A DNA stretch of 64,000 bases, taken from assembly GCA_964590315.1 (NCBI GenBank), contig CAZPVS010000001.1, positions 42,926-106,925 on the forward strand. Reading direction: 5' to 3'. The DNA is from an uncultured Candidatus Saccharibacteria bacterium (GTDB lineage: Bacteria; Patescibacteriota; Saccharimonadia; Saccharimonadales; JALRHH01). The position numbers and the translations under genes are program-made. Under the pieces are notes generated by a model. That model made no database searches. It saw only the letters and a program-made list of their open reading frames with translations, and was not told the origin of the DNA. Shown here piece after piece: positions 1 to 64,000 of this stretch. Numbering within the stretch: position 1 is the stretch's first letter; every line of letters starts with the position of its first letter.

Positions 1-56
1 AGGTATCAGGGAGTCGGTCACCCCGTTTAGATTTCACGGCTGATAGAGCAGCTGCA

Positions 57-470
57 GTGCGCGGGGGTATGAAGGCAGTCGAACGCGAGAAGAACACTCT
101 TGAGACGTATCGCGATAAAACACTTTCCTCGCAGCATGCCACCGTCAAATGGCTTGCGCATGCGGCCAATAGTCCTGGGTACGCCTGGAAACAGGGTATT
201 GATCTTCGGCTGACTATGACTACTGTCAGGAGTTTTGTGTTTGCTGACATGCTCACGGCTATGAGCGAATCGCAGGGCTGGAGCCCTGAGAAGACGCAGG
301 GCGTTCAGCGTGTGATAGATTATCGCCTGTTTTTCGACAGGCAGCGGAATCGACATATCGGTAACTGGAAACAGATGCTCGGATTGGCAGATGAATATCT
401 CGCTTATAAAACCGCGCTCTACAATGAGAAAATTTGGAAAGCAGGAAAATTTTTAAGTTCTCATGAGTAA
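57..470 (+). CDS. hypothetical protein; the frame stays open back to the window start, so the gene may begin upstream
   Basis: ORF ends 7 nt into the dus start and is co-oriented with it. I recognise no domain. The antisense ORF 27-356 is discounted. Confidence 0.3.
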   Translation: MRGGMKAVEREKNTLETYRDKTLSSQHATVKWLAHAANSPGYAWKQGIDLRLTMTTVRSFVFADMLTAMSESQGWSPEKTQGVQRVIDYRLFFDRQRNRHIGNWKQMLGLADEYLAYKTALYNEKIWKAGKFLSSHE

Positions 471-1449
471 TAGCGAGCGTACTATGCCGAAGCCTTTTTT
501 TGTATTGGCACCAATGGATGATGTCACTGACACGGTGTTTCGTCAGATGGTGCAATCAACCGCCGCTCCGGATATGTTCTTCACTGAGTTTGTGAATGTG
601 GATGGGCTGCAAAGCCCGGGACGGAGCAAGCTCCTCAAGAAAGTGCGTTTTGTTGCCGCGGAGCAATCACTTGTTATTCAGCTGTGGGGCAAGGATCCAG
701 AGAATTTCCGTAAGACCGCGTCGCAAATCGCGGACGGCACATTGGCGCGGGAAGTGGGGCTGCCGGAAGGCATCAACTTTATTGGGATTGACCTTAATAT
801 GGGGTGTCCTGCCAAATCAGAAGTCAAGAATGGAACCTGCAGCGCCCTTATACTCAATAGGCCGCTCGCACATGACATTATTACGGCAACACAAGCCGGA
901 GCCGGTGATATACCGGTGAGCGTCAAAACACGTTTGGGCTGGAGTGAAATTGATCATAGCTGGCTCGAGTTTCTGCTTGGCCATAAACTTAACATGTTAA
1001 CTATTCATGGGCGTACTAAAAAGGAAATGAGTAAAGTGCCGGCGCACTGGGACGAGATTGGCATTGTCCGAGCAGCCCGTGATCGGATTGCACCAGATAC
1101 CCTTTTGGTTGGGAACGGTGACGTTGCATCTCGCGAACAGGGAGTGCAGCTTGCCATGCACTATGGGCTGGACGGCATTATGATTGGGCGCGGAGTATTC
1201 CATGATCCATATGTGTTTGCTGAGAAATCCCCGTGGCACGAGGTTTCTCGAGAAGATAAAATTGCATTATATCGTCGTCATGTGGAGCTTTTTGCCCAGT
1301 CATGGCAACCAGGCGATCGCCCTATCCATACCCTGAATAAGTTCTGCAAGATCTACGTCAACGGATTTGATGGTGCCAAGGAGCTACGAGAGCACCTGAT
1401 GGCCGCAGATTCTACCGATCGGTTGCTCGCCATACTCGCTGAAGCCTAA
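463..1449 (+). CDS. dus: tRNA-dihydrouridine synthase (Dus family)
   Basis: N-terminal LAPMDDVTD and the LNMGCPAKSEVKNGTCSALI block are the FMN/TIM-barrel Dus signatures. Confidence 0.85.
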   Translation: MSNSERTMPKPFFVLAPMDDVTDTVFRQMVQSTAAPDMFFTEFVNVDGLQSPGRSKLLKKVRFVAAEQSLVIQLWGKDPENFRKTASQIADGTLAREVGLPEGINFIGIDLNMGCPAKSEVKNGTCSALILNRPLAHDIITATQAGAGDIPVSVKTRLGWSEIDHSWLEFLLGHKLNMLTIHGRTKKEMSKVPAHWDEIGIVRAARDRIAPDTLLVGNGDVASREQGVQLAMHYGLDGIMIGRGVFHDPYVFAEKSPWHEVSREDKIALYRRHVELFAQSWQPGDRPIHTLNKFCKIYVNGFDGAKELREHLMAADSTDRLLAILAEA

Positions 1450-1534
1450 AACCGGTGTTTTGTATAGTGAAATTATTTACTGAGCTTTTTGTGCTGCCTC
1501 GATATAGTGTGTCCAGTAACTAGAGGAGGAAATC

Positions 1535-1906
1535 ATGGCACGAGCACATCACGTACAACCAGTGCAAACCGCATATGTCGAACGAGAAGAAGTGACGCCT
1601 GCTGACCGCGGCATGAGTGTCGCAGAGCGTATTGTTAACCTTATCGGTGGTATTATTGTCGGCTTGCTGGCACTGCGATTCTTACTATCGCTCTTTGGGG
1701 CGAACAGGGAAAATGTCATTGCAGACTTTATCTATACCACGAGTCAGCCGTTCGCCGCACCATTCTTTGGCCTGTTTAACTACACGCCACAGTTTGGGGT
1801 CGTGCGATTTGAGTTTGAAACTTTGATTGCGATATTGTTCTACGCACTTGCGACAGCAATTATCGCCCGATTAGTGACTCTTGGTCGCCGTACCGATTCG
1901 TACTAG
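1535..1906 (+). CDS. hypothetical small membrane protein
   Basis: ATG preceded by an aggagga RBS. Two predicted TM helices. No recognisable domain. Confidence 0.45.
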   Translation: MARAHHVQPVQTAYVEREEVTPADRGMSVAERIVNLIGGIIVGLLALRFLLSLFGANRENVIADFIYTTSQPFAAPFFGLFNYTPQFGVVRFEFETLIAILFYALATAIIARLVTLGRRTDSY

Positions 1907-1930
1907 TCCAGATACAGCATGTATGCGTTA

Positions 1931-1963
1931 AAACGCCGGTTCTTTATGAGCCGGCGTTTCATT
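1931..1963. terminator. hairpin terminator between convergent genes
   Basis: aaacgccgg-N11-ccggcgttt stem. On the minus strand it is followed by a TTTT run directly after the gltS stop. Confidence 0.4.
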
Positions 1964-3335
1964 AACCTAGATTAGAGGACTTAGATAGGGTAGAAGATCG
2001 TTTTTTGCCAAGCCGTAGGCCAACAATAACCCAGAATATCGTTACGATAGTTGCACTGATAAGTGCTGGCACCGACCCGAATTCGACAATGACGATTGCC
2101 GCGGTGGCAGTGACCAGGCCGCCACCCATGAACGGCTCAAAGGCCAGTTGCTTATAGGCAAAACTTTCCTTGATTTTTAAGGAATTGCTGGGGTCAGCTA
2201 GGCGGTTCATGAGCATGCCCGTAGCGGTCATTCCCATTGCCTGTCCATAGTCGGTGATACCGCGTTCGAACCAGTGGTCTTTGAAATATCGTGGCGCCAG
2301 CAACAGGAAGCAGCCGATAATCCAGAGTATGCCGGCAAATCCCAGGGTGATGAATATCGCCAAATTATGACTGATGGCATGCAGTGAAACCGTCGCGATG
2401 GCACTTGCTATCAACAGGTCAAGCGCAATGGTACTAAATACCTGAGCCGTATGTCGCTGTATGAGATGCTGGTGGTGGAATTTCCTGAGCGTCAGTTGCA
2501 GGATCAAGCCGCCGATCATGGCGAGTGGGAACAAGGGAACGAAAGCAAAGAAGCGCACATCGGTCATCCCTTGCAGGAGTACATCTTCAATCACAATCAG
2601 ACCCTTCAACAGTATCCAGCCAATTCCGATGGCAAAGGCAAAGGCCAACGCGTTGATTAGGACGGCTTTCGGATTGGTGTTGAGCCGTTGGGTGAAAGTC
2701 AGGAGATTATAGCCACTGCGCGCAAGATGACGTTGTTGTTCCTTGATGTGTTTCTGATCAGCCCTACTTGAGCGTCGGCTATGGATGTTGATCATGATGA
2801 TGCCAGTGAGTACCGCGGTGATGATGCTGAGTGTCGCCAGGCCGAGAGCGATATCCGTGCCGTCCTCCCAGCCGAGTTTTTCGAAGGTTGGCGCCAGACC
2901 TGCAGCGGTACCGTGACCCCCAGCAAAGCTAATCTCAATCAGTGATCCTGCCAACGCCGGAGCACCGAAATACGGTCCTAGGAACAGAATTGTTAACAGA
3001 ATACCAATGACGTATTGTCCCCACGCCATTGTATTGCCGAACGCGATCATGGGACCGGCAAGCCGCCACATATCTTTCCTGTTCGGGATGACACGCCCCA
3101 GAAAGAGGCCCGCAAATACGATGCTTATCAGATACTGGGGCAACTGTGCCCATATATCGGTCACTTCTGCCGAGATAGTTCCCAGTACCTGAGGCCCAAG
3201 CAAGAGGCCACCAATACCTGCGATTAAGGAACTGGGAATGAAAAATCGCTGGAGAAGACCCGAACCTCGTTTAATATAACGAGCGATTATAAGAACTACG
3301 GCAAGAACGATGAGACTGTCAACGAATGCTGGCAT
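1962..3335 (-). CDS. gltS: sodium/glutamate symporter, GltS family
   Basis: Multi-TM protein. The SFAGGHGTAAGLAP and GQAMGMTATGM blocks align with E. coli GltS motifs (SGGHGTGAAW / GFGLGATPTA). Confidence 0.75.
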   Translation of the reverse strand: MPAFVDSLIVLAVVLIIARYIKRGSGLLQRFFIPSSLIAGIGGLLLGPQVLGTISAEVTDIWAQLPQYLISIVFAGLFLGRVIPNRKDMWRLAGPMIAFGNTMAWGQYVIGILLTILFLGPYFGAPALAGSLIEISFAGGHGTAAGLAPTFEKLGWEDGTDIALGLATLSIITAVLTGIIMINIHSRRSSRADQKHIKEQQRHLARSGYNLLTFTQRLNTNPKAVLINALAFAFAIGIGWILLKGLIVIEDVLLQGMTDVRFFAFVPLFPLAMIGGLILQLTLRKFHHQHLIQRHTAQVFSTIALDLLIASAIATVSLHAISHNLAIFITLGFAGILWIIGCFLLLAPRYFKDHWFERGITDYGQAMGMTATGMLMNRLADPSNSLKIKESFAYKQLAFEPFMGGGLVTATAAIVIVEFGSVPALISATIVTIFWVIVGLRLGKKRSSTLSKSSNLG

Positions 3336-3555
3336 ATAGACTCATCATAAAGCACCTGAGACCGATGGTGCAAATACTCGCCGCTGCAGGGATAGAGATA
3401 CTTATGGTGGGGGTGGTAGGAAAGTTCACGACTGCACCCAGGCTCGGAGTAAACTCCTGCGCTTGGGTTTGTCGACCGAACCTCGGCTACGCCGTCCGGT
3501 TTGACTCCTGCCCACCTCATAGAAAAAGCCCCAGCCAAGGCTGAGACTTATTCTA

Positions 3556-3775
3556 TGGTGGCTTTGTATTCCAAAGCTCGAACCTATTTTAACACAAGAA
3601 ACTGATGTGAGCCGCGCCGCCTGCGCGGGCAAGCCCGCGCTCGCCCCACCAGAAAACACCCTTTACAACTAAAAAGAAATCTAGGCGGGGAAATCAAAAA
3701 AATAGGCAAAGGGTTTTTCTGGTGGTGGCGTGTCGCTGCAATCAGTGGGAGTAAGGAGTTTTTAGGGTTGGGAGG
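3556..3775. repeat. R1a: 220-bp copy of a perfect inverted repeat (partner at 7361-7580)
   Basis: Reverse-complementing 7361-7580 by hand gives an identical string. It starts with tggtgg plus a tRNA 3'-end-like stretch (..cgaacc) and contains the GC hairpin gcgcgggc-aa-gcccgcgc. Confidence 0.85.
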
Positions 3776-3777
3776 TC

Positions 3778-4323
3778 TTACGGCTCATTAAAACTAGAAA
3801 CGTCTACTGGTTCGTAGCCATATTTATCACGTAATATAGCGAATAGCTCTTCATGTTTCAGACCCGAAAGAATACCACCAGCGATTGCATCTTCCAGCGT
3901 GACGTCAGCCGAACAGAAGCTGGGCTGACCAAATTTTTCTTGGTCGTCTGTATTTGCAAACTCAAAGTCCACTAGTACAAGACCGGCGTGCTCCCCGCCG
4001 AATACGTCCAGCTCACCTTCGAAGCCCTCGTACGTCAATGGCACGCGCAATTTTTCAATCCTACGCGTAGAAGCACCCAAGAGTGCATCGAATTCTTCTT
4101 TTGTCAGCCCGATAGTTTCCTCTAGCTGTTGAGACGGATCGTTATCAACAGGTGTTTTTTTGGTGATCTCATACGTATTGCCTTTTTGACGCAGACGCAG
4201 CTTTGGGTGGTCTGATACCTCTGGTATATAAGCATCAATCATACGTGTCGGTTCACCAGATATATACTGCGTGGGTATCTCTGGGCACAAATACGTTTTT
4301 TCAAATTCCATAGAACTAGCCAT
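3778..4323 (-). CDS. CYTH-domain protein (triphosphate tunnel metalloenzyme family)
   Basis: The N-terminal MEFEKTYL start and the overall ~180-aa acidic pattern are typical of the CYTH/CyaB-like fold. The stop lies 2 bp from R1a. Confidence 0.55.
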   Translation of the reverse strand: MASSMEFEKTYLCPEIPTQYISGEPTRMIDAYIPEVSDHPKLRLRQKGNTYEITKKTPVDNDPSQQLEETIGLTKEEFDALLGASTRRIEKLRVPLTYEGFEGELDVFGGEHAGLVLVDFEFANTDDQEKFGQPSFCSADVTLEDAIAGGILSGLKHEELFAILRDKYGYEPVDVSSFNEP

Positions 4324-4425
4324 GATTATAAAAAATCTCCTTTGTTATATTACTTCTTTCATACGGATTTATAATCTATATTGTATCATATTTACCCCTG
4401 TAATGAGATGAGGTATAGTGAATCC

Positions 4426-5484
4426 ATGAAGAATCTTAAAGTTATTGTGGTTGGCATTGGCAAACAGGCCTCAGAAGATCATATCCCTGCATTACTGGCG
4501 TCTGCTAGCTATGAGCTAGTAGGTCTCATCGAAAAAGATACCAACAAACATCACGAGATAAAGAGACAATATGGCGTTGCTGTGCATGCATCAATCGAGG
4601 AAGCTATCGCCACAGATACGCCCGATATTGCTGTCCTGACTCTGCCGCACAGTGAATACCGACATGCGATAGAGCTACTCGCCGCAAAAGGCGTTCACAT
4701 CATCAAAGAAAAGCCATTTGCTGTCAGCCTCGACGAAGCGATACTATATCAACGCTTGATGGAGAAGTATGGCGTCAGTATTCATGTCACGTTGCAACGA
4801 CGCTTCAACCCAATATTCACCAGCGTGCCTCAGCTGATACGTTCGATAGGCAAAGTCTTTGCTATTGAGGGTAAATATACGTTCAATATCGGCCATTTGG
4901 ATGAAGGGTGGCGCGCAAACTCTTACCAGTCAGGTGGCGGTGCACTCATTGACATGGGATACCACATCGTGGATCTACTAGTCTGGTATTTTGATTTGCC
5001 GAGTTATATCACAGCATCGACTGCTGATGGTAATCGAGAAGGTCAAAAATATGATGTCGAAGACACTGTATATCTTAATTTTCGATATGGAGAAGATGAT
5101 GGAGATTCGATGCTAGGCAATGTCATAGTGAGTCGAGTATTTCCCGAGAAGCAAGAATATTTGCATATGTATGGCACGCGAGGTAGTGTGCGCGTAGAAC
5201 GTGGACGAGTTGAACGTTTTGATATCAATGGTGAACCAGTCGAATCACTTGTACGAGATGGGCAGTGGCCATCCGCACTAGTTGAGCAATACGAAGTCTT
5301 CGCGTATGAGATTACCCACGACAAGGATAGTCGTGCAAACGGGAGAGTGGTGACGTTACACGACCACCTAAAGCATATGGCAATCGTAGAAGCCAGCTAT
5401 CAATCTGCCAGAAGTAAATCAACCACCAACGTGCAAAGCATCTACAATGAACTAGTACGGCAACTACAGGAAAGGAATGAATAA
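4426..5484 (+). CDS. Gfo/Idh/MocA family NAD(P)-dependent oxidoreductase
   Basis: N-terminal Rossmann motif VIVVGIGKQASEDHIPAL. The track start at 4381 is TTG; the ATG at 4426 has a gagg RBS. Confidence 0.7.
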   Translation: MKNLKVIVVGIGKQASEDHIPALLASASYELVGLIEKDTNKHHEIKRQYGVAVHASIEEAIATDTPDIAVLTLPHSEYRHAIELLAAKGVHIIKEKPFAVSLDEAILYQRLMEKYGVSIHVTLQRRFNPIFTSVPQLIRSIGKVFAIEGKYTFNIGHLDEGWRANSYQSGGGALIDMGYHIVDLLVWYFDLPSYITASTADGNREGQKYDVEDTVYLNFRYGEDDGDSMLGNVIVSRVFPEKQEYLHMYGTRGSVRVERGRVERFDINGEPVESLVRDGQWPSALVEQYEVFAYEITHDKDSRANGRVVTLHDHLKHMAIVEASYQSARSKSTTNVQSIYNELVRQLQERNE

Positions 5485-5486
5485 GC

Positions 5487-6719
5487 ATGAACTTAGCGAT
5501 TAATGGAGGTGTCCCTGTGTCTGCTGCTCCCCTGTACTTTGACTGGCCGATTATCAACGAGTCTGTTGGACAAGCAATCATCACGCAGCTCCACGAGAGT
5601 ATATCGATTTACGATGACTCAGGCATCTTTCAACAATTTGAGACTGAATTTGCAGAATATCATCATATGCCACATGCACTGCTTGTTAACTCTGGAACAT
5701 CGGGTCTACAAAGTGCGTACTACAGTATGATGTTGCAGCCAGGCGATGAAGTAATATGTCCAGTATACACATTCCACGCTACAGTCAGTCCGATGATGCA
5801 TTTTGGTCTCGTACCTACCATGGTTGACTGCGATATGTATGGACAAATTGATCCTGCGCTTATAGAAAAAGCCATCACTGATAAAACCAAGGCGGTTATT
5901 ATCACGCACATGTGGGGCTATGCCGTCGATATCGAGAGAGTTCGTGAAATTTGCGACAGACACAGCCTGCTCCTTATCGAAGATTGCTCTCATGCGCATG
6001 GTGCAACATTCGGTGGCCAGCCTCTTGGTTCGTTTGGTGATATATCCGTCTGGAGCTTACAGGGTCAGAAAATCATCACTGGCGGCGAAGGTGGTATGAT
6101 GCTATTTAAAAACAAGCAGCACTTCGAACGTGCTGTGCTGTACGGACACTACAATAAGCGCTGCAAACAGCAAGTTGAAGATGATTCGTTGAAAGCGTAT
6201 GCGCTGACAGGTGCTGGCCTAAAGCTGCGAGCAAGTACATTAAATGTCGCGATGGCACGGCATTATTTCAATCAAATTACTACAATCAACACCGAAAAAT
6301 CCCAAAATGCGGAGTGTTTTAGTCGTGGCATTCAATTGATTGACGGCATTCAAGTTCTTGGGCCACGACCTCATTCAACCAATAGCTGGTACGCACAAAA
6401 TATTATGTACGATGAGGCGGTCGTTGGTGTACCGCGCGAGCGGTTCGTCGCCGCACTCCATGCTGAGGGTCTTGTGGAAGCCGATATTCCTGACTCAACT
6501 GGACCAATTCACCGCGAGCCTTTGTTCAATGAGCCGCACGTTGTTTTCCCATACTTATATAATTCGTCACTTCACAACAAGGATCGTACATTTGAACGTG
6601 CGGAATCTTTTTATAGTCGGATCATCAAACTACCCGTCTGGACAGCGACTGACAATGCCACTGATCGATATATAGAGGGATTCAACAAGGTTATCGCCAA
6701 TATTCATGAGTTACAATAA
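5487..6719 (+). CDS. DegT/DnrJ/EryC1/StrS family sugar aminotransferase (PLP-dependent)
   Basis: Fold-type I aminotransferase blocks (IITHMWGY, DCSHAHGAT, LQGQKIITGGEGGM) match the DegT family. Translationally coupled to the neighbouring genes. Confidence 0.8.
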   Translation: MNLAINGGVPVSAAPLYFDWPIINESVGQAIITQLHESISIYDDSGIFQQFETEFAEYHHMPHALLVNSGTSGLQSAYYSMMLQPGDEVICPVYTFHATVSPMMHFGLVPTMVDCDMYGQIDPALIEKAITDKTKAVIITHMWGYAVDIERVREICDRHSLLLIEDCSHAHGATFGGQPLGSFGDISVWSLQGQKIITGGEGGMMLFKNKQHFERAVLYGHYNKRCKQQVEDDSLKAYALTGAGLKLRASTLNVAMARHYFNQITTINTEKSQNAECFSRGIQLIDGIQVLGPRPHSTNSWYAQNIMYDEAVVGVPRERFVAALHAEGLVEADIPDSTGPIHREPLFNEPHVVFPYLYNSSLHNKDRTFERAESFYSRIIKLPVWTATDNATDRYIEGFNKVIANIHELQ

Positions 6720-7374
6720 AGAGGGTTTACTAGTATCATTTGAAGGTCAAGACGGATCCGGTAAATCAACCTTACTTGAGCTGGTCGGTGCCGCACTAGA
6801 AGAGAATGGGTACGCGGTAGAGATTGTGCCTGAGTTTTCAGAGCGAGTAATTGGCTCCTACCTCGTCAATCAACTCACTGAAAACAAGTTCTTGCGCATG
6901 AATCGTGATGGTACGAGCGCCTTGACAGAGACATTGTATATCGTTGCTGACCTTTACTCGCAAGATGAGTTTGATATCAAGCCAGCGCTTGCTCAAGGAA
7001 AAATCGTCTTAAAGGAGAGGCACCTTGATTCGATATTCGCCTGCCAAATTCCAAAAATACTTGCAGACTATCCTGATAGAAGAGAGGGTGAACTAACAGG
7101 GTGGCTTGACAGTCTTTGTAGTAGTCTAAAAGAGCCTGACTTGACAGTATTTCTTGATGTTCCCGAAATTGAGTTACGCAATCGAATAGTCGGTAGAGGT
7201 GAAGCTATCAGCGAGAGCGATGTCACCGTATTCAAGTCAAGACAGGCTATATATGACCGAATTGCAGCCACTGGAATTAAACGATGGATGAGAGCAGATA
7301 ATCGGCATAGCCCCGACCGAACAGCAGAAGTCATTATTAGAAAAGTAGAAGAAATCCTTTCCTCCCAACCCTAA
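6706..7374 (+). CDS. thymidylate-kinase-like P-loop nucleotide kinase
   Basis: VSFEGQDGSGKST matches the Tmk P-loop IxxEGxDGxGKsT. The last four codons and stop (SSQP*) lie inside repeat R1b. Confidence 0.6.
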   Translation: MSYNKEGLLVSFEGQDGSGKSTLLELVGAALEENGYAVEIVPEFSERVIGSYLVNQLTENKFLRMNRDGTSALTETLYIVADLYSQDEFDIKPALAQGKIVLKERHLDSIFACQIPKILADYPDRREGELTGWLDSLCSSLKEPDLTVFLDVPEIELRNRIVGRGEAISESDVTVFKSRQAIYDRIAATGIKRWMRADNRHSPDRTAEVIIRKVEEILSSQP

Positions 7375-7580
7375 AAACTCCTTACTCCCACTGATTGCAG
7401 CGACACGCCACCACCAGAAAAACCCTTTGCCTATTTTTTTGATTTCCCCGCCTAGATTTCTTTTTAGTTGTAAAGGGTGTTTTCTGGTGGGGCGAGCGCG
7501 GGCTTGCCCGCGCAGGCGGCGCGGCTCACATCAGTTTCTTGTGTTAAAATAGGTTCGAGCTTTGGAATACAAAGCCACCA
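7361..7580. repeat. R1b: inverted copy of R1a
   Basis: Exact reverse complement of 3556-3775. It ends with ccacca, which is shared with the start of R2b. Confidence 0.85.
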
Positions 7581-7680
7581 AAATGGAACTTTCTGAGATT
7601 TGGTCGCCCGAATGGGCGGCTTTTTCTCTGGCCGCGCGCAGCGCGAGCCAGCTGTTTGCTTGGGGGGAATTGGGAAATTG
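7575..7680. repeat. R2b: 106-bp inverted copy of the tRNA 3' flank (partner at 9363-9468)
   Basis: Exact reverse complement of 9363-9468 by hand comparison. Confidence 0.8.
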
Positions 7681-7712
7681 ACGCGCCACAGGTGGCGCGT
7701 ATTTTTGTTTTG
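7681..7712 (+). terminator. rho-independent terminator after the cassette operon
   Basis: Palindrome acgcgccac-ag-gtggcgcgt followed by atttttgttttg. Confidence 0.5.
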
Positions 7713-7751
7713 TAAGTCGGCATAGCCGACACGCTCCGCGTCTTCGCTTCG

Positions 7752-7760
7752 TGATATAAT
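7752..7760 (+). promoter_or_regulatory. extended -10 promoter (TGaTATAAT) upstream of the recombinase gene
   Basis: tgatataat sequence. It lies ~135 nt upstream of the ATG at 7896. Confidence 0.4.
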
Positions 7761-7768
7761 GATAAGTG

Positions 7769-7854
7769 CAATACAAATCAATCGGCAAAACTTTTCTATT
7801 TGAGAACTCAAATAGCCGTTTCGCACAAGTTAGGTTTTGCCTGATTTGTATTGC
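7769..7854 (+). promoter_or_regulatory. nested inverted repeats in the recombinase leader; candidate operator, att-like site or structured 5' UTR
   Basis: gcaatacaaatca..gcaaaac pairs with gttttgc..tgatttgtattgc. An inner palindrome ctatttgag-aa-ctcaaatag is enclosed. Confidence 0.4.
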
Positions 7855-7895
7855 AGCGAAGCGGCTTTTTGAGTGCAAGTGGAAAGGTGGCGTAT

Positions 7896-9506
7896 ATGTT
7901 CCCAAAACTCATATATTTCTTGTATGTCCGTAAGAGTACCGATGTAGAGGACAAACAAGTGTTATCTATTGCGGCGCAAATTGCCGAACTCAAAGAGTTC
8001 GCCGCTCGCATGGGCATATACATCGTCGAGGCCATCATAGAAAAGCAGACAGCCAAAAAGCCAGGACGAAAAAAGTTTAACAAAATGCTGGAGCGCATAG
8101 AAAACGGCGAAGCTAACGGGATTTTAGCGTGGATGCCTGATCGACTGTCGCGCAATTCGATAGATAGCGGCAAGATTATTTATATGCTCGACGAGCATGT
8201 TTTACTCGACTTAAAGTTTCCGCATTTCTGGTTTGAGAATACGCCACAAGGAAAATACATGCTGGCTAATGAGTTCAATTCGTCCAAGCAATACGTGGAC
8301 AATTTGTCGGTAAACACCAAGCGAGGGCTACGCCAAAAGGTGCGCGAGGGCTATTACCCAAGTCGTGCGCCGATTGGCTATTATAACGACATCAAGACCA
8401 AGACGGCAAAAGTGGACAAACGGCATGCGCCGATTGTCCGTCAAGCGTTCGAATTGTACGCTGGCGGCGATAAACGATTAGACGAAATCGCGGACTTTCT
8501 GTATGCCAATGGCATACAGACACGCAGCGGTAAAGTGCGCGGCAAGAAAACGACAGGCAAAAAGCCGTATCATAAAAATCGTATCAAGCGTATGCTGACA
8601 AATCCGTTTTATTATGGACATTTTTGCTATCTCGGCGAAATCCATGAGGGCAACCATAAAGCTATTGTCTCGAAACGGCTTTTTGACCAAGTGCAAACGG
8701 TGCTAGAGCGTCGCGGCAAGCCGCGCCACAAGGCGAAGAATGAGCCAAAACCGCTCTGCGGTTTGGTATATTGCTCGTGCGGCATGATGTTCACCTCAGA
8801 ACGTCAGACAAAACGACAGAAAAATGGCAATGTGCATATCTATGATTATTATCGTTGCACGCGCAAGAGCAAGACAGTTGTTTGTCGTGAGCCACATATT
8901 CGCGCCGAAGAGCTGGACAAACAACTGTCTGCGTTACTGGCTGGCTTTTCTTTACCCATTGCGTGGGCGGACAAACTGCGCGAGCTAATGCGCAAGGACG
9001 AGATGAGTGAAAAGGTGGACTATGAACGTATTATCGGGAATGATAAAGACAAAATCGCGCAGTTGTCTGAGAAAATGCAGCGATTGCTTGATGGCTACCT
9101 AGACGGCGACATTGAGCGCGAATTATACCAAGACAAACGCGCGGAATTACTTGGACAGAAGAAACGGCTGGAAGAAAAAATTGAGCAAGCGACGGTGGGC
9201 GTTTTGACGTGGGTCGAACCGATGAATACATGGCTTGAGCGAGCCGTTTCTATCTGTAAAATCGCAAAGAGTGATGACTTACTCGCCAAAAAGTCGCTTT
9301 GCCTCGAAATCTTCGGGTCGAACCTAAAAATGCAAAACAAAAATGTCGTCGCACGCGACGACCAATTTCCCAATTCCCCCCAAGCAAACAGCTGGCTCGC
9401 GCTGCGCGCGGCCAGAGAAAAAGCCGCCCATTCGGGCGACCAAATCTCAGAAAGTTCCATTTTGGTGGGGGTGGTAGGAATCGAACCTACTACCAAGTGG
9501 TTATGA
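7896..9506 (+). CDS. large serine recombinase (resolvase catalytic domain + recombinase domain + zinc ribbon + coiled coil)
   Basis: YVRKSTDVED (Ser nucleophile) and LAWMPDRLSRN resolvase motifs. Zinc ribbon CGLVYCSCG..YYRCTRK..C. Long coiled coil. RBS ggaaaggtgg before the ATG at 7896; the track start 7851 is TTG. The last ~48 codons run through repeat R2a and antisense into the tRNA. Confidence 0.85.
   Translation: MFPKLIYFLYVRKSTDVEDKQVLSIAAQIAELKEFAARMGIYIVEAIIEKQTAKKPGRKKFNKMLERIENGEANGILAWMPDRLSRNSIDSGKIIYMLDEHVLLDLKFPHFWFENTPQGKYMLANEFNSSKQYVDNLSVNTKRGLRQKVREGYYPSRAPIGYYNDIKTKTAKVDKRHAPIVRQAFELYAGGDKRLDEIADFLYANGIQTRSGKVRGKKTTGKKPYHKNRIKRMLTNPFYYGHFCYLGEIHEGNHKAIVSKRLFDQVQTVLERRGKPRHKAKNEPKPLCGLVYCSCGMMFTSERQTKRQKNGNVHIYDYYRCTRKSKTVVCREPHIRAEELDKQLSALLAGFSLPIAWADKLRELMRKDEMSEKVDYERIIGNDKDKIAQLSEKMQRLLDGYLDGDIERELYQDKRAELLGQKKRLEEKIEQATVGVLTWVEPMNTWLERAVSICKIAKSDDLLAKKSLCLEIFGSNLKMQNKNVVARDDQFPNSPQANSWLALRAAREKAAHSGDQISESSILVGVVGIEPTTKWL
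9363..9468. repeat. R2a: native 3' flank of tRNA(CAU), including its CCA end
   Basis: Inverted partner of 7575-7680. Ends at tggtgg, which is the reverse complement of the tRNA ACCACCA terminus. Confidence 0.8.
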
Positions 9507-9538
9507 GCCGCCTGCTCTAACCGATGAGCTACACCCCC
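9463..9538 (-). tRNA. tRNA with CAU anticodon (elongator Met or lysidine-modified Ile2)
   Basis: Reverse complement GGGGGTGTAGCTCATCGGTTAGAGCAGGCGGCTCATAACCACTTGGTAGTAGGTTCGATTCCTACCACCCCCACCA. Cloverleaf has a 7-bp acceptor stem and a GTAGG/CCTAC T-stem, with one mismatch in the anticodon stem. It is close to E. coli tRNA-Ile2. Confidence 0.8.
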
Positions 9539-9613
9539 TCGATTAGAAACTTAATCGTTTCTGATAGTATTGTAACAGAGGAGAGTATAGCATTTAATGT
9601 ATAATTAACTCCA

Positions 9614-10066
9614 GTGATGATAGAAAAAATCAAAAAATATCAGCATTCAACGCTCGTACAGCAATTTCGAGACATTCGGTTTGTCGGCTTCGTGGTCTTT
9701 GGCATCCTTGTTTTGTTGGTGAGCTGGAGCGGTGTTTCGGTAATTGAGACGAATTATGAGCTCCAGAAGCAAGTTTCACAGCTTGAGCAAGAGATTGATG
9801 TTGCAGAACTTGAGAACAACAACCTTCGTTTGCAAAACGAATACTACAACAGCACACAATACCTGGAGTTGACCGCGCGGCGGCAATTTGGGAAAGGCCT
9901 ACCAGGAGAAACATTACTGTTGGTGCCCGATACGGTCGCGCTTAAATACACCAAGGACATATCCAAAGCAGTTGAAGAAAGCACACGTGAGCCACTACTC
10001 ACCAAGCCGCGATATCAGCAGAATCTTGAGGCTTGGATAGACTTCTTTACGCACCGTGATAGCTAA
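9614..10066 (+). CDS. septum formation initiator family protein (FtsB/DivIC-like)
   Basis: Single N-terminal TM helix followed by a coiled coil (ELQKQVSQLEQEIDVAELENNNLRLQNEY). Confidence 0.55.
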   Translation: MMIEKIKKYQHSTLVQQFRDIRFVGFVVFGILVLLVSWSGVSVIETNYELQKQVSQLEQEIDVAELENNNLRLQNEYYNSTQYLELTARRQFGKGLPGETLLLVPDTVALKYTKDISKAVEESTREPLLTKPRYQQNLEAWIDFFTHRDS

Positions 10067-10148
10067 GATTGACATAAGTACCTCTGTTTGATACTATATG
10101 TCAGCTAAACAGCGGCAGGAACGGGCGAATGTCCGTTCCTGCAACTAC

Positions 10149-10223
10149 CGCGGGGTAGAGCAGTGGCAGCTCGTGTGGCTCATAACCACAAGGTCGCAGG
10201 TTCGAGTCCTGCCCCCGCTACCA
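10149..10223 (+). tRNA. tRNA-Met (CAU), initiator-like
   Basis: CGCGGGGTAGAGCAGTGGCAGCTCGTGTGGCTCATAACCACAAGGTCGCAGGTTCGAGTCCTGCCCCCGCTACCA. Near-identical in layout to E. coli tRNA-fMet, including the unpaired 1:72 position (C:U). Confidence 0.85.
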
Positions 10224-10226
10224 TTT

Positions 10227-11069
10227 CTATGTAACATAGAAATTACTAGAACCGTTACGCGGTTCTTTTAATTTCAGAGATTCTAGCAATTTAGATTTAA
10301 CAACTTTGTTACTAAAAATAACTAGGTCATCTTCTAACTTAATGTCATGACCGTCTAGGTTATACGCGACACCACCAGCTTCTTGAATTATTAGTAAGCC
10401 TGCGGCTATGTCGTATTTTTGAGCAATACCACTAATCAAAAACTCAACTGCACCTTCTGCTACTGCCGGCAAGTCAAATACTGCAACACCAAAAACACGA
10501 ATCATATTTATTTGGTCTGCCAGTTTGAGCATAAGCTCTGTGCTTTTATTTGTTGATTTACCAACTTTGGCATCAAAGATTCCAATTGCGTCATTGAGGT
10601 CTCGCTCAGATACATTCAAATTACTTTTCTCGCCTGTTAAATTATTTCTATACTGGGCACCTTCACCTTTTGTGGCAGTATAAATCTCTTGGTTAAGGGG
10701 GCGATGGATTAATCCATAGATTGGAATGCCGTCCTTAACGATTGCTAGCTGAAAGCCGCATAGTGGAAGCCCTCTGATATAATTATTGGTACCATCAATA
10801 GGATCTACTACCCATTCAAAACCATTTTTTGATTCGACCCCTACATTTTCTTCTCCATAGAAACCATCGTCTGTAAACTGTTGAAGAACAGTTTTGACCG
10901 CCATGGATTCTATGTTTTTATCAAGTTCCGTAGCATAATCATGTGCTTGCTTTTCTTCGAAACGCATTTTTTTGTGGAATAAATCAGAAATCAGTGAGCC
11001 AGCGTTGCTGGCAATATATTCAGCTACAGGAATACGTTTATTTAATTCTTGTTTTATGTCATCAGTCAT
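10227..11069 (-). CDS. inositol monophosphatase family protein (SuhB/CysQ-like)
   Basis: WVVDPIDGTNNYIRG metal-binding motif. AT-rich gene inside the island. Confidence 0.75.
   Translation of the reverse strand: MTDDIKQELNKRIPVAEYIASNAGSLISDLFHKKMRFEEKQAHDYATELDKNIESMAVKTVLQQFTDDGFYGEENVGVESKNGFEWVVDPIDGTNNYIRGLPLCGFQLAIVKDGIPIYGLIHRPLNQEIYTATKGEGAQYRNNLTGEKSNLNVSERDLNDAIGIFDAKVGKSTNKSTELMLKLADQINMIRVFGVAVFDLPAVAEGAVEFLISGIAQKYDIAAGLLIIQEAGGVAYNLDGHDIKLEDDLVIFSNKVVKSKLLESLKLKEPRNGSSNFYVT
10248..10270. terminator. hairpin terminator after tRNA-fMet
   Basis: agaaccg-ttac-gcggttct followed by tttt. Confidence 0.5.
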
Positions 11070-11177
11070 TCAATATATTTTACTCTATAATAGATGGTTC
11101 GAGTATTAACTGTTGGACCAAACTATACTGTTTTTAGTCATATCGTTATTCCAACGAAGTAATTCTAAAGAAATTGG

Positions 11178-11247
11178 GTTCCAATTCGAATGGACATACT
11201 CTACCAAGCATAAGCATTATGACCTCAGAGGAATCTGGGGTCTTTTA
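11178..11247 (+). promoter_or_regulatory. copy 1 of a conserved ~65-nt motif (guuccaauucg..cuaccaag..) ending in a terminator hairpin + U-run
   Basis: Aligns with the copies at 12236-12301 and 13765-13832. Hairpin is gaccucag/cuggggUc. A partial extra copy sits at 11141-11161. Confidence 0.5.
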
Positions 11248-11282
11248 CTTGATTAAACAATTTTTGGCTTATACTACTCTTC

Positions 11283-12152
11283 ATGTGGTTTATTTACGCC
11301 CTACTTGGAGCAATCGGTAAGTCTTACTCGGGATTTTTTAGGAAGAAAATCGCCAAAAGTGTCAGTGGCTCAATGTACATCTGGATTGGGTATACGTTAA
11401 TACTTGTTGTTATGACGCCCTTCATGGTTCCACAAGCTTCAGCTGTTATCGATTCGTTGGTGAAATACCCGCTTGTTGTATTTGGAGCTGCCTTCTCTTA
11501 CATGGTGGCTACTCAATTAAACCTTGAGGCTTTAAAGCGTGAGGACTTATCCTATACAGCACCTTTAAATGCTTTTGTACCTGTCTTCACACTCGCAATA
11601 GCCGTTCCTATTCTTGGTGAAACACCGCCCAGGTTTGGCTTACTTGGCATAGCAATCGTTGTAGCAGGCGCCTACATTGTTAGTATTAAGCCTGAACGAA
11701 TACATTGGTATGACCCCCTTAAGCGATTGGCTACCAGTACTGGGGCGCAGCTAACACTGGGTGTAGCACTTTGCTATGCAATCAACACAATTCTTATGAA
11801 GGTTCTAACAAATAACGACTTTAACGCTTTTGTAGTTTTATACGTAACCACGCTCGTTGGGTGGCTACTACTTATTAACGTACCTATATCTCGTAGAAAT
11901 GAGTTTAAGGAGATTAAAAGTTCTGACAGGTTCTCAGTCCTAGGTGGTAGTTTAGGCTCATTTGCTGGTAGCTTTTTCCATATTCTTGCGCTATCAAACA
12001 CATACACCAGTTATGCAACTGCAGTACGCCGTCTTGATTCTGTAATATCAGTTCTACTGGGCTGGCGCTTCTTAAAAGAGAAAAGTATTCGTGTTAAGTT
12101 AGTGGGCAGCATTGTTATGACCATCGGTGCTGCTGTAATGCTAGTTGCCTAG
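11283..12152 (+). CDS. EamA/DMT-superfamily transporter
   Basis: Ten TM helices with a duplicated EamA-domain pattern (GETPPRFGLLGIAIVVAGAYIV). Confidence 0.7.
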   Translation: MWFIYALLGAIGKSYSGFFRKKIAKSVSGSMYIWIGYTLILVVMTPFMVPQASAVIDSLVKYPLVVFGAAFSYMVATQLNLEALKREDLSYTAPLNAFVPVFTLAIAVPILGETPPRFGLLGIAIVVAGAYIVSIKPERIHWYDPLKRLATSTGAQLTLGVALCYAINTILMKVLTNNDFNAFVVLYVTTLVGWLLLINVPISRRNEFKEIKSSDRFSVLGGSLGSFAGSFFHILALSNTYTSYATAVRRLDSVISVLLGWRFLKEKSIRVKLVGSIVMTIGAAVMLVA

Positions 12153-12235
12153 TTGTTCTAGTCTGCTGCGGTAGAGTAACTTAGCCCTGTTCTCTCTAGA
12201 GAGTTGTATCCATCTACTTAGTTCCGTAAGGATAT

Positions 12236-12301
12236 CGTTCCAATTCGATTGTACTTGGGCTACCATAAGCACTTTGACCTCTATTAATCAGAGGTCTTTT
12301 A
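12236..12301 (+). promoter_or_regulatory. copy 2 of the conserved motif + terminator hairpin
   Basis: cguuccaauucgauuguacuugggcuaccauaagcac followed by the hairpin gaccucu-auuaauc-agagguc and UUUU. Confidence 0.5.
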
Positions 12302-12303
12302 TA

Positions 12304-12332
12304 TTGACAATTCGTATATTTTGTGCTAATAT
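12304..12332 (+). promoter_or_regulatory. sigma70-like promoter (TTGACA-17-TAATAT) for the 12339 gene
   Basis: Consensus -35 box, 17-nt spacer and -10 box immediately after copy 2. Confidence 0.45.
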
Positions 12333-12338
12333 ATAATT

Positions 12339-13664
12339 ATGGACCAAATACCTGATTCGGAATTAGTTTCATCCGCTCGTAGGCATGATGTCGAATCTAA
12401 AATATTTGATGGTAGCGCGAGTAAGGCTGAAGTCCGCGATTGGTATTTCTCTTTAGACCCCCTGAGGGACGACTACTATGCATCCCTTACAGAATCTTCT
12501 TTAGGTACAACTGAATCGGACCTAGTTCTTCATAACGTTGAGTATTCGCTCAGCCAGGTAGCATTGTATGGCACAGCTGCACAAATACTTTCGGATGATA
12601 AAATCGAACATACTAAGCTTAGTGTTCCAATTAATACCTCTCCTTTTGGTCGGCAAAAATCTGAAGACACTAAGCCTCAGTTCAAGCATGTAGAATACAG
12701 CCAATTCAGTATTACCAAGCTCAAAGATATTGAATCTATAAATGAGCTGAACATTGCTCAGGACTGTTTTTCTCGAGCAAGTCGATATTGTTTAGATGTA
12801 CTACGCGTACTAGAGAATAACGAATCCGAGAAGAAATTCGTAGACTCTTTATTCGAGCTACAACGTTACTATGATCGACAGTCTGTTTATGCAAATAAAA
12901 CCGTAACCAGCCTAGCAGCAGGGTGGTTATTAACTGGATCAGAAGAGCTCAGGCCTGAGCCTCATGTACTCGACTCGATTATAGATGCTCAAATGCAGTG
13001 GCTTGGAAGCCAATTTTATAACCTGGGCATCAATAAAGATTATTCATCCCTTAAACCGGCTTTCTCAAACACAATTGAGACGATTGAAGAGTTTATAATT
13101 AATCCGACGAAAAATGCGGGTCGTAAAACTGTAAAAGATCCAGCTATGAAGGGTTATTTGCATGAATTGCTTTGGATGCTCGACGCAAACTTCGTCTTAA
13201 GTAATAAATATGAAAATCTGGGACCATGTGTGGTCCCGGCTCCATTAGGTTTTGACCGTCCCGAAATCAATCATCCAGAGTTGAAACGAGGCTACGACAT
13301 GGTATTGGTAGGTCACCACGCAAGAATGCCGATACAGCTAAAATCTGGTGCATTTAGTGCAAGCCGACATAAGTATGATGAACGGATATATCTAGCACAG
13401 GAAACCAACTTCAAAGATGTGGATTTAAGAAGACTGTCATCGAGAATTAATGATTACAGAAAATGGATAGAGAGTGATTTCAATGATAGCTCTATGGCTG
13501 ATAAGATTTCATCCAGAATTTTAGCAACAGTACCTGAAGCCATTGTCGCCCTCGAAGAGTATGATGCTATTGGTCGGGTTGATGAGGCGGTAGTTAAACA
13601 ATTAGGGAAGCAAGGCGTTCAGTTCCTGTCTAACACTTACCCGATTTATAAGCCTAAGAAGTGA
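12339..13664 (+). CDS. hypothetical protein, 441 aa, no recognisable domain
   Basis: Long AT-rich ORF with its own promoter. Island cargo. Confidence 0.5.
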   Translation: MDQIPDSELVSSARRHDVESKIFDGSASKAEVRDWYFSLDPLRDDYYASLTESSLGTTESDLVLHNVEYSLSQVALYGTAAQILSDDKIEHTKLSVPINTSPFGRQKSEDTKPQFKHVEYSQFSITKLKDIESINELNIAQDCFSRASRYCLDVLRVLENNESEKKFVDSLFELQRYYDRQSVYANKTVTSLAAGWLLTGSEELRPEPHVLDSIIDAQMQWLGSQFYNLGINKDYSSLKPAFSNTIETIEEFIINPTKNAGRKTVKDPAMKGYLHELLWMLDANFVLSNKYENLGPCVVPAPLGFDRPEINHPELKRGYDMVLVGHHARMPIQLKSGAFSASRHKYDERIYLAQETNFKDVDLRRLSSRINDYRKWIESDFNDSSMADKISSRILATVPEAIVALEEYDAIGRVDEAVVKQLGKQGVQFLSNTYPIYKPKK

Positions 13665-13764
13665 GAATTAGTAACATTTTCATTCCTCTATCTCTCGGGT
13701 AGAGCAGCCCTCAGACCGTCTGCTTCAGAAAATTGTATCCACCTTACTATTTCTTTGCATATTT

Positions 13765-13832
13765 CGTTCCAATTCGGGCGTACCTGGGCTACCAAGAGAA
13801 ATTTGAAACCGTCCCATCTGGGGCGGTTTTTA
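13765..13832 (+). promoter_or_regulatory. copy 3 of the conserved motif + terminator hairpin
   Basis: cguuccaauucgggcguaccugggcuaccaagag followed by the hairpin ccguccc-aucu-ggggcgg and UUUUU. Confidence 0.5.
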
Positions 13833-13966
13833 ATTTCTCCTTGTATCGGCGCAAGCCCCTAACCTGCGTCCTGCCAGCTTCAGATGGCGAGGTCGCACGG
13901 TTCGTTCGTAACGAGCACGCGCAGGTGCTTGCACCGAGCATGCTCGGCAACGTGCCGCAGGCAGCC

Positions 13967-13982
13967 CCTGCCCCCGCTACCA
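13967..13982. repeat. 16-nt direct repeat of the tRNA-fMet 3' end (attR-like island boundary)
   Basis: cctgcccccgctacca is identical to the tRNA T-stem 3' half + acceptor + ACCA. A chance 16-mer match is very unlikely in 64 kb. Confidence 0.55.
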
Positions 13983-14124
13983 AGCAAAAAGAATAACCGG
14001 AAGTAGTCTTTCTTCGTGGTAGGGAACTGGTCGGTGAAGTAAGCCCCCACCCCCTAAACCCTGTACATCTACGACTACTTGTGTTTATTATTGAGCTATT
14101 ACATAAAAACGGGATTACCCTTAA

Positions 14125-14760
14125 ATGGCCAGTGCTGCAAAACTACATACCAGGATTAAGCGCTATTTCATATTTTTTTCTATCGTAGGACTGCTACTGT
14201 TGTCGCTCATAGTTCTGCTAACGGTGAATCTGGTGCGGCAACACGAGCTGGTGAGCAAATATGAGCTTCTAGAGAAGATTGATAATCAAGCGTGCCGCTA
14301 TCTTGACAGACAAGCAGGGGTGAACGGAGGATTCGATCTTGAAGCTGACTCGCCGCAGGATAAGCCTCGTCTGACATACTGGTGTCTGACCGGCGAGCGA
14401 GTGTTTGCCAGACAAGTGCAGGATAAGTTTGTGGATGAGTATGATTTTGGCGCCCGCGTGCTGTACTTTAGTTCCCGAGAGGAAGCAGAGAAACATGCGC
14501 AGCAGAGCCTGAGTCCTCTCCGAAACTGGGGAGTTGATGAAGAAGGCCAACGCAACGGTATGCCACAAACATCTCGGTTTACGTTCATTGTCAGCGATGT
14601 TGAGCATCCGTATTTTGACGCGTATACCGTCAAAGCAAACGCTGTATTACGGGTTAGCCTCCCGTGCGGCACCCCTGAAGAGCGGTATGATCTTGTGGCC
14701 TGTCAGGCCCAGGCTGACGCACTATTAAATAGGGAACTCAAGGGAATAAACGTCCTGTAG
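14125..14760 (+). CDS. hypothetical membrane-anchored protein
   Basis: N-terminal TM helix (FIFFSIVGLLLLSLIVLLTV), then a soluble domain with conserved Cys residues. No recognisable family. Confidence 0.45.
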   Translation: MASAAKLHTRIKRYFIFFSIVGLLLLSLIVLLTVNLVRQHELVSKYELLEKIDNQACRYLDRQAGVNGGFDLEADSPQDKPRLTYWCLTGERVFARQVQDKFVDEYDFGARVLYFSSREEAEKHAQQSLSPLRNWGVDEEGQRNGMPQTSRFTFIVSDVEHPYFDAYTVKANAVLRVSLPCGTPEERYDLVACQAQADALLNRELKGINVL

Positions 14761-14847
14761 AACAGAGGTGAATACAGGACAGTACTACTAATAGCATATG
14801 CTTAGTGGTATTGTAGATTTACTACTATTTAGTAAGAAGGAGTCGAA

Positions 14848-15417
14848 ATGTTAGCACGAATCATTGAAGAAGCAACGGATGCGGTAGCAGCAGCGGTGCG
14901 TGGTGTGGACAATATTCTCGATGCAGTGACAAATAGTGTTAAAGATCAGGTTATTAACGTCTTACAGGGTACCGGAGAGGTTGCAGGGGCTGGCGTAGAG
15001 GCAGTTGCTTCGGTGGCTAGTGGTGCTATCCGCGGCGCAGGCCAGGTCGGAACATCATTAACCGAGACAGTAGCTGGTACGATGAGTGGAATCGTGAAGG
15101 GTGTCAGCCAGTTGGGTGGTGATGTCATCGGTGCTATCCATGAAGGCGCAAAAGGCGTTGTAAGCGCCACGGCAGAAACAGGTGGCGACATTGGAACGGC
15201 TGCAGTATCTGCGGTGAGCGGAGCCATCAAAGCAGCAGGCGACGTAGGGGCAGACACTGCGGCGGCTGCGAAATCTGCGGTCGGTGGCGTGCTTGATGCG
15301 GCGACCAGTGTAGGTGGCAGCGCTGTAGACACAGTTCGCAAGGCGCTTCTCGGTGCAGCCGCACTCCCTCGGGATGTGATTGAATCCGCACTGAAGGGTA
15401 GCGACAAAGAACGCTAA
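14848..15417 (+). CDS. Gly/Ala/Val-rich protein built of ~11-residue periodic repeats
   Basis: At least 11 tandem 11-mers (e.g. SGAIRGAGQVG / SGAIKAAGDVG) with a charged N-terminus and C-terminus. Resembles amphipathic 11-mer-repeat proteins. Confidence 0.5.
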   Translation: MLARIIEEATDAVAAAVRGVDNILDAVTNSVKDQVINVLQGTGEVAGAGVEAVASVASGAIRGAGQVGTSLTETVAGTMSGIVKGVSQLGGDVIGAIHEGAKGVVSATAETGGDIGTAAVSAVSGAIKAAGDVGADTAAAAKSAVGGVLDAATSVGGSAVDTVRKALLGAAALPRDVIESALKGSDKER

Positions 15418-15614
15418 CAAAATTCGTAGATTTTTGGTACTTAGCCCCGTCGTAGTACGGGGCTTTGTAGTGTTGCGGCCAACAGGGCAATTAGGTATTC
15501 CGCCTCCGTAAGCGTACAATAAGAGGTAACAAAGCTGCTGCAACCGTACGTTTTAGGTGGAGTACAGAAATGATTGTCGTTGGATTGTAGCAATAACTAT
15601 CTGAAAGGGTACAT

Positions 15615-15863
15615 ATGGCAGTTCAAAAAAGAAAACAGGATTTCTTCACTACAACTGAAGGTATGGAGTTGAAGGAAAAGCTTGAAGCCATGGAAATAAG
15701 CGAGCGATACAGCACCGAACCAAGCTATAGCCCTGTGACGGAAGTATACGGTGACAACCTCATTCCATTTGCTGAAAAGCACATGAAATATCTGTTGTCT
15801 CACCCCAGTCTTGACCCACTACACTACATATCCAATCTTGAACTTATGACGCGCGTGCGCTAA
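15615..15863 (+). CDS. hypothetical small protein
   Basis: ORF only. Acidic. Confidence 0.25.
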   Translation: MAVQKRKQDFFTTTEGMELKEKLEAMEISERYSTEPSYSPVTEVYGDNLIPFAEKHMKYLLSHPSLDPLHYISNLELMTRVR

Positions 15864-15917
15864 GCACAGAGCGGTCATTGCGTATGCACGAGAAGTGCTT
15901 ACAACAGGACGTATTAC

Positions 15918-16130
15918 TTATAGAAACTTGAGAAGATCGTAGACCAGAAAAGCTGGCCAGACGAATGCTTTTAATATTGCTACGATGACCGCCCAGAATC
16001 CATCAGCCTGCTGAATGTAGTACACCAGTGCCCCGATGAGACCCAATCCGTACACGGCACCGTTGCCGGGAGTACCATAGTTAGAATTTGACTTACCCAT
16101 ATATATCCTCCATTTGTCTGTGCTCATCAT
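15918..16130 (-). CDS. hypothetical small membrane protein
   Basis: 70-aa ORF with two hydrophobic helices. Confidence 0.35.
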   Translation of the reverse strand: MMSTDKWRIYMGKSNSNYGTPGNGAVYGLGLIGALVYYIQQADGFWAVIVAILKAFVWPAFLVYDLLKFL

Positions 16131-16254
16131 GACCCATATGAGACAAACTGTAAATGATATATGTCACGAGAAAGCTGGACTGTAAAATAGCTTATAAAAG
16201 TATGTGGTGAAGTGCGCTAGGCTATATAACAGGAATTAACAAAGGATTGTAGGT

Positions 16255-16503
16255 ATGACCGGACTAGAACAGACATTTTATATTATGGGCATCGTCTTTA
16301 TGAGCGTCATGTTCATCCTCATGATAGCGATGGTAGCGGCGGTGTTTGTGATTCGCGCCAAGATCAATAAGATTCACGATGCGATTGAGGATAAACTGGA
16401 TATTGCGATGACGCTGGCCGAAAAAGGTGGTGAGCTGGCGGCTGTCGCGAGTACGAAAGTGTTTGATACGGCAAAACGAGCCTTTAAATCTTCTAAAAAA
16501 TAA
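16255..16503 (+). CDS. hypothetical membrane-anchored small protein
   Basis: N-terminal TM helix, then an amphipathic helix. Abuts the YihY gene. Confidence 0.35.
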   Translation: MTGLEQTFYIMGIVFMSVMFILMIAMVAAVFVIRAKINKIHDAIEDKLDIAMTLAEKGGELAAVASTKVFDTAKRAFKSSKK

Positions 16504-17453
16504 TGCCACTCATCCTATTTTTGCGACAGGTTATACAACAGGCTGGGCAACACAAGATTGGCCAAATGAGTGCAGCGTTTGCGTACGGTGCGGTCTTTTC
16601 CTTGGGGCCACTGCTCCTGATATTTATAAGCCTCCTGGGGATAGTCTATGGGCAAGCAGCCACTGAGGGGCGCTTGTACGGACAGCTGGCGGGTACTTTT
16701 GGTTCTGAGATGGCGCTCAGCTTACAAGATATGGTAGCCAGACTAAGCGAAACAGGAAACGGTGTGATAGCCGTTGTCGCGGGCACGATTGGTGTGCTGC
16801 TCGGTGCAGCGGGCATGAGCAGTCAGCTGCAAGACTCATTTAATACAATTTTTGGGGCAGTGCGTGATCCGAGGGGCGGAATTAAACGGACGGTCCTGGT
16901 CAAGGTGAAGAATATACTGATCATTTTATTATTTGGTCTATTCATTATTGTGTCTGTTGCGGTGACTGCCTTCACAAATGCTATCGGTTCTACAGTCCAA
17001 GAATCACTTGGACTGCCAACTGTTATCCTGGAGATCCTGAATACTCTCGTATCGCTTGGCATACTCACCGGTCTATTATTTGGCGTGTACAGGGTACTCC
17101 CCGATGTTCTCATCCCCAGACGCATAGCGCTTGTCGGTTCCCTGATAGTTGCATGCCTGTTTGCTGTTGGCAAAATCATACTGGCACTTATTATTGCCAA
17201 TAACGCGACGGCGAGTGCATATGGTGCAGCCGCAGTGCTCATATCGTTGCTTCTATGGACCTATTACCTCGGTCAGATACTGCTCACGGGCGCGCTAGGT
17301 ATGCAGGTGTATGGCCATAATCGTCTACTGGTGTATAAACCGAAGAAACACGCGCTGCAAAGAACGACCGTCCATGTGGACGGCTCCCAGCACCGGAGTC
17401 GCATAATCACCGCGTGGCTACGGGGATACCGTAGACGTAAAAATGCGAAGTAA
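16503..17453 (+). CDS. YihY/BrkB (virulence factor BrkB / former RNase BN) family membrane protein
   Basis: MSAAFAYGAVFSLGPLLLIFISLLG start and a 6-TM layout typical of the YihY family. Confidence 0.7.
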   Translation: MPLILFLRQVIQQAGQHKIGQMSAAFAYGAVFSLGPLLLIFISLLGIVYGQAATEGRLYGQLAGTFGSEMALSLQDMVARLSETGNGVIAVVAGTIGVLLGAAGMSSQLQDSFNTIFGAVRDPRGGIKRTVLVKVKNILIILLFGLFIIVSVAVTAFTNAIGSTVQESLGLPTVILEILNTLVSLGILTGLLFGVYRVLPDVLIPRRIALVGSLIVACLFAVGKIILALIIANNATASAYGAAAVLISLLLWTYYLGQILLTGALGMQVYGHNRLLVYKPKKHALQRTTVHVDGSQHRSRIITAWLRGYRRRKNAK

Positions 17454-17535
17454 TGATCAAAATCACACGGTATACATAGGAAAGGTCACAGCAATACTTC
17501 CCAGACATCACTACACTGGATAGAAGAGGGAGGAT

Positions 17536-18048
17536 ATGGTCATGTATGCAATTAACCACGTGCCACTTATTAGCCTCGCAGATTCCACAACAGGATGCTG
17601 CACGCTTATCAATCCAAAAGAATGGGATGAACAGACGTTTATCTTCAAAAACAAACTGTTTGCCAAGGCTCAGACTCGGAGCTTCATGCATATACCGCTC
17701 AATATGTCTTCTGTCATGGCTAAGGCGCAAGCGCTCATTGACGCAGCCGGTGCACGGAGTGACGAATGGATGATTCTCAGTTACGAGAAGTCTCCGTGGA
17801 AGGCCGAGCATTTTTTTGCCGTAACGAAAGAAGTACCTGGTCTTGAAACAGAGGAGCTTTCAGGAACATATATGACCAAAGTGTTCGAAGGCCCCTACAA
17901 GGATGCCGGGCGGTGGTATAAACAGTTGCAGTCATACGTTCAGGAACGAGGCCAAAAACCCCTGAAGACCTACTTCTTCTATACCGTATGCCCCGGCTGC
18001 GCACAGAAGTATGGCAAGAACTATGTTATCGGGTTTGAGCAGATCTAG
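17536..18048 (+). CDS. hypothetical protein (weak GyrI-like effector-binding resemblance)
   Basis: The FEGPYKDAGRWYKQLQSYVQERG segment resembles the GyrI-like pattern. Low certainty. Confidence 0.4.
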   Translation: MVMYAINHVPLISLADSTTGCCTLINPKEWDEQTFIFKNKLFAKAQTRSFMHIPLNMSSVMAKAQALIDAAGARSDEWMILSYEKSPWKAEHFFAVTKEVPGLETEELSGTYMTKVFEGPYKDAGRWYKQLQSYVQERGQKPLKTYFFYTVCPGCAQKYGKNYVIGFEQI

Positions 18049-18102
18049 TACATACTTTTCCGTTCGCTCATACCCCTATATCTGTTATGCTATACGTACG
18101 GT

Positions 18103-18531
18103 ATGGCAATGCGCGATAAGGTAAAACTTGGACTGACATTTGTAGCACTGAGTGTGGCGTTATCTCTATTTGCCTGGAGTAGCTTAGTTAACTATATACG
18201 CCATACAGGCAAGCAACCGCTCCCAGTGGTAGCGACACTAGATACACCCCGGTCAGCTGAAGCCGTACTCCTATCTCAAGAACCGGTAGCGCCTGCGCCA
18301 GTAACACCACAAGCTGCCAACACAGCCCCGTACGCAGCAGCTCAACAGGACTGTGCTTCTCTGCAAAACACTGACCGCTCAGATGCTCGTGCGGCACAAT
18401 CACCATCCGTTCATTGCATGAGCGAGCAACGGACAACAAAAGGTACCACGCATGACACAGAGCAGGACAGCCAAGAACACGTCTATTCCGAAGTAAAGCA
18501 GATGGTGTCTCGTATCATATTTTCACTCTAA
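18103..18531 (+). CDS. hypothetical Pro/Ala-rich membrane-anchored protein
   Basis: N-terminal TM helix, then a low-complexity P/A-rich region. Confidence 0.35.
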   Translation: MAMRDKVKLGLTFVALSVALSLFAWSSLVNYIRHTGKQPLPVVATLDTPRSAEAVLLSQEPVAPAPVTPQAANTAPYAAAQQDCASLQNTDRSDARAAQSPSVHCMSEQRTTKGTTHDTEQDSQEHVYSEVKQMVSRIIFSL

Positions 18532-18684
18532 ATCGGCTCGGGCAATGCTCATATTGATTCCTGTGGCGCAGGTAACTATGTGACCGGTATCAAGTGCGTA
18601 TGGTGACGGTGGTCATGGCAGCATACAGAGGTGAGCGCATAATAGGAGATGACACGGCGTACCGTGTAGAGAGAGGAGTCCGTT

Positions 18685-19170
18685 ATGAGCAGTATTGTAC
18701 ACAGCAGTGAGAAGCACGAGCGTATTTACGAGTTCTTGCAAGAAAACCCTGTGGCAGTGCTTGCCACGGTTGATAACGCGAAGCAGCCGCACGGCTCCGT
18801 CATTTATTTTCATGTCGACGACAACTTCACCGTGACGTTTACAACAAAGCACGATACAAAAAAACACGAGAACCTGAAGCACTCGCCCAAAGTAATGCTG
18901 GTGGTTTTTGAAGCAGCCTCACAGACGGTTGTGCAGATATCTGGTGAAGCAGAGGCCCTGACTGACAAGGCAGACATCAATGATGTCTTCACCCATGCCC
19001 TTGCTGCATCAATGCGCACGAGCATGGCAGGATTACCGCCTATTTCTAAACTGCAGGCAGGAAATTATTCGGCGTATCGTGTTTCTCCGACTGAAATACG
19101 TATGGCGGTGTTTGCTCGGCCAGACTCAGGTGGGTACGAGTTATTCGAGACGGTTGACCTGGCCCGCTAG
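18685..19170 (+). CDS. pyridoxamine 5'-phosphate oxidase-like FMN-binding protein
   Basis: PVAVLATVDNAKQPHGSVIYF matches the split-barrel PNPOx family N-terminus. Confidence 0.65.
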   Translation: MSSIVHSSEKHERIYEFLQENPVAVLATVDNAKQPHGSVIYFHVDDNFTVTFTTKHDTKKHENLKHSPKVMLVVFEAASQTVVQISGEAEALTDKADINDVFTHALAASMRTSMAGLPPISKLQAGNYSAYRVSPTEIRMAVFARPDSGGYELFETVDLAR

Positions 19171-19850
19171 ACAGTAGCGCCGAGTTTTGATTCAAATTCA
19201 TCCAGATTATGGACGGTGATTTTTCCCCGACTGACTGCAAGCAGTGAATCGTTGATAAGTTTGCGCATCTCACGACTGACGGTTTCTCGTGATAGCCCGG
19301 CTCGGGAAGCAAGCTCGTTTTCGGATATGACGACCACGCAACTGGCGTCAGGCTTAATGTCACCAAATCGACGACATTGCACAAGTATTTCATACATCAG
19401 CCTGCCCTTTGCACTTCCTCCCATCAAATGCACCATGCGTCGCAAGATGCCGTCTGTCCCGGCATAGACTCGGCTCAATAAATCAAACAATATGTCAGGG
19501 TTTTCCTTAACGAAGGAAATAACTTCTTCAGGGCGGGCAATGGACACTTCGCAATCTTCAGATGCCTGGTAGAAATATTCATTCGGTGTATTATTGACTG
19601 CCCACGACATAGGAAAGAACGTGCCTGGCTTAAAAACATTTATAACAATCTCGTCACCGCGATACGACAAATCGTACTGTCTGATCAGTCCTTTTTTTAA
19701 ATAGAAGATGTATTGCGGGTCATCATTTGCAAACACGATTATTTGCCCCTTGTCATACTGGCGAACAGGGTATTTTGCAAAAAATTCGCTGAGTTGTGCG
19801 CTAATCGTGGTTTCCATTGCAGTCTCTTTACCTATTAGTGTGCGGCACAA
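19167..19850 (-). CDS. Crp/Fnr family transcriptional regulator
   Basis: cNMP-binding beta-roll plus a C-terminal HTH (ELASRAGLSRETVSREMRKL). Confidence 0.8.
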   Translation of the reverse strand: MCRTLIGKETAMETTISAQLSEFFAKYPVRQYDKGQIIVFANDDPQYIFYLKKGLIRQYDLSYRGDEIVINVFKPGTFFPMSWAVNNTPNEYFYQASEDCEVSIARPEEVISFVKENPDILFDLLSRVYAGTDGILRRMVHLMGGSAKGRLMYEILVQCRRFGDIKPDASCVVVISENELASRAGLSRETVSREMRKLINDSLLAVSRGKITVHNLDEFESKLGATV

Positions 19851-20176
19851 TCAATAGGGATGCAACCCCGAGTTGTAATGTGACCAGGATCATGGCGCAT
19901 GCATGACACAGGTCAAGGTGTTGATACAGTCCAGCTGTCATAGTAGAAGCTAGACAAGGAGGAGGGGACATGTTTCATGCTAAGCAACATAGCAAAACAA
20001 ACATATCACTAGAACTCGAGCTGGCGTTCACGAATCGGCGGCTCCTCAAGCACCATGTATGGGAAGAGGCACGTCGACACGGCTTACTATAATTGTCGAT
20101 GTAATATTTCCCGCTGCACCGTACAGGTACACATCCTAAACTAATAGATACCAGGTAGTGGTGAAAAGGAGGGTGT

Positions 20177-20446
20177 ATGAAGCATGTGCATCGATTGCCA
20201 AGCAGCAAGGATATTATTTGGCTGAGTAAACTCGCGACGTCGTACCCAGTCACACGTCGGCAGATTGTCCGGGTTGCACGCATGTGGAATTTCAAGAATG
20301 ATCTTATCGCGTTCCTTCGTTTATTTCCCCCCGACGAGATGTTTGAGTCACGTGCAGATTTTGTAACGCGCTGTGAGGACCTGACGATATTGATCAGGCA
20401 AGAGTGGGAATCACCCAAGGAAGTACTCCGTAGCCAACAAGACTAA
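20177..20446 (+). CDS. hypothetical protein
   Basis: ORF only. Confidence 0.3.
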   Translation: MKHVHRLPSSKDIIWLSKLATSYPVTRRQIVRVARMWNFKNDLIAFLRLFPPDEMFESRADFVTRCEDLTILIRQEWESPKEVLRSQQD

Positions 20447-20457
20447 ACATAATTATA

Positions 20458-20485
20458 TTGACAAATACACAAATATGTGTATAAT
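20458..20485 (+). promoter_or_regulatory. strong sigma70-like promoter (TTGACA-16-TATAAT)
   Basis: Consensus -35 and -10 boxes. Confidence 0.45.
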
Positions 20486-20547
20486 AGTAATTGTTATATC
20501 GCGGTAAAACAAACACCCTAAAACCAAAAAACAAGAAAGGATAAAAC

Positions 20548-20652
20548 GTGAGCGTATTTGCGCTTTCGCATCAGCTGGCATATGAATTATTGCCAGCCAC
20601 CAGTGAAGAAATTGTAAACCTCGATAGAGATTTCAATGACATTTACTGCTAA
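20548..20652 (+). CDS. candidate 34-aa peptide (GTG start, RBS aggataaaac), ending in Cys
   Basis: Sits downstream of the strong promoter and upstream of a bidirectional terminator. Below the ORF-track size cutoff. Confidence 0.25.
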   Translation: MSVFALSHQLAYELLPATSEEIVNLDRDFNDIYC

Positions 20653-20749
20653 GTTATGTTGATACAAGACATCAGACCCGCCAAAAGGCTTGGTCAAAAG
20701 AAATTACGGCGTACCAGCCGCACGAGGCACTACATTGTAGTCGCCGCAT

Positions 20750-20780
20750 AAAAAAGAAGCCCCGTTATGGGGCTTCTTTT
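20750..20780. terminator. bidirectional rho-independent terminator
   Basis: aaaaaagaagcccc-gtta-tggggcttctttt. Confidence 0.55.
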
Positions 20781-21213
20781 AGTGTCTAAACCCTAATAAA
20801 TCACCCAACCCTTGTACGACACGATTTGTGTCAGTCGTCACCCCGTGAAATTCGTCAAATTCCTGCAATGGCACCCATTCAGCTTCGTCGTGTTCGTGAC
20901 TCAGCTCGATAACATCGCTCGTGGCTAGTGCGGCGAGCCCATAGACAACAATCATTCTACCGGCGTGTTTGCCTGTAAGGATTTCGCGAGGCTTTAGTAT
21001 CATGGGCCACATGGTTAACATATCAACATCCTGCCCCGCTTCTTCCTGCACTTCGCGGTGGCCAGCTATGACAGCCGGTTCGCCTGGTTGTATGCCGCCA
21101 CCCGGAAACTCCCAGCACCCAACCTGTTGTCCTTCAGCACGCCGCAGTAATAATACGCGGTCTTCATACTGGACAGCAACGCGAGCCGAATGTATTGTTT
21201 CGTATGATGCCAT
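20779..21213 (-). CDS. NUDIX hydrolase
   Basis: Nudix box GGGIQPGEPAVIAGHREVQEEAG. Confidence 0.8.
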   Translation of the reverse strand: MASYETIHSARVAVQYEDRVLLLRRAEGQQVGCWEFPGGGIQPGEPAVIAGHREVQEEAGQDVDMLTMWPMILKPREILTGKHAGRMIVVYGLAALATSDVIELSHEHDEAEWVPLQEFDEFHGVTTDTNRVVQGLGDLLGFRH

Positions 21214-21244
21214 GATTAATTACCCGTTTTCTCTATTAAAACAC

Positions 21245-22189
21245 TTAGTATACTCCAGCTTTCCCAAACTGTTGAGCGGAAGGCGGTCGACGATCTGTTG
21301 CAATGCCCATGGCATCGAGTACGAACCGAGCGGAACGACGATCTGTAGGCATGTGGGCGATGCGGTCACTGCGCTCGTCAATATGAATCTCTGGGGCTTT
21401 CCCCGTGGCCGCGGTGAGCGCTCGGATTGATACATCTTCGTAAATTATCGGATCGGGGTGTCTGCCTCTTATCCAGAGGAGGCGTTCCGGTGTGGTGTTG
21501 AGCGGCTCCATATGGGCTCTTGATAAGTATTTGCACTCCGGTACGACCCGACTTGCCGGCGCTGAAGCAACAGAAGCAAAGTTGCGCCTTTGGAGAAACG
21601 CCCTCCCGTGGTGATCAAGCATGTAACTATAGCCAAGAATACCGACAGAAGTCAGTAGTGCACGTGGCCCGGGCCGTATGGCGCGTTTCCCAATTGGTGT
21701 GGCCCGAAACGCCATCGTAGAGACACGCGCCACCATATCATCCTTGCCATGTTCGAGACCGTAGCGAAGGAAATCCCACCCAAGTAATCCACCCATAGAT
21801 AATCCAAGAAGGAGTACTTCATCCGGGTTGCCGTCTTCTAGTTTTTGATAGGTCTTTTCAAATAAGCGGTGCGGATTAAAACCCGATTGTGGGGCAATCG
21901 GAGCGATAAGATCAACATGTTCATCCAGTTGGGAATAAAACCTGCCGGCAACATCTTGCGTACCCATGCAGAGGCCTCCCATAAGAACGAGTGTCTTGTG
22001 GACGGTTTCTCGCGTGTGCGTAATGACTTCAGGCTCGTCGGTCTCCGATAGGGATATACCGCGTTTGCCCATATAGTGGTCAAGGCTCAAGCCAGCCACC
22101 GTCATGCCAAGGGCCCCAACAGCAGAGGTCAGACCAACTGTAAGGAGTTGCTGTCTTCCGAATTCTGCATGTTTATTTGGGGTATCCAT
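21245..22189 (-). CDS. alpha/beta hydrolase fold protein
   Basis: GLSMGG nucleophile elbow (GxSxG). Confidence 0.7.
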   Translation of the reverse strand: MDTPNKHAEFGRQQLLTVGLTSAVGALGMTVAGLSLDHYMGKRGISLSETDEPEVITHTRETVHKTLVLMGGLCMGTQDVAGRFYSQLDEHVDLIAPIAPQSGFNPHRLFEKTYQKLEDGNPDEVLLLGLSMGGLLGWDFLRYGLEHGKDDMVARVSTMAFRATPIGKRAIRPGPRALLTSVGILGYSYMLDHHGRAFLQRRNFASVASAPASRVVPECKYLSRAHMEPLNTTPERLLWIRGRHPDPIIYEDVSIRALTAATGKAPEIHIDERSDRIAHMPTDRRSARFVLDAMGIATDRRPPSAQQFGKAGVY

Positions 22190-22253
22190 GGTGACATTTA
22201 CCCTTGTGCCTTGTTATACGCCACAAAATGCTTTTGTCAATAATATTCATGCA

Positions 22254-22303
22254 CTAAAAAGACGGACCGATGTCCGTCTTGCTGTTTCCATATGGTAGCG
22301 GCG
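22254..22303. repeat. 50-bp direct repeat (partner at 23524-23573) containing a terminator hairpin and a tRNA 3'-end-like tail
   Basis: ctaaaaagacggacCgatgtccgtcttgctgtttCcatatggtagcggcg versus the partner, with 2 mismatches. The gacggac/gtccgtc hairpin is followed by TTTT on the minus strand. Confidence 0.6.
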
Positions 22304-22375
22304 CTATTAACCACTTGAAACCTGATAAAGCGTGAACTGATTCTAGAGATTCTGGTTATTAGGCGAAAAATACTA

Positions 22376-23299
22376 TCATCGACTGATGCGCACTAAGCGC
22401 GTCTCGCCATTATAAATGACCTTCAAATCAATAATCTTTTCGTTGTTTCTAACGTCTGCTTTAATCTCACCTTGTCTTGTTATGCCTTTGTTTATATCAC
22501 CACCTAGGTCAGATTGCTTATACGGATAGTAGGCATAGTTGAAGGGTGGAACGTAACGAGTACTCAACAACGAATCATAATCAAAATGTGTTTGATCTGT
22601 CTTTAGCTCTCGTCCAGTGTCAGGTAATAATGAAATAGTAATCTTCGAGCTATCGATATTATTGCTGGCGGTCAGTTCATAATTAAGGCTTAGAGTTTGG
22701 TTGTCTGCGATATATTTATTAATCGAGTTACGTGAATCATTTCTCCACTCACAATATCGTCTAGTTGGGTTGTCTTTTTCCCACTGTTCTTCGTCGTGGA
22801 ATACCCATTTGCCCGTCGCCTCATTAAAGTAATCTTGTGGTTGATTATTATCTTCTGGATATTTTGAGCAATCCTCTCTTGCGGTCAAATCTCCATACCT
22901 GCTGATTTTTTCTTGCGGGACGTTAATCTCTACCGCCTTAAAAGATGGTTCTTTTACGGTTAGTACAAAATCTGAAAAATTAATTGCATCGCTAGTGGTA
23001 TAAATCTTATCGTTTAGGTGTTGCTGATACTTGTTGTAGGCAAAGAATCCGCCACATACTAGTAGGAGCAGTAGTATTGGTAATACAAGCCACTTAACGG
23101 ACTTCTTGCCCTTAGACCTCACGACATTTACTGCAAAAAACGCGTACGCAGATAGAAGGATTATTGAGCCCATAATCAGAGACATTCCGATAGTGCTAGA
23201 GGGGTCAATGAAAAAAGATGGTATTAGAATACCCAATATGAGTACAGTCAATCCGATAGCTACTAGATGTACGGGTTTTATATTCAGTCTTTTGCTCAT
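22376..23299 (-). CDS. hypothetical membrane protein (N-terminal TM helices + extracytoplasmic domain)
   Basis: The only gene lying between the two 50-bp direct repeats. Confidence 0.45.
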   Translation of the reverse strand: MSKRLNIKPVHLVAIGLTVLILGILIPSFFIDPSSTIGMSLIMGSIILLSAYAFFAVNVVRSKGKKSVKWLVLPILLLLLVCGGFFAYNKYQQHLNDKIYTTSDAINFSDFVLTVKEPSFKAVEINVPQEKISRYGDLTAREDCSKYPEDNNQPQDYFNEATGKWVFHDEEQWEKDNPTRRYCEWRNDSRNSINKYIADNQTLSLNYELTASNNIDSSKITISLLPDTGRELKTDQTHFDYDSLLSTRYVPPFNYAYYPYKQSDLGGDINKGITRQGEIKADVRNNEKIIDLKVIYNGETRLVRISR

Positions 23300-23523
23300 T
23301 GACTCATAGTATACAAGACTAATAAAAACCCTCTAGTGTGATTTTTGTGTCTCCGCATCAAGCTAAATAAACGTACCCTGTTCATTTAAATCGTGCTAAT
23401 TCGCACTGATATGTCAATGGAATCCACCAAGCCTTAGATAGTAGCTACGATTGCTGATTCCTTATAACTCTGTGGCGGTGTCTCATGCTACTTGCCCCGA
23501 GCAGGTATTGACTTGTCAGTTAA

Positions 23524-23573
23524 CTAAAAAGACGGACTGATGTCCGTCTTGCTGTTTTCATATGGTAGCGGCG
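23524..23573. repeat. 50-bp direct repeat, second copy
   Basis: See 22254-22303. Confidence 0.6.
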
Positions 23574-23604
23574 ACTAGGCTTGAACCACTGACCTCAGGC
23601 TTAT
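23563..23604 (-). pseudogene. degenerate 3' half of the tRNA-Met gene
   Basis: tggtagcggcgactaggcttgaaccactgacctcaggcttat resembles tRNA 23686-23762, but the T-stem no longer pairs. Confidence 0.4.
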
Positions 23605-23668
23605 ATTGCATATAAACTGCAGCCATGCTCGAAGCGAGCTTCTGCGCGTAGCTTTGTTTATGAGTCCT

Positions 23669-23782
23669 ACAATTCAGAACATTTTTGGTAGCGGCGACTA
23701 GGCTTGAACTAGTGACCTCAGGCTTATGAGTCCTGCGCTCTAACCAGCTGAGCTACGCCGCCCCAAAAATGTTCTGAATTGT
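23669..23782. repeat. 18-bp inverted repeats immediately flanking the tRNA-Met gene
   Basis: acaattcagaacattttt on one side and aaaaatgttctgaattgt on the other. Confidence 0.5.
23686..23762 (-). tRNA. tRNA-Met (CAU), elongator-like
   Basis: Reverse complement GGCGGCGTAGCTCAGCTGGTTAGAGCGCAGGACTCATAAGCCTGAGGTCACTAGTTCAAGCCTAGTCGCCGCTACCA. Closely resembles E. coli elongator tRNA-Met. Confidence 0.8.
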
Positions 23783-23786
23783 TAAT

Positions 23787-23812
23787 GCTCTAACCAGCTG
23801 AGCTACGCCGCC
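23787..23812 (-). pseudogene. partial duplicate of the tRNA-Met 5' end (acceptor + D-arm)
   Basis: gctctaaccagctgagctacgccgcc is identical to the 5' portion of the tRNA. Confidence 0.4.
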
Positions 23813-23860
23813 ATGAATAACAGGGGTTAATATAACAGATTTACGAGCGGTTGCATAGTG

Positions 23861-24373
23861 TTATAGAAACCGGACGATTTCGGCGTTGGCAAAGTGACCG
23901 GCACCACGGAAGGGAATTTCTGGGTTAACGACATGACGGAGGGCTCGGCCAGTTGAGCCGTGGCCGATAACGAGAATGGTATCGCCCGGGAGAGTCTGCA
24001 GCCACTCGTATGCTTGTTGGGCTCGGGCAAATAAATCCTGGCTTTTTTCCGCACCTTCAATGGTGTCCATGTCTATATCAGGGTAATACGGCTGCGCTTC
24101 CAGCACGCCGAATGTGCGCTCAATCAAGAGGTCGCTGGTGTAAATCTTTTCGGGTGGGTACCCGATACTTTCTGCAACAATCTCTGCTGTTTCAATAGCC
24201 CGGCTCATCGACGAAGCAGCAATACAGTCAATACCAAGTGATTGTGCTGCTTCACCAGCAAGTCGTGCTTGGTGACGGCCTTGTTCCGTTAAAGGTGTTT
24301 CGGTGCGTCCGGCGAATAGTCCTGCGATATTCAGCTCGGTTAAACCATGCCGCATAAAATAAAGTCTTCTCAT
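23861..24373 (-). CDS. histidine phosphatase family protein (phosphoglycerate-mutase-like)
   Basis: N-terminal RHG motif (MRHGLTELN). Confidence 0.7.
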   Translation of the reverse strand: MRRLYFMRHGLTELNIAGLFAGRTETPLTEQGRHQARLAGEAAQSLGIDCIAASSMSRAIETAEIVAESIGYPPEKIYTSDLLIERTFGVLEAQPYYPDIDMDTIEGAEKSQDLFARAQQAYEWLQTLPGDTILVIGHGSTGRALRHVVNPEIPFRGAGHFANAEIVRFL

Positions 24374-24391
24374 CCTGTAGAATTATAGAGT

Positions 24392-25267
24392 ATGAATATC
24401 AACATTGCACCGGGAACGTATGTGGTGGCCGTGTCCGGCGGGGTGGACAGCATGGTTTTGCTTGATGTGCTTCGGCAACAGCCAGGGGTAAAGCTCATTG
24501 TGGCGCATTTTGATCATGGCATCAGGCATGATTCTCGAAGCGATCGAGAACTGGTGCAGCAGACAGCAAAAAGCCATAGTTTGCCATTCGTGTATCACGA
24601 AGGCAAGCTTGGTCCGGCGGCGAGCGAAGATGAAGCACGCATCGCTCGATACGCGTTTTTGCATGCGGTGAAAGATGCCGCCCGCGCCCGAGCTATTGTA
24701 ACCGCCCATCATCACAATGACGCGCTCGAAACGGCTATCATTAATATGATGCGCGGGACGGGGAGAAAGGGTTTGAGCGCACTTAGTTCAACGGAAGCAC
24801 TCCACCGACCATTATTGCATCTGACCAAAGAGCACATCCATGCCTATGCCCGTGATCAGGGATTGGTTTGGCGAGAGGATAGCACGAATCAAGATACCCG
24901 CTACCTCCGGAACTACGTCCGGCATAAACTACTCGCTCAATTTACCGAAGCGGATAGGCATAAGCTGCGGGATATTATTGCGCACATAGAACAGACTAAT
25001 AGGGAGCTGGATACGGAACTAGTGCATTACCTGCATGTCCAGCCGGCACTCGATAGATTAAGCCGGCATGAGTTTGTGCGCTTGCCACACGCAGTGGCAA
25101 AAGAAGTGATGGCAACATGGTTGCGCCGACATGGGATACGCGATTTTGATCAAAAGATGCTCGAGCGACTGGTCGTCGGTGCCAAGACGTATCAGCATGG
25201 CAAGAAAATAGACGTGGTTAAAGGCAGGCACATTCATGTCAGCCGACACCATTTGGCACTCAGGTAA
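24392..25267 (+). CDS. tilS: tRNA(Ile)-lysidine synthetase
   Basis: PP-loop SGGVDSMVLL. N-type ATP-pyrophosphatase layout. Confidence 0.85.
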   Translation: MNINIAPGTYVVAVSGGVDSMVLLDVLRQQPGVKLIVAHFDHGIRHDSRSDRELVQQTAKSHSLPFVYHEGKLGPAASEDEARIARYAFLHAVKDAARARAIVTAHHHNDALETAIINMMRGTGRKGLSALSSTEALHRPLLHLTKEHIHAYARDQGLVWREDSTNQDTRYLRNYVRHKLLAQFTEADRHKLRDIIAHIEQTNRELDTELVHYLHVQPALDRLSRHEFVRLPHAVAKEVMATWLRRHGIRDFDQKMLERLVVGAKTYQHGKKIDVVKGRHIHVSRHHLALR

Positions 25268-25307
25268 CATGGGCGCTAGCATACGCCCTTAATACTCTGT
25301 ATAATAA

Positions 25308-27182
25308 ATGTCTATGGATAAAAAACCGTTTCGTATACAGAAGAGTGGTGGGGACCCCAAGCGCCGGGGTATGAAAAATGCAGGTTTCATTGCACTATTA
25401 GTGCTGTTTGGTCTGATTATTTTTGCGTCCTACGGCAATCAACAGAAACTTGAGGAAATTGCGCTGAGCCAAGTTGTCCAGCAGGCAAATGATGGCAAGT
25501 TCGAGAAGATTACCGTCAAGGGAAGTACACTTGAGATTACCAAGAAGGGCGAGCAAGATGCCACCCTCAAATCGTATAAGGACCCGCAGGCGAGCTTACG
25601 GGAAGAGGGTGTCAATTATGACAAGGTAACTGTTGATACCAAACCGGAATCTAATTCGGGTGATGTCTGGACAAGTCTTGGGCTAACCTTACTGCCAGTT
25701 ATCATCATTGTTGCCGTACTGGTGTTTATGATGCGAAGTGCCCAGGGTCAAGGCAATCAAGCACTCAGCTTTGGTAAGAGTCGCGCACGACTTTATGGCA
25801 ACGAAAAAGACAAAGTTACTTTCAAGGATATCGCAGGCTATGATGAGTCAAAGCAAGACTTACAGGAAGTCGTTGAATTCCTTAAATTCCCCAAAAAGTT
25901 TGAGGCAGTTGGCGCCAAGATCCCGAAAGGTGTGCTGCTGATTGGTCCTCCTGGTACTGGTAAGACGATGATTGCGCGAGCAGTAGCGGGCGAGGCTGAT
26001 GTACCGTTCTTTAGTATCTCCGGTTCAGAGTTTGTGGAAATGTTTGTTGGTGTTGGGGCATCTCGTGTTCGTGACTTGTTTGCCAAGGCCAAGAAGAATT
26101 CACCATGTATTATCTTCATTGATGAAATTGATGCGGTCGGCCGACGCCGTGGCTCCGGTATGGGTGGTGGTCATGATGAACGAGAGCAGACGCTGAACCA
26201 GATCTTGGTTGAGATGGATGGCTTTGAGCAGGGAACAAATGTCATCGTATTGGCCGCAACGAACCGCATGGACGTATTGGATCCTGCACTGCTTCGTCCC
26301 GGTCGTTTTGACCGTCGCGTGACTGTTGGACTACCGGATCGTCGGGAGCGAGAAGCAATTCTGAAAACGCATTTTTCCAAAAAGCCAGTCGCTAAATCTG
26401 TTGACCTTGACGCTTTGGCAGCGAAGACCGCTGGCTCTTCGGGTGCTGACTTGGCCAATATTGCCAACGAAGCGGCAATTCTTGCGGCACGCCATAACCG
26501 TAAAGAGATTACGCAAGCCGATGTGACCGGTGCCTTTGAAAAAGTTGCCATAGGTCCAGAACGCAAGGGCAAGATAATGAGCGAAAACGAGAAAGAGCTG
26601 ACCGCATATCACGAGGCAGGGCATGCCATTGTCGGACATGTTTTACCTGATAGTGACATGGTCCACAAAGTCACGATCATCCCCCGTGGTGGCACCGGTG
26701 GAGTCACCTGGTTTATTCCACCAGAAGACAAGAGCTACCATAGTATTATCGAGTACAAGGATGTGTTGGCGCGTATGTTGGGTGGCCGAGTTGCCGAAGA
26801 GGTTGTCTACGGCAAAGACCGCGTCACGACAGGTGCCGGTTCGGATCTGCAGAAAGCAGCAGAGCTTGCTCGTGAGATGGTCGTCAATCAGGGCATGGGT
26901 AAAAAGCTCCGTGACCAGGTATTCCACGTAGAAGAAGGTATGATGATTGAACGGATGGTGCACGAGAAACAGTATTCGGATGAAACTGCCAAAGTTATTG
27001 ATGACGAAGTAGAAGAGTTGATTACTGAGGCAGCCACTCGTGCTCGTGAGGTTATTAAGGCGAACAAGCCGAAACTTGAAGAGCTCATGAAAGTACTTCT
27101 TGAAAAAGAAACGGTTGAAGCTGAAGAGGTGATTGAGATCCTAAACGGTTCTATTCTTCCGAAAGCTGCTGCGCTCTACTAG
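25308..27182 (+). CDS. ftsH: ATP-dependent zinc metalloprotease FtsH
   Basis: Walker A GPPGTGKT, second region of homology, HEAGHA zinc motif and two N-terminal TM helices. Confidence 0.95.
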
Positions 27183-27361
27183 CAAGTTACTTGGCCCGTA
27201 CATTACGGAAAGAAGCAGTAGATTTCCGTGTACACTTCCTAAAACTACAAAATATTTGTACGTCTTAGGAAGTGCCGGGAAGGAAGAGAAATATAACGTG
27301 GTTGAGTAGTGCGCGAGGCACCTCGGTTCGTTATATTTTCTCCCCTCCCGGAAACTCCCTG

Positions 27362-27595
27362 TCAGCTGGTGACGCGCTTCCTACGCCTCTTCTGCTTCTT
27401 GTACTCCTTTGACCTGTACCACTTGATGTAGTCTTCGGCTTGGTCCTTGACGTCACAAGGTGCAGAGCAGTCTTCGTCGTGACTCTTGACGAGCCTATTG
27501 GCCAAGTTGAGCGATTGCTGCTTCAAGCCGACGTAGTACATCACTTTCATGGCGACTATATTGCTTTTACCATCGCTTTTGTTCATGAACACCAC
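27362..27595 (-). CDS. hypothetical small basic protein
   Basis: ORF only. A possible 43-aa membrane ORF follows it on the same strand (~27659-27790). Confidence 0.25.
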   Translation of the reverse strand: MVFMNKSDGKSNIVAMKVMYYVGLKQQSLNLANRLVKSHDEDCSAPCDVKDQAEDYIKWYRSKEYKKQKRRRKRVTS

Positions 27596-27996
27596 CTTCT
27601 AGTATGGATCATCATTGCATGAGGAATGGCACCAGGAAGAGGCTGCCAGAACACCAGAGCAGGCCTAGAACGGCTTGCCCGTACGCCAGTAGTGAATACC
27701 GACGAGCAAGAGTACAGCAATAACCATACCGAGCACCACATCTGCAACAAAGTACAGATCTGGCATCGACGGCATGGTCGGTGGTTTTGTTGTCATCACA
27801 CGCCCCCCTTATTGTGACTACAAATATACAAATTGGTGCGTAAAACTAATTTGCATATCTGTAATCACAACCAGGCACAGCGAAACAGGGAATTTATAAA
27901 GTACGCTGGAGTGTTTACTCGACAGCATCAATTATTGTGTAATATTAAACATAAAAAGTCAATATATGGTGGGCATTAGTAACACCTTATAATGAA

Positions 27997-29631
27997 GTGT
28001 TGATGATGAAGCCCCATGCCAAGCTCCTCAAGCGAGCCAATAAGCGTATATCACTAGGCGGCGCTGCCGTCCTCTTGATTGCGGCTGCGCTTTTTGGGCA
28101 GATGTTGGGGTTCTTGCGCTTGAAGCTGATCAATGCAAACTTTGATGAGCTTGGTCCACAGAGTACCGATGCGTTTTTTGCCGCATTTAAGATACCTGAC
28201 TTCTTCTTCTATACCATTACTGCGGGAGCCCTTGGTGTCGCGTTTATACCTGTTTTGTCGGATTTGTTAGAGAAACACAACCGTAAGGGTGCGTGGGAAC
28301 TTGCGGTAAGCCTTTTGAACCTTCTTGCGGTACTTATGGCTGCAGTCGGAGTAATTATATTTGTGTTTGCCGAAAGTTTACTGCAACTTGTTGCGCCAGG
28401 GCTGACGAATGAGCAGGCGCATACAGCGGCAATCATTATGCGGCTGATCGCGTTTAACCCGTTTTTGTTTACGCTCTCCGGCATCATTACCGCAATGCAG
28501 CAGACTATCGGGAGATTCTTCTTCTTTGCAATCGCTCCCTTCTTCTATAACGGTGCGATTATCGTCAGTGCAATCGTATTCAGTTCCGTCGAACCGACCA
28601 ATGGCGGGCCGGGTGGACTTGGCCTGGTAGGGCTTGGTATTGGCGCACTCGTGGGCGCAATATTGCAGCTGGTCATCGTGAGTATAGGTATGCAGGGTAC
28701 CGGGTTCAAGTGGCGACCGAAAATAATGAAGACGTCCGAACTAAAAGGTGTCTTACAACGTCTGCCGGCCCGTTCGATTGACCAGGGTCTCGATTCTATT
28801 AACAGTATTGTTGAGACACGGTTCGCGAGTAAGCTCGGTACCGGAAACATTTCATACTATGAGAACGCATATACACTTCATACGGTGCCAATTCAACTGG
28901 TTGGAACGACGGTCGCGACAGCGGCCTTCCCGCGTTTGACCGAGCGGTTATCTCAGGGGAGGAAGGATCTCTTCCGCAAGGATTTCCTAATGGTGCTTCG
29001 GGCAATGATATGGGTGATGATGCCGATTGTCGTTATCAGTTACTTCGCCAGAGGCTACCTCTCTCGTTTGATTTTTGCAGAGGGTGTTTCTCAGATCACC
29101 CTGATTTTTGGGTATTTGGCGGGGGCAATCTTCTTCCGGACTATTTATGCCATTATATCGCGGTGGTTCTACGCGCAAAAGGACACCAAAACACCACTTT
29201 TCGTATCACTTTTTACCATTGGGCTTAATATTTATCTGGCATACACCTTATCACAACCGGATGCGTATGGGGTGGCAGGGCTTGCGATGGCGCAATCTAT
29301 TGTGGCGGCGGTTGAAGTACTTATCCTCACGATTATTATGCTCATCCGAGACCATAAATTGTTTGATAGTGAGTTCTGGCACGGAGTACTCCGCATCATG
29401 TCAGTAACTGGGTTTAGTGTACTGGCAGCGTTTATTATGCTCTCACTCTTGCCACTCCAAGCCGATGACGTCGGATTTATCACCTTTGCATCTAAGCTGG
29501 GCGCGATTACGCTCGTAACATTTGGCGTTCACGTTGGTGTGTCACTACTCTTCGGCCTAAGTGAAGCACGACCGATAGTACATAGAGCTAAAGCCATCAT
29601 CCTGAAACCAATCAAACCGATTCGTTTCTAG
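27997..29631 (+). CDS. murJ: lipid II flippase MurJ (MviN)
   Basis: 14-TM layout with the characteristic FFAAFKIPDFFFYTITAGALGVAFIPVLS N-terminal block. Confidence 0.85.
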   Translation: MLMMKPHAKLLKRANKRISLGGAAVLLIAAALFGQMLGFLRLKLINANFDELGPQSTDAFFAAFKIPDFFFYTITAGALGVAFIPVLSDLLEKHNRKGAWELAVSLLNLLAVLMAAVGVIIFVFAESLLQLVAPGLTNEQAHTAAIIMRLIAFNPFLFTLSGIITAMQQTIGRFFFFAIAPFFYNGAIIVSAIVFSSVEPTNGGPGGLGLVGLGIGALVGAILQLVIVSIGMQGTGFKWRPKIMKTSELKGVLQRLPARSIDQGLDSINSIVETRFASKLGTGNISYYENAYTLHTVPIQLVGTTVATAAFPRLTERLSQGRKDLFRKDFLMVLRAMIWVMMPIVVISYFARGYLSRLIFAEGVSQITLIFGYLAGAIFFRTIYAIISRWFYAQKDTKTPLFVSLFTIGLNIYLAYTLSQPDAYGVAGLAMAQSIVAAVEVLILTIIMLIRDHKLFDSEFWHGVLRIMSVTGFSVLAAFIMLSLLPLQADDVGFITFASKLGAITLVTFGVHVGVSLLFGLSEARPIVHRAKAIILKPIKPIRF

Positions 29632-29726
29632 GACACACAACCCATTATTAATCACAGAATAAAATAAGTCGCTGTCAATATATTACTGATTGTATAACAG
29701 GGGTAGATGCGGTATACTCGCATGAG

Positions 29727-31508
29727 ATGAATCAACAAAATATCCGAAACTTTTGCATTATTGCGCACATTGACCATGGCAAGTCGACACTGGCCGACCG
29801 TTTGTTAGAAATGACGGGTACGGTGGAGATGCGTGATATGAAGGCGCAACTACTCGACAGGATGGATTTGGAGCGGGAAAAAGGTATCACGATTAAACTC
29901 GCCCCTGTCAGGATGAGTTATAAAGAATTCGAACTGAACCTGATTGATACGCCAGGCCATGTAGATTTTAGCTACGAGGTATCACGAAGTTTAGAGGCAT
30001 GCGAAGGTGCGCTGCTTGTTGTAGATGCCAGCCAAGGGATTCAGGCCCAGACACTCGCTAACGTATACCTCGCTATGGACGCAGATCTGACGATCATCCC
30101 CGTGCTGAACAAAATAGACTTGCCGGCTGCCGATGTTGATCGGGTGAGCGAAGAAATCATCAGTCTCCTTGGCTGTAAAAAAGAGGATATTCTCCAGATA
30201 TCAGCCAAGACCGGTAAGGGCGTCGATGCAGTGTTGGAGCGAATTGTACACAATGTGCCACCACCCAAGGGCGACACCGCGCTTCCGACGCGGGCACTGA
30301 TATTTGATAGTTATTATGATGATTACCGCGGCGTTATACTCTATGTGCGAACTGTTGACGGTACGATTTCCAAAGGTGAACAGATTCAGATGATGGCCAC
30401 CGGCAGTCAGGGCATTGCACTGGAAGTCGGCGCGCTGAAACCACATATGTCACCACTACCTGCGTTGAATGCGGGTGAAATTGGCTATATCGTCACAAAC
30501 TTGCGGAGCACTCGGGAAGCAAAAGTTGGTGATACCGTGACGGTGGTAAAACACCCGGCCACACAGGTGCTTCCGGGATATAAAGATGTCCAGCCATTTG
30601 TGTATGCTGGATTTTTCCCAGAGAGCAATGAGCAATATAACGAGCTGAAGGAAGCAATTGAGAAATTATCGCTCAGTGATTCGGCATTGGTATGGGAGCC
30701 AGAAAATTCACCGGTGCTTGGTTTTGGTGTTCGGATTGGCTTCCTCGGGTTACTACACATGGATATTGTCCGAGAACGGTTGGAACGCGAATATAACCTC
30801 GACCTTATCGTGACGAATCCTAGTACGGATTATCAGGTAGATCTGACCTCTGGTGAGACACTAGATATTCGTAGTGCTGCTGACCTACCTGAAGTAGCGA
30901 AGATTGCAGAAATTCGTGAACCTTGGATTAAAGGTGAAGTGGTGGTACCGAAGGATTATGTCGGTCCCGTCATACAACTGATCATTAGTAAGCGGGGTAT
31001 TCAGAAGAACTTATCATTTGTTGATGCGCAGTTGGCTGTGGTGGCGTTTGATGCACCACTCGCCAATCTTCTGACAGACTTTTATGACCAGCTCAAAAGC
31101 GTCACGAGTGGCTACGGATCATTCAATTACGAACTCGATACCTATCGCCCTGAAGATTTAGTACGCGTTGATTTTTATATCGCGGGTGACATGGTGGCTG
31201 CCCTGAGTGTCATGGCGCATAAGACTGAGGCGCAGCCACTCGGACGTGACACGGTCAAGAAACTAAAGGAAGTCATTCCCCGTCAGAATTTCCAGGTTGC
31301 ATTACAAGCAGCGGTTGGTGGTCGGTTCATCGCCCGTGAAGATCTCAGCGGATACCGCAAGGATGTCACTGCCAAACTATATGGTGGTGACGTGACGCGG
31401 CGTAAAAAGTTGCTCGAGAAACAGAAAAAAGGCAAGGCACGCATGAAGCGCTTCGGCAAAGTCGATATTCCTGCCGAGGCCTTCACGGTCATGCTCAAAC
31501 GCGATTAA
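29727..31508 (+). CDS. lepA: elongation factor 4 (LepA)
   Basis: NFCIIAHIDHGKSTLADRLLE G1 motif and the LepA-specific C-terminal domain. Confidence 0.95.
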   Translation: MNQQNIRNFCIIAHIDHGKSTLADRLLEMTGTVEMRDMKAQLLDRMDLEREKGITIKLAPVRMSYKEFELNLIDTPGHVDFSYEVSRSLEACEGALLVVDASQGIQAQTLANVYLAMDADLTIIPVLNKIDLPAADVDRVSEEIISLLGCKKEDILQISAKTGKGVDAVLERIVHNVPPPKGDTALPTRALIFDSYYDDYRGVILYVRTVDGTISKGEQIQMMATGSQGIALEVGALKPHMSPLPALNAGEIGYIVTNLRSTREAKVGDTVTVVKHPATQVLPGYKDVQPFVYAGFFPESNEQYNELKEAIEKLSLSDSALVWEPENSPVLGFGVRIGFLGLLHMDIVRERLEREYNLDLIVTNPSTDYQVDLTSGETLDIRSAADLPEVAKIAEIREPWIKGEVVVPKDYVGPVIQLIISKRGIQKNLSFVDAQLAVVAFDAPLANLLTDFYDQLKSVTSGYGSFNYELDTYRPEDLVRVDFYIAGDMVAALSVMAHKTEAQPLGRDTVKKLKEVIPRQNFQVALQAAVGGRFIAREDLSGYRKDVTAKLYGGDVTRRKKLLEKQKKGKARMKRFGKVDIPAEAFTVMLKRD

Positions 31509-31611
31509 AAAAGTACAGAAAACTGGTGATTTACACCTTGTCTGGAGCTGTTAATTCCGGCATAATGTAAAGCACTAATGCTTACAAAAAATAAGGGAAA
31601 ATCGGCACTTA

Positions 31612-32850
31612 ATGGCGAGATTACCAGTACCTGGCAGTGATGATGGCACCTGGGGCGGGGTGCTGAATGATTTCCTGGCCCAGGAGCATAATGCTGATGG
31701 CACCCTCAAGATAAAGACTGACGGTACCCTTGCCGCCAAGGCTAATGATAGTACGGTTGTTCACGTTTCTGGGAACGAATCAATCGGTGGAACGAAAACG
31801 TTCGTGTTGTCGCCGGTAGTTCCCGCTCCCACTCTCGGATCGCAGGTAGCTAATAAAACCTATGTAGATACACAAGTTGCTTCGGGAATACCTGATGGGT
31901 CAGTCACTGCTGCAAAGATTGCAAGCGATGCTGTAGATGATTCTAAGGTTGCCCCGAGTGCGGCTATTGCCCAGAGCAAGGTTGCTAACCTTACGACAGA
32001 CTTAAGTAACAAGGCCGATAGTTCTGCAGTTATCATGCGTTCTATTGCAGATGCCAAAGGCGACCTAATCGTGGCGACCGCGAATGATACGGTAACACGA
32101 CAGGCTGTGGGAGGTGACGGTCAGATTTTGTTTGCAGATTCAGCGGAGCCAACAGGTATACGCTGGGCAAATGCGCCTGCTAGTGGAGAGACAAATACCG
32201 CAAGCAATGTTGGTGCTACTGGTGTCGGTGTGTTCAAGCAAAAAAACGGTGTAAACTTTGAATTTAAGAATATCGCAGCGGCATCTAGCAAAGTCACTGT
32301 CACAGATGATGGCGCAAACGATGAGATTGATGTAGATGTGAATGAAGCTAACTTCAGCGGCATTCCTCAATCGGCTGTGACCGATCTAACCACCGACTTA
32401 GCTGCTAAAGTTGATGATACTGAGAAAGGTGTGGCTAATGGTATAGCAACACTCGATGCGGGCACTAAAATTCCTGTCGGCCAATTACCTACAGCAGCTA
32501 CTGCGAGGGTCCTACCATATTCATATTACGGTAGTTTGATGGTAAGCACGGGCACCTTCCGGCTCTATAATGATAGTGGAACAGATTGGACAGTTACGGG
32601 TGTTCGCGCTTCACTCGGCACGGCGCCAACAGGAACAAGTGTCATTATTGATATCAACAAAAACGGAACAACGTTGTTTACCAACCAAGCCAACAGGCCA
32701 ACTATTGCGATTAGTTCTAATACGTCAGGAAATGTTACAAATATGGATGTCACTACTATTGCAGACGGTGAATACTTAACGGTTGATATCGATCAAGTGG
32801 GCTCCGGAACTAAAGGTGCAGATCTAACAGTACAGGTAGGAGTAGCGTAA
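31612..32850 (+). CDS. phage-tail-fibre-like secreted protein
   Basis: N-terminal [19 protein letters not shown] and an internal [17 protein letters not shown] motif of the kind seen in tail-fibre/receptor-binding proteins. T/S/A/V-rich beta repeats. Confidence 0.45.
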
Positions 32851-33866
32851 TGGCATTATTGTTTATGGATGGATTTGGTGGCGGCACCGACGCCACTCAG
32901 AAATGGGATATAACGAGTACTGCATACAGTACGCAGACAGCAACGCCCAGAACGCCCGGTTGTTACTATGGGAGGCTAACATCTGTCCGTAACATGTACA
33001 AATCGTTTACCCCTTCTTCGAAAATTGTTATCGGGATAGGCATATTCTCGCCAGATCGAGCGTGGAATTTTAGTTTTAGCGGGGACGGAGGTGTCACAAC
33101 ACACATCACCATCGTATGGAACATGGGAACGGGCATGCTCGAGCTCAGAAGGGGCACCTCGAGCGGGACTCTTCTTGTCACCGGTACGCAACCGTTATAT
33201 CAAAACCAATGGAACTATATTGAAGCATCCGTGACTATATCAGATACCGTAGGTGAGGTGCATGTTCGTCTAAACGGCTCACCCACTGATGAAATATCTT
33301 TTGTAGGAGATACCAAAAACGGAGGTACGAATACGACAGTTGATAAGTTCACTATATACTCTGGAAACGGTGCAGCGTCATATATTAATATCTCAGACTG
33401 TTACATATTGAATGATACCGGAAGCTCTAATAATGATTTCTTAGGTGACGTCGTTGTCCGTACATTAAGCCCGTCTAGTAACGGGACCTACACGCAGCTA
33501 ACTGGCTCTGACGGGAACCAAATCGACAACTATTTGCTTGTTGATGAGCATCCGTATAGCTCAACTGACTATGTGGGTAGCGCGACCCCCGGAGATAAAG
33601 ATACGTACGTATTTGAAGATTTACCGGGTGGTGTAGCTACTGTTCATGCAGTACAGGTAAACGGTATGATGTCGAAAAACGACGGAGGGGTTGCCTCTGC
33701 ACGGTACGTAATACGATCTGCTGGGAGCGATTATCCAGGCACCACACGTGCTTTGACGACCTCATATACGGCATATCAGGAACTGCACGAGACCGATCCT
33801 GCAACAGGAATATCGTGGACACCAGCAGCTGTCAACGACCTTGAGTCGGGCATGGAAGTCATTTAG
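32850..33866 (+). CDS. hypothetical beta-rich (jelly-roll-like) protein
   Basis: Start codon overlaps the upstream stop (translational coupling). S/T/G/N-rich composition. Confidence 0.4.
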   Translation: MALLFMDGFGGGTDATQKWDITSTAYSTQTATPRTPGCYYGRLTSVRNMYKSFTPSSKIVIGIGIFSPDRAWNFSFSGDGGVTTHITIVWNMGTGMLELRRGTSSGTLLVTGTQPLYQNQWNYIEASVTISDTVGEVHVRLNGSPTDEISFVGDTKNGGTNTTVDKFTIYSGNGAASYINISDCYILNDTGSSNNDFLGDVVVRTLSPSSNGTYTQLTGSDGNQIDNYLLVDEHPYSSTDYVGSATPGDKDTYVFEDLPGGVATVHAVQVNGMMSKNDGGVASARYVIRSAGSDYPGTTRALTTSYTAYQELHETDPATGISWTPAAVNDLESGMEVI

Positions 33867-33892
33867 CTAATCGCATACGGTGAGGGATACCC

Positions 33893-35164
33893 ATGAGCTA
33901 TATTACTGAGCAGGACGCAGATACACCTCTTTCTCGCTGGCAATTTGAGGAAGTTGCTGGCAGTACCATTGATGATGATATTACCGCTACCCGTGATGGC
34001 ACCATTAATGGCGGCGTGACACTAAACCAGAGCGGTGCTTTTAATAATAAAGCAGGTGTAGGCGCGGATTTTGACGGTACATCGGGGTATGTGAACTTTG
34101 GGGACGCTGCTGGCTTGCTCGGTATTGGTACTATCGAAGCCGTTGTACAATTCGATACCATTCCAGGTTCTGCTGCCAATCCTATCTTTACACATGCCTG
34201 GTCTGGTGGACAGATTATTCCACTTGCAATTGGCTTCAATATTGATTCTGCCAACGCAGGCAAACTACAGGTAGGTTATTTTACCGGAGCTGTCTGGGTT
34301 ACTGCTACATGGTCAACCGCCCCAACGGCAGGTGTCGCGTATCACATCGTTGGTACGTATGATGGCACTACACTGAAGCTACGCGTTAATGGCAGTGAGG
34401 TCGCCGTGACAACAGTAGGAACGGTTCGTCCAGGCGCAGGTGTCGTTAATGCTTCAGCATACATTGGCCGGAGGTGGGATACGGCACAATATCATGATGG
34501 CCGTATATTCGATGTTGCAATATATGCTGCAGCGCTTAGTGATGTTAGAGCGAATGCTCACTATGCCGCGCTTGCAAATGAGTTTGCGGATAATTTTGCT
34601 GATGCAGGTATTCTATCCGACGGCTATCAGATTTCGGGAATCGATACAACTACGTGGACAACTGAAACAGGAGAGCCGGGGACGATAGATAAAACAGGAT
34701 GGACAACCCTTACTCCAACTGTGTCTGGTCCGCACACTCTTTCTACGGTTGGCTCGGACCATGACACCATTCTCAATGTGTACACCGGAACAATAATTGA
34801 TAGTCTGGTGCTGGTTGCCTCCGATGATGATTCAGGGGGTTCCGGAACATCTTATCTTACGACGCAGCTCACAAGTGGAACGACATATTACGTGCAGGTT
34901 GGATCACCACTTGCTGGGAGTGGAGGTATCCTTTCGTTCAGTGTTTCTCATAATGCGAATGCACAGCTGTCGGCTATTAGCACTGAGGCGCTCGTTCTCG
35001 CATCTGGCGCAGAGCGAACCATGACTGCCATGGCCGTGGAGGCCTTGATAGACACGGGAATTGCCGAGCGGATGATGAGTAGCATATCTGTCGAGGTATT
35101 AGTACCTGCTCGCCTTACTCATGCTGGCTGGGGCGTGCCAGTGCGTCCTCAGGATTGGACATAG
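33893..35164 (+). CDS. LamG-like (Laminin_G_3 / concanavalin-A-like lectin) domain protein
   Basis: FDGTSGYV...VGTYDGTTLKLRVNG matches the Laminin_G_3 signature. C-terminal 3 x 18-aa repeats (ISTEALVLASGAERTMTAM...). Confidence 0.55.
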   Translation: MSYITEQDADTPLSRWQFEEVAGSTIDDDITATRDGTINGGVTLNQSGAFNNKAGVGADFDGTSGYVNFGDAAGLLGIGTIEAVVQFDTIPGSAANPIFTHAWSGGQIIPLAIGFNIDSANAGKLQVGYFTGAVWVTATWSTAPTAGVAYHIVGTYDGTTLKLRVNGSEVAVTTVGTVRPGAGVVNASAYIGRRWDTAQYHDGRIFDVAIYAAALSDVRANAHYAALANEFADNFADAGILSDGYQISGIDTTTWTTETGEPGTIDKTGWTTLTPTVSGPHTLSTVGSDHDTILNVYTGTIIDSLVLVASDDDSGGSGTSYLTTQLTSGTTYYVQVGSPLAGSGGILSFSVSHNANAQLSAISTEALVLASGAERTMTAMAVEALIDTGIAERMMSSISVEVLVPARLTHAGWGVPVRPQDWT

Positions 35165-35168
35165 CCTC

Positions 35169-35630
35169 CTATGGAGTTTGTAAAAGCCGCAGTTCTTTTA
35201 TTATCTCCGCCGCATGGGTTTGCACGTTAACCCTCGGGTATTCTTTGACTATATAACCTTCAGGATTGATAATATATGTCGATCTTGTTATACCAAAAAT
35301 TTCACGGCCGAATAACTTCTTGGGTTTCCATGCACCGTATGCCGAAATCACGATATGGTCGGGGTCGCTTAGTAACGGAAAGTTGAGCCGGTGCTTTGTG
35401 GCGAAACGTTTATGGTCTGCCACACTGTCCATACTGATACCAATTACCTCCGCGTTGCCAAGCTGACGAATCGCTTCGCGGCCATCCCGAAAGTTGCATG
35501 CTTCAGCAGTACACCCCGGTGTATCATCTTTCGGATAAAAATAGAGGACGAGCCATTTCCCCGTGTAGTCTGAAAGACGGTGACGAATACCATTTTGATC
35601 GAGGAGAGAGAAATCCGGTGCTTGTCTCAT
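35169..35630 (-). CDS. bcp: peroxiredoxin (Bcp / PrxQ family thiol peroxidase)
   Basis: APDFSLLDQNG...YFYPKDDTPGCT active-site motif. The internal ATG (MRQAP..) is the likely start rather than the track start at 35708. Confidence 0.8.
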   Translation of the reverse strand: MRQAPDFSLLDQNGIRHRLSDYTGKWLVLYFYPKDDTPGCTAEACNFRDGREAIRQLGNAEVIGISMDSVADHKRFATKHRLNFPLLSDPDHIVISAYGAWKPKKLFGREIFGITRSTYIINPEGYIVKEYPRVNVQTHAAEIIKELRLLQTP

Positions 35631-35685
35631 GTAGATAATATTGTAACACTCTGAATGCACGCAAACTGGTACAATACCTCTTATC

Positions 35686-36420
35686 ATGCACGTAGAACTC
35701 GCCAACAAACAAGCATTCCAGGAAATCCTTGCCCACTATCAGCCTGCACCCGAATCAATCGGTATACTGAGTCGCATCCCCCTGGTTATTTTATTGGGTG
35801 TTTCAGGGAGTGGGCGAAATACCATTATTAATCATCTCGCTAAGACTGGAAAGTATCGGTACATCATTTCCGACACGACTCGTCCTCCCAAGGTACGAGA
35901 CGGCAAAATAGAACAACACGGTGTCAATTATTACTTCCGGAGTGAAGAAGATGTTCTGCAAGATTTACGTGAGGGGAGATTTCTTGAAGCCGAGCTGATA
36001 CATAACCAACAGGTATCCGGCATGAGTATACGTGCTCTGACGGAGGTTGCCGAAAGCGGCAAAATTCCTATTAATGAAGTCGATATTGGTGGTACCGATA
36101 ATATACTGAATGCCAAGCCGGACACACATTTTTTCTTTATTATCCCCCCTAGCTATGAGGAATGGATTCGTCGACTTAATGCGCGTGAAGTTATGACCGA
36201 GAAAGAGCGCAATAACAGAGTCAGTACCGCAATACGTGTCATCGAGAAGGGACTGAAGGAGGACCATTTTACGTTTGTTATCAATGATTCATCGGAAGCA
36301 TCTGCCCACAAAATCGACGAGCAAATACGCGGGGTTCGGGATACCGGTCATCACGATGAAGCCCGCGAGGTGGCTCGACGAATACTTGAGGATATCAAGC
36401 ACCACTACATACTCAGCTAG
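35686..36420 (+). CDS. guanylate-kinase-like family protein
   Basis: P-loop GVSGSGRNT and the DTTRPPKVRDGKIEQHGVNYYF guanylate-kinase signature region. Confidence 0.55.
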   Translation: MHVELANKQAFQEILAHYQPAPESIGILSRIPLVILLGVSGSGRNTIINHLAKTGKYRYIISDTTRPPKVRDGKIEQHGVNYYFRSEEDVLQDLREGRFLEAELIHNQQVSGMSIRALTEVAESGKIPINEVDIGGTDNILNAKPDTHFFFIIPPSYEEWIRRLNAREVMTEKERNNRVSTAIRVIEKGLKEDHFTFVINDSSEASAHKIDEQIRGVRDTGHHDEAREVARRILEDIKHHYILS

Positions 36421-36500
36421 TACATCGTGGCAAATCTTTGACACAATAAAACACTTGCTTTATTGGCATACCTGGAATACCTTAAGTATAAGCAATATAT

Positions 36501-37991
36501 GTGTTGGAAATTATGAAAAAATTACATTTAGTAGTATCAGGTGCCATATTGGCAGTCTTGGGGTTAGCCATAGGTTTCAGCGGTGTTTTTGCTGCAACAG
36601 GAAGTATTTATCTTGCCCCTGCAACAGTTAGTGTGCAAAAAGACAGTAATGTCACAGTCGCTGTTCGTATTAACCCTGGAACAAATGTCGATGGTGTAGA
36701 GGCCAACCTAACGTTTGATACGACCCAACTGAAATTCATCGGATTTAACTCGGCGGGGACTCAGTTCGATGCCAAGTTAATGGAAAAAGTCACTGGTGGG
36801 ACAGTGAATATCGCTCGAGGGAACCTCAGCGGGGGAGTGAGCTCTGATGCCCTGGTCACACAAGTGATATTTCAGGCTGTTGGGAGCGCAGGTAGCATAA
36901 ATGTAAACCTCACGGGCAATGCCACAAGCAGTGGATCATATACATCACCCAATACAAGTGGTGCAACTATAAAGATTACCGTGCCGACTACTCCGCCACC
37001 AACCACTACGCCGACAACCCCACCACCAACACAGGATCCAGCTCCGTCAGCTCCAACTAGTCCTGCGCCTAGTGCTGACCCAGGCACCACTAATACGCCC
37101 CCGACAAACACGAATGGTTCTGATGGATCATCCTCCCCAGGGCAGGCTGCCTCAAGTGGCTCGGCCGTTAATGTAAGTAGTAGTGACATTCAATTCACGA
37201 AAGCTGGCATTGAACTCAAGAGCGAGAAACCTTTTAAAGCTTATATAGTCTATGGCACCAATGGCCAACTAAACTTACAAACTGCGCCAACAGAATTGGG
37301 AACAAAGCATACGGTTGTGCTGGACGAGTCTAAATTACAACCAGGCACCTCGTATCAGTTTAAGATCATCAGTGAAGATGCAAATGGGGTCCGTTCTGAG
37401 TCAACGGCCCAGACATTTAAGACAAAAGGCTACACACTTCGGATAACCATTCTTGGGAAGAGCAATAAACCACTCAAGAAACAGCAGATTACACTCTATT
37501 CTGACCCGCAAAAGGCAAGGACTGACAATAGTGGCGTGGCACTCTTTGACAACGTTAGCCCAGGTACACATACCGTTGAATATGAACAGGATGGTAAGAA
37601 GTACTCCCAAAAAGTATTGGTAGATAACACCGTAGTAACCGGAGGCGACGGGAAACAAACCGCTGAGCCACAGAATATTGCGGTACTGTATGATGATCTC
37701 GAGGTACCAGCTACACAAAATATACTTATACTGAGTAGTATATTTGCAGGGCTGCTCCTGATCGGTGCTCTATTTATCCTAAAGAAATCAGGCTTCGTGG
37801 CACAGAAGAAGTTTGCTTCAGCTCACAGTGTGATAACTACTACGACAGTCTCGCCGCCATCAAGCGCACCAGCAAACGTTACGGAAAAACCTGAAGACAC
37901 TGCTCCTATATTCCAACAACAATACCAGAGCCTCCCACAGCCAGGCTCGACAGTTAACCCCGTTCGAAACGATAATAACGAGGATAAGTGA
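36501..37991 (+). CDS. membrane-anchored surface protein with an N-terminal cohesin-like domain, P/T linker and a carboxypeptidase-regulatory-like beta domain
   Basis: Signal peptide. The cohesin-type block ATVSVQKDSNVTVAVRINPGTNVDGVEANLTFDTTQLKF. A PTTPPPTTTPTTPPPT linker. C-terminal TM helix ILILSSIFAGLLLIGALFIL. Confidence 0.55.
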   Translation: MLEIMKKLHLVVSGAILAVLGLAIGFSGVFAATGSIYLAPATVSVQKDSNVTVAVRINPGTNVDGVEANLTFDTTQLKFIGFNSAGTQFDAKLMEKVTGGTVNIARGNLSGGVSSDALVTQVIFQAVGSAGSINVNLTGNATSSGSYTSPNTSGATIKITVPTTPPPTTTPTTPPPTQDPAPSAPTSPAPSADPGTTNTPPTNTNGSDGSSSPGQAASSGSAVNVSSSDIQFTKAGIELKSEKPFKAYIVYGTNGQLNLQTAPTELGTKHTVVLDESKLQPGTSYQFKIISEDANGVRSESTAQTFKTKGYTLRITILGKSNKPLKKQQITLYSDPQKARTDNSGVALFDNVSPGTHTVEYEQDGKKYSQKVLVDNTVVTGGDGKQTAEPQNIAVLYDDLEVPATQNILILSSIFAGLLLIGALFILKKSGFVAQKKFASAHSVITTTTVSPPSSAPANVTEKPEDTAPIFQQQYQSLPQPGSTVNPVRNDNNEDK

Positions 37992-39499
37992 TCATGGCGG
38001 TCCTAGGTTTATTCTCACGAAAGACAATCCTCGTCTTATTGGGATCGGTCCTATTACTCATTGCTGTGCAGACAAATTCTGCGCAGGCTGCATGTTCCGC
38101 GCAACCTACGACCTACGGAAGCTCCACAATGACGGTGAACGTACCAAATGCCGGAACGTACCGCGTCTGGAGCCGAATTATGGCACCAAACACAACTGCC
38201 AATTCTTATATTCTTGAGGTAGACGATACAACTTGTAATATTGTCGTGGGTGACAGTGCTATTGCGGCAAATACGTGGACATGGGTTGATTACAAGAGTG
38301 CAACCACAACAAATAAAGTGTCATTAACCCTGACTGCAGGTCAGCATACATTTAAGATGATTGGGCGCGAAGCCAATGTTAAGTTAGATCGTATTATTTT
38401 AACTGCTGACACGACTTGTGTTCCGACAGGAACGGGAGAAAACTGCGCCAATCCACCTGACACAACCCCACCCGTAGTGGCTCTATCTTCACCGGCCGCT
38501 GGTGCAACGGTATCGGGCCCCACTGCAATTCGAGCCACGGCGAGTGATGACGTGGCTGTAAGCAAGGTAGAATTTTATGTTAACAGCACCCTCAGGGGTG
38601 CCGATACCTCTGCAGCAACCGGTGGCGTTTATGAAGTCACCTTTGATATGTCATCATTAGCTCCTGGCCAGCACACTATATATGCCCGGGCTTATGACAC
38701 ATCTTCATCGGGTAATCCCGTCAGCAGCAGCATCCGATCAGTTACTGTCGCAGACAAAACTCCTCCAACGGTCACCCTAACGACACCTACGGCTGGTGCA
38801 ACCGTGTCAGGAACAAGTACGTTCTCAGCAAACGCCACTGATAATGTAGGGGTGACCAAAGTTGAATTCCTCGTTGATGGTGCTGTTGTCGCCACTGATA
38901 CAGCTTCTCCGTATACCGTTTCTGTCGATACAAAACTATTCACTAACGGAGCGCATACCGTTATAGCTCGAGCTTCCGACGCTGGTGGCAATACGACCCC
39001 AACTGCAGGGGTGAATATAACTGTCAGCAACATCACGGTGCCCGTTGACACCACTCCCCCAACGGTATCCATAACGAACCCCGCGTCCAGTGCGACTATT
39101 TCAGGGACAGCAGCATTCTCTGCAAACGCCACTGATAATGTAGGGGTGACCAAAGTTGAATTCCTCGTTGATGGTGCTCTGAAAAGTACTGACACAACCG
39201 CTCCTTATGACTACAGCCTTAATACCTCTACGCTTACTAACGCTGCACATAATCTGACTGTAAAAGCTTACGATGCAGCTGGTAATATGCAGACAAACTC
39301 AGTGAGTGTAACGGTTTCAAACGTGACGTACCTCAGGGAGGACATCAATAGCGACGGTACAGTCAACATCCAAGACTTCAGCCTTCTTGCAGCCAAGTTC
39401 GGGCAAACAGGTTCAAACCTAGGGCGTGAGGACATCAATAGCGACGGTACAGTCAACATCCAAGACTTCAGCCTTCTTGCAGCCAAGTTCGGGGCTTAA
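37988..39499 (+). CDS. secreted protein with three Ig-like (Big) repeats and two C-terminal dockerin-type repeats
   Basis: Signal peptide. Three repeats of TPPTV..P..GATVSG....A.A.DNVGVTKVEF.VDG. Two copies of REDINSDGTVNIQDFSLLAAKFG, which is a dockerin Ca-binding repeat pattern (D.N.DG.VN..D). Confidence 0.6.
   Translation: MIMAVLGLFSRKTILVLLGSVLLLIAVQTNSAQAACSAQPTTYGSSTMTVNVPNAGTYRVWSRIMAPNTTANSYILEVDDTTCNIVVGDSAIAANTWTWVDYKSATTTNKVSLTLTAGQHTFKMIGREANVKLDRIILTADTTCVPTGTGENCANPPDTTPPVVALSSPAAGATVSGPTAIRATASDDVAVSKVEFYVNSTLRGADTSAATGGVYEVTFDMSSLAPGQHTIYARAYDTSSSGNPVSSSIRSVTVADKTPPTVTLTTPTAGATVSGTSTFSANATDNVGVTKVEFLVDGAVVATDTASPYTVSVDTKLFTNGAHTVIARASDAGGNTTPTAGVNITVSNITVPVDTTPPTVSITNPASSATISGTAAFSANATDNVGVTKVEFLVDGALKSTDTTAPYDYSLNTSTLTNAAHNLTVKAYDAAGNMQTNSVSVTVSNVTYLREDINSDGTVNIQDFSLLAAKFGQTGSNLGREDINSDGTVNIQDFSLLAAKFGA
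39338..39493. repeat. tandem 66-bp perfect direct repeat (period 90 bp) encoding the two dockerin repeats
   Basis: gaggacatcaatagcgacggtacagtcaacatccaagacttcagccttcttgcagccaagttcggg occurs twice. A ~64-bp near-identical repeat also sits at ~38822 and ~39116 (the Ig-like repeats). Confidence 0.8.
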
Positions 39500-39510
39500 T
39501 ACAAGCTATC

Positions 39511-39536
39511 TGGCACTCTGGACTTTTGAGTGCTAG
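39511..39536. promoter_or_regulatory. CIRCE operator (HrcA binding site) upstream of hrcA
   Basis: TGGCACTC-N9-GAGTGCTAg versus the consensus TTAGCACTC-N9-GAGTGCTAA. A tacaat -10 box follows. Confidence 0.75.
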
Positions 39537-39556
39537 GAAGCTACAATAGGGTCATT

Positions 39557-40261
39557 ATGACGGAGCGTCAAAATCACATTTTACGCGCTATTGTTGAGCA
39601 GTATGCAGAAGTCGCCAGTCCCGTGGGCTCAAGTTTGCTCGCAAAAGTATTCGGCGTGTCTTCTGCTACCATACGGTCAGAGATGGCTGAGCTTGAGCGC
39701 GCGGGATTCATTATGCAGCCTCATACGAGTGCGGGCCGCATACCAACCGACAAAGGCTATCGACTGTATGTCAATAGTCTTACGGAGCATCATGAGTCTG
39801 CCTCGGAACACCGTGCCCAGCGTGCTTTGGCTGCTCGGGTTGAAGGCGGGGGGTTGCCAGAGCGGACTATTCGAAACGCGGTAGATACACTGGTTGAGCT
39901 GACGCATAACCTTGGTATCGCAACTATTGGGAACCAGTTGTATATGAGCGGATTATCCAACTTATTTGGCCAGCCAGAGTTTGCGAGTGGCAACCAGGTA
40001 CAACAAGTTGCCCGTTTGCTCGATAATCTTGAGCCGTGGTTACGAGAAGCAGCTCCAAATGAGCCGTTGAGTGTTTATATTGGGGCGGAAAACCCGATTG
40101 GCCGGAGTGCTGGCGCCAGTCTCATAATTTGTCGCTTCCGAAGTCCATACAGCGATCATAGCTACATAGGTGTGCTTGGCCCGACACGCCAGCAATATCG
40201 TAATGTTATGAATCTCGTGGAACACGCAGGACGATCACTGGAGGAAGTTCTGTATGCTTAG
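39557..40261 (+). CDS. hrcA: heat-inducible transcription repressor HrcA (compact form)
   Basis: N-terminal winged HTH (RQNHILRAIVEQYAEVASPVGSSLLA) and the C-terminal IGVLGPTRQQYRNVMNLV motif. The track start at 39530 is GTG; the ATG at 39557 is preferred. Confidence 0.85.
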   Translation: MTERQNHILRAIVEQYAEVASPVGSSLLAKVFGVSSATIRSEMAELERAGFIMQPHTSAGRIPTDKGYRLYVNSLTEHHESASEHRAQRALAARVEGGGLPERTIRNAVDTLVELTHNLGIATIGNQLYMSGLSNLFGQPEFASGNQVQQVARLLDNLEPWLREAAPNEPLSVYIGAENPIGRSAGASLIICRFRSPYSDHSYIGVLGPTRQQYRNVMNLVEHAGRSLEEVLYA

Positions 40262-40475
40262 TGATAGCGTGCGTGCAGAGCTTGTTTCGGTACACCTGGA
40301 AGCAGCAAAAGATAGAGATGAGGGGCTACTATTTTGTGCAAATGCACGAATAGAAGCGGCGCGACTCACTATTTTTTTGAGTGGGTTGAGCTGGGAGGAC
40401 ACAGATGTTGCTGACCGGGAAGCTACAGAAATCGTGAATGATTTCAATGAAGAAATGAGGAGGCTGAATGTCTAA
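40254..40475 (+). CDS. hypothetical 73-aa protein overlapping the hrcA end and the grpE start by 8 nt each
   Basis: ORF in a third frame. Acidic. Possibly translationally coupled. Confidence 0.3.
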   Translation: MLSDSVRAELVSVHLEAAKDRDEGLLFCANARIEAARLTIFLSGLSWEDTDVADREATEIVNDFNEEMRRLNV

Positions 40476-40926
40476 GAAACCATCAGTAAAGGAACTAGAG
40501 GAAAAAGTTGCCGAACTCACTGAAGCTTTGCAGCGGGAGCGGGCAGATATTATAAACGTCCGCCGCCGACACGACGAACAGATTACGAGCCTTAAGAGCA
40601 TCGTGAAGGCCGGTATTATCCGTGACCTCCTCCCAATTATTGATAACTTTGAGCGTGCGCTAAAACACGTGCCGGATGATCTGAAGAACAACGACTATAT
40701 TCAAGGGGTGCAGGGTATTGTTAAACAGTTCGAAAAAACATTGGAGGAAATTGGGGTGACACGTATTGCTACCGTAGGCACACTATTTAATCCCGTTGTT
40801 CATGAAGCCGTGAGTATGGAAGACGGCGATGGCACTACGGAAATGGTGAGTGAGGAATTACAATCAGGCTATCAGCTTGGCGATGAAGTGATCCGCCATG
40901 CTATGGTACGTGTACGGATGCAGTAA
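40468..40926 (+). CDS. grpE: nucleotide exchange factor GrpE
   Basis: Coiled-coil N-terminus and the GrpE block IRDLLPIIDNFERAL. Confidence 0.9.
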   Translation: MSKKPSVKELEEKVAELTEALQRERADIINVRRRHDEQITSLKSIVKAGIIRDLLPIIDNFERALKHVPDDLKNNDYIQGVQGIVKQFEKTLEEIGVTRIATVGTLFNPVVHEAVSMEDGDGTTEMVSEELQSGYQLGDEVIRHAMVRVRMQ

Positions 40927-40992
40927 CACTTCTCAAATCTTGTTCATTGGCCAACAGGATGCTATAGTAGCCACTAGCAAGCATAAGCAAAA

Positions 40993-41334
40993 TTGGGGAG
41001 CAGGGACATGTCATTTAGTCCGAGTGGCGGAAATATTTCAGGAGCTGACGATGTTGCACTGAGCAATCCTCAGGACGAACATGTGCTTACGTATGATAGT
41101 GGAACAGCGAAGTGGACCAACCAAGCACTCTCTGCTTCGTCACCAACTTACGAGAATCTCCCTGCCGGCACCACCGTTACGGTGACAAAAACGGCCGGTA
41201 CATGGCCGGCACGCCCCACAGCCCGCACCGATATTGTCGTGATTTGGAAAGGTGCAGACCCCTCGCCAGCAATTGTCTCGTCAGGTACAGGCGGTATGCT
41301 CGATGGCGTTGATATGAGGTTTGTAACTGCATAA
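40993..41334 (+). CDS. hypothetical small secreted or tail-fibre-tip-like protein
   Basis: DDVALSNPQDEHVLTYDSGTAKWTNQ motif. Preceded by its own promoter-like ttgttc-17-tatagt. Confidence 0.35.
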   Translation: MGSRDMSFSPSGGNISGADDVALSNPQDEHVLTYDSGTAKWTNQALSASSPTYENLPAGTTVTVTKTAGTWPARPTARTDIVVIWKGADPSPAIVSSGTGGMLDGVDMRFVTA

Positions 41335-42197
41335 TGGCAAACTTACTCTGGAATGTATCCCAATCGCAATTGCAACGGCGGGGTGTTGCCCAGGACGCCG
41401 TCATAAATATACTCAACACTGATTTTGACGCTTTTCCAGTGTCTGATCCCATAACCATAGAAAATTATCGGACTGCAATGGGCATGACAAGCGGTGGCGG
41501 ATCATCTACAGTCGCTCGGACTGCTATCGTCTCAGAAGCTGGCCGAGGCAATGTTATACGACAGCACTTCCATGCTGGACAGTACGGTACTGCTGACGGT
41601 ATCTCTGTAAACGCGCCGCTAACAATGACTGTCGATGAGGCCACTATCACTTTTGATGTTCGTTTCACTGGTGCCAGTTTTGACTGGGGATGGGGCGGTA
41701 AATTACCGGGGCTCGCGGGTGTACGACCTGGGTACGGGAGTCCACCTTCAGGTGGCGTTCCATCTTCGTACGGATGGTCTTGTCGTGGTATGTGGATTAC
41801 CCCTGGGTCATATCCGGGCTCTTCAAGTGTACCAAATGAATTGGTTGGATATATGTATGACCCTACGCAGCTACCTGGTAATTATGGCCAAAACCGCCAA
41901 ACCAATGTTTCTTTTGTGGCCGACCAGTGGCATACCGTCAGACAGTACTACAAGATGAATACGGTCAATGTAGAGGGGGTATCCGGAAACGCTGATGGGA
42001 TTCATCTTATGTGGCTGGACGACGTTCTTGTCTATTCAAATTATACCCAAGTCTATCGTATCTACGAGGAAGCGCGTATCACACATCTTATGTGGAGTAT
42101 GTTTTACGGCGGTAATACGGTTGACTGGGCGCCAGCCATAGATACCGATATTGATATCGATAATCTACTCATTACCACACCTGTCTGGAGCAATTAG
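41334..42197 (+). CDS. possible polysaccharide-lyase-like jelly-roll protein
   Basis: DWGWGGKLPGLAG...SCRGMW...YMY resembles the conserved core of Polysacc_lyase/PL-like families as I remember it. Not verified. Confidence 0.4.
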   Translation: MANLLWNVSQSQLQRRGVAQDAVINILNTDFDAFPVSDPITIENYRTAMGMTSGGGSSTVARTAIVSEAGRGNVIRQHFHAGQYGTADGISVNAPLTMTVDEATITFDVRFTGASFDWGWGGKLPGLAGVRPGYGSPPSGGVPSSYGWSCRGMWITPGSYPGSSSVPNELVGYMYDPTQLPGNYGQNRQTNVSFVADQWHTVRQYYKMNTVNVEGVSGNADGIHLMWLDDVLVYSNYTQVYRIYEEARITHLMWSMFYGGNTVDWAPAIDTDIDIDNLLITTPVWSN

Positions 42198-42199
42198 AT

Positions 42200-43213
42200 A
42201 TGGCAGTATTACAAAACAATGCTGAAGGAGGAACAGTCGGGGTTACCGTTACAACTGGTAACTCAGGGGGGGCATCAGGTGATGCATTTAATCAGGTCAC
42301 GATAACCGGTGCATCGTCATGCGTGTTCGCCAACAACGTGAGTGCACACGGCACACAGTCCTATCGTATTACAGGCATAGCGGGCGATACGGCTAAGTTT
42401 TATTTAGGTGCTTCAGATACTGCAGAAGGTTCGCTGAGAGTTTATTTTTACCTGAACAATCTACCAAGTACTGCCCAGAGCGTCTTCCAGATGCAGAATT
42501 CTTCGTTTAGTAGCATGGCAAGCATTAATCTGACTGCGTCTAACCAACTGCGAGTGACCGATACAACAGGTGCAACCTTATTCACCGCCGCGGCTTCTTT
42601 GAGTGGATCTACCTGGTACCGTATTGAAATGCAAGTTATCGCCGGAGTAGATGCAAGCAGCGGTACGATACATTTCCAATATTATCAGGGTGATTCAACA
42701 ACCGCTGAAGAAACGTATAGTAGTACTACAGTTAACACGGGCACCATTACCGCTCGCCGACTGCATGTGGGCAAAATCAATTCCAGTCCGGCTCTTGATG
42801 CTAATTTTGATGACATTGCTTATGACTCTACCGCTACGGCAATCGGGCCATATGGGGCGAATGTGCCACCTGTTGCGATCGCTGGCCTGGATAAGAGTTA
42901 TGTTGAGCCTTATGCGACTGTTACGCTCCAGGGGGGTGGATCATCTGATAGTGACGGAAGCATCACAAGTTATACCTGGGTGCAGACGGCAGGTACTCCA
43001 GCTGTGACCTTGAATGGTAGTGGTGCATCACGAACTTTTACTGCGCCGGCTACTATCGCAGGCACGACACTGACCTTCGGGCTTACGGTGACAGATAATG
43101 ATGGCGCCTCGTCCACACAAGATACAGTGTCTATCACGATTCTTCCTGTGACGGAAAGAGCAGTGATTGGCGGTGTGGAAGTACCCGCACAACTCTACGC
43201 AGCACAATCATAG
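42200..43213 (+). CDS. secreted protein with a LamG-like N-terminal domain and a C-terminal PKD/Ig-like domain
   Basis: The C-terminal AIAGLDKSYVEPYATVTLQGGGSSDSDGSITSYTWVQTAGTPAVTLNGSGASRTFTAP...LTFGLTVTDNDGASSTQDTVSITI segment is a classic PKD domain pattern. Confidence 0.5.
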   Translation: MAVLQNNAEGGTVGVTVTTGNSGGASGDAFNQVTITGASSCVFANNVSAHGTQSYRITGIAGDTAKFYLGASDTAEGSLRVYFYLNNLPSTAQSVFQMQNSSFSSMASINLTASNQLRVTDTTGATLFTAAASLSGSTWYRIEMQVIAGVDASSGTIHFQYYQGDSTTAEETYSSTTVNTGTITARRLHVGKINSSPALDANFDDIAYDSTATAIGPYGANVPPVAIAGLDKSYVEPYATVTLQGGGSSDSDGSITSYTWVQTAGTPAVTLNGSGASRTFTAPATIAGTTLTFGLTVTDNDGASSTQDTVSITILPVTERAVIGGVEVPAQLYAAQS

Positions 43214-43223
43214 TCCTGATATA

Positions 43224-43250
43224 TTGGCACTCTTGACACATGAGTGCTAA
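43224..43250. promoter_or_regulatory. CIRCE operator upstream of dnaK
   Basis: TTgGCACTC-TTGACACAT-GAGTGCTAA. A -10 tacaat follows, and a degenerate second half-site TTAGCACTC sits at ~43271. Confidence 0.8.
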
Positions 43251-43316
43251 TTTTTTATGCTACAATAGTATTAGCACTCATACATAGTTATTGCTAACGG
43301 AAAGGGCAAAACCACA

Positions 43317-45215
43317 ATGGGAAAAATTATCGGAATTGACTTAGGAACCACCAACTCTGCTATGGCAGTCATGCAGGCTGGCAAGGCTGAAATCATTGCA
43401 AACTCGGAGGGCAATCGCACAACACCATCCGTCGTTGCTATTAATAAGAATGATGAACGACTCGTAGGCCAAGTTGCGCGCCGACAACAGGTCACCAATC
43501 CTAAAAACACTATTTATGAAGTTAAACGTTTGATTGGCCGTAACTTCAGCGACAAGGAAGTACAGCGCGACCTCAAACTGATGGGCTACGAAATCGTTAA
43601 GGGCAAGACCGGTGTCAAGGTTAAGATGGGCGATAAAGAATATAGCCCCGAAGAGATTAGTGCCATGGTGCTGGCTAAGCTGAAGACAGACGCAGAGAGC
43701 TTTCTCGGTGAGCCAGTAACAGAAGCTGTTATCACTGTACCAGCGTACTTCGATGATTCCCAGCGCCATGCTACAAAAGATGCTGGCAAGATTGCTGGTC
43801 TAGAAGTAAAACGCATTATTAATGAGCCAACTGCTGCTGCATTGGCTTACGGCCTCGATAAGCAGTCCGGTAAAGATGAGAAAATTGCAGTATATGACTT
43901 GGGTGGCGGTACATTTGATGTATCTATCCTGGAGCTTGGCGACGGCGTATTTGAGGTCAAGTCAACGAATGGCGATACCCATCTTGGTGGTGCTGATTTT
44001 GATCGCGCAATCGTCAACTACTTTGTTGCTGAGTTCAAGAAGGAGCATGGCATTGACCTGACTGAGGACAACGCTGCCATGCAACGGCTCCGTGATGAAG
44101 CGGAAAAGGCGAAGATTGAGCTTTCGACGACAAATGAAGTCACGATTAACCTGCCGTTTTTGACTGCTGACGCTGATGGACCAAAGCACTTCGAGCACAA
44201 GCTGACTCGTGCCAAACTGGAGAACCTAGTCGGTGACTTGGTAGATAAAACGGCCGTTCCATGTGAGAAAGCCCTGAAGGATGCCGGCTTGAAAGCAAGC
44301 GATATTGACGCCGTGGTATTGGTCGGTGGTATGACTCGTATGCCAGCCGTACAAGAGAAGGTGAAGCAGATCTTCGGCAAAGACCCAATGAAGGGTGTCA
44401 ATCCCGATGAAGTTGTTGCTATCGGTGCGGCTATCCAGGGCGGTGTTTTGCAGGGTGATGTGAAGGACGTACTCCTTTTGGATGTAACTCCGCTTTCACT
44501 CGGGATTGAAACACTTGGCGGTGTTGCTACTAAGCTGATTGAACGAAACACAACCATCCCGACAAGCAAATCAGAGACGTTTAGTACTGCGGCTGATAAC
44601 CAGCCACAAGTAGAGATCCATGTTGTACAAGGTGAGCGAGAAATGGTAGCTGACAACAAATCTCTTGGCCGCTTTGTACTTGATGGCATTCCTCCTGCCC
44701 CACGTGGCATTCCGCAGATCGAAGTAACATTTAATATTGATGCCAACGGAATATTGAATGTGACCGCAAAGGACAAGGGTTCCGGTAAAGAGCAAAGTAT
44801 CACCATTCAGAACAGCGGTAATCTGGATAAAAATGAAGTAGAGAAGATGGCGAAAGAGGCCGAAGCTCACGCCGAAGAAGATAAGCAGAAGCGCGAAGCT
44901 ATCGATGCTCGCAACCAGCTTGACAGTGTCACATACCAGGCAGAGAAAATGAAGATCGATTACAAGGACAAGCTCTCAGAAGAAGATGTCAAAACACTTG
45001 ATGAAGCAGTCGCAGCCGCCAAGAAAGTCGTGGCAGATGAAAAAGCCAGCAAGGACGATCTAGAGAAGGCAGCCAAAGAGTTGCAGGACAAGATCATGCC
45101 TATTGGTGCCAAAATGTATGAGCAGGCTCAAGCAGCAGAAACACCAGCTGATACTGATGCTAAAAAGTCTGACAAGGACGAGCCGGTAGAAGGCGAAGTC
45201 GTCGACGAGAAATAA
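43317..45215 (+). CDS. dnaK: molecular chaperone DnaK (Hsp70)
   Basis: [14 protein letters not shown] and [10 protein letters not shown] motifs. Full-length Hsp70. Confidence 0.97.
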
Positions 45216-45298
45216 CACACAACTGGACTGTATAATAGTTCACTTACTTCAGCATCGCGGTATCGTACGATAGATCCATAACGTAAAGGAGTTATAGT

Positions 45299-45550
45299 AT
45301 GAATATACTGGCATGGATCGTTCTCGGAGGTGTAGCTGGCTGGATCGCATCAATGTTTGCCAAAACAAACGAGAGTATGGGCATCTTTGCAAATATTATC
45401 GTTGGTATAGTCGGTGCCTTTTTAGGCGGTTGGCTGTTTGAGACATTTGGTAGCACTGGAGTGACAGGATTTAATTTCTGGAGCCTCTTCGTAGCAGTTG
45501 TCGGCGCATTTGTACTGCTGATGGTTGTGCGGGCTTTCCGCCGCGCGTAA
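45299..45550 (+). CDS. GlsB/YeaQ/YmgE family transglycosylase-associated membrane protein
   Basis: MNILAWIVLGGVAGWIASMF with repeated GxxxG helices. Confidence 0.7.
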   Translation: MNILAWIVLGGVAGWIASMFAKTNESMGIFANIIVGIVGAFLGGWLFETFGSTGVTGFNFWSLFVAVVGAFVLLMVVRAFRRA

Positions 45551-45570
45551 CCCGTTACGGCAACTTTATA

Positions 45571-45596
45571 AAAACACCGGTACATCCGGTGTTTTT
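45571..45596 (+). terminator. rho-independent terminator
   Basis: aaaacaccgg-tacat-ccggtgttttt. Confidence 0.6.
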
Positions 45597-45659
45597 ATAG
45601 TGCAGCTAAACTATATAAATTCCTGCACTTTGGCGTATTGATATATAATAATACTGAAG

Positions 45660-46319
45660 ATGAGTAAGACAAAAATTCCTAACCCCATGCATGGCCGCCG
45701 CCGCGTATTCATGGGTGTTACCATTCAGCAGGCATTTCCCTATATTCTTATCATAACGGCAATTATTGGATTCGTTGCGTCCTTTGTTCTGACACTTGAG
45801 CATATGGAATTACTGAAAGATCCAAATTATGACCCGACATGCAGTATTAACCCTATTTTAAGCTGTGGACCCGTTATGGGAAGTCCAACAGCCACGCAGT
45901 TTGGCTTTCCGAATCCTCTGATGGGGCTGGCCAGTTTTGCCGCTCAGGCCGTTATAGGACTTGCCCTCCTAGCAGGAGCTCGTATCAAAACATGGTTTTG
46001 GCGGTTATGGGGTATGCAGGTGGCAGGTAGTGTGGCGTTTACGTTGTTCCTGATGCAGCAGAGTATTTTTGTTATCAAGGCGCTCTGTATCTACTGCATG
46101 GCGGTGTGGATAATCATGAGCATTAGTGCATGGTACACCGTACAGTACCTCCTTGCAGAGGGGCATATCGGGAAGCAACAGAGTAAGACTACCCAACTGG
46201 TTCGTAAATACCACGCCGATATCCTTCTTGTATGGTTCTTGTTGGTCATTTGTTTGATTTTGTGGGAATTCTGGTACTTTTTTGGGCCGAAGTTAGGGCT
46301 TGCATCACTGGCACTCTAG
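45660..46319 (+). CDS. vitamin K epoxide reductase (VKOR) family protein
   Basis: Loop cysteine pair CSINPILSC and the active-site CIYC in a TM helix. Confidence 0.7.
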   Translation: MSKTKIPNPMHGRRRVFMGVTIQQAFPYILIITAIIGFVASFVLTLEHMELLKDPNYDPTCSINPILSCGPVMGSPTATQFGFPNPLMGLASFAAQAVIGLALLAGARIKTWFWRLWGMQVAGSVAFTLFLMQQSIFVIKALCIYCMAVWIIMSISAWYTVQYLLAEGHIGKQQSKTTQLVRKYHADILLVWFLLVICLILWEFWYFFGPKLGLASLAL

Positions 46320-46334
46320 ACTTTTGAGTGCTAA
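46309..46334. promoter_or_regulatory. CIRCE operator upstream of dnaJ
   Basis: TGGCACTC-TAGACTTTT-GAGTGCTAA. Confidence 0.8.
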
Positions 46335-46354
46335 TTTATTATCATTGATACCAG

Positions 46355-47455
46355 ATGAGTAAACGAGATTATTATGAAGTTCTTGGCGTCGATAAGGGCG
46401 CATCAGCCGACGAAATAAAAAAAGCATTTCGTCGTCTTGCCGTGCAGTATCACCCTGATAAAGAGGGTGGGGATGAAGCCAAGTTCAAGGAAGTCAACGA
46501 GGCATATGAAGTCTTAAAAGACGATAAAAAGCGTCAGCGCTATGATCAGTTTGGACATGCCGGTGTCGGGGGCGCGAGCGGCGGCGGTAACCCCTTCGAA
46601 GGCTTTAGTGGTTTTGGTGGCCAGGGACAAAACGTTAATTTCGATTTTGGAGATCTCGGCCTTGGCGATATTTTTGGCAGTTTCTTTGGCGGAGGGCATC
46701 AACGCAAACAACAGCATCGCGGGAATGACATCGAAACATTGGTGGAGGTGGAATTTGAGCAAGCGGTGTTCGGCACAGAAGTTGATCTTAACCTCAATCT
46801 TGAAGATAACTGTGAACACTGCAAAGGTACGACCGTTGAGCCTGGCCACGAGCTGAAGACGTGTGATGAATGTCACGGCTCCGGGCAAACCGTGCGTGTC
46901 ATGCGCACGATGTTCGGTAATATCCAGCAAGCAACAGTTTGCCCGACGTGTAAGGGGAACGGCAAGGTCCCAGAGAAAGTATGTTCCGTTTGTCGCGGTA
47001 GCGGCACACAGCGTACTAAGCAAACAGTTGCCCTCAAAATTCCTGCGGGCGTGGACGATGGGGCGGTTATTAGATTACGTGAACACGGTGAAGCCATTGC
47101 CAACGGGCCAAAGGGCGATCTGTATGTCAATATTCGCGTCAAACCGCACAAGAAATTCACCCGTGAAGGCGACTTAATTCTTTCTGAAGAAGCAATAGAT
47201 ATGGTTGACGCAGCACTTGGTATCGAAATAAAGGTAGATACTGTCGATGGCCCAATCACCATGAAAGTTCCTGCCGGTACCCAGAGTGGTACGGACTTTA
47301 AATTATCCAACCACGGCGTACCTCATTTACGTAAAGAAACTCGAGGTGCCCACATTGTGACGGTCGTCGTTCAGACCCCGACCAAGCTCAATAAGAAACA
47401 ACAGCAACTACTCGAAGAATTCAAAAATTCCAAAAAAACCGGCCTCTTCAACTAA
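46355..47455 (+). CDS. dnaJ: molecular chaperone DnaJ
   Basis: J domain with HPD (YYEVLGV...YHPDK), a G/F-rich region and 4 x CxxCxGxG. Confidence 0.95.
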
Positions 47456-47504
47456 CAAGCGTACTGAGCTAGACAAAAGTACAAAAAGTAGTATAATATC
47501 GTGT

Positions 47505-49331
47505 ATGATTGAGCAAAGCTCAGAAGCCCTTTGGCCATTCTCTGAACGCAATGGTGTCAATGTTGCCGCGGATATTGAAGTTTTGCTAGCAGAGCCTGAA
47601 ATACAATTGAGCTCAGAAGATCGCTTTGCTGCCCAAACCTTCGCCCGTGAAATATTCGAGGGTAACATTGAAGGCGGCCCACACTGTAAGGCAGAAAGAA
47701 GCCTAGAAGAGGTTAATAAACTATCTGTTCTGGCGAGTGAGCAGACATTCTACACCGGCTATTTCAATACTGAAGCAGGAAAAAGTGACCTAGCAGGTAT
47801 GAGAATTGACCCTGCCACTAACAATATCGATAAGTACTTACTGGATGTGATCACGGTTAGCGACACTGTTGACGAAAAAGTACGTAAACAAGTTGCCATC
47901 AACAGCTTGAACTGGTATAAGGAGCAGGTTGCCGAACACCTGAAGGGCGACGGAACGAAAGACGCGCTGTACGAAGATGCAGAATCGATTACAGTCAATT
48001 ATGAACCAGATAAGCTCCTCGACAAGCTTGAATACCTCCAAAACTATCGTCGTTTTTACCGACATGTGCGCGCAGGGCTAGGACAAGAAGAGCCGTCAGA
48101 CCTTCTGACAGCAAAACAGACAGTGCTTGATGTCCATATTGCTCGGGTAAATAACTTGATGGCCGGTTTGTACACAAGTGCAGCAAATCTGGCACGACAG
48201 CTTGATGCGTGCGAACCCGGCGTTGATAATGAGCGCTGGACTGAGCGTCTTGTAGCCATCGCTCCAGTTATTAGCAACGCATGTAAAGCTGCGAACAGAG
48301 AACACTTTGAGCAATTTGCCGATACATTTGCGCGTCGCCTTGATTTGGTTCGTAACGGGGCGGCACTTGACGAAAACGAACAGCCCGTACCGATAAGCAA
48401 AGAACTGAAGATACTCGCAGAACAACTCACGGGCGCACCGGAAGGTACGGTAACTGCTGAGGCAAGAGTGACGCCTGAGCAACTCAAGATTATGGACACC
48501 ACTTTCTGGACAGGCGAACAGCTTAAAGAATTTAACGAAACAATTTTAGCAAAATGGGGCTTACTTAGTGAGCATCAAACTGACTGGGTAGAGGCTGGCA
48601 AACGAAGTGGCACCGCCCTTGATGGAAAATGGCAGTATGTCGTAGATCCAAAACGGAAATCTCTAGCCGTTGATGGTACGAAGAAGATTGTATTTGGACC
48701 GGAAGTGTTCGGGCGTAATCTTACGGATGAGAGTCCAGCCGGTGGGCTGCCAGTGTCCGCGCATGAGCTGACGCATGTTTTGCAGAATGAGTATGACGAA
48801 GAACTTGCCAAGCAAATTCCACTGGCTAAGACTAAGGGAGCACGATACGTTGCGGTTCGGGAGATGGCCGGAATTATGCAAGAGAATGTAGTTCAGGGAT
48901 ATTTTGGTCGCTCACGTGGTACGAATCTGCATTACCTTCGCGCACTTCAAACAAAACTAGACGGCGGTAACTTAGTGCAAACTGCGAGAGCATTCTATGA
49001 ATCTCAGCGCGAAGGCAAGCAACTTAGTGAGGCAACTGACAAAAAACTCAGAGATATGGCGGTAGACAGATCGCTCCGTCTGTACCGAAACGACGGTCAC
49101 GAATCGCAACCACTTGATTATGCTGAACAAGACCTTATTGCCCGCGGCTTCAAGAATGTTTTGCCAACTGAACGTTCGGCAATTGCAATTGCTGGTGGCA
49201 GCTTCTCGCTCCGACACAGTGCAGCCCTGCATAGAGTCGGCTTACTTGAAGTGCCTAAGGAAGTCGCCGACAATCCTGCTGAAGATGTCTGGAGCCTATT
49301 TGTTGAGGAGTACTTACCTGAACTTAAGTAA
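47505..49331 (+). CDS. hypothetical 608-aa protein with an HExxH motif (candidate zinc metallopeptidase)
   Basis: SAHELTHVLQNEYDEE. Sits immediately upstream of the retropepsin-like/RimK/DUF192 cluster. Otherwise unrecognisable. Confidence 0.5.
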   Translation: MIEQSSEALWPFSERNGVNVAADIEVLLAEPEIQLSSEDRFAAQTFAREIFEGNIEGGPHCKAERSLEEVNKLSVLASEQTFYTGYFNTEAGKSDLAGMRIDPATNNIDKYLLDVITVSDTVDEKVRKQVAINSLNWYKEQVAEHLKGDGTKDALYEDAESITVNYEPDKLLDKLEYLQNYRRFYRHVRAGLGQEEPSDLLTAKQTVLDVHIARVNNLMAGLYTSAANLARQLDACEPGVDNERWTERLVAIAPVISNACKAANREHFEQFADTFARRLDLVRNGAALDENEQPVPISKELKILAEQLTGAPEGTVTAEARVTPEQLKIMDTTFWTGEQLKEFNETILAKWGLLSEHQTDWVEAGKRSGTALDGKWQYVVDPKRKSLAVDGTKKIVFGPEVFGRNLTDESPAGGLPVSAHELTHVLQNEYDEELAKQIPLAKTKGARYVAVREMAGIMQENVVQGYFGRSRGTNLHYLRALQTKLDGGNLVQTARAFYESQREGKQLSEATDKKLRDMAVDRSLRLYRNDGHESQPLDYAEQDLIARGFKNVLPTERSAIAIAGGSFSLRHSAALHRVGLLEVPKEVADNPAEDVWSLFVEEYLPELK

Positions 49332-49600
49332 GCAGCAGTGTTGAATATTTGTCGCTTATGGTAAATAATAAGAGGTAATGAAGAAGCTTATTCCCGCACA
49401 AGCTGGTTTTATTCCTATGATTATCATGTTGCTCTTGATGATTGTTGGCGCAATTGCCTTGGCTTATTGGCGTGTTTCCAACGCAGGCAGCTAAGCATAA
49501 CAGTATTGCAAAAAGAATCAATACATGTTATAATGATAAATATTGTGCTATTGCTTTTGCGGCCAATATGCTTACAATGCGTTCATAGACAAGGAAAACC

Positions 49601-50086
49601 ATGGCAAAATACCAGATTATTATCGGGCGCGCAGAGAATATTGACTTTGTCGGTACTTCTTTAGGAGTGCCCGCTAAAATTGATACCGGAGCCTTTCGAT
49701 CCTCTGTACATGCTACCAATATACGGGAGAAGACGGATTCAAATGGCGAAAAGATCCTTACGTTTAATTTGTTTGGACATAAGTGCGCACCCGTCAAGCG
49801 GTCGCTTCAGGCTGAGAGGTATGATCTGATTCCGGTTAAAAGTTCTAATGGCGAAGTAGAAACTCGTTATGAAGTAACACTCAAGATTAAAATCGGACCA
49901 AAAATATTCAATACTAGCTTTACGCTTGCCGATCGCACAAATAATGTCTACCCCGTGCTAATTGGTAGGAAAGCATTAAAAAACCGCTTTATGATAGATC
50001 CAGCACGAGCGTCTGTTAATCGTATGGAGCTACGTAAGAACTTTGGCCTATCGGGTGCATATTCAGAGGAAGACTTCGAGGATTAA
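49601..50086 (+). CDS. RimK-associated retropepsin-like putative ATP-dependent zinc protease (DUF785-like)
   Basis: GRAENIDFVGTSLGVPAKIDTGAFRSSVHA...VYPVLIGRKAL pattern. It directly precedes rimK, as in many genomes. Confidence 0.55.
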   Translation: MAKYQIIIGRAENIDFVGTSLGVPAKIDTGAFRSSVHATNIREKTDSNGEKILTFNLFGHKCAPVKRSLQAERYDLIPVKSSNGEVETRYEVTLKIKIGPKIFNTSFTLADRTNNVYPVLIGRKALKNRFMIDPARASVNRMELRKNFGLSGAYSEEDFED

Positions 50087-50088
50087 GC

Positions 50089-51000
50089 ATGAGAATAGCA
50101 ATTTTATCTAACGGTCCCGGTAACTACTCTACAAAGCGCCTTAAGGAAGAGGCGAAATTACGTGGACATGAGGTACAGGTCATTAAGTACAAAAATTGTT
50201 ATGCGGCCATGGAGCAGAGTAATCCCGTGGTGCGCTATGACGGCGAAATTCTTACTGATTTTGACGTGGTGATACCCCGCATTGCGAGTTACATGACACG
50301 ATATGGTTCTGCAATAGTTCGCCAGTTTGAGATGCAAGGCGTGTACACCCCGACCAGTTCTATTGCGATAGTGCGATCCCGAGATAAATTGCGCAGCCTG
50401 CAGTTATTGGCCCGTGCCGGCGTGGGTATTCCTAAGACTGTTTTTGCACGTTCGGCCGCTGACGTAAATGACCTTATTGATGAATTGGGTGGAACGCCAG
50501 TGATTATTAAGTTGGCTCGTGGCACGCACGGAAACGGTGTGGTCTTGGCAGAGACGAAGAAAGCTGCCAAGTCAGTATTACAGGCGTTTTATGTGATGGA
50601 CGAAGATGGTACCAACATATTGCTGCAGGAATTTGTAAAAGAATCTGCTGGTACTGACATTCGTGCATTTGTGGTGGGTGGCAAAGTGGTTGCAAGTATG
50701 CAGCGCCAGAGCCTCGATGACGATTTCCGTTCAAATTTGCACCAAGGAGGCGAGGGTCGTGCTATTAAATTAACTGATCAGGAACGCCGCACAGCAATTA
50801 AGGCTGCGAAGGCAATGGGTTTGGCTATCTGTGGTGTTGATATGATGCGTAGTGCACGTGGTCCACTGGTTCTTGAAGTGAATGCCAGTCCTGGCTTCGG
50901 TATAGAAAAAGTGACTAATCGCGATATAGCTGGGCAGATTCTTGACTACATTGAGTTAAATGCTCGAGGCAAGCGTCGTCGTGATCGCGTCGGTGCCTAG
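50089..51000 (+). CDS. rimK: RimK-family alpha-L-glutamate ligase (ATP-grasp)
   Basis: MRIAILS start, ATP-grasp motifs and RimK length and layout. Confidence 0.85.
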   Translation: MRIAILSNGPGNYSTKRLKEEAKLRGHEVQVIKYKNCYAAMEQSNPVVRYDGEILTDFDVVIPRIASYMTRYGSAIVRQFEMQGVYTPTSSIAIVRSRDKLRSLQLLARAGVGIPKTVFARSAADVNDLIDELGGTPVIIKLARGTHGNGVVLAETKKAAKSVLQAFYVMDEDGTNILLQEFVKESAGTDIRAFVVGGKVVASMQRQSLDDDFRSNLHQGGEGRAIKLTDQERRTAIKAAKAMGLAICGVDMMRSARGPLVLEVNASPGFGIEKVTNRDIAGQILDYIELNARGKRRRDRVGA

Positions 51001-51442
51001 AAAATATCGCCTAGTACTACTAGCTATTGCTGTGATCTTGCTGGTAATGGGATACGGTATTGCCAGTAGAGCTGGACACACGAGACGGCCCGCAGCTCCC
51101 CCTGTGCAGGATATTACGGCCAGCTTTTCTCTTGAGACGGTAACGACGTATGAACAGCGTCAGAAAGGTCTTTCTGGTCGCATGAGTCTTGCCCAGGATC
51201 GGGCAATGCTTTTTGTGTTTGATGGCGAAAGTAGACGATGTATTTGGATGAAAGATATGCAATTCCCGATAGATATTGTGTGGCTAAGTGGCAGCAAACA
51301 AATTGTCGCCATTGAACGTAATGTCAGCCCCTCGACATATCCGTCTTCGTTTTGTCATGATGACTCACACTATGTGCTAGAGTTTGCAGCCGGAGCCGTA
51401 GACGCAGCTGACTTACGTATCGGCGAGCACGTACGTCTCTAG
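50960..51442 (+). CDS. DUF192 family protein
   Basis: DMQFPIDIVWLSGSKQIVAIERNVSPST...HYVLEFAAG matches the DUF192 (COG1430) pattern. N-terminal TM helix. The 41-nt overlap with rimK suggests the real start is later. Confidence 0.55.
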   Translation: MLEASVVVIASVPRKYRLVLLAIAVILLVMGYGIASRAGHTRRPAAPPVQDITASFSLETVTTYEQRQKGLSGRMSLAQDRAMLFVFDGESRRCIWMKDMQFPIDIVWLSGSKQIVAIERNVSPSTYPSSFCHDDSHYVLEFAAGAVDAADLRIGEHVRL

Positions 51443-51460
51443 TCATGCTATCATGAGCGT

Positions 51461-51940
51461 ATGATACCGCTTATTGTAATCGGCGCACTTGCTGTCTTGC
51501 CTGTGTTTCTTGCGCTTATATTGCGGGTGAATGCCGTATTTGTCTTCCTGAGCATTGCGGCCGGTTACTTTCTACAGTACGCACTGAGTGATGACGTAGA
51601 CCTGGTAATTGCCACAGTTGTCCAAGGAAGCAATGCGATGGTTGCAGCACAGTTCATACTGCTGTGTGCCCCAGTACTCGTGACAATGCTATTATTGCGT
51701 CGCACACGGGGCAAGGGTCTTTTGTTCCAGCTGGTACCACTAGTATTTTCTGGCATGTTGCTTGCAACGCTTGCGCTGCCCCTACTGCCGCCAGATATGG
51801 CGCAGCAAGTGTACGATACGGCATATGGTAGTGGCATCAAGCAGTCACAAGATTTGGTGATTGCCGCTGCCGCAATATCAAATCTGAGTCTCTCATATGT
51901 CCTATTCAAGCATAAGGATAGACACGGCAAACATCGGTAA
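51461..51940 (+). CDS. hypothetical membrane protein (4 TM helices)
   Basis: Hydrophobic ORF upstream of the histidine kinase. Confidence 0.4.
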   Translation: MIPLIVIGALAVLPVFLALILRVNAVFVFLSIAAGYFLQYALSDDVDLVIATVVQGSNAMVAAQFILLCAPVLVTMLLLRRTRGKGLLFQLVPLVFSGMLLATLALPLLPPDMAQQVYDTAYGSGIKQSQDLVIAAAAISNLSLSYVLFKHKDRHGKHR

Positions 51941-51964
51941 TCACAGGAAGCACTCTTTCTCTAT

Positions 51965-54457
51965 GTGAAAAGCGGGTATAATAGAGTTATCAGCAAGGAG
52001 AACGCTGTGCCAAGGCGTCAGCAGCCGAGGAAAGAACTCGCCCGCAATGAACATTATCAGGCTTTCATACAGGCCAGTAGTGATGGTATATGGCGTTTCG
52101 AATTGCAGCAATCGGTATCGATCCAGCTACCCCCACATGACCAGATAAAGCACTATTATAAATATGCATTCTTGGCTGAAGCCAACCGTGCGATGGCGCG
52201 TATATGTGGCTTTCGGTCGATTTCGCCAATGATTGGGCTATCGTTTGGTGATGTTTTACCTGCAAAGGACGCCCAGAATAATGCACTACTACGGGCATTT
52301 ATTGCTGCGAAATATCGTCTTAGTGACTACACGACTCGACAGGTATATGGAAAGGGCAAGGAACGGTATTATCGAAATAGCATGACTGCTATTGTTGAGG
52401 AGGGTTCTGTCGTACAGATATGGGGAACGTGCCAAGACATAACTGATCAACAGCAGACAGCCGAGGCATTGCTGTATAACAAGGAGCGGCTTGATCTGGC
52501 TCTCAGGGGTTCGCACATGGGTTTGTGGGAATGGAACGTGCTGACAAATCAGCTGTTCTGGTCACCCCAACTCAAAAAAATGTACGGGCTAAAGCAAAAC
52601 AAACGAGTAACGTATGAAGATTATTTGGCGATGTTGCCCGCGGATGATCGTGCACGTACGCAGAAGCTTATTGCAAAAAGTCTAAAAACAGGGCAACCGT
52701 ATACAATGGAGCATCGTGTTATATGGCCGGACGGTACGGAGCATTGGATATTGGGTCAGGGGAAGGCGTATAAAGAGTCAGGGCAAATCGTGCGTATGGT
52801 TGGTACTGCTTTGTCGATTGATCGACAAAAGAATATTGAGACAACCCTGCAGCGACAAAACGCATATCTTGAAACACTGCACATCACTGCACTGGACGTC
52901 AGTCTTGGTCTCAAAAAACATACGCACGTGCTGAAGACTATTTTAGAACGGGCAGGGAAAATTAACGGCACGCATGATGGCTATATATACTTGAAAGATC
53001 CGCAAACCCAGAAGCTTGTCGTACGAGTGGGAACAGGGTTGTTTAAGGAATATGTCGGCCATACAATTAATTTTGGCGAAGGACTTGCCGGGAGGGTATG
53101 GGAGACAGGTCAACCGCTCACCGTTCCAGATTACGAGACATGGGATAAGCGCCAGAGTAGTTTCCCAAAGGGGCTAGTGCGTACGGTTATTGGCATGCCG
53201 CTACGGACAGACGAGGGGGTGATCGGTGTAATGACACTAGCACATCGGTATGTGAATAACGATTTTGATAGTGAGCAAATGGCAGCATTATCGCGACTAG
53301 CGGACCTTGCGAGTGTGAGTCTTCGCAATGCCCGTGTTTTGGAGGACGTAAAAGAAAGTGAACAGCGTTTCAGAACGATGGCTGATACGGCACCCGTAAT
53401 GATCTGGCTGTCTGGCGCCGATAGACAGGTAACATATTGCAATAAGTCATGGCTTGAATTTACGGGGCAGGCTGCGGCAGGGAAATGCAGTGCGGAGTGG
53501 ACAGGTAATGTGCATCCTGACGATGTAGCAAAATACCAGAAAACGTATGAAACTGCTTTTGATTCTCAGCAGTCGTTTAGTGTGGAATATCGCCTACGTC
53601 GGCATGATGGTGAGTACCGGTGGATATTGGATGTTGGTCGACCACGCTTTTCTCCAGAGGGAAAATTCGTTGGATATATTGGATCAGGCACTGATATACA
53701 TGATTTGAAGCGAGCAAGTGAGTTGATACTTGCTAATTCGCAGCTGAAGAACCAGCGTCGACAACTTATTGCGCTGAACAAAGCTAAAGATGACTTTGTT
53801 GCGCTTGCCTCACATCAACTGCGTACTCCTGCAACCGCCGTAAAGCAGTATATAAGTTTGCTGATAAATGATTATGCCGGGCCAGTTACCCCTGATCAAC
53901 TGCAGTATTTGCAAATTGCCTATAATAGCAATGAGAGGCAATTAAAGATTATTAATGATTTGCTGAAGACTGCGCAACTAGATTCGAGTCGGTTCGCGCT
54001 CGATATGGAACCACACGATATCGCGCGCATAATCACCGCAGCTGTTGACGAGCTTGAAATAACCGTTGAGCTGAAAAACCAACGGATAGTATTACGAGAT
54101 ATCTCTTCTGAAACCATAGAAATTGATGAGACAGAGATGAAGCTTGTCCTCGTGAACTTACTCGAAAATGCCAGCAAGTATAGCTATCCTCACTCAGAGA
54201 TTGTGGTAACTATGCAAAAGCAGGACGGCTTTCTAGAGATTGCAATTAGGGATAAGGGGGTTGGCATCAGCCGTGAAAACAAGCAACGTATATTTGATAA
54301 GTTTACCCGAATTGATAACGATTTGTCAGATACGGTGAGTGGCTCTGGGCTGGGGCTGTATTGGGTGAAGCGAATCGTGGCAATGCACGGGGGGAATATT
54401 AAAGTGAACTCTGCATTGAGTAAAGGCTCGACGTTTACAATAAGGTTGCCGCTATGA
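51965..54457 (+). CDS. multi-sensor histidine kinase (PAS/PAS/GAF/PAS + HisKA + HATPase_c)
   Basis: H-box ASHQLRTPATAV. N, G1 and G2 boxes (NLLENASKYS, DKGVGIS, GSGLGLYWVKRIV). Confidence 0.85.
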   Translation: MKSGYNRVISKENAVPRRQQPRKELARNEHYQAFIQASSDGIWRFELQQSVSIQLPPHDQIKHYYKYAFLAEANRAMARICGFRSISPMIGLSFGDVLPAKDAQNNALLRAFIAAKYRLSDYTTRQVYGKGKERYYRNSMTAIVEEGSVVQIWGTCQDITDQQQTAEALLYNKERLDLALRGSHMGLWEWNVLTNQLFWSPQLKKMYGLKQNKRVTYEDYLAMLPADDRARTQKLIAKSLKTGQPYTMEHRVIWPDGTEHWILGQGKAYKESGQIVRMVGTALSIDRQKNIETTLQRQNAYLETLHITALDVSLGLKKHTHVLKTILERAGKINGTHDGYIYLKDPQTQKLVVRVGTGLFKEYVGHTINFGEGLAGRVWETGQPLTVPDYETWDKRQSSFPKGLVRTVIGMPLRTDEGVIGVMTLAHRYVNNDFDSEQMAALSRLADLASVSLRNARVLEDVKESEQRFRTMADTAPVMIWLSGADRQVTYCNKSWLEFTGQAAAGKCSAEWTGNVHPDDVAKYQKTYETAFDSQQSFSVEYRLRRHDGEYRWILDVGRPRFSPEGKFVGYIGSGTDIHDLKRASELILANSQLKNQRRQLIALNKAKDDFVALASHQLRTPATAVKQYISLLINDYAGPVTPDQLQYLQIAYNSNERQLKIINDLLKTAQLDSSRFALDMEPHDIARIITAAVDELEITVELKNQRIVLRDISSETIEIDETEMKLVLVNLLENASKYSYPHSEIVVTMQKQDGFLEIAIRDKGVGISRENKQRIFDKFTRIDNDLSDTVSGSGLGLYWVKRIVAMHGGNIKVNSALSKGSTFTIRLPL

Positions 54458-54837
54458 GTAAGCAAAAGACCATACTGATTGTTGAAGATGAGCTGATACT
54501 GCAGGATGTGTACCGACTAGTGCTCTCAAAAAGCGGCTATGTTATTTATACTGCCGAAAATGGTGTGGATGGCCTGCACAAAATGAAGAAGATTAAGCCC
54601 GATCTTGTGCTGCTCGATATATTTATGCCGCTCATGGATGGGAGGGAATTTTTACGCAATATTGATATGGCGGAGTACCCACATACAAAAATAATCGTGT
54701 ATACGAATATGTACGATAAGGCAACCGAGAACGAGATGGCATCGCTGGGGGCTGATGCTTTTGTGTTGAAGTCGAGCATGACCCCTAACGATCTCGTCAC
54801 TATTGTTGAGCAATATCTCGGACCGGTATCGCAGTAG
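54454..54837 (+). CDS. response regulator receiver (CheY-like, single domain)
   Basis: ILIVEDE...DLVLLDIFMP with conserved Asp and Lys positions. Start overlaps the kinase stop. Confidence 0.85.
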   Translation: MSKQKTILIVEDELILQDVYRLVLSKSGYVIYTAENGVDGLHKMKKIKPDLVLLDIFMPLMDGREFLRNIDMAEYPHTKIIVYTNMYDKATENEMASLGADAFVLKSSMTPNDLVTIVEQYLGPVSQ

Positions 54838-54855
54838 GCACTCTCTGGCGTAGTA

Positions 54856-56193
54856 TCAGTTTGCTGGTAGCGTCAATATGATCGTTGTTCCGACGTTTTC
54901 TTCTGAGGTAAAGCTCACATTGCCGCCATGCTGTTCCATGACGGTTTTAACGAGATAGAGGCCCAGGCCGGTCCCGGGAATGTTACTTGCGACAGCATTA
55001 CTGGCCCGGTAAAAGCCTTTGTATACCTTGCTGTGTTCTTCTTTCGGTATGCCGATACCCTGATCGCTGATATGGATTGATTGCATGAGGCCGGTTTTGT
55101 TCCAGGAGAAGGTGACAGCAGTATTAGGCTTGGTGTATTTGATACCATTGGACACGACATTGTAGAGCACGCGTTTCATCATCGTCACGTCGCAGTTAAT
55201 GATAAGCTCCCGCGGCCATGATGGATCAAGCACAAATGAGACGTTCTTCTGCTGCGCGGTGAGCATTTGCACATCAGTGATTTCAGCGAGTAAGGCGTTT
55301 ATATCAGTCGGCTCACGATTTAGCTTTCGGCGATTCATGGCATGAGAAAGCTCAAGTATGTCGTCGGTACTTGCTTGTAAACGTTCTGCACTTGCGACGA
55401 TAGAATGTGCCAATTTTTTAGCTGTTTCTTCCTGTGCGTATGGTTCAAGACTGGTTGCTGCCCAGCGGATACCTGTCAGTGGATTTCGGATCTCATGTGA
55501 AGCAACCGACACGAGCTCTGATCGCAGTGCCATCAGCTGCGCATTGCGTCGTCGTATCCACTCAAAGAACAATAGAATGATAATCAGCGTTAGCCCGGTG
55601 CTGAGCGGGATGATCGCAGCCACTAAAATATCGCGCCAATAGGTCGATGATGCCACATCAATACCCAACACTGCTACTACGTCACCCGTAGATGGGTCGT
55701 ACATGGGCGCCAGGCCGGAAATAAATGTACCAAAATCATCAGTCACGGGGCCTTCGACCACCGTGCCTTTTGTCTGGAATATACCCTTAAATTCTTCAGT
55801 TGCATCATCGTAGGGTTCACCTGCTGGTGAGTAATCTTGGCTTTCGGGGTCCTCTGAATCAACATAGAAAAATAGCTGACCATCGCCGCGGTCGCCCGCG
55901 ATATACACGCTGCGGATTTTAGCATCGGATGCGGCAACATTATGTAAGTGTCGCTTGAGCTCACGGTAGGAAGAAGTGTTCTCGTCGGACGTATCGCCCG
56001 CCAGACTCATGATCTTTTGCGCATCAAGCGCCGCAGCGGCAATCTCACTGTTTTTCTTGAGGTCGGTGCGTATACGCTGGGCAGCCTGCTGGCCAGAATA
56101 TACTGCTGAAAGCACACTGATGAGTACGACTACACCAATACACGCCATGACGAAGGTGTGAATTTTGTCGCTAATCTGAGGAGTTAATCGCAT
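54856..56193 (-). CDS. membrane sensor histidine kinase
   Basis: N-terminal TM helix, periplasmic domain and second TM helix. ASHEIRNPLTGI H-box and GTGLGLYLVKTV G2 box. Confidence 0.8.
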   Translation of the reverse strand: MRLTPQISDKIHTFVMACIGVVVLISVLSAVYSGQQAAQRIRTDLKKNSEIAAAALDAQKIMSLAGDTSDENTSSYRELKRHLHNVAASDAKIRSVYIAGDRGDGQLFFYVDSEDPESQDYSPAGEPYDDATEEFKGIFQTKGTVVEGPVTDDFGTFISGLAPMYDPSTGDVVAVLGIDVASSTYWRDILVAAIIPLSTGLTLIIILLFFEWIRRRNAQLMALRSELVSVASHEIRNPLTGIRWAATSLEPYAQEETAKKLAHSIVASAERLQASTDDILELSHAMNRRKLNREPTDINALLAEITDVQMLTAQQKNVSFVLDPSWPRELIINCDVTMMKRVLYNVVSNGIKYTKPNTAVTFSWNKTGLMQSIHISDQGIGIPKEEHSKVYKGFYRASNAVASNIPGTGLGLYLVKTVMEQHGGNVSFTSEENVGTTIILTLPAN

Positions 56194-56570
56194 GTTTTGC
56201 TTTTTTACTGGTTATGCTTATAGTACGTCTTTCCTGCAGATTGGTCTAGTATTAGAGTTCTATGTAAATCAATGTTCAGGAATATCTACAATAAAATCAT
56301 TCAAAAATAATCTCAGTACTCATGTTCAATCCCCAAGACAGCTTCCGTTAAATGAAAAAGTCCTACGTTTTCAGGCAGAAATTATTTCAATGGAGGGATA
56401 GGAGGACTCTCTCACATTCCGCGGGACTAGAACTTCTGCCACGGCAGCATAGTTGCCAGGTGAAAATTCTCTTGCAAAATGCCACTGGCAATCCCGTTCA
56501 AGTCCTCACTGAATACTGGGCCAAATAAAATACCCACTTTTTAGGGGGGCACTTTATTTGGAGGGTCCAG

Positions 56571-56596
56571 TGGGACTCGGTCACTTCCAGCGACCC
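56571..56596 (-). pseudogene. duplicated 3'-end fragment of tRNA-Lys
   Basis: tatttggagggtccagtgggactcg is identical to the tRNA 3' end plus 8 nt of flank. Confidence 0.4.
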
Positions 56597-56752
56597 CGTA
56601 GCAACATCTTTGCAAACTAGTTTGCAAGAGTTGACTCCCTTGCAAAATGCCACTGGCATTTTTCACCCCCAACACCATTCTGGCGCGTCGTGGGTTAAAG
56701 CTCAATAGAACTGCCAAATAGAAAACCCCACCTTTCGGCGAGGTTCTCTATT

Positions 56753-56829
56753 TGGAGGGTCCAGTGGGACTCGAACCCACGACACCCTGCTTAAAAGGCA
56801 GGTGCTCTAACCGGCTGAGCTATGGACCC
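56753..56829 (-). tRNA. tRNA-Lys (UUU)
   Basis: Reverse complement GGGTCCATAGCTCAGCCGGTTAGAGCACCTGCCTTTTAAGCAGGGTGTCGTGGGTTCGAGTCCCACTGGACCCTCCA. Perfect anticodon stem CCTGC/GCAGG. Confidence 0.85.
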
Positions 56830-57015
56830 TTATTGTGGGTAAAATCCGGTTACATTGTTAATGTATTACGCATAATTCTACCGGCTAGAGCACGTGTGCA
56901 GTTTTTTGATTTCTGCAGCAAGCTGCGCCGACTGAGTTATGGACCCGTAGTAATCTATGGGTTCCGTGTGAGGAATTAACCCCTTACATTATCCTGATTT
57001 ACAGGGAAAAGTCAA

Positions 57016-57711
57016 TCACTCGACTCGAGCAGAGGACTTGTTGACTGGGCGGGTTGGTTTTGGGCGGCGTTGCAACGGCTCGATATTATAAATACGGACG
57101 TGCCGGAATAAAGCATAGGATAGCCAGCCAATAGCAATACCGCCAAGCAAATCAAGGGGCACATGTACGCCAAGATACATCCTCGACAGCGCAACTCCAG
57201 TAATCCATATGATAGGTACCCAATAATATGTACGTGGGAGATAGTACGCAACGGTGAGGGCAAGTGCTACCGCCAATGCGACGTGACCCGACGGAAAGCC
57301 GGGGCCTTGTATGAAGTCGAGTGTCGTGACACCTTCTAGTAATTCGTGCGGGCGGGCACGACCCCATAAATTTTTAGCAAATCCTGCGAGCAGATACGCC
57401 ATCGTTCCGACCATTAGTAAACGAATAACGATATGGTAGCGTTGCCTGAATAGATAAAACACGAGTAGCCCCCCGAGCACATATATGCTGCCAAGTTGTG
57501 TCACTGCGTAGAAGAACGGATAGAGAAATTCTGGTAGTCGATATATTGCCCAAAATATATCTGCTTCCCATGTTGATAATTGCGGGCCCCGTGAGGCGAG
57601 GAGTGCAATACCGAATAGACCGAGCGCTAAGATCACCTGGAGCGTAGAGGGGATCTTGTAGGGGAATGAGTGTTTTCGCCGCGTTGGTTTTTGTTTTACT
57701 ACTGGTTTCAT
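57016..57711 (-). CDS. PAP2 family phosphatase
   Basis: PSGH motif (GFPSGHVALAVALA) and an SR..H-type third motif in a multi-TM protein. Confidence 0.75.
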   Translation of the reverse strand: MKPVVKQKPTRRKHSFPYKIPSTLQVILALGLFGIALLASRGPQLSTWEADIFWAIYRLPEFLYPFFYAVTQLGSIYVLGGLLVFYLFRQRYHIVIRLLMVGTMAYLLAGFAKNLWGRARPHELLEGVTTLDFIQGPGFPSGHVALAVALALTVAYYLPRTYYWVPIIWITGVALSRMYLGVHVPLDLLGGIAIGWLSYALFRHVRIYNIEPLQRRPKPTRPVNKSSARVE

Positions 57712-57715
57712 ATAA

Positions 57716-58468
57716 TTACTCTGTTTGATGCGCTTTCAGCTGCGCAATGGCCTTTCTAACGGGTGCAACACGGTATCGTTCGAGGTAGTCGACCACCGCA
57801 TAGAACATAGTTATGGTGCCTAATAATTCAAGCGATTCCTCAATAGCTACAAGTACGCCTTGGCTCCAGAAGGTATGCTTCATTTCAGTACTCGTCAGGA
57901 TATCTATACCAACCGCGCCAATCAAAAAGATGGTGGCACTAAAGACAAACAGCATGACGGTGCGCCGAGGGAATATTAGATACATTTTGTATGCCAACCA
58001 GAGTCCAAAGAATAGGACGAATGGAATGATGAGCACCCAGGCGTTGTTAAGGAAAGTGGGTATGGCCTCTTGGTAGAACAAAAGATGTACAAACTGCAGG
58101 ATAAATTCATGAATGGCTGCCACTTCGTCTACCCAGAATATCAGCGCAACACAGGCAATAATGTTCCATAAGCGGCGCGACATCGCGTCCTTTTGTAGAA
58201 AACCAGCCAAAAGAGCAGCGACGCCAATGCCAAGAAATTGCGCTTGTGCAAACCATGTCGGTAGGCTCGACTCATCATCAAAATCTAACCGATTTGATAA
58301 CTCAAATATCTGCCCGTGCAGCTCTTTGTATACTTCAAGATTCAGATATTGGAACAGAAGATGTAAAGCCACCAACACCATCCAAAACAAGAGGAGGCCT
58401 ACTAGTAAGCGAGGGGCAAAACGTCGATGCGTCGAATTATCAGGGGAGTGGCTGTTATTATGAGACAT
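57716..58468 (-). CDS. hypothetical membrane protein
   Basis: Seven hydrophobic helices. An internal Met start is chosen to avoid overlap with the divergent nuclease gene. Confidence 0.4.
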   Translation of the reverse strand: MSHNNSHSPDNSTHRRFAPRLLVGLLLFWMVLVALHLLFQYLNLEVYKELHGQIFELSNRLDFDDESSLPTWFAQAQFLGIGVAALLAGFLQKDAMSRRLWNIIACVALIFWVDEVAAIHEFILQFVHLLFYQEAIPTFLNNAWVLIIPFVLFFGLWLAYKMYLIFPRRTVMLFVFSATIFLIGAVGIDILTSTEMKHTFWSQGVLVAIEESLELLGTITMFYAVVDYLERYRVAPVRKAIAQLKAHQTE

Positions 58469-58541
58469 AATATCCTCTATATCATACCAAAAAGCACCAT
58501 GTATTGCGCAGCAAGATGGTGTAGGGCTATGGTGGGGTATA

Positions 58542-59270
58542 ATGCGAGCCATGCATAGGCGACGGAGGGTAACAACACTAGTATTGGCGTTGCTGATATT
58601 TTTGGCCGGTTTTATATCCGACGCACTAACGAACTGGCAGCAAGCTGATACTCCTGCAGCATCTGATACTTCGCAAACAGCGCTCTCTGCAGATACGCGT
58701 TTGGCGCGGGATGCACTTTTGGACCTGGAAGTAAAAGGTCGCGCCCCAAAGACTGGCTATGACCGTGCACTATTTAGCACTGACTGGGGAGAGATAAACG
58801 ATTGCAGTATCCGTGAACTGATTCTACAACGTGATTTAGAAGCAGCCGTGCTCCATGAAGATGGGTGTCGTGTCATGAGCGGATTACTAAGGGTTGATCC
58901 CTATACGGGCACAGAAATTGCTTTCCTTCGCGGGCCTACCACAAGCGACGATATTCAGATTGATCACGTGGTAGCGGTATCGGATGCGTGGCAAAAAGGC
59001 GCACAGGCATTATCGTCAGAGCAGCGCTATCGATTCTATAACGACCCACTTAACTTGTTAGCAGTGGATGGCCCGACAAATAATAAAAAAGGCGATGCTG
59101 ATGCTGCAACCTGGTTGCCGCCGAACAAGGCTTATCGGTGCCGCTATGTCGCCCGCCAGATTGCCGTCAAGCTAAAGTACCATCTCTGGATGACAGAAGC
59201 TGAGCGATCCGCGTCAGAACGCGTGCTCGATACCTGCCCGACGCAATTATTGCCCGTGACCGAAGGATAA
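58542..59270 (+). CDS. secreted HNH/His-Me-finger nuclease (DUF1524-like)
   Basis: Signal/TM N-terminus. DIQIDHVVAVSDAW...NLLAVDGPTNNKKGDADAATWLP matches the DUF1524 GmrSD-C-type nuclease motif. Confidence 0.55.
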   Translation: MRAMHRRRRVTTLVLALLIFLAGFISDALTNWQQADTPAASDTSQTALSADTRLARDALLDLEVKGRAPKTGYDRALFSTDWGEINDCSIRELILQRDLEAAVLHEDGCRVMSGLLRVDPYTGTEIAFLRGPTTSDDIQIDHVVAVSDAWQKGAQALSSEQRYRFYNDPLNLLAVDGPTNNKKGDADAATWLPPNKAYRCRYVARQIAVKLKYHLWMTEAERSASERVLDTCPTQLLPVTEG

Positions 59271-59271
59271 T

Positions 59272-60744
59272 ATGAAACAGCCGCTCCTTCCACATACTTC
59301 ATACGTTATGAGACGAGTACATGCCTCCTGGCATATTGCTGCGCTGTCACTCGGTATCTTGATAGGGATTGCTCTATCGCAGCGGGCACATGGTGCATTT
59401 GGAACACCTGAATGGGTAGTGCTCGCTGTTGCTTTATTCAGCATAGCCTTAATAAAGCGCACCGTAGCGGTAATTATATTTGCCGTAATCGCCGGCTGTT
59501 TGCTGGGTATGTGGCGGGGTAGTGTGGAGTATCAAGCATTGAACAATTACCAGGAGTGGTATGGCAAACATGTAGTAGTGCATGGTGCCGTGAGTGAGGA
59601 TACATCGATTGGCAAGAATGGTGATCAGCGGATGCGGCTCAGTAACGTATCGATTGGAGAAGAGATGCTTCCGGGATCTGTGTGGGTATCTACACCCGTA
59701 CATCGTGATATTAAGCGCGGTGACACGGTTCATGCAGAAGGATTACTGACAGAAGGATTTGGAACGATGCCAGCCAGCATGTACCGTGCCAAGCTGTCTC
59801 ATGTCGAGCGGCCCCAGCCAGGTGACGTTGGTCGGCAGGTTCGCGATTGGTTTAGTGGCGGGGTGTATCGAGCTTTACCGCCGGAACATGCCGGTCTTGG
59901 CCTCGCATATTTAGTGGGACAAAAGCAAACCGTATCGGAAGAATTGAGTGAACAGTTCCGTACGATTGGCCTTATTCATGCGGTCGTAGCGAGTGGGTTT
60001 CACCTTACGGTACTTGTATTAGTCGTGCGACGACTATTTGGCGGAATCTCAAAATATCTCACTGCTTTGAGCGCCGCTCTGATGATAATTGGTTTCATCG
60101 CAATCACCGGACTCAGCCCTTCAATGTCACGAGCAGGTCTCATAACGGGGCTTTCACTCCTGGCATGGTACTATGGACGCGCCATACACCCCTTTGTTCT
60201 TTTACCTTTTGCCGCTGCTGTGACGGCGCTGTTTCGTCCTGCTTATGTATGGGGTGATATTGGGTGGTATCTCTCATTCGCAGCATTCGCAGGAGTCATT
60301 ATCATAGCGCCACTTGTCCATGACTATTTTTGGGGTACCGCGCGTCCAGGAATTATACGTACTGTCGTTATCACGACCATTGCAGCGCAGTTAGCCACGC
60401 TGCCACTCACTATTTTGGTGTTTGAATACTACTCCGTATGGGCATTGCTGGCTAACTTGCTGGTTGTTCCGTTGGTACCACTCGTAATGTTGTTAGTATT
60501 TTTAGCAGGGATGGGCGGACTGCTTCTCCCATCCATAGCGCCCCTTATCGGCTGGCCCGCGCGGGCGATGCTGGAATACATGATTCGCGTCGTTGAGTGG
60601 GTGTCAGCACTTCCTTATGCCAAGACAGAAGTTACCATTACAATGCCAGCACTGATAGCCGCCTATGTAATTATAGGGAGTGTAATGGTGGTTGTATGGC
60701 GCATAACTCACCATAATTTTAGAAAAGATTCTGATGTAGTTTGA
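59272..60744 (+). CDS. comEC: ComEC/Rec2 family DNA internalisation channel protein (no recognisable C-terminal hydrolase domain)
   Basis: DUF4131-like N-terminal region plus the competence domain with the GLIHAVVASGFHLTVLV motif (compare GxxHLLAISGLHV). Multi-TM. Confidence 0.7.
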   Translation: MKQPLLPHTSYVMRRVHASWHIAALSLGILIGIALSQRAHGAFGTPEWVVLAVALFSIALIKRTVAVIIFAVIAGCLLGMWRGSVEYQALNNYQEWYGKHVVVHGAVSEDTSIGKNGDQRMRLSNVSIGEEMLPGSVWVSTPVHRDIKRGDTVHAEGLLTEGFGTMPASMYRAKLSHVERPQPGDVGRQVRDWFSGGVYRALPPEHAGLGLAYLVGQKQTVSEELSEQFRTIGLIHAVVASGFHLTVLVLVVRRLFGGISKYLTALSAALMIIGFIAITGLSPSMSRAGLITGLSLLAWYYGRAIHPFVLLPFAAAVTALFRPAYVWGDIGWYLSFAAFAGVIIIAPLVHDYFWGTARPGIIRTVVITTIAAQLATLPLTILVFEYYSVWALLANLLVVPLVPLVMLLVFLAGMGGLLLPSIAPLIGWPARAMLEYMIRVVEWVSALPYAKTEVTITMPALIAAYVIIGSVMVVVWRITHHNFRKDSDVV

Positions 60745-60794
60745 GCTTTACATGGTCACCGGAGCATAGTACGATTCTGCTAATGCTTCGTATA

Positions 60795-62375
60795 ATGAAT
60801 AGTTTAGTGGGTGTTATTGTAGTAGTGAGCTTTGTACTCGTGCCACTACAGGCTGTGGCCGATACGGAGGTACTGCCAGCCACCCCCAGTGTGATACATC
60901 CACTCATCACTGAGCTGAAGGTCCGGAATGATAGTACGGGATATGATGAATTCATTGAACTGTATAACCCGTCAGATACTTCTATAGATTTGAGCCTGTA
61001 CGCATTACATTATTACAATGTTCTCAATCCGGGCCCAGCAGTCGTACCATCCAAGAAGACATTCGGGACATCTGAAATAGAACTGGCTCCCTATACGCAT
61101 ACATTGTTTATGAAGAAGCCAACAGTGCTTGGCGCTTTTACCCTATCCTCAAGCTGGCTTGATGCAAACGGCATAGTGCAGCTTGTCTATGGCGCGGATG
61201 AGCATGTTGTTGACCAAATCGGATGGACAAACAATATTGAAGCAGCAACAGTACAAAACGTCTTCCCGCCGGTACTGCTTCATTGCACTGAGGGCAGTAG
61301 CTGCACTGCTTCTACACAAAGCTTTACTCGCTTTCAGAATGAGGCAGGCGTTTATAGTATGGAACATCCACAGTGGGCGCTACATGAACCATCTCCCGGA
61401 CTTGGTGAACAGTTTGAGTTACCTGATAACAACGAGGAAGTCCTTCTCCCCGATGATACCTCTGTGCCCCCGGACTCCCTCCCGGTTGTGCTTCCCCTGG
61501 CATCTTGTGAGGGTGTGGTTATAACTGAGCTACTACCAAATCCAGACGGAGCTGATACTGGTCGTGAATTTATTGAGCTATTGAATACTTCGACGGACTT
61601 TATTCCGCTCGAAGGCTGTGCGCTACAGACCTCTGCAAATAGCAGAACATATGTCTTTGGAGATGTAACACTATCTCCTGGCGAATATCTGGCATTGAAA
61701 GATTCATTAACGGGTCTGACCCTGCCGAATGTGGCAGGAGGTACAGTATGGCTCATCGACGTCGACGAATCTGAGATACAGAACGTGGTCTATGCTCCTG
61801 GTCTAGATGAAGATGTGGCGTGGGCAGTGTTTGCGGGCCAGTGGAGACAGACCTATGCTCCCTCACCAGGCGTTGAAAATATTAATATGTCACAGCCGCT
61901 CTGTCCAGAAGGTCAAACTCGTGATTCGCTCACAGGTAAGTGTCAGGTCATAGTCAGTGCTGCGAGCATGTCGTTGGTGTCGTGTAAGCCTGGGCAGGAA
62001 CGTAATCCTCTGACTAATCGATGTCGAACAATTGCCCGTCCTGTCACAGCCGGAACCGGTCTCGTGCCATGTAAGCCTGGACAAGAGCGGAATCCGGAGA
62101 CTAACAGATGCCGTATGATCAGTATTAGCGATCTTGCACCTTGTCCAGAGGGCCAGGAACGTAACTCGGAAACGAATCGCTGCCGCAAAATAGCCGCTGC
62201 AGGGAATACCCTCGCGGCCGTGACTGACGTACCTAGTGTATCTACACCACCCAGTCCCAAGTGGTGGATTGCGTTTGTAGCAATTGCGGTCGCGCTAGGC
62301 TACGCAGCGTATGAGTGGCGGCAGGATGTGCGCCAGGCCATCGTACATCTCACCGAAAGGTTGATTCGCAGATAA
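60795..62375 (+). CDS. surface protein with two lamin-tail (LTD) domains, four Cys-rich CxxGQERNxxTNRCR repeats and a C-terminal TM anchor
   Basis: ITELKVRNDSTGYDEFIELYNPS and VITELLPNPDGADTGREFIELLNTS are LTD signatures. Four repeats of C[KP][PE]GQERN.[LE]TNRCR. C-terminal helix WWIAFVAIAVALGYAAY. Confidence 0.55.
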   Translation: MNSLVGVIVVVSFVLVPLQAVADTEVLPATPSVIHPLITELKVRNDSTGYDEFIELYNPSDTSIDLSLYALHYYNVLNPGPAVVPSKKTFGTSEIELAPYTHTLFMKKPTVLGAFTLSSSWLDANGIVQLVYGADEHVVDQIGWTNNIEAATVQNVFPPVLLHCTEGSSCTASTQSFTRFQNEAGVYSMEHPQWALHEPSPGLGEQFELPDNNEEVLLPDDTSVPPDSLPVVLPLASCEGVVITELLPNPDGADTGREFIELLNTSTDFIPLEGCALQTSANSRTYVFGDVTLSPGEYLALKDSLTGLTLPNVAGGTVWLIDVDESEIQNVVYAPGLDEDVAWAVFAGQWRQTYAPSPGVENINMSQPLCPEGQTRDSLTGKCQVIVSAASMSLVSCKPGQERNPLTNRCRTIARPVTAGTGLVPCKPGQERNPETNRCRMISISDLAPCPEGQERNSETNRCRKIAAAGNTLAAVTDVPSVSTPPSPKWWIAFVAIAVALGYAAYEWRQDVRQAIVHLTERLIRR

Positions 62376-62431
62376 CACACAACGTGCTACAATAACAGAT
62401 AAGAAAAGTTATAATTAGTGGAGTTTTGCCC

Positions 62432-63160
62432 ATGTCTGGACATTCAAAGTGGGAGACAATCAAGCGTCAAAAAGGCGCAAATGATGCCAAGCGCGGTATT
62501 TTGTTTACAAAGTTAGGCAATGCAATTGCACTCGCAGCTCGTGGCGGTACGGATCCTGATACTAACTTTGCTCTGCGCCTAGCCATTGATAAAGCCAAGG
62601 CTGCAAATATGCCGAGCAGCAACATTGACCGCGCTATTCAGCGTGTAGCCGACAAAAGCGCTGCACAACTACAGGAGCTACTGTACGAGGGCTATGGTCC
62701 TGGGGGTGTAGCGGTGTTGGTTGAAGCCGCAACGGACAACACAAATCGAACTTTCCCGGAGGTCCGCCTGGCATTTACAAAACACGGTGGTAGCATTGCC
62801 GAGAAAGGTGCAGTGGCGTTTCAGTTTACCCGAAAGGGCGTTATCCGTGTAAAGGGCAATGGCGACGATCTTATGTTGCAAGTTCTAGACGCGGGTGCCG
62901 AAGACATGCAGGAAGAGGGAGAGGAATCGATTGTATACACCGATCCAAAGGAACTCGCGAAAGTCCGTGATACGTTGAAGGAAGCTGGTGTCGAGATTTT
63001 GGAGGCACAGCTAACATATGTGCCAAATAACACGGTGGTAGTAGAGGACGCAGCTACGGCAGGGAAAATCATGCGCATGATGGATGCGTTGGATGATGTT
63101 GATGATGTAACTGCCACGCACGTCAATTTTGATATCCCGGAGGAGTTACTTGGCGCCTAA
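62432..63160 (+). CDS. yebC: YebC/PmpR family DNA-binding transcriptional regulator
   Basis: MSGHSKWETIKRQKGANDAKRG start. The track start at 62426 is TTG. Confidence 0.9.
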   Translation: MSGHSKWETIKRQKGANDAKRGILFTKLGNAIALAARGGTDPDTNFALRLAIDKAKAANMPSSNIDRAIQRVADKSAAQLQELLYEGYGPGGVAVLVEAATDNTNRTFPEVRLAFTKHGGSIAEKGAVAFQFTRKGVIRVKGNGDDLMLQVLDAGAEDMQEEGEESIVYTDPKELAKVRDTLKEAGVEILEAQLTYVPNNTVVVEDAATAGKIMRMMDALDDVDDVTATHVNFDIPEELLGA

Positions 63161-63632
63161 GCGCATACTGGGTATTGATCCGGGCACCGGTATCCTGGGC
63201 TTTGGTGTTATTGATATAGATGGCCGTGGGAAGGCTGCGCTGATTGACGGAGGAGTTATTAGAACACCGGTCAATCAACCCGATAGCGAGCGTCTCAGTA
63301 CGATATATGATGAGCTGCACGAAATCATTACCGAGTTGAAGCCACAGATTATGTCAGTTGAGAAGCTGTTCTTTGCACAAAATGTCACTACCGCTATGAG
63401 CGTAAGTCAGGCTCGTGGGGTAGTGCTGCTGTGCGGCAAGCAGCACAGCATGGAGTTGTATGAATACACGCCGCTACAAATAAAAATGGCGATAACAGGG
63501 TATGGGAAAGCCGACAAGAAACAAGTACAGGAGATGGTGCGAATTATTCTTGATCTAGACGAAGTGCCCAAGCCGGATGATTGTGCAGATGCTATTGCGG
63601 CAGCCCTGACCTGTGCGCAGAGTATGCGATAA
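63150..63632 (+). CDS. ruvC: crossover junction endodeoxyribonuclease RuvC
   Basis: RILGIDPGTGILGFGVID catalytic N-terminus. TTG start at 63150 after a ggagg RBS is preferred to the track start at 63129. Confidence 0.85.
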   Translation: MAPKRILGIDPGTGILGFGVIDIDGRGKAALIDGGVIRTPVNQPDSERLSTIYDELHEIITELKPQIMSVEKLFFAQNVTTAMSVSQARGVVLLCGKQHSMELYEYTPLQIKMAITGYGKADKKQVQEMVRIILDLDEVPKPDDCADAIAAALTCAQSMR

Positions 63633-63639
63633 TGCCACT

Positions 63640-64000
63640 ATGAAAATCGTGGCCGTTCGACACGGGGAAACGAATGAGAATGTTGCGGGCATTGTGCAAG
63701 GACAAGCGTTTGGTACGCTGTCTCCTCAGGGCGAATTGCAAATTCTCGCGCTCGCCAAGAAACTACAGAATAGACAGTTCGATATCATTTATTCCTCGGA
63801 CTTGCCCCGCTGCGTTAAGACTGCAGATGCAATTATGCGTTTTCAGGCACGTACAGAGATGCAGTATGACGAGCGTTTACGGGAGCGGAAGCTGGTGCCC
63901 TATGAGGGTATGCCATTCCGAGAGCTTGGATGGGGCCATGATGAGGTGCACGACCTTGATTTGAGACCACCAGGTGGTGAGTCGTGGCGTGATGTACACG
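63640..64000 (+). CDS. histidine phosphatase family protein (5' portion; continues past the window end)
   Basis: My manual translation starts MKIVAVRHGETNEN (RHG motif) and has no stop before position 64000. Not in the ORF track because no stop is reached. Confidence 0.5.
   Translation, partial: MKIVAVRHGETNENVAGIVQGQAFGTLSPQGELQILALAKKLQNRQFDIIYSSDLPRCVKTADAIMRFQARTEMQYDERLRERKLVPYEGMPFRELGWGHDEVHDLDLRPPGGESWRDVH

Follow-up and report, generated by a model that had tools for sequence, protein, structure and literature searches.

In the 64,000-nt stretch of Saccharibacteria DNA analysed here (hereafter the window), a conserved segment followed by a hairpin and a T-run recurs on the plus strand, and the question raised by this locus is whether the repeat is an RNA element controlling the gene downstream, a boundary between mobile cassettes, or something else. 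The preliminary description of three such copies holds, as they have in common a 29-nt core, GTTCCAATTCGNNNGNACNNNNNCTACCA, at 11178-11206, 12237-12265 and 13766-13794, and as a terminator scan detects a hairpin with a T-run 10-15 nt past each core (11221-11242, 12276-12296 and 13805-13830). Its unit size of ~65 nt has to be revised: a profile built from relatives gives a repeat unit of ~111-117 nt, referred to here as type A, with a 3' end ..GGGCTACCA whose final bases, GCTACCA, are the last 7 nt of tRNA-fMet. With nhmmer, this profile matches just the three plus-strand copies in the whole 64 kb, namely copy 1 at 11096-11206 (E = 2.8e-10, profile positions 4-117; ..ACTCTACCA subfamily), copy 2 at 12154-12265 (E = 5.4e-27, profile positions 4-117) and copy 3 at 13697-13794 (E = 5.5e-12, profile positions 19-117), and what had been taken for an extra partial copy at 11141-11161 is really the 5' part of copy 1. 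Copies 2 and 3 have in addition ~40 nt in common further upstream (family D3). A search with the core 12-mer, 2 mismatches being allowed, found 8 occurrences versus 5.3 expected and is alone not significant; a pattern of 21 specified bases retrieved 56 loci in 596 Gb of genomes, for a chance expectation that we estimate ourselves at ~0.3. The three-fold repeat is far beyond chance.

The hairpins past the copies are ordinary intrinsic terminators, drawn from a few sequence families, which end the transcript of the upstream cassette. Their stems are GC-rich, comprise 7-11 pairs and are followed by a T-run in the terminator scan. The plus-strand terminators after copy 1 (family F1, AGCATAAGCAYTATGACCTC..., 11221-11247) and copy 2 (family F2, TAAGCACTTTGACCTCTG..., 12276-12301) are built on one and the same GACCTC/GAGGTC-type stem, and the unrelated one after copy 3 (13805-13835, plus strand) resembles family F5, with an A-tract, a hairpin and a T-tract, and is probably bidirectional. 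In a 22-sequence alignment of the copy-1/2 terminator family, just 2 of the 8 stem pairs show a double change, each of them in a single sequence, with a covariation term of -0.25 kcal/mol. The stems are conserved or replaced rather than compensated, so that calling the hairpin covarying was an overstatement. Identical terminator families are found behind genuine tRNA-fMet in other genomes, behind type A and behind a GC-rich module B that is described below.

As regards type A itself, RNAalifold returned no consensus structure, with zero pairs, on 43 or 85 gapless copies, and no pair of columns covaries in these alignments, none having at least three true pair types beyond Y-G combinations. Single-sequence fold z-scores range from -1.2 to -1.9, and type A matches no Rfam family, the match of copy 3 to Phe_leader being sub-threshold (28 bits versus a cutoff of 55). 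A structured cis-regulatory RNA, in which the conserved 5' part would be an aptamer and the hairpin the expression-platform terminator for the downstream gene, would account for the succession of conserved sequence, terminator and gene, and might claim the weak Phe_leader match for itself. It is nevertheless very improbable, not only in view of the results on folding, covariation and stems, but also because of the position and context of the element: type A lies between the upstream gene, at whose stop codon it starts, and the terminator, rather than in a 5' leader, the neighbouring genes are mutually unrelated (82 Pfam families among 79 flanking proteins), the same downstream module also stands behind a tRNA gene, and the coding signal discussed below sits on the antisense strand. 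Moreover, a separate promoter-like site is located between the copy-2 terminator and the next gene, at 12304-12332 on the plus strand (sigma-70-like, TTGACA-17-TAATAT, TG-extended; promoter scan). The ATG of this gene comes 7 nt past the -10 box, and its mRNA is therefore probably leaderless. A promoter and a gene had been described after every copy; a promoter-like site passing the scan does follow copy 2, but only that one, and copy 3 is followed by the 150-nt GC-rich module, with no gene.

The other reading proposed at the outset, a cassette-boundary element, is essentially right in that type A delimits stacked cassettes, but the element is not attC-like. A tRNA-fMet gene (initiator-type tRNA-Met, CGCGGGG...CCCCCGCTACCA) was identified by ARAGORN and Rfam at 10149-10223 on the plus strand, and the island terminates with a displaced tRNA end, CCTGCCCCCGCTACCA, at 13967-13982, which directly repeats 10208-10223 over 16 bp. 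The island between the tRNA-fMet and its displaced 3' end (10224-13982) comprises three single-gene cassettes devoid of a large serine recombinase (LSR), all given here in plus-strand orientation. Cassette 1 (10224-11206) contains a bidirectional terminator (10248-10266, terminator scan), a minus-strand gene of the inositol-monophosphatase family (10227-11069; Pfam, NCBIfam) and type-A copy 1. Cassette 2 (11207-12265) consists of the F1 terminator, a plus-strand gene for an EamA-family transporter (11283-12152), whose stop codon lies at the first bases of type-A copy 2, and copy 2 itself. Cassette 3 (12266-13794) is made of the F2 terminator, the above promoter, a plus-strand gene of 441 aa (12339-13664), whose product has no match in Pfam, NCBIfam or PADLOC, and type-A copy 3. 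Module B (13833-13982, plus strand), finally, consists of the 3'-third of tRNA-fMet and, separated from it by an insert of ~65 nt, the displaced 3' end of the tRNA. The inner boundaries of the island read GCTACCA or CTCTACCA. The tRNA-fMet at 10149-10223 probably anchors the array, as the attB-left that would become attL after integration. A tblastn search of the 64-kb window found no LSR of the family linked to type A, so none is present in the island.

Beyond the window and its three copies, the profile has 122 matches in 56 genome loci, and the pattern loci are nearly all labelled Saccharibacteria or Patescibacteria. The arrays occupy one strand per locus, with up to 6 copies, and a tRNA-fMet, the same 75-nt tRNA, is located upstream of the array and co-oriented with it in 26 of 27 loci; in L065, the array lies behind another tRNA. 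Genes upstream of tRNA-fMet are housekeeping ones (DivIC, Dus, RuvABC and others), and the 25 families most frequent there include no integrase. The type-A sequence is highly conserved and aligns gap-free, and the stop codons of upstream genes fall inside it, ORFs ending at profile positions 4, 11, 24 or ~50. Most arrays are without a nearby recombinase. A MITE or an IS end scattered by a transposase could be invoked for a ~110-nt repeat in intergenic island DNA, but its probability is negligible, since the copies occur only in one-strand arrays, in nearly all informative loci behind tRNA-fMet and nowhere else in the 64-kb window, since neither inverted repeats nor a hairpin were recognised in the element, and since type A has no match in IMG/VR.

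An integron-like system, in which a tyrosine integrase would recombine type A, as an attC-type site, in the form of folded single-stranded DNA, has in its favour co-oriented single-gene cassettes of diverse cargo, each followed by a site of ~60-120 nt with its start at the stop codon or close to it. What is found within the site speaks differently: type A displays neither the imperfect palindrome (R''-L''...L'-R') nor a predicted hairpin, and its high sequence conservation is unlike attC, the picture being that of a double-stranded att-type site of fixed sequence. In addition, at least one cassette, cassette 3, has its own promoter-like site, there is no IntI, Phage_integrase being absent among the top 25 families by member count of array-flanking proteins, and the site is physically fused to a recombinase of the serine type. 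The integron-like explanation is therefore extremely unlikely.

This recombinase is an LSR with Resolvase, Recombinase and Zn ribbon domains, whose members score best to the CcrB and XisF models, below cutoff in both cases. In one group of loci (L035, L057, L058, L088, L089-L092 and L093), which includes three circular contigs and further linear ones, the LSR ORF ends inside antisense type A. In L046 and L050, the LSR gene adjoins tRNA-fMet and reads into the tRNA antisense, and one type-A copy lies at the far end, 4.4-6.5 kb away, followed by an F5 terminator and module B; these two insertions are flanked by GCTACCAA(G), which is also the core common to tRNA-fMet and type A. A metagenome scan retrieved 6 further LSRs beside antisense tRNA-fMet and 2 beside antisense type A. 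When the junctions are aligned, the P' side is identical, and on the left stands the tRNA in 8 loci and type A in 6, as in L060 versus L088. Furthermore, three contigs, each with one LSR ending inside its one antisense type A, are circular by exact terminal overlap (L035, 127 bp, 4.5 kb; L088, 127 bp, 6.2 kb; L093, 30 bp, 9.8 kb), the overlaps being equal to the assembler k-mer size and of a kind that a tandem duplication could also give, and the coverage read from the contig names being low (1.4x for L035, 2.1x for L088). The sole phage-like feature of the elements is a small HTH_Tnp_1_2 gene in L035.

Since the 3' end of the LSR ORF lies in type A in the circles and in the antisense tRNA when integrated, type A is in all likelihood the element-side left arm (P arm) of attP and attR, belonging to small LSR-moved integrative elements of Saccharibacteria whose target is the initiator tRNA gene, at its 3' end. 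In the circular, excised order, the cargo gene is followed by type A ending in ..GCTACCA, by AGnnAGAnTTT-hairpin-TTTTT and by the LSR in opposite orientation, whose ORF continues across the terminator and type A on their antisense strand, thereby gaining a conserved C-terminal tail, LVAQVHSNWN.IL.EL.RW.... In the integrated form, the same P' side and LSR abut the tRNA-fMet ..CCCGCTACCA, the LSR ORF ends in the antisense tRNA (LVAGAGLEPATLWL, then a stop codon), and the opposite end of the insertion is occupied by type A, behind which comes the former flank of the tRNA. The three window copies would then correspond to attR-type junctions, with the P arm, the core and the terminator in succession. 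Judging from where similarity switches, the crossover dinucleotide would be located inside the GCTACCAA(G) core, and the near-invariant 29-nt core may be an LSR-binding half-site. The distance from GTTC to the end of CTACCA is 29 nt in type A versus 24 nt in tRNA-fMet, where GTTC belongs to the T-loop; if GTTC is assumed to be the ZD motif, this additional 5 bp from the core would match attP/attB geometry, as the ZD motif is shifted by 5 bp in attP versus attB of serine integrases (PMC3783163). No symmetric or matching motif was found in the P' (right) half-sites.

Two classes of LSR tail, with the junction codons L-V-A in common, are also met in the protein database, the VHSNWN-type being of 26-36 aa and the tRNA-encoded one of about 14 aa. 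A VHSNWN-type tail is present in 14 of 26 fetched LSR sequences (the query's own cluster and 13 homologues), in each case on a contig shorter than 10 kb, and most of the 12 others carry a tRNA-encoded tail such as LVAGAGLEPATLWL, several of them on contigs up to 700 kb. Integration and excision might in this way toggle the C-terminus of the LSR, possibly tuning its activity or directionality, by analogy with Mx8.

The reverse strand of type A reads as a conserved peptide of 22-36 aa, (L/M)VAQVHSNWN.IL.EL.RW..; the bases that vary fall at wobble positions. In the window, tblastn aligns the minus-strand frames of all three copies, each ending in a stop codon, with the LSR P0014: copy 1 at 11106-11207 (LVEYVHSNWNPISLELLRWNNDMTKNSIVWSNS; residues 513-531, 68% identity), copy 2 at 12141-12266 (MVAQVQSNWNDILTELSRWIQLSRENRAKLLYRSRLEQLGN; tail residues 510-548, 71-83% identity, E = 1e-7) and copy 3 at 13688-13795 (LVAQVRPNWNEICKEIVRWIQFSEADGLRAALPER; tail, 53% identity, E = 6.5e-4). 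The copy-1 frame is probably a relic of a recombinase tail. The median open length is 34 codons in the tail frame, versus 1 and 15.5 in the two remaining frames of that strand, and the first 22 codons are stop-free in 92 of 100 copies, most of them without an adjacent LSR. The synonymous fraction of single-base codon differences reaches 0.43 for 0.22 expected (0.15-0.36 in other frames), and entropy by codon position increases in the order 2 < 1 < 3. AlphaFold2 predicts the tail as a helix at residues 521-538, with a pLDDT of about 60-75 (moderate confidence). Serine-integrase half-sites need only about 25 bp, so that the conservation of the remaining ~85 nt rests on the tail-coding argument, which is statistical. 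Type A would thus be conserved because it serves both recombinase binding and, on the opposite strand, protein coding, the latter being reflected in the conservation further upstream. Against this reading stands the retention of open tail frames in the three window copies, with no LSR of the family in the 64 kb.

Open frames in copies without an adjacent LSR would also be expected if type A had a role of its own in each cassette, as a ~34-aa minus-strand peptide gene or as an insulating or stabilising 3'-UTR module, the LSR link being secondary. The CTACCA junction always supplies a TTG or ATG start for such a peptide, and the sense-strand stops in three frames at the element start, the tRNA-like ACCA end and the terminator would suit a 3'-UTR module. 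However, the promoter scan accepts no minus-strand site upstream of the window copies. At the F1-type junction a TAA occurs in frame four codons upstream, and the start has the terminator hairpin immediately before it, in our reading an awkward setting for a ribosome-binding site. Coding continuity from upstream into the type-A antisense frame is clear only for LSR genes, and RNA structure was not found in the alignments of type A. Such an independent role is accordingly improbable.

Related arrays have been rearranged with respect to each other. One segment lies behind the tRNA in L008 and behind a type-A copy in L039, with the cassette order shuffled between both, and 114 of 160 alignment ends of related arrays are at most 150 nt from an element end. 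Breakpoints are also located inside type A, at profile positions ~48-62 and ~97, a pattern that suits homologous recombination among copies no less than site-specific exchange. Homologous recombination following natural transformation, with elements and tRNA acting as portable homology blocks in the manner of minimal mobile elements, would explain such clustered breakpoints at several in-element positions and the missing recombinase near most arrays. As an alternative to the attachment site it is rather unlikely, as it leaves unexplained the origin and conservation of the element, the fusion with the LSR, the circular contigs and the precise GCTACCAA-flanked insertions at the tRNA; as an added process reshuffling the arrays, it is compatible with the P-arm explanation.

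A broader proposal, which we put forward as tentative, is that a previously undescribed family of miniature LSR elements is at work throughout the Saccharibacteria (CPR/Patescibacteria), stacking single-gene expression cassettes, each self-contained, at the initiator tRNA in the manner of an integron. The attP inside the LSR ORF would swap a helical 22-36-aa tail (excision) for a tRNA-encoded one (integration), and LSR-less cassettes would keep their tail-coding sites through re-mobilisation in trans. If true, a switch of serine-integrase activity or directionality would be built into the element, with no extra factor, and re-mobilisation in trans would explain the intact tail-coding sites of LSR-less cassettes.

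Compared with LSR attP/attB systems (Listeria A118/LI, phiC31, Bxb1), the elements have a recombinase of the same domain make-up (Resolvase, Recombinase and Zn ribbon), attP and attB that differ but for a short core, GCTACCAA(G), a half-site conserved over ~29 bp and, under the same assumption on GTTC, a motif that the element site carries 5 bp farther from the core than the host site does, as for ZD motifs (PMC3783163). They differ by an attP inside the recombinase ORF, by the initiator-tRNA 3' end as a target and by their tiny size (4.5-10 kb), and they are not evidently phages; no recombination directionality factor was identified. The composite islands of the staphylococcal cassette chromosome (SCC), with Ccr recombinases, resemble them in their LSRs, those described here being nearest to the CcrB and XisF models, below cutoff, in serial insertion at one site, the 3' end of a housekeeping gene, and in units between short direct repeats, some of which are recombinase-less, psiSCC being a parallel for the latter. 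The target is here a tRNA gene whereas that of SCC is rlmH, most units are a single gene equipped with a terminator and, in at least one case, a promoter-like site of its own, and the repeat, of ~110 nt, codes for a recombinase tail.

The tycheposons of Prochlorococcus are integrative cargo elements of a streamlined genome which target tRNA genes, including one tRNA-Met; each new integration displaces the older ones inward, so that islands come to contain partial tRNAs and degenerate remnants (bioRxiv 10.1101/2020.12.28.424599). Tycheposons thus share with the present arrays the stacking of tRNA-targeting cargo elements in a streamlined genome, but the phylum is another one, the recombinase gene spans attP here, and the internal boundaries are a dedicated conserved element with only 7-9 nt in common with the tRNA instead of plain partial tRNAs. 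An attP core in coding sequence, with different C-termini encoded by integrated and excised forms, is known from myxophage Mx8 and from BPs, whose integrases are tyrosine integrases, in contrast with the serine recombinase found here. In Mx8, attP is inside the integrase gene intP, and integration at a tRNA swaps its 3' end and alters the C-terminus (PMC6070905); in mycobacteriophage BPs, attP is inside the repressor gene (gp33) and confers integration-dependent immunity (PMC4557955). In the present elements, unlike in these two, the tail of the integrated form is encoded by the tRNA antisense. By analogy, the system may be viewed as a variant of SCC- or tycheposon-like arrays combined with a Mx8-like attP inside the integrase ORF.

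The three copies of the motif put forward in the preliminary description are real: a 29-nt core, GTTCCAATTCGNNNGNACNNNNNCTACCA, starts at 11178, 12237 and 13766, and each copy is followed by a terminator-like hairpin and a T-run. A scan with the core pattern, using one genome per species, matched 56 loci, nearly all in Saccharibacteria or Patescibacteria MAGs, whose alignment delineated a gapless element of ~117 nt ending with GCTACCA, hereafter type A. The profile built from these aligned loci detects 122 copies across the 56 loci and, in the window, exactly three, at 11096-11206, 12154-12265 and 13697-13794. The extra partial copy previously placed at 11141-11161 belongs to copy 1, since the profile match of the latter covers it. 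Within a locus, the copies lie on the same strand, in arrays of up to six with a spacing of 0.5-2 kb, and the array is directly downstream of, and co-oriented with, the initiator tRNA-Met (tRNA-fMet) in 26 of the 27 loci that include this 75-nt tRNA. The genes upstream of the copies are unrelated accessory genes (82 Pfam families in 79 proteins, e.g. transporters, methyltransferases, a SMODS-associated sensor domain, Schlafen AlbA_2 domains and hydrolases), whose stop codon falls inside type A, at profile position 4, 11, 24 or, in the 'short' copies, ~50. Type-A arrays at tRNA-fMet appear to be the main hot spot of accessory-gene gain in Saccharibacteria.

In the window, tRNA-fMet occupies 10149-10223 (75 nt, CGCGGGG...CCCCCGCTACCA), its last 16 nt, CCTGCCCCCGCTACCA, being repeated at 13967-13982. 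In view of this repeated tRNA end, and of a G+C content of 40-43% between the two sites against ~48% in the surroundings, the intervening stretch looks like an island inserted at the tRNA 3' end. There, the tRNA is followed by a first cassette comprising an inositol-monophosphatase-family gene (10227-11069, minus strand) and type A, a second comprising a terminator of sequence family F1, an EamA transporter gene (11283-12152) and type A, and a third comprising an F2 terminator, a promoter, a 441-aa ORF (12339-13664) that matches no family, and type A. An F5-like terminator then precedes module B, a GC-rich repeat of ~130-150 nt (here 13833-13982) which closes the island with the displaced tRNA end. 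An exact-sequence database look-up of two window proteins found nothing.

A riboswitch-like RNA, one of the two identities initially considered for the motif, finds no support in the enlarged set of copies. No Rfam family matches the element, even at E = 10, single-sequence folds are unremarkable (z-scores of -1.2 to -1.9) and reveal no recurrent predicted pairing between copies except in the terminator hairpins, and RNAalifold returns zero pairs and no covarying column pair, whether from 43 long gapless copies or from 85 short ones. Type A is therefore not a structured RNA, nor a new RNA class. Hairpins drawn by hand in its 5' part (TAGAG/CTCTA, GAGCT/AGCTC, CTCC/GGAG) are unsupported in fixed columns and are, in hindsight, by-products of codon patterns. 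As for the hairpins following type A, they sort into a few sequence families: F1 (AGCATAAGCAYTATGACCTC..), F2 (TAAGCACTTTGACCTCTG..), F3/F4 (AGTGAAAATAACAGATAGAGATTGG..) and F5 (AGAAAA..GACYCATC..TTTTCTTGG). Copies 1 and 2 of the window carry F1 and F2, respectively, which have a GACCTC/GAGGTC stem in common, while the terminator of copy 3 is unrelated to these two and resembles F5. The F1/F2 stem is conserved rather than compensated, a double change being found in two of its eight pairs, in one sequence each, so that the covariation described at first was overstated. These hairpins are ordinary intrinsic terminators.

The second identity initially considered, a cassette-boundary element, is in turn borne out. 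The same terminator families are found directly 3' of the genuine tRNA-fMet in other genomes, of type A and of module B, and one segment located after the tRNA in locus L008 is located after a type-A copy in locus L039, the cassette order differing between the two. These shared junctions argue that the end of type A (GGGCTACCA) acts as a stand-in for the tRNA 3' end, the arrays being units stacked behind tRNA-fMet with GCTACCA at their boundaries. Module B, present in 20 copies in 11 loci (e.g. L029 692-816 and L008 3499-3624) and always preceded by an F5-type terminator, consists of nt ~44-57 of tRNA-fMet (GGTCGCAGGTTCG, 3' third), an insert of ~65 nt and an exact copy of the tRNA 3' end (CCTGCCCCCGCTACCA). 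Its insert forms a hairpin with compensatory changes between copies, and the module could be either an RNA gene or the att arm of another element family.

Among the protein families listed, no integrase consistently adjoins tRNA-fMet, whose upstream genes are housekeeping ones (e.g. DivIC, Dus and Ruv); genes for large serine recombinases (LSRs) are nevertheless present in several loci. L046 and L050 have an LSR gene immediately downstream of, and convergent with, tRNA-fMet, its ORF extending through the antisense terminator into the antisense tRNA (..LVAGAGLEPATLWL*). The far end, 4.4-6.5 kb off, bears a single type A with an F5 terminator and module B behind it. The LSR of L035, 58-61% identical to the former two, converges on type A and reads through it (..LVDLVHSNWNVILSELNRWKQLLPDSTGLAYSA*). 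This 4668-bp contig has an exact 127-bp terminal overlap, the signature expected of a circular molecule (4.5 kb), and carries a G5+DUF3761 protein as well as XRE and HTH_Tnp_1_2 genes next to type A. Similarly, L088 (127-bp overlap, circular length 6.2 kb, DUF3761 cargo) and L093 (30-bp overlap, 9.8 kb, with an NgoPII-type restriction enzyme and DNA methylase forming a restriction-modification pair, and an HTH_17/MerR gene) each contain a single LSR, which terminates within a single antisense type A. On none of these three circles was a replication gene recognised.

A metagenome scan with the LSR added six cases next to an antisense tRNA-fMet and two next to an antisense type A, more distant LSRs adjoining another tRNA. 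Once aligned, the junctions have one conserved right side (P'), AGnnAGAnTTT-hairpin-TTTTT followed by the convergent LSR gene, and a left side which is the tRNA in eight loci and type A in six; L060 and L088, for instance, are nearly identical on the right, with the tRNA on the left of L060 vs type A on that of L088. The common core of the type-A and tRNA sides is GCTACCAA(G). These arrangements match the pattern expected of an excised attP (type A, P', LSR) and of an integrated attL (tRNA, P', LSR) and attR (cargo and type A joined to the former tRNA flank). The LSRs of the metagenome loci L064-L068, 45-49% identical to the tRNA-fMet-targeting ones, abut a different antisense tRNA (3' end ..GGGGTCACCA). 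Since L065 also contains two type-A copies 5.4-6.2 kb from its LSR, the LSR family appears to have switched tRNA targets.

If type A is part of attP, the recombinase gene ends within its own attachment site. In ~100 copies, the reverse strand of type A, read in the frame (T/A)TG GTA GCC.., encodes (L/M)VAQVHSNWN(L/V)(I/L)L.EL(S/A)RW(K/L)QL.R....YST..*. The median open length of this frame is 34 codons, the medians of the other two antisense frames being 1 and 15.5, and its first 22 codons are free of stops in 92 of 100 copies. Single-base codon differences are synonymous in 43% of cases vs 22% expected (15-36% in the other five frames), column entropy increases from codon position 2 to 1 to 3, and the core position called 'variable' (GNAC) coincides with the wobble position of a valine codon. 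With the LSR of a circular element as query, tblastn matched all three window copies, only through its last 19-39 residues, and AlphaFold2 models the conserved tail as a helix (residues 521-538) with moderate confidence (pLDDT ~60-75). A protein-database search with the LSR gave 314 homologues, and two tail classes were seen among 26 fetched sequences: 14, counting the query's own cluster, have the VHSNWN-type tail and lie on contigs <10 kb, and most of the remaining ones have a tRNA-encoded tail, several on contigs of up to 700 kb. Module B was also considered as a second tail-coding arm and rejected, its antisense frame not being conserved.

Coding would not be the only constraint, since the 29-nt core is near-invariant even at synonymous sites, which points to further selection at the DNA level; the core would be the recombinase-binding half-site. 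The distance from GTTC to the CTACCA end is 29 nt in type A vs 24 nt for the T-loop GTTC of the tRNA, and this 5-bp shift would fit the offset described for attP, compared with attB, in its outer (zinc-ribbon) motif (PMC3783163).

No LSR of the type-A-linked family is found in the three cassettes nor anywhere in the 64-kb window, where the antisense tail frames of copies 1, 2 and 3 are open over 33, 41 and 35 codons. Either full elements have decayed to these cassettes, or the cassettes may be movable by an LSR acting in trans. Homologous recombination between copies probably also reshuffles the arrays, because breakpoints between related arrays map within type A itself (profile positions ~48-62 and ~97). 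All-against-all BLAST mapping shows breakpoints clustering at the elements with no single crossover position, alignment ends being blurred because the element itself is conserved.

Other identities were discarded. A tRNA-derived pseudogene or tRNA-like RNA was suggested by the ACCA end and by the words TTCGAAT, GGTAGAG and GGTTCTAGTCC, but neither ARAGORN nor Rfam calls it, no cloverleaf register pairs, and nhmmer detects no similarity of type A to any tRNA, even at E = 1000. A DNA uptake sequence does not agree with only three copies in 64 kb, all within the island, nor a dif/Xer-type or tyrosine-integrase core with the absence of inverted core arms and of tyrosine recombinases in the family lists; for a phage or plasmid origin, the core pattern is unmatched in IMG/VR.

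The recombinase and site architecture of type-A elements is that of serine integrases, and the piling up of units, some without recombinase, at one chromosomal site is reminiscent of SCC composite islands and tycheposons (bioRxiv 10.1101/2020.12.28.424599). An attP within a coding sequence, with integration rewriting the C-terminus, was described for the Mx8 integrase (PMC6070905) and the BPs repressor (PMC4557955). The type-A-linked LSR resembles both in this respect. If confirmed, a serine integrase that changes its own C-terminus as it recombines would represent a new coupling of recombination state and enzyme properties; such a self-inflicted change is, to our knowledge, known only for the Mx8 integrase. 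No prior description of such a system in Saccharibacteria or Patescibacteria was found in the literature searched. As far as we know, Saccharibacteria, which are ultra-small epibiotic bacteria, have few described mobile elements and a limited genetic toolkit. An obvious candidate for Patescibacteria integration vectors would be a compact serine integrase whose attP is defined and ~50 bp long and whose attB, the 3' end of the initiator tRNA, is both universal and essential. The tempting 'new riboswitch' reading gives way to a concrete, testable DNA-level mechanism, of relevance to researchers working on CPR bacteria and serine integrases. In annotation, the ~110-nt repeats and the terminators behind them are to be taken as markers of cassette boundaries, not as ncRNA genes.

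One recurrence is unaccounted for by the attachment-site model: a 15-mer identical to the tRNA-fMet T arm, AGGTTCGAGTCCTGC, lies ~75 nt past CTACCA in L006, L013, L022, L027 and others, after an F3/F4 terminator and preceded by CACCTCTGTTA, the ORF of the next cassette following at 14-40 nt. The window also contains a second array, on the minus strand (16331-23812) and convergent with the first, behind a tRNA-Met(CAT) at 23686-23762, with displaced 3' ends (TGGTAGCGGCG) at 23563, 22293 and 16331 and a near-identical terminator at each. At ~23563-23680, a partial copy of the tRNA carries in its anticodon loop an insert of ~55 nt resembling that of module B (cgcgcagaagctcgcttcgagca), and 23787-23812 repeats the tRNA's first 26 nt. 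Another LSR ORF (7851-9506), from a family distinct from that of the type-A-linked LSRs (~25% identity), runs towards a tRNA-Met at 9463-9538 in convergent orientation and extends 44 nt into its antisense strand (..ILVGVVGIEPTTKWL*). Since the last ~42 codons of this ORF recur in inverted orientation at 7552-7690, together with the terminator and a pseudo-tRNA end (GGTTCGAGC..GCCACCA), the gene is flanked by inverted att-like sites. Near a tRNA-Lys (56753-56829, minus strand), two segments of ~40-50 nt are duplicated 168-194 nt apart within 56450-56829 (56528-56579/56722-56773 and 56450-56490/56618-56658), probably another att-site duplication because one of them overlaps the tRNA 3' end. Finally, a 503-aa ORF contains an exact 66-nt repeat, 90 nt apart (39338-39493), encoding EDINSDGTVNIQDFSLLAAKFG, dockerin-like by eye, and a 132-nt repeat with 82% identity, 294 nt apart, is found at 38753-39178.

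Follow-up and report, generated by a model that had tools for sequence, protein, structure and literature searches.

The locus described here, from the genome of a Saccharibacterium (TM7), is probably (about 60%) one tRNA(CAU) transcription unit in which three or more DNA insertions of differing ages have left debris. It lies within a 64,000-nt stretch of DNA, here called the window, and its tRNA and all features of the locus given below are on the minus strand. Two layers make up the locus. Layer 1 (23563–23812) holds a complete tRNA nested within an older tRNA gene, and layer 2 (22253–23573) is a one-gene cassette at the tRNA 3′ end. The locus is a tRNA integration hotspot in which the scarring is mostly ordinary and a single feature, the tRNA within a tRNA, is unusual.

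The repeats that define these layers, of 51, 42, 26 and 20 nt, are beyond chance. Within a 12-kb background, other repeats reach at most 23 nt at no more than 81% identity, apart from a 17-nt repeat at 88% that includes an 11-mer at 16331. Every repeat reported in the first-pass annotation is real, with small corrections. The direct repeat given as 50 bp (22254–22303 and 23524–23573) is 51 nt long and identical at 49 of 51 positions, and the perfect inverted repeats that bracket the intact tRNA have arms of 20 nt, not 18. The degenerate 3′ half of the tRNA at 23563–23604 and the 26-nt copy of its 5′ end at 23787–23812 are present as described, and the worry that a slip in hand transcription had obscured a single clean tRNA was unfounded.

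At the core of layer 1 is the intact inner tRNA, the functional copy, with anticodon CAT and an encoded CCA. ARAGORN and Rfam both place it at 23686–23762, where it had first been drawn, and its cloverleaf, anticodon and RF00005 score of 64.1 bits (threshold 29 bits) identify it as a tRNA. Because tilS adjoins the gene and two other CAU tRNAs lie in the window, the context suggests tRNA-Ile2 rather than elongator Met. The gene arrives in a 117-bp insert that sits exactly between nt 26 and nt 27 of the outer gene and consists of TTA, a 20-nt arm, the complete tRNA(CAU) gene and a complementary 20-nt arm that includes the CCA. TTA and the left arm form the leader of the intact tRNA (23763–23785), while the right arm (23669–23688) comprises the CCA and 17 nt of trailer; the two arms (23669–23688 and 23763–23782) are perfectly complementary (20/20). 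The insert junctions, GAGCA/TTA… and …TTGT/CAGG, share no duplicated bases other than those that a normal tRNA needs, and hence show no target-site duplication. A search of the 64-kb window that allowed up to three mismatches found no further copy of the arm, and among 85 loci it appears only at the homologous locus of L001, L011 and L040. We rejected the arm as a dispersed terminal repeat, since it is confined to this locus in the window and to homologous loci.

Flanking the insert are the pieces of the outer tRNA gene, which can be compared with L001, a locus in a MAG that is unrelated, comes from another study and has diverged in sequence. A promoter-like block, AAATCTGTTATATTAACCCCTGTTAT (23817–23842), lies upstream; its predicted promoter function aside, the same 26 nt are present in L001, and the block also occurs in L015, L018, L040 and L082. 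Promoter and tRNA 5′ end together match the plain locus L013 at 98% over 54 nt (23840–23787), and there they directly precede a single tRNA. Outer piece 1 (23786–23812), found as a repeat match, is an exact copy of nt 1–26 plus an A. Outer piece 2, AGGACTCATAA (23658–23668), is an 11-nt match to nt 29–39 in raw count (standard nt 28–38); it represents the 5′ strand of the anticodon stem together with the loop and adds to the fragments listed earlier. Outer piece 3 (23563–23604), again a repeat match, spans nt 36–77 and is identical to the intact tRNA at 40 of 42 positions. Both differences fall in the 5′ strand of its T stem, which is a hybrid, AGTGG/CTAGT.

Any 11-mer match taken alone is at chance level across the window, with an estimated ~2 expected. 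One such match, TGGTAGCGGCG at 16331, was considered as an island boundary and rejected, as it is an unrelated copy inside an ORF and occurs at chance frequency. The copy at 23658 gains credibility from its location, from its place in the order of the pieces and from being conserved in L001, where the counterpart, CAGGGCTCATAA, occupies the same place and starts at nt 27. When joined, the outer pieces fold as a cloverleaf in ARAGORN, of 76 nt in the window and 77 nt in L001.

In L001, a different species whose TilS and His_Phos proteins are 67% and 59% identical to those of the window, the layout recurs with the same junctions. The junction there is exact, GAGCA/insert/CAGGGC. The upstream piece of L001, GGCGATG, pairs with the distal CATCGCT, and the intact tRNA at that locus has GGCGGCG/CGCCGCT. 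This pairing assigns the 5′ piece and the distal 3′ piece to one gene, into which the intact gene was inserted whole. The fragments of layer 1 thus appear to be one older tRNA gene in three pieces, not serial 3′ duplications. Successive insertions, each duplicating part of the tRNA, had been proposed for the whole locus. That proposal stands for the cassette at the 3′ end; it is not supported for the proximal fragments, which are complementary, non-overlapping pieces of one gene split by two inserts. The first-pass annotation had itself set an old layout common to relatives against its model, and another species does have this layout, down to identical junctions.

The presence of the nested layout in another species, with the same junctions, also makes it older than this genome. 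Its non-tRNA parts (the arms and the F insert described below) are ~83% identical between the window and L001. This exceeds the 59–67% of the neighboring proteins, which is less in keeping with a neutral relic than with constraint or a recent transfer. We found two well-preserved nested loci (the window and L001) and one decayed one (L015/L078), which in sequence appear compatible with a single origin, with repeated insertion or with a block passed on by horizontal transfer.

The outer gene seems to be the native one, as it supplies the promoter and the only terminator. The sole terminator-like hairpin that our scan called for the tRNA unit (23529–23550) follows the outer 3′ piece and is, by eye, homologous to that of the plain locus L082. 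The outer gene also looks like a relic that selection does not hold intact: in the window it is missing nt 27 and its hybrid T stem contains a mismatch, in L001 it has C instead of U at position 8, and the leader of L015 holds what is, by eye, a decayed copy of the outer 5′ piece.

The helix formed by the two arms, by comparison, appears to be maintained. By hand count, the arms pair at 20 of 20 positions in the window, with 18 Watson–Crick pairs and one GU of 20 in L001, 15 and one of 20 in L040, 21 and one of 23 in L015, and 17 and one of 21 in L018, and double compensatory changes separate the lineages. Other tRNAs and the plain loci compared do not have the helix. In a minimum-free-energy fold of the whole 296-nt unit, the 20-bp helix dominates and nothing further stands out.

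A second insert, F (53 bp, 23605–23657), interrupts the anticodon loop of the outer gene, is flanked by ATAA on either side and has an imperfect palindrome, GAAGC-TC-GCTTC, at its core. F in L001 is ~83% identical and carries the symmetric change GAAGT-TT-ACTTC; in L032, a displaced tRNA piece has a homologous core within its T loop. It is present once in the window and, among 79 loci, only in L001, L011 and L032. As a dispersed repeat of REP or MITE type it was rejected on its single copy in the window. F has no match in Rfam, and Rfam searches of 22200–23900 and of L006, at the gathering threshold and with E up to 10, returned only tRNAs and chance-level matches.

The anatomy of the locus, its ancestry in common with L001, the cargo link and the behavior of tRNA genes as hotspots in this genome are shown by the sequences; for the order of events, for the role of the helix in RNA and for the enzyme behind the insertions other than the nested gene, we infer the following. 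An original tRNA gene would have been cut between nt 26 and 27 by the 117-bp insert, and the 53-bp palindromic piece F would have entered its anticodon loop, both before the split from the L001 species. The inserted inner gene would now be the working copy. With no promoter or terminator of its own, its transcription must start at the old promoter, which would give a precursor of ~290 nt from which the inner tRNA is cut out. The 20-bp leader/trailer helix would most likely act on the RNA level as a processing or insulating stem and keep the inner tRNA from mispairing with its tRNA-like leader. The old gene would be decaying, with part of its sequence replaced through gene conversion by that of the inner copy. 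Much later, a foreign segment of ~1.27 kb would have integrated at the tRNA 3′ end (nt 67–77 plus terminator), duplicating 51 bp.

This cassette, layer 2, lies between direct repeats that each comprise the last 11 nt of the tRNA (nt 67–77) and 40 nt of trailer with the terminator hairpin. The proximal repeat spans 23523–23573 (hairpin 23529–23550) and the distal one 22253–22303 (hairpin 22259–22280), at 96% identity. At 51 bp, the repeat is far longer than the 13–25-nt repeats around other tRNA-linked insertions here. Just inside the distal repeat, at ~22304–22330, we noticed by eye a decayed T-arm-like stretch that the earlier description did not include. The cargo segment (22304–23522, 1.22 kb) is low in GC (0.38–0.41, ~39%, versus ~0.50 in the flanks) and contains one ORF (22376–23299), which encodes 307 aa with hydrophobic stretches at the N terminus. 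The one-gene cassette first noticed between the repeats therefore does behave as a ~1.27-kb insertion at the tRNA 3′ end. Neither L001 nor ~70 other loci have it at this tRNA; the nearest relative, L012 (His_Phos 94%), has another gene order, and its contig stops early.

The cassette protein has no match in Pfam, PHROGs or PADLOC. It has 55 homologs, of which the named ones are from Saccharibacteria, and DNA homology of the cassette to relatives ends at the limits of the ORF, with none outside. No recombinase domain was detected in its single real ORF, and tblastn with four island recombinases and small HTH ORFs against 22200–23900 gave no match, remnant or excisionase. A protein with Resolvase, Recombinase and Zn-ribbon domains is absent from this locus. 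In relatives, the homolog of the cassette gene has a divergent large serine recombinase ~0.5–1 kb away in all four independent contexts (4/4), and the 3′ end of this recombinase overlaps a tRNA, in each case a tRNA gene other than this one. The cassette thus has the 3′-end direct repeats, the atypical composition and the absence from relatives that are expected of a tRNA-targeted integrative island, and it has no recombinase gene inside it. By sequence comparison, it is best read as cargo left by a serine-recombinase island, or as a non-autonomous derivative of one; it is the cargo gene, and that gene alone, that makes the link.

In this genome, tRNA genes are as a rule used repeatedly as sites of integration. 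Downstream of each of the window's four tRNA genes (4/4) lie 3′-end direct repeats. The ORF at 7851–9506 is a confirmed large serine recombinase (Resolvase, Recombinase, Zn-ribbon) that abuts the other tRNA-Met, and a perfect 106-nt inverted repeat that starts at the CCACCA of a tRNA flanks the recombinase gene. Several metagenomic loci of the tRNA studied here have 3′ fragments downstream. L043 carries a one-ORF insert bounded by 48-nt repeats, and both L043 (nt 30–77) and L072 hold displaced copies that start at the anticodon arm. A metagenome scan for a 5′ fragment ahead of the intact tRNA gave no match, and one with the tRNA itself recovered 59 loci. Of four further relatives reached through His_Phos homologs, those with DNA available are plain or truncated at the locus. 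A literature search on tRNA introns of Saccharibacteria and CPR bacteria, serine recombinases at tRNAs and T-loop insertions found nothing specific.

This habit of the genome raises the alternative that the fragments of layer 1 are att-type partial duplications from successive integrations, with the intact tRNA the original, repaired by element-borne copies. The 3′-end direct repeats that bound inserts at all four window tRNAs, the displaced anticodon-arm copies in other lineages (L043, L072) and the 42-nt and 51-nt repeats here would all fit. We nevertheless consider it unlikely. Integration directed at the 3′ end does not make an upstream 5′ fragment, that fragment stops at nt 26 and the next piece starts at nt 27, and the displaced CATCGCT of L001 cannot pair with GGCGGCG yet pairs perfectly with the upstream GGCGATG. 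Tandem tRNA duplications are common, and a triplication with two internal deletions, leaving the first copy as a 5′ part, the second intact and the third as a 3′ part, would place the fragments in the right order and orientation. This history is decidedly improbable: two independent deletions must share end points at nt 26/27, and no intermediate tandem array occurs among ~70 loci. It also leaves unexplained the inverted second CCA and trailer that precede the intact tRNA, the difference between outer and inner trailers, and an outer acceptor allele in L001 that differs from the inner one on both strands. An assembly artefact from repeated tRNA sequence is extremely improbable. Repeats of 26–51 nt can mislead assemblers, and related contigs do end inside this tRNA (L012, L017, L019, L020, L080), but the independent Logan assembly of run SRR15237813 (L011) matches the window from 23910 to 17009 with one mismatch in 6,902 nt, so the layout is not the artefact of one assembler, and the unrelated MAG repeats the layout in diverged sequence.

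The inverted-repeat-bounded tRNA might instead be a non-autonomous mobile unit, MITE-like or mobilized by a recombinase, that re-inserts into its cognate gene, so that nested loci would have arisen several times and not in one event. Like MITEs and foldback elements it is short, has no coding capacity and ends in perfect inverted repeats, here of 20 bp; the outer pieces have decayed unevenly between lineages, the non-tRNA parts keep ~83% identity between distant genomes, and alleles with and without the inverted repeat are mixed across both tRNA allele groups. The 106-nt inverted repeat around the window's serine recombinase gene would be in keeping with this reading. Unlike those elements, however, it has no target-site duplication and no dispersed copies (64 kb, 85 loci), and its cargo is a tRNA gene. 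With the arm present at this locus only, identical junctions in the window and L001 that fit one event, and an arm in L015 that is offset by 3 nt and reaches into the tRNA (from C71), we regard this reading as improbable. Split, multi-intron and permuted tRNA genes are known from archaea, including the split tRNAs of Nanoarchaeum and the multi-intron tRNAs of Thermoproteales, and the outer tRNA resembles them in having three to four pieces and a long leader/trailer-type helix by a junction. If it were still functional, its intervening sequences, one of them holding the second tRNA, would have to be removed. The full cloverleaf of the joined pieces, two compensated acceptor-stem pairs in L001, the conservation of the intervening sequences and a possible anticodon-intron-like pairing, by eye, of CAUAAAC with GUUUAU in F speak for such a gene. 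It is very improbable all the same. The host is bacterial, we know of no bacterial machinery for such splicing, and Rfam offers no group I core or other intron or ribozyme family as a splicing signal, even with E up to 10, nor did that search bring up a bulge-helix-bulge. Selection on the split copy is not evident either, given the missing nt 27 and a T-stem mismatch from a conversion tract in the window, C8 in L001, the decayed 5′ piece in L015 and the redundancy of an outer copy that decays around a complete tRNA. In F, moreover, the innermost covarying pair would enclose a loop of 2 nt, which RNA cannot form.

A complete tRNA apparently inserted into an older native gene, with a probably later cassette at the 3′ end, can be set beside several known systems. 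In the tycheposon model, tRNA-proximal islands form from cargo left by integrative elements, and a minority of tycheposons use large serine recombinases (bioRxiv 10.1101/2020.12.28.424599). Our locus is similar in that foreign DNA of odd composition lies between direct repeats of the tRNA 3′ part, the intact tRNA stays at the proximal end, and integrase-less cargo collects beside a tRNA of a streamlined genome, with partial tRNAs dispersed further downstream. It differs in that no recombinase is encoded in the cassette, whose repeat extends 40 nt past the tRNA, and in that the large serine recombinases of related islands overlap the tRNA with their 3′ coding ends; the model predicts neither an upstream 5′ fragment nor a complete tRNA nested in the old one. 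Cis-mobilizable elements of the CIME type, att-flanked and integrase-less, have reportedly been described for ICESt1 of Streptococcus thermophilus. The cassette is likewise a short segment with att-like direct repeats and recombinase-less cargo beside a site of autonomous elements, but repeat length and recombinase family differ. Leader and trailer processing stems of rRNA operons are RNase III sites, and they resemble the ~20-bp helix in flanking a mature stable RNA and in being kept by covariation. The helix here, in contrast, encloses a single tRNA including its CCA, and its processing role is a prediction.

tRNA genes are classic landing sites of mobile islands, and this locus extends that picture to an ultra-small, host-dependent bacterium. 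Serine-recombinase islands, not tyrosine-integrase elements, appear to be responsible, with recombinase-less cargo left at every tRNA examined; in this way a reduced genome could plausibly gain genes. The locus further suggests that a full copy, inserted within an essential tRNA gene, can take its place, with reuse of the old promoter and terminator and with a covarying 20-bp helix kept around the new gene. If the helix and the small structured inserts are active parts rather than scars, they would represent new tRNA-targeting elements and new structured nucleic acids.

A broader idea, speculative and distinctly unlikely, is that Saccharibacteria have a class of mobile units, small, structured and non-coding, that specifically invade tRNA genes, at hairpin loops and at junctions. 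F, the inverted-repeat-bounded tRNA gene and a ~92-nt module may be members. The nested tRNA would then serve as a replacement cassette, either rescuing the invaded gene or selfishly supplanting it, and a layout of scaffold plus 20 nt could mean that tRNA genes are targeted by RNA guidance or by structure. The ~92-nt module consists of three hairpins; five displaced tRNA pieces, which derive from three or more tRNA species, have it in their T loops, and ~20 nt of tRNA 3′ end always follow it.

The intact tRNA with anticodon CAT (23686-23762, minus strand) lies between the pieces of a second, outer tRNA gene. Read in the tRNA sense, a conserved promoter-like block (23842->23817) is followed by nt 1-26 of the tRNA, copied exactly, with an A added (23812->23786), the triplet TTA, a 20-nt arm (23782->23763), and the intact inner tRNA. 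The complementary arm (23688->23669) starts with the inner tRNA's own CCA and leads into AGGACTCATAA (23668->23658), an 11-nt piece of anticodon stem and loop overlooked in the earlier sequence-only reading. F, a 53-nt insert unrelated to tRNA (23657->23605), precedes a stretch that matches tRNA nt 36-77 at all but two positions (23604->23563), and then the terminator hairpin. Downstream of the hairpin lies the 1.22-kb interior of a one-ORF cassette, and at the far end the final 11 tRNA nt recur together with 40 nt of trailer. The repeats described in the first-pass annotation around a tRNA-Met are real: all are present, with 49/51 positions identical in the 51-nt repeat, 40/42 in the 42-nt one, and exact matches in both the 26-nt repeat and the 20-bp inverted repeat. 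Over 6.9 kb of this region, a Logan assembly of SRR15237813 differs by a single mismatch. The inverted repeats are perfect, as had been claimed, but measure 20 bp rather than 18 bp.

A MAG of a different species (L001; TilS 67% and His_Phos 59% identical to those of the window) shares this layout. Homologs of TilS assign the window to Saccharibacteria (TM7); across the nearest species representatives, TilS is 52-67% identical to the window protein. Over window positions 23842->23596, L001 is 86% identical with the same order and junctions, and its variable loop holds an additional 75-nt insert with two hairpins. The upstream piece of L001 finishes ...GAGCA (nt 26), the piece after the right arm opens CAGGGC (nt 27), and the joined outer pieces form a cloverleaf of 77 nt in L001 and 76 nt in the window. 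If the native 5' half resided in the intact tRNA and only 3' parts had been displaced, the native acceptor stem of L001 would be mismatched. There, the upstream GGCGATG pairs with CATCGCT of the distal piece, whereas the intact tRNA between the outer pieces has the acceptor GGCGGCG/CGCCGCT. This excludes a native 5' half in the intact tRNA and, as judged from the two stems, shows the intact tRNA to be a complete gene inserted into an older tRNA gene. The proximal fragments, previously taken as duplications left by successive insertions, are an older nested tRNA-in-tRNA common to the window and L001; of the insertion interpretation as a whole, the cassette and the hotspot idea survive and the proximal fragments drop out. 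Insertion hotspots at tRNA genes are already known as a general phenomenon; what is unusual is a complete nested gene in covarying 20-bp arms, a setting of serine recombinases, and structured inserts in displaced tRNA loops.

The outer promoter and 5' end are 98% identical over 54 nt to a related locus (L013), where they stand directly upstream of a single plain tRNA, and the outer terminator is homologous by eye to that of another plain locus (L082). A scan called no other terminator-like hairpins in the tRNA unit and no promoter-like sites between the outer pieces. Because the sole called terminator and the promoter-like block are those of the outer gene, the inner tRNA would rely on these old signals, and on sequence grounds the outer gene is the native one and putative source of both. 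The outer gene itself is a relic. In the window it is missing nt 27, and its T stem is a hybrid of a 5' strand (AGTGG) as in L001 and a 3' strand (CTAGT) as in the window's inner tRNA, with one mismatch and one G-U. In our reading, gene conversion from the inner copy has covered outer nt 54-77; such conversion would also explain why the 26-nt piece is 100% identical. The outer copy of L001 has C at position 8 in place of the nearly invariant U8, and the leader of the related loci L015/L078 contains a decayed outer 5' piece (...GCTCGTGCATAATTAGAGCA CAAT..., by eye). No intron or ribozyme family matched the nested locus.

The intact tRNA lies ~630 bp from tilS (24392-25267), the lysidine synthetase gene, and of the two further CAU tRNAs in the window, one resembles an initiator and the other an elongator; for these reasons the intact tRNA may be tRNA-Ile2 and not tRNA-Met. 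Throughout its family, the base of the anticodon stem carries an A31-G39 mismatch.

Immediately 5' of the tRNA is a stretch that can pair with the CCA and trailer in a ~20-bp helix. This helix is present in the window, L001 and the related loci L040, L015/L078 and L018, probably also in L080, where the sequence is incomplete; the remaining tRNAs examined lack it, as do most of 59 metagenomic tRNA(CAU) loci. Counted by hand, pairing is 20/20 in the window, 18 WC plus 1 GU of 20 in L001, 15 WC plus 1 GU of 20 in L040, 21 WC plus 1 GU of 23 in L015, and 17 WC plus 1 GU of 21 in L018. Several pairs differ on both strands between lineages, indicating that pairing is maintained, and mismatches fall mostly 9-11 bp from the tRNA. 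We favour an RNA processing or insulating stem; the rival explanations act at the DNA level, with the arms as recombinase half-sites or as products of inter-arm conversion. The L015 arm extends into the tRNA (from C71) with a 3-nt offset, and an inverted duplication of the 3' end plus trailer would fit it better than a designed coaxial helix. In a search of the window and related loci, the arm proved not to be a dispersed repeat.

F is ~83% identical between the window and L001. Its centre is palindromic (GAAGC-NN-GCTTC), and the L001 change is symmetric (GAAGT-TT-ACTTC). Because a two-base loop is impossible for an RNA hairpin, the F centre is a better candidate for a protein-binding dyad site in DNA. 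In the related locus L032, a displaced 3' tRNA piece carries an F-like core (...ACGCACAGAAGCTTGCTTCGAGCATGACTG...) in its T loop, and the position of F in the window anticodon loop is equivalent to that of a ~92-nt, three-hairpin module in T loops. The tRNA-Lys scar holds this module, with copies at 56579-56669 and 56410-56500 (minus strand) in the window, and at 10506-10597 and 10818-10910 in L006, 3814-3904 in L004, and 10401-10491 in L072, all related loci. For five of the six copies, the host is a displaced tRNA 3' piece with the module in its T loop; ~20 nt of tRNA 3' end come after the module, and then a terminator. The host tRNAs are Lys-UUU, Lys-CUU, CAU (twice), and one unidentified. 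Covariation is strong across only six sequences in an alignment fitted to the model: 97% of cells are paired (28-44% when slid), 22/33 pairs are doubly changed, and 0/500 shuffles reach as high. One G-U pair is invariant, and Rfam yielded no match for the module. Candidate identities for it are part of an attP, an insertion element specific to T loops, and a guide-like scaffold. At 10485-10930 of L006, a Ca. Saccharimonas aalborgensis-like contig, a second old gene in pieces is seen, a tRNA-Lys(CUU) cut by two of these modules and an insert with a complete new tRNA-Lys. By eye, the new tRNA-Lys is equipped with a -10-like box of its own; a 19-bp palindrome that takes in its CTCCA end follows it.

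The ~1.3-kb segment proposed as an inserted cassette holds up as one. Bounded by 51-nt direct repeats (22253-22303 and 23523-23573), it has a GC of 0.38-0.41 versus ~0.50 in the flanks, is missing from the tRNA(CAU) locus of every relative fetched, and carries a gene that is island cargo elsewhere. The 307-aa product has N-terminal hydrophobic stretches, no family match, and 55 homologs; those with a named source are all Saccharibacteria, the best being Candidatus Saccharimonas aalborgensis. In four independent contexts (L006/L007, L009, L083-85), the homolog lies ~0.5-1 kb from a divergent large serine recombinase, separated from it in 2/4 by a small HTH_17 ORF, and the recombinase 3' ends overlap tRNA genes (Arg-TCG, Arg-GCG or Pro-TGG). 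Nucleotide homology between the cassette and its relatives ends at the ORF ends, no recombinase remnant was found in the cassette, and a decayed T-arm look-alike (...CAAGTGGTTAATAG|CGCCGCTACCA, by eye) lies just inside the distal repeat. We read the cassette as cargo abandoned by a serine-recombinase island, or a non-autonomous derivative of one. The same cargo-leaving process has been described for Prochlorococcus tRNA-proximal islands (bioRxiv 10.1101/2020.12.28.424599), which the cassette resembles on this reading.

The remaining three tRNA genes of the window repeat the pattern, each with 3'-end copies downstream, bearing out the idea of tRNA as a repeated insertion site. At tRNA-Met (9463-9538), an 18-nt direct repeat of the 3' end (3405-3422 and 9463-9480) encloses a ~6-kb island encoding a thymidylate kinase, a DegT-type aminotransferase, an oxidoreductase and a confirmed large serine recombinase (7851-9506, plus strand; Resolvase, Recombinase and Zn-ribbon domains), whose 3' end overlaps the tRNA on the opposite strand. 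For the initiator-like tRNA (10149-10223), the 3'-end copy is 16 nt long (13967-13982) and bounds 3.7 kb (GC ~0.40) with an inositol monophosphatase, an EamA transporter, one ORF without assigned identity, and no recombinase. For tRNA-Lys (56753-56829), the copy measures 25 nt and lies 173 nt downstream. Several metagenomic tRNA(CAU) loci likewise have downstream 3' fragments, and in L043 48-nt repeats (tRNA nt 30-77) flank a 628-nt one-ORF insert downstream of the tRNA.

The recombinase ORFs of L006 (3455-5067), L007 (3465-5074), L009 (3613-5523) and L083 (3611-5524) run antisense through the adjacent tRNA gene, which L083 covers entirely; from this layout the island attachment site appears to lie in the recombinase 3' coding end. 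A perfect 106-nt inverted repeat (7575-7680 / 9363-9468) flanks the window recombinase gene, each copy starting with the tRNA-Met CCACCA and then its trailer, and the copy at 7575 is preceded by what looks, by eye, like a degenerate T arm. L007 has the same design, with 44 C-terminal recombinase codons repeated in inverted orientation. These repeats may mark a recombinase cassette capable of inversion, or else an att site within the recombinase gene.

Further variants of this hotspot occur among related loci: in L073 the tRNA sequence diverges beyond nt 50, and at L018 3660-3830 a 90-nt hairpin-rich insert splits the displaced 3' piece and the trailer arm is duplicated. L026, L052 (~117 nt) and L062 (~122 nt upstream of the tRNA) have a 5' fragment of tRNA nt 1-19, and ~30-35 nt after it an inverted D-arm 3' part (GCTCTAACCAGC), a layout that suggests inversion with a breakpoint at the D-loop palindrome CAGCTG. 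In the closest relative found (L012 1083-1716, set against window 23861-24373; His_Phos 94% identical), a NUDIX gene directly follows His_Phos in place of the tRNA complex; by this comparison, gene order at tRNA(CAU) is rearranged even among very close genomes.

Follow-up and report, generated by a model that had tools for sequence, protein, structure and literature searches.

Tailocins such as the R- and F-type pyocins, as well as gene transfer agents (GTAs), have exchangeable fiber genes, and in GTAs the genes for fibers and head spikes lie at separate loci. To our knowledge, phage-tail-like particles have not been reported in Patescibacteria. The mosaic adhesive trimer (MAT) fibers of Bdellovibrio bacteriovorus, all 21 of which carry a signal peptide, have an anchor domain of about 130 residues and have been shown on the cell surface (PMC10769870). 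A published study and the work that it cites (PMC11310336) regard LamG and concanavalin-A-like proteins as candidate adhesion factors for CPR/DPANN symbionts and for the viruses of these, and handle the LamG proteins generically. Neither there nor in the Saccharibacteria and Patescibacteria literature searched did we find a description of the module of fiber, tip protein and GWG-ended protein analyzed here, of its origin in phage tails, or of the behavior of its locus.

The cassette encodes a phage-type fiber (P1), a tip protein (P2) and a LamG lectin (P3). Like the MATs, it places tail-fiber-like proteins in the chromosome of a bacterium living at the expense of other bacteria and combines an invariant N-terminal module with diverse distal binding domains in a multimember repertoire. 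This likeness is one of analogy and not of homology; the cassette proteins show no sequence relationship with MATs, lack signal peptides, and form a set of three components, whereas a MAT is a single chain. With tailocins and GTAs, the cassette shares chromosomal fiber and accessory genes that lack signal peptides, are kept by selection and are diversified by recombination; in contrast to these systems, the cassette region (the 64-kb window and the vicinity of the related loci examined) contains no genes for tube, sheath, tape measure, baseplate or capsid. Finally, P3 resembles the proposed adhesion factors in that it, too, is a Laminin_G_3 protein encoded by a CPR bacterium.

By the window we mean the whole stretch of DNA analyzed, 64,000 nucleotides in length. 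The cassette consists of three ORFs on its forward strand, P1 (31612–32850, 412 aa), P2 (32850–33866, 338 aa) and P3 (33893–35164, 423 aa), reproducing exactly the three-gene block of the initial annotation. The start of P2 does overlap the stop of P1, as had been noted there, with one base shared in TAATG (gtaGCGTAATGgca); the gap between P2 and P3 is 26 nt, and ribosome-binding sites of the AGGAG/GAGGG type precede both P2 and P3. The placement between lepA (29727–31508) and bcp (35169–35708), an AhpC/TSA gene convergent with the cassette, was likewise correct, and murJ, ftsH and gmk are further neighbors in the window. A consensus scan revealed a putative promoter, TTGTCT-17 nt-CATAAT (31538–31566, + strand), upstream of P1, both hexamers and the spacing of which are kept in a 90%-identical relative (L102).

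P1 matches PHROG minor-tail families as well as phrog_27064, and its more than 1000 homologs have modular lengths of 234–698 aa and include Pfam DUF5907, PTR, BppL_N and Collagen. From N- to C-terminus, the protein consists of an adaptor motif, a shaft of the actinophage type and a jelly-roll knob. The adaptor (aa 1–33; 31612–31710, + strand), of the pattern MxRLPxPG, is near-invariant in the family and shared across loci by P1-like fibers of differing length. The initial annotation considered it phage-type, and phage tail proteins do begin in this way: 25 IMG/VR viral contigs contain the motif, and in two of them (L107 and L111) it heads tailspikes of the pectate-lyase fold encoded directly after the tape measure protein. 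In one related chromosome (L100), it also heads an 804-aa pectin-lyase-fold protein adjoining the cassette, and two others (L103 and L096) have second genes with the motif. All 11 chromosomal cassettes in which the 5′ end is present have this motif fused to the P1 knob, a combination found in none of the 185 viral loci examined.

A second motif (aa 286–302; 32467–32517, + strand), at the junction of shaft and knob, had been called tail-fiber-like, and rightly so. The segment around it (aa 254–308) matches 418 phage records, about 87% of them from actinophages, whose hosts are Actinobacteria, with annotations as minor tail, tail fiber or virion structural protein; phrog_1446 and phrog_5596 both cover the motif segment. 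The knob itself (aa ~300–412; 32509–32847, + strand; phrog_27064) is the sole part of P1 modeled with confidence (pLDDT ~85), and Foldseek returned weak matches to jelly rolls of the CBM36/35 and C1q/TNF types. Knobs of this type are encoded in at least 258 viral stretches. No S74 chaperone or β-helix fiber domain was detected in the cassette proteins.

P2, which the initial annotation had left uncharacterized, is the most clearly phage-derived protein of the cassette, and the phage origin of the block is for this reason backed more strongly than could be known at the time. The family phrog_2448 matches P2 over its full length (E 7e-36), and the whole-protein fold superimposes on that of many phage proteins with TM 0.7–0.84. 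One of these structural homologs, from Achromobacter phage AchV4, is named a virion structural protein, by annotation alone; the record of phiCbK gp315 carries no virion-associated flag. The AlphaFold model (pLDDT 81.7) displays an N-terminal CBM6/lectin-like β-sandwich (aa 1–190), a linker and a C-terminal β domain (aa 250–338). With the full-length protein as query, Foldseek matched lectins, galectins and the C-domain of levanase at a probability of 1.0 but a TM of only ~0.3. The family profile matched the CBM6 entries 1o8p and 1nae in the PDB over ~70 residues (E 5e-4), and two homologs have a precomputed PF03422 match; a Pfam scan of the window's own P2 gave no match. Invariant polar residues (D79, H85, E125, R140, N157, D165 and Y185) accompany a GDTKNGGT motif. 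Together, profile and model suggest that the N-terminal domain is CBM6-like and may bind sugar. The family comprises 21,270 clusters at 50% identity and has no Pfam family.

P2 homologs close the tail module in phiCbK-like Caulobacter phages (gp317–gp315), in Pseudanabaena phage Pam4 (gp35) and in 110 IMG/VR stretches. In phages, P2 is encoded directly after the knob, an arrangement seen at 13 of 80 knob-bearing viral loci. Close parallels to the cassette are found in two phage contigs, L006 (IMGVR_UViG_3300049811_000046) and L008, in which a knob-ended fiber is followed by P2 and then by a small repeat protein ending in FIGWG; in L006, the full order is tape measure, hub, tail protein, fiber with knob, two copies of P2 and the small FIGWG protein. 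The cassette differs from this siphophage module in four respects: it stands alone among housekeeping genes, its fiber has the MxRLPxPG adaptor where the phage fiber has FN3 repeats, its small terminal protein is present as the C-terminal end of a LamG lectin, and it comes with a sensor kinase in other genomes.

In P3, the predicted Laminin_G_3 domain was confirmed at aa 61–217 (E 1.6e-15; 58 bits against a PF13385 gathering score of 27.6) and is followed by a β-rich middle domain (aa ~228–350) and a C-terminal repeat/GWG tail. A sequence match also links P3 to the domain in PDB entry 4qvs, which was deposited under the name S-layer domain-containing protein (E 6e-4), and the only Pfam matches outside LamG are weak ones to Ig_7 and Pur_ac_phosph_N at aa 306–339, upstream of the tail. 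The 18-aa repeats described earlier exist as three diverged copies at aa ~357–410 (AQLSAISTEALVLASGAER / TMTAMAVEALIDTGIAER / MMSSISVEVLVPARLTH); no DNA tandem repeat underlies them, the repetition being at the protein level only. The C-terminal module (34952–35161, + strand) thus comprises three 'xSxE(A/V)Lx' repeats and ends in VEVLVPARLTHAGWGVPVRPQDWT. It is homologous to a stand-alone protein of 64–101 aa that closes the cassette at 8 of 11 related loci; at the other three, the GWG-ended protein is fused to a larger one, as in P3. Homologs of the tail also occur in L006 and L008, while PHROG gave no match to it. Apart from its conserved terminus, the tail is the fastest-evolving part of P3 (dN 0.29). 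We infer that it is a candidate docking module. Full-length homologs of P3 number ~25, and all named ones are from Saccharimonadia; seven contigs carry both P3 and P2 homologs, six of them with a P1 homolog as well. LamG relatives of P3 were also found adjoining P2 genes of phages.

An N-motif fiber ending in the knob, one to four copies of P2 and a GWG-ended protein follow each other in this order at 12 loci of Saccharimonadia/Patescibacteria. Five of these genomes (L096, L098, L090, L103 and L131) share the arrangement tilS-ftsH-murJ-lepA-[cassette]-gmk-hrcA-grpE-dnaK, and both the block and its synteny persist between genomes with just 78% identity in lepA. For the cultivated Southlakia epibionticum, a search by keyword through the Tn-seq and annotation tables gave no DUF5907 or LamG entry; the cassette may therefore be absent from the best-studied epibionts. 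Actinobacteria are the known host phylum of cultivated Saccharibacteria (PMC10633639), and phages and prophages of Actinobacteria carry the shaft motif and some relatives of P2. For the closest phage copies (L005, L006 and L008; GC 48–55%), no host assignment was reached.

The initial annotation had taken the block to be domesticated and not a prophage. Genes for capsid, terminase and portal are indeed absent from the whole 64-kb window, as is a tail-tube gene, and the block is not bordered by an integrase, an attachment site or repeats; a repeat search found no repeat family involving positions 31612–35164. Sheath, tape measure and baseplate genes are likewise missing from the window and, with tube genes, from the ±10 kb around the related loci examined, and no other phage gene of any kind, be it for structure, lysis or replication, lies within ±10 kb of the block, here or in the Saccharimonadia loci examined. 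The one weak exception in the window is a 189-aa Ala/Gly-rich ORF (14848–15417) with similarity to tape-measure repeats (E 1e-8). Of all plus-strand ORFs taken from four phage contigs, none but the knob and P2 have a match in the window or in 10 related chromosomal loci. We found no template/variable repeat pair of a diversity-generating retroelement in the cassette, and a PHROG scan of 37 window proteins gave no match to a reverse transcriptase; L098 alone has an RVT_1 gene, at a distance of ~9 kb from its cassette.

Selection was assessed from pairwise comparisons, which gave dN/dS values of 0.062 for P1 (against L102) and 0.039 for P3 (against L131). The ORFs are intact in every copy examined, with no frameshift or truncation. 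By these measures of sequence divergence, the cassette is maintained by strong purifying selection. A decaying prophage remnant without current function would account for the phage origin of all three genes and for a serine integrase beside tRNA-Met 22 kb upstream, the sole recombinase in the window. Such decay is nevertheless contradicted by the selection and synteny results; moreover, at least 12 housekeeping-type genes, including tilS, ftsH, murJ and lepA, separate the block from the integrase, and flanking repeats are lacking. We regard a remnant as highly improbable. The orphan status of the block, its syntenic position between lepA and gmk/hrcA and the low dN/dS values support domestication instead.

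The cassette has diverged more than its surroundings. Between the window and L131, the flanking bcp and gmk are 91–92% identical with a dS of ~0.45–0.5, whereas identity falls to 83% in P3, where dS is saturated, and to 70% in the C-terminus of P2. When the window, L096 and L098 are compared with one another, each pairing of P2 copies gives ~58% identity, even though the housekeeping genes of L096 and L098 are much closer to each other. This excess over the flanks indicates allele replacement, and its extension to synonymous sites indicates import by recombination. The same data could be read as the trace of a selfish or phage-serving reservoir of tail-fiber alleles that moves by recombination between Saccharimonadia chromosomes and phages, with selection acting in the phage phase and without benefit to the cell, comparable to the tail-fiber genes of cryptic lambdoid prophages in E. 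coli. Consistent with such traffic, a rough neighbor-joining tree distributes the chromosomal P2 copies over at least four clades, with viral and actinobacterial-prophage copies in between, and the knob of L006 is 62–70% identical to chromosomal knobs, within the chromosomal range. A mobile reservoir is, however, difficult to reconcile with the constant chromosomal slot and conserved host-type promoter, with the fusion of N-motif and knob in the chromosomal cassettes alone, or with the intactness of each copy and the lack of an integrase, attachment site or repeat beside the block. Furthermore, a cellular sensor kinase is co-transcribed with the cassette in L100, at gaps of 10 and 18 nt. On balance, we think this explanation unlikely.

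One part of the initial annotation was not confirmed, namely that the proteins are secreted. Hydrophobic N-terminal regions and transmembrane segments are absent from P1, P2 and P3: the maximal Kyte-Doolittle mean over 15 residues within the first 40 aa is at most 0.75, as compared with 2.7–2.95 for the classic signal peptides of the neighboring genes at 36501 and 37988. Neither they nor their homologs possess a signal peptide, transmembrane segment or recognizable sorting motif. The phage origin and the domesticated, non-prophage state of the block thus stand, while its proposed function as a set of secreted adhesins is a conjecture. An adhesin role fits the carbohydrate-binding folds, the expansion of paralogs and the allele replacement; what weakens it is that signal peptides are lacking throughout and that P1 keeps the adaptor which phages use on tail-borne spikes. 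As these spikes are encoded next to the tape measure protein, the adaptor suggests docking on a tail and not on the cell envelope.

The main rival explanation is that the fibers are built for docking on a phage-type tail instead of on the cell. The tail could belong to a tailocin- or GTA-like particle encoded elsewhere in the genome, to which the cassette would supply exchangeable fibers. Cytoplasmic assembly as in phage morphogenesis would need no signal peptides, and phage gene order and translational coupling are fully kept. Several phage contigs with the N-motif show Saccharibacteria-like tetranucleotide usage (r 0.61–0.74, within the range of the Saccharibacteria loci themselves), and the several N-motif proteins with differing distal domains seen in one genome are what a multifiber baseplate needs. 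Allele replacement fits as well, being typical of tailocin fiber loci and arms-race genes, and the linked sensor kinase could trigger production. On the other hand, tailocin genes are usually contiguous, and genes for tube, sheath, tape measure, baseplate, capsid and terminase are all missing, both from the window and from the ±10 kb around each related locus examined. Docking on a phage-type tail, taken as a whole, appears to us doubtful.

Alternatively, the tail could be that of an infecting siphophage, into which the cell-encoded fibers would plug by means of the 33-aa adaptor during assembly. Virions would then leave with host-chosen sugar-binding tips, instead of or beside their own spikes. 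Mis-armed or retargeted in this way, the progeny would be unable to infect kin cells, and hijacking of phage assembly would amount to anti-phage protection at the level of the population. Its specificity would be renewed by cassette swapping, with the envelope sensor kinase as a possible trigger in some lineages. This form of tail docking is without precedent, and PADLOC-DB defense models gave no match for P1, P2 or P3. In addition, a pure decoy needs the adaptor alone, yet knob, P2 and LamG are under strong purifying selection. Defense by this mechanism seems to us quite unlikely.

We favor, with a probability of about 40%, the reading that siphophages are the source of the block, which would be a copy of their distal tail-fiber (receptor-binding) module, fixed in the chromosome, maintained by selection and domesticated for the recognition of other cells. 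P1–P3 would be made from one host-type promoter with translational coupling and assemble in the cytoplasm, as in phages. P1 would serve as the fiber, with adaptor, actinophage-type shaft and jelly-roll knob; P2, with its predicted sugar-binding CBM6-like domain, would dock on the knob, and the LamG lectin of P3 would be tethered to the tip through its repeat/GWG tail. The product would be a fiber tip with two different carbohydrate-binding heads, in line with structure models and profile comparisons that point to folds of a sugar-binding type in all three proteins. If exported, such a tip may let the Saccharibacterium recognize a polysaccharide on the surface of another cell, with its bacterial host as the most plausible target, and specificity could be varied by swaps of whole-cassette alleles and by duplication of P2. 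A membrane sensor histidine kinase is adjacent to or co-transcribed with the cassette at five chromosomal loci and at none of the phage loci compared, which links the cassette to cell physiology. The presence of one N-motif on both the fiber and the pectin-lyase-fold protein of L100 suggests a shared anchor with different tips, following the same logic as the MATs of Bdellovibrio.

In a few oral episymbiotic strains, type IV pili and some adhesins have been implicated in host attachment (PMC9894109, PMC10633639); beyond these, host choice by episymbiotic Patescibacteria is largely unexplained. Several traits of the cassette would suit a specificity determinant: wide distribution among environmental Saccharimonadia, strong purifying selection, whole-allele swaps at a fixed locus, P2 duplication and, as far as profiles and models indicate, a construction wholly from carbohydrate-binding folds. 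These properties make its members concrete genes for experiments. Our analysis also defines two large unannotated families, P2 (~21,000 clusters at 50% identity, without a Pfam model) and the small repeat/GWG protein (without any family), which together contribute to a conserved tail-tip layout of three parts in phages, a help to phage annotation. Should the fibers instead dock on phage tails, the cassette would represent a new kind of host–phage interaction.

The interval 31612-35164, described in the initial annotation as a three-gene operon, is filled exactly by three same-strand ORFs, which encode a fibre protein (P1, 31612-32850, +, 412 aa), a putative CBM6-like tip protein (P2, 32850-33866, +, 338 aa) and a LamG protein (P3, 33893-35164, +, 423 aa). 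The overlap reported between the P1 stop and the P2 start is present and amounts to one base common to both (TAATG); P2 and P3 are separated by 26 nt, and a Shine-Dalgarno-like sequence precedes each of these two genes. A promoter-like site, TTGTCT-17-CATAAT, at 31538-31566 is kept in a close relative. The cassette, whose GC content of 0.47-0.49 is the same as that of its surroundings, is bordered on its 5' side by tilS, ftsH, murJ and lepA, and on its 3' side, in order, by convergent bcp, gmk, two surface proteins with signal peptides, hrcA, grpE, a PL14/PKD gene pair and dnaK. Taxonomically named homologues, together with synteny to named MAGs, assign the window to Saccharimonadia (Saccharibacteria/TM7). 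The mechanical ORF of bcp (35169-35708, -) begins at TTG and overlaps the gmk start; since a product of 154 aa is called in the related chromosomal locus L131, the true start is probably an internal ATG (MRQAPDF...), which removes this overlap.

The first 33 residues of P1, an adaptor motif referred to here as the N-motif, are near-invariant across >1000 homologues and also head pectate-lyase-fold tailspikes encoded directly 3' of the tape measure gene in two phage contigs, L107 and L111. The shaft contains phage tail repeats (DUF5907, PTR, BppL_N in homologues). At its junction with the C-terminal knob, the segment containing the internal motif (residues 286-302) matched 418 records in a tblastn search of isolate phages, 87% with actinobacterial hosts, the annotations being minor tail or tail fibre protein; when the motif was sought as a strict regular expression, no match was obtained among the viral loci examined. 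The knob itself, the last ~110 aa, corresponds to phrog_27064 (E 1e-27), and the viral stretches encoding it number at least 258. The full-length model of P1 was poor (pLDDT 59.7), as is to be anticipated when a fibre is trimeric, and the knob, a jelly-roll and the sole confidently modelled part, was therefore used alone for fold comparison, which yielded weak matches.

P2 has no match in Pfam, and none of the three proteins has one in NCBIfam or PADLOC, but phrog_2448 covers P2 end to end (E 7e-36, PHROGs). By tblastn, a homologue is the last tail-module gene of phiCbK-like Caulobacter phages, between large virion tail proteins and the endolysin, and another follows the baseplate genes in cyanophage Pam4; for the label "polysaccharide lyase" that the latter bears, we found no underlying experiment in the literature. 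An alignment-based scan of IMG/VR revealed P2 relatives in 110 viral stretches, whereas scanning viral contigs with the P2 sequence alone gave no match. The P2 model (pLDDT 81.7) displays an N-terminal beta-sandwich for which structure comparison gave lectins, galectins and the C-domain of levanase as similar folds, and which shows similarity to CBM6 at the profile level (E 5e-4). Many phage proteins can be superimposed on P2 as a whole (TM 0.7-0.84); the annotation of one of them is virion structural protein, and several of the phages concerned encode multiple paralogues. The family comprises 21,270 clusters at 50% identity (E<=1e-3). P2 was also compared with the neighbouring PL14 lyase at 41334, to which it proved unrelated.

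In P3, the Laminin_G_3 domain proposed earlier is a clear match, and the proposed C-terminal 18-aa repeats are there as three diverged copies, terminating in ...VEVLVPARLTHAGWGVP...; the middle domain is beta-rich. The last ~70 aa of P3 are homologous to a small repeat protein of the phage contig L006 (IMGVR_UViG_3300049811_000046), for which PHROGs holds nothing. Cassettes differ in their terminal protein: in some it is small (64-101 aa), and in others, the window among them, it follows a LamG or other domain in a fusion of 304-483 aa.

The same arrangement is found in phages and chromosomes. In many viral contigs, as local tblastn showed, the P1 knob is the final part of the gene directly 5' of P2. 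L006 has the order tape measure, hub, tail proteins, knob fibre, two P2 paralogues and a 99-aa FIGWG-ended repeat protein, and a constant order is seen in 12 Saccharimonadia/Patescibacteria loci, where an N-motif fibre with knob is followed by one to four copies of P2 and a GWG-ended protein with repeats. The N-motif and knob are fused in every chromosomal cassette with its 5' end present, and in 0 of 185 viral loci. Knob identity is 57-72% regardless of the clade of the P2 that follows, and P2 identity is 37-65%, a pattern that fits a knob serving as a conserved docking platform and P2 as a putative variable specificity factor. Beside the cassette in the chromosomal locus L100 and divergent from it (2522-4936, -) is a gene for a second N-motif protein, 804 aa long, tailspike-like and with a pectin-lyase fold; this suggests that Saccharimonadia have a family of N-motif proteins with differing distal domains. 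Tetranucleotide usage made no host assignable to the phage contigs L005, L006 and L008; in L008, which carries the knob-P2-GWG module, a DnaE-like polymerase (18536-20996, +) shares 34.5% identity over 854 aa with the Saccharimonadales dnaE of locus L004, a possible but not conclusive hint at the phage host.

The proposal that the region is not a prophage was borne out. When all plus-strand ORFs of four phage contigs were compared with the window and ten related chromosomal loci, only the knob and P2 matched. When a further 37 proteins of the window were scanned against PHROG and Pfam (its 58 ORFs of at least 150 aa, less 15 that are plainly housekeeping and a 152-aa ORF at 40468-40926), there were two phage-type matches only, a distant serine integrase and a weakly matching 189-aa low-complexity ORF, and no repeat flanks the cassette. 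The integrase, a large serine recombinase of 551 aa (7851-9538), is situated 22 kb 5' of the cassette, its 3' end overlapping an opposite-strand tRNA-Met; after it come a second tRNA-Met and a low-GC (0.40-0.41) stretch of unknown genes (10000-13800), and a 441-aa ORF (12339-13664) is bracketed by an 80-nt direct repeat, 73% identical. Together, the recombinase and the low-GC region probably represent a small integrated element that has no relation to the cassette. The 189-aa ORF (14848-15417, +) is Ala/Gly/Val-rich and too short for a tape measure protein, and its weak match to tape-measure internal repeats (phrog_58, E 1e-8) is probably due to low complexity. Elsewhere in the window (22253-23762), the 3' part of a tRNA-Met is duplicated as direct repeats (23563-23604 and 23686-23727, 95%) and a gene at 22376-23299 is bracketed by a 51-nt repeat (96%); similar duplicated segments (56528-56579 and 56722-56773, within 56450-56829) adjoin a tRNA-Lys. 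The repeats at both tRNA genes look like scars of integration.

The cassette occupies the lepA...gmk/hrcA slot in the related chromosomal loci L096, L098, L090, L103 and L131; in L003, L004 and L100 it is located elsewhere. In comparison with a relative that is 90% identical and has syntenic flanks, the dN/dS of P1 is 0.062, even along the gene; the value for P3 against L131 is 0.039. Between the window and L131, the flanking bcp and gmk are 91-92% identical (dS ~0.45-0.5), whereas identity is 83% in P3, where dS is saturated, and 70% in the P2 C-terminus. Every pair among the window, L096 and L098 shares ~58% identity in P2 and ~70% in the knob; housekeeping proteins are 80-83% identical between L096 and L098 and 42-78% between either and the window. 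As judged from these sequence comparisons, the contrast with L131 and the identities among the three loci indicate that whole cassette alleles are replaced at one constant position and that, within alleles, selection is purifying. P2 copies number one to five per locus region, and the locus appears to behave like a specificity determinant. A diversity-generating retroelement in the window was rejected, a template/variable repeat pair for the cassette not being found; among the related genomes, only that of L098 has a reverse transcriptase (RVT_1) gene (20122-21005, -), ~9 kb 3' of the cassette. That the cassette is a selfish allele reservoir would be a poorer fit to the data and is improbable, and a dead remnant, likewise fitting poorly, is very hard to credit. 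We consider the cassette, with a probability of about 85%, to be a phage tail-fibre tip module that has been domesticated, is maintained by selection and forms a two-headed, predicted carbohydrate-binding fibre.

The initial description of the proteins as secreted could not be upheld: P1, P2 and P3 are without signal peptide or transmembrane segment, unlike the surface proteins encoded at 36501 and 37988, whose signal peptides are textbook examples. They differ in this respect also from the Bdellovibrio MAT fibres, which all carry signal peptides (PMC10769870) and which, among bacteria that exploit other bacteria, offer the best precedent for adhesins resembling phage fibres. Given this contrast with neighbours and MAT fibres, P1-P3 would most likely be assembled in the cytoplasm, phage-like, and any surface role would need some export or release route. 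Docking of the fibres on a phage-type tail, of either an unseen chromosomal particle or infecting phages, would account better for the absent signal peptides and the kept adaptor than glycan recognition does; yet this main rival would have to do without any tail genes in the window or within 10 kb of the related loci examined, and without precedent, and we regard it as unlikely.

The membrane sensor histidine kinase that adjoins the cassette in five genomes, in differing genomic contexts, belongs to a single family and is 634-646 aa long. It is encoded next to the cassette in L088 (5823-7673), L089 (14764-16575), L092 (5324-7141) and L098 (7025-8929), all related chromosomal loci, and within the cassette operon in L100 (6590-8530), with 10- and 18-nt gaps. 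Its extracytoplasmic Ig-like region contains Cys, and the kinase is absent from the phage loci compared and from the window.

Of the two window surface proteins with signal peptides (36501-39499, +), the second combines three Big_7 Ig domains with a C-terminus that is dockerin-like and contains a perfect 66-nt duplication (39338-39403 = 39428-39493); in Southlakia, dockerin-domain proteins are reported to be essential for epibiotic growth (PMC10633639). Inserted between grpE and dnaK (41334-43213, +) are two genes; the product of one is a PL14 polysaccharide lyase (E 3e-24), that of the other has a PKD/K319L-like domain, and both lack a signal peptide. This slot is empty in L096 and contains a glycoamylase in L098, and the pair may be a second glycan-directed accessory cassette without signal peptide.

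Our searches of the Saccharibacteria/Patescibacteria literature gave no description of the module, and we found nothing beyond generic proposals of an adhesion role for LamG/ConA-like proteins of CPR organisms and their viruses (PMC11310336). In the Tn-seq tables of Southlakia epibionticum, searched by keyword, no cassette counterpart turned up. Actinobacteria are the known hosts of cultivated Saccharibacteria, and phages interacting with both groups have been reported (PMC10633639; PMC10746230; PMC13578794). We tentatively favour the reading that the cassette may be used to recognise surface glycans of another cell. Our grounds are the protein folds, the logic of a repertoire, the dynamics of the locus, its linkage to the kinase, and the affinity to actinophages seen in the shaft and in some P2 clades, the latter from a neighbour-joining tree whose long branches make it only indicative.
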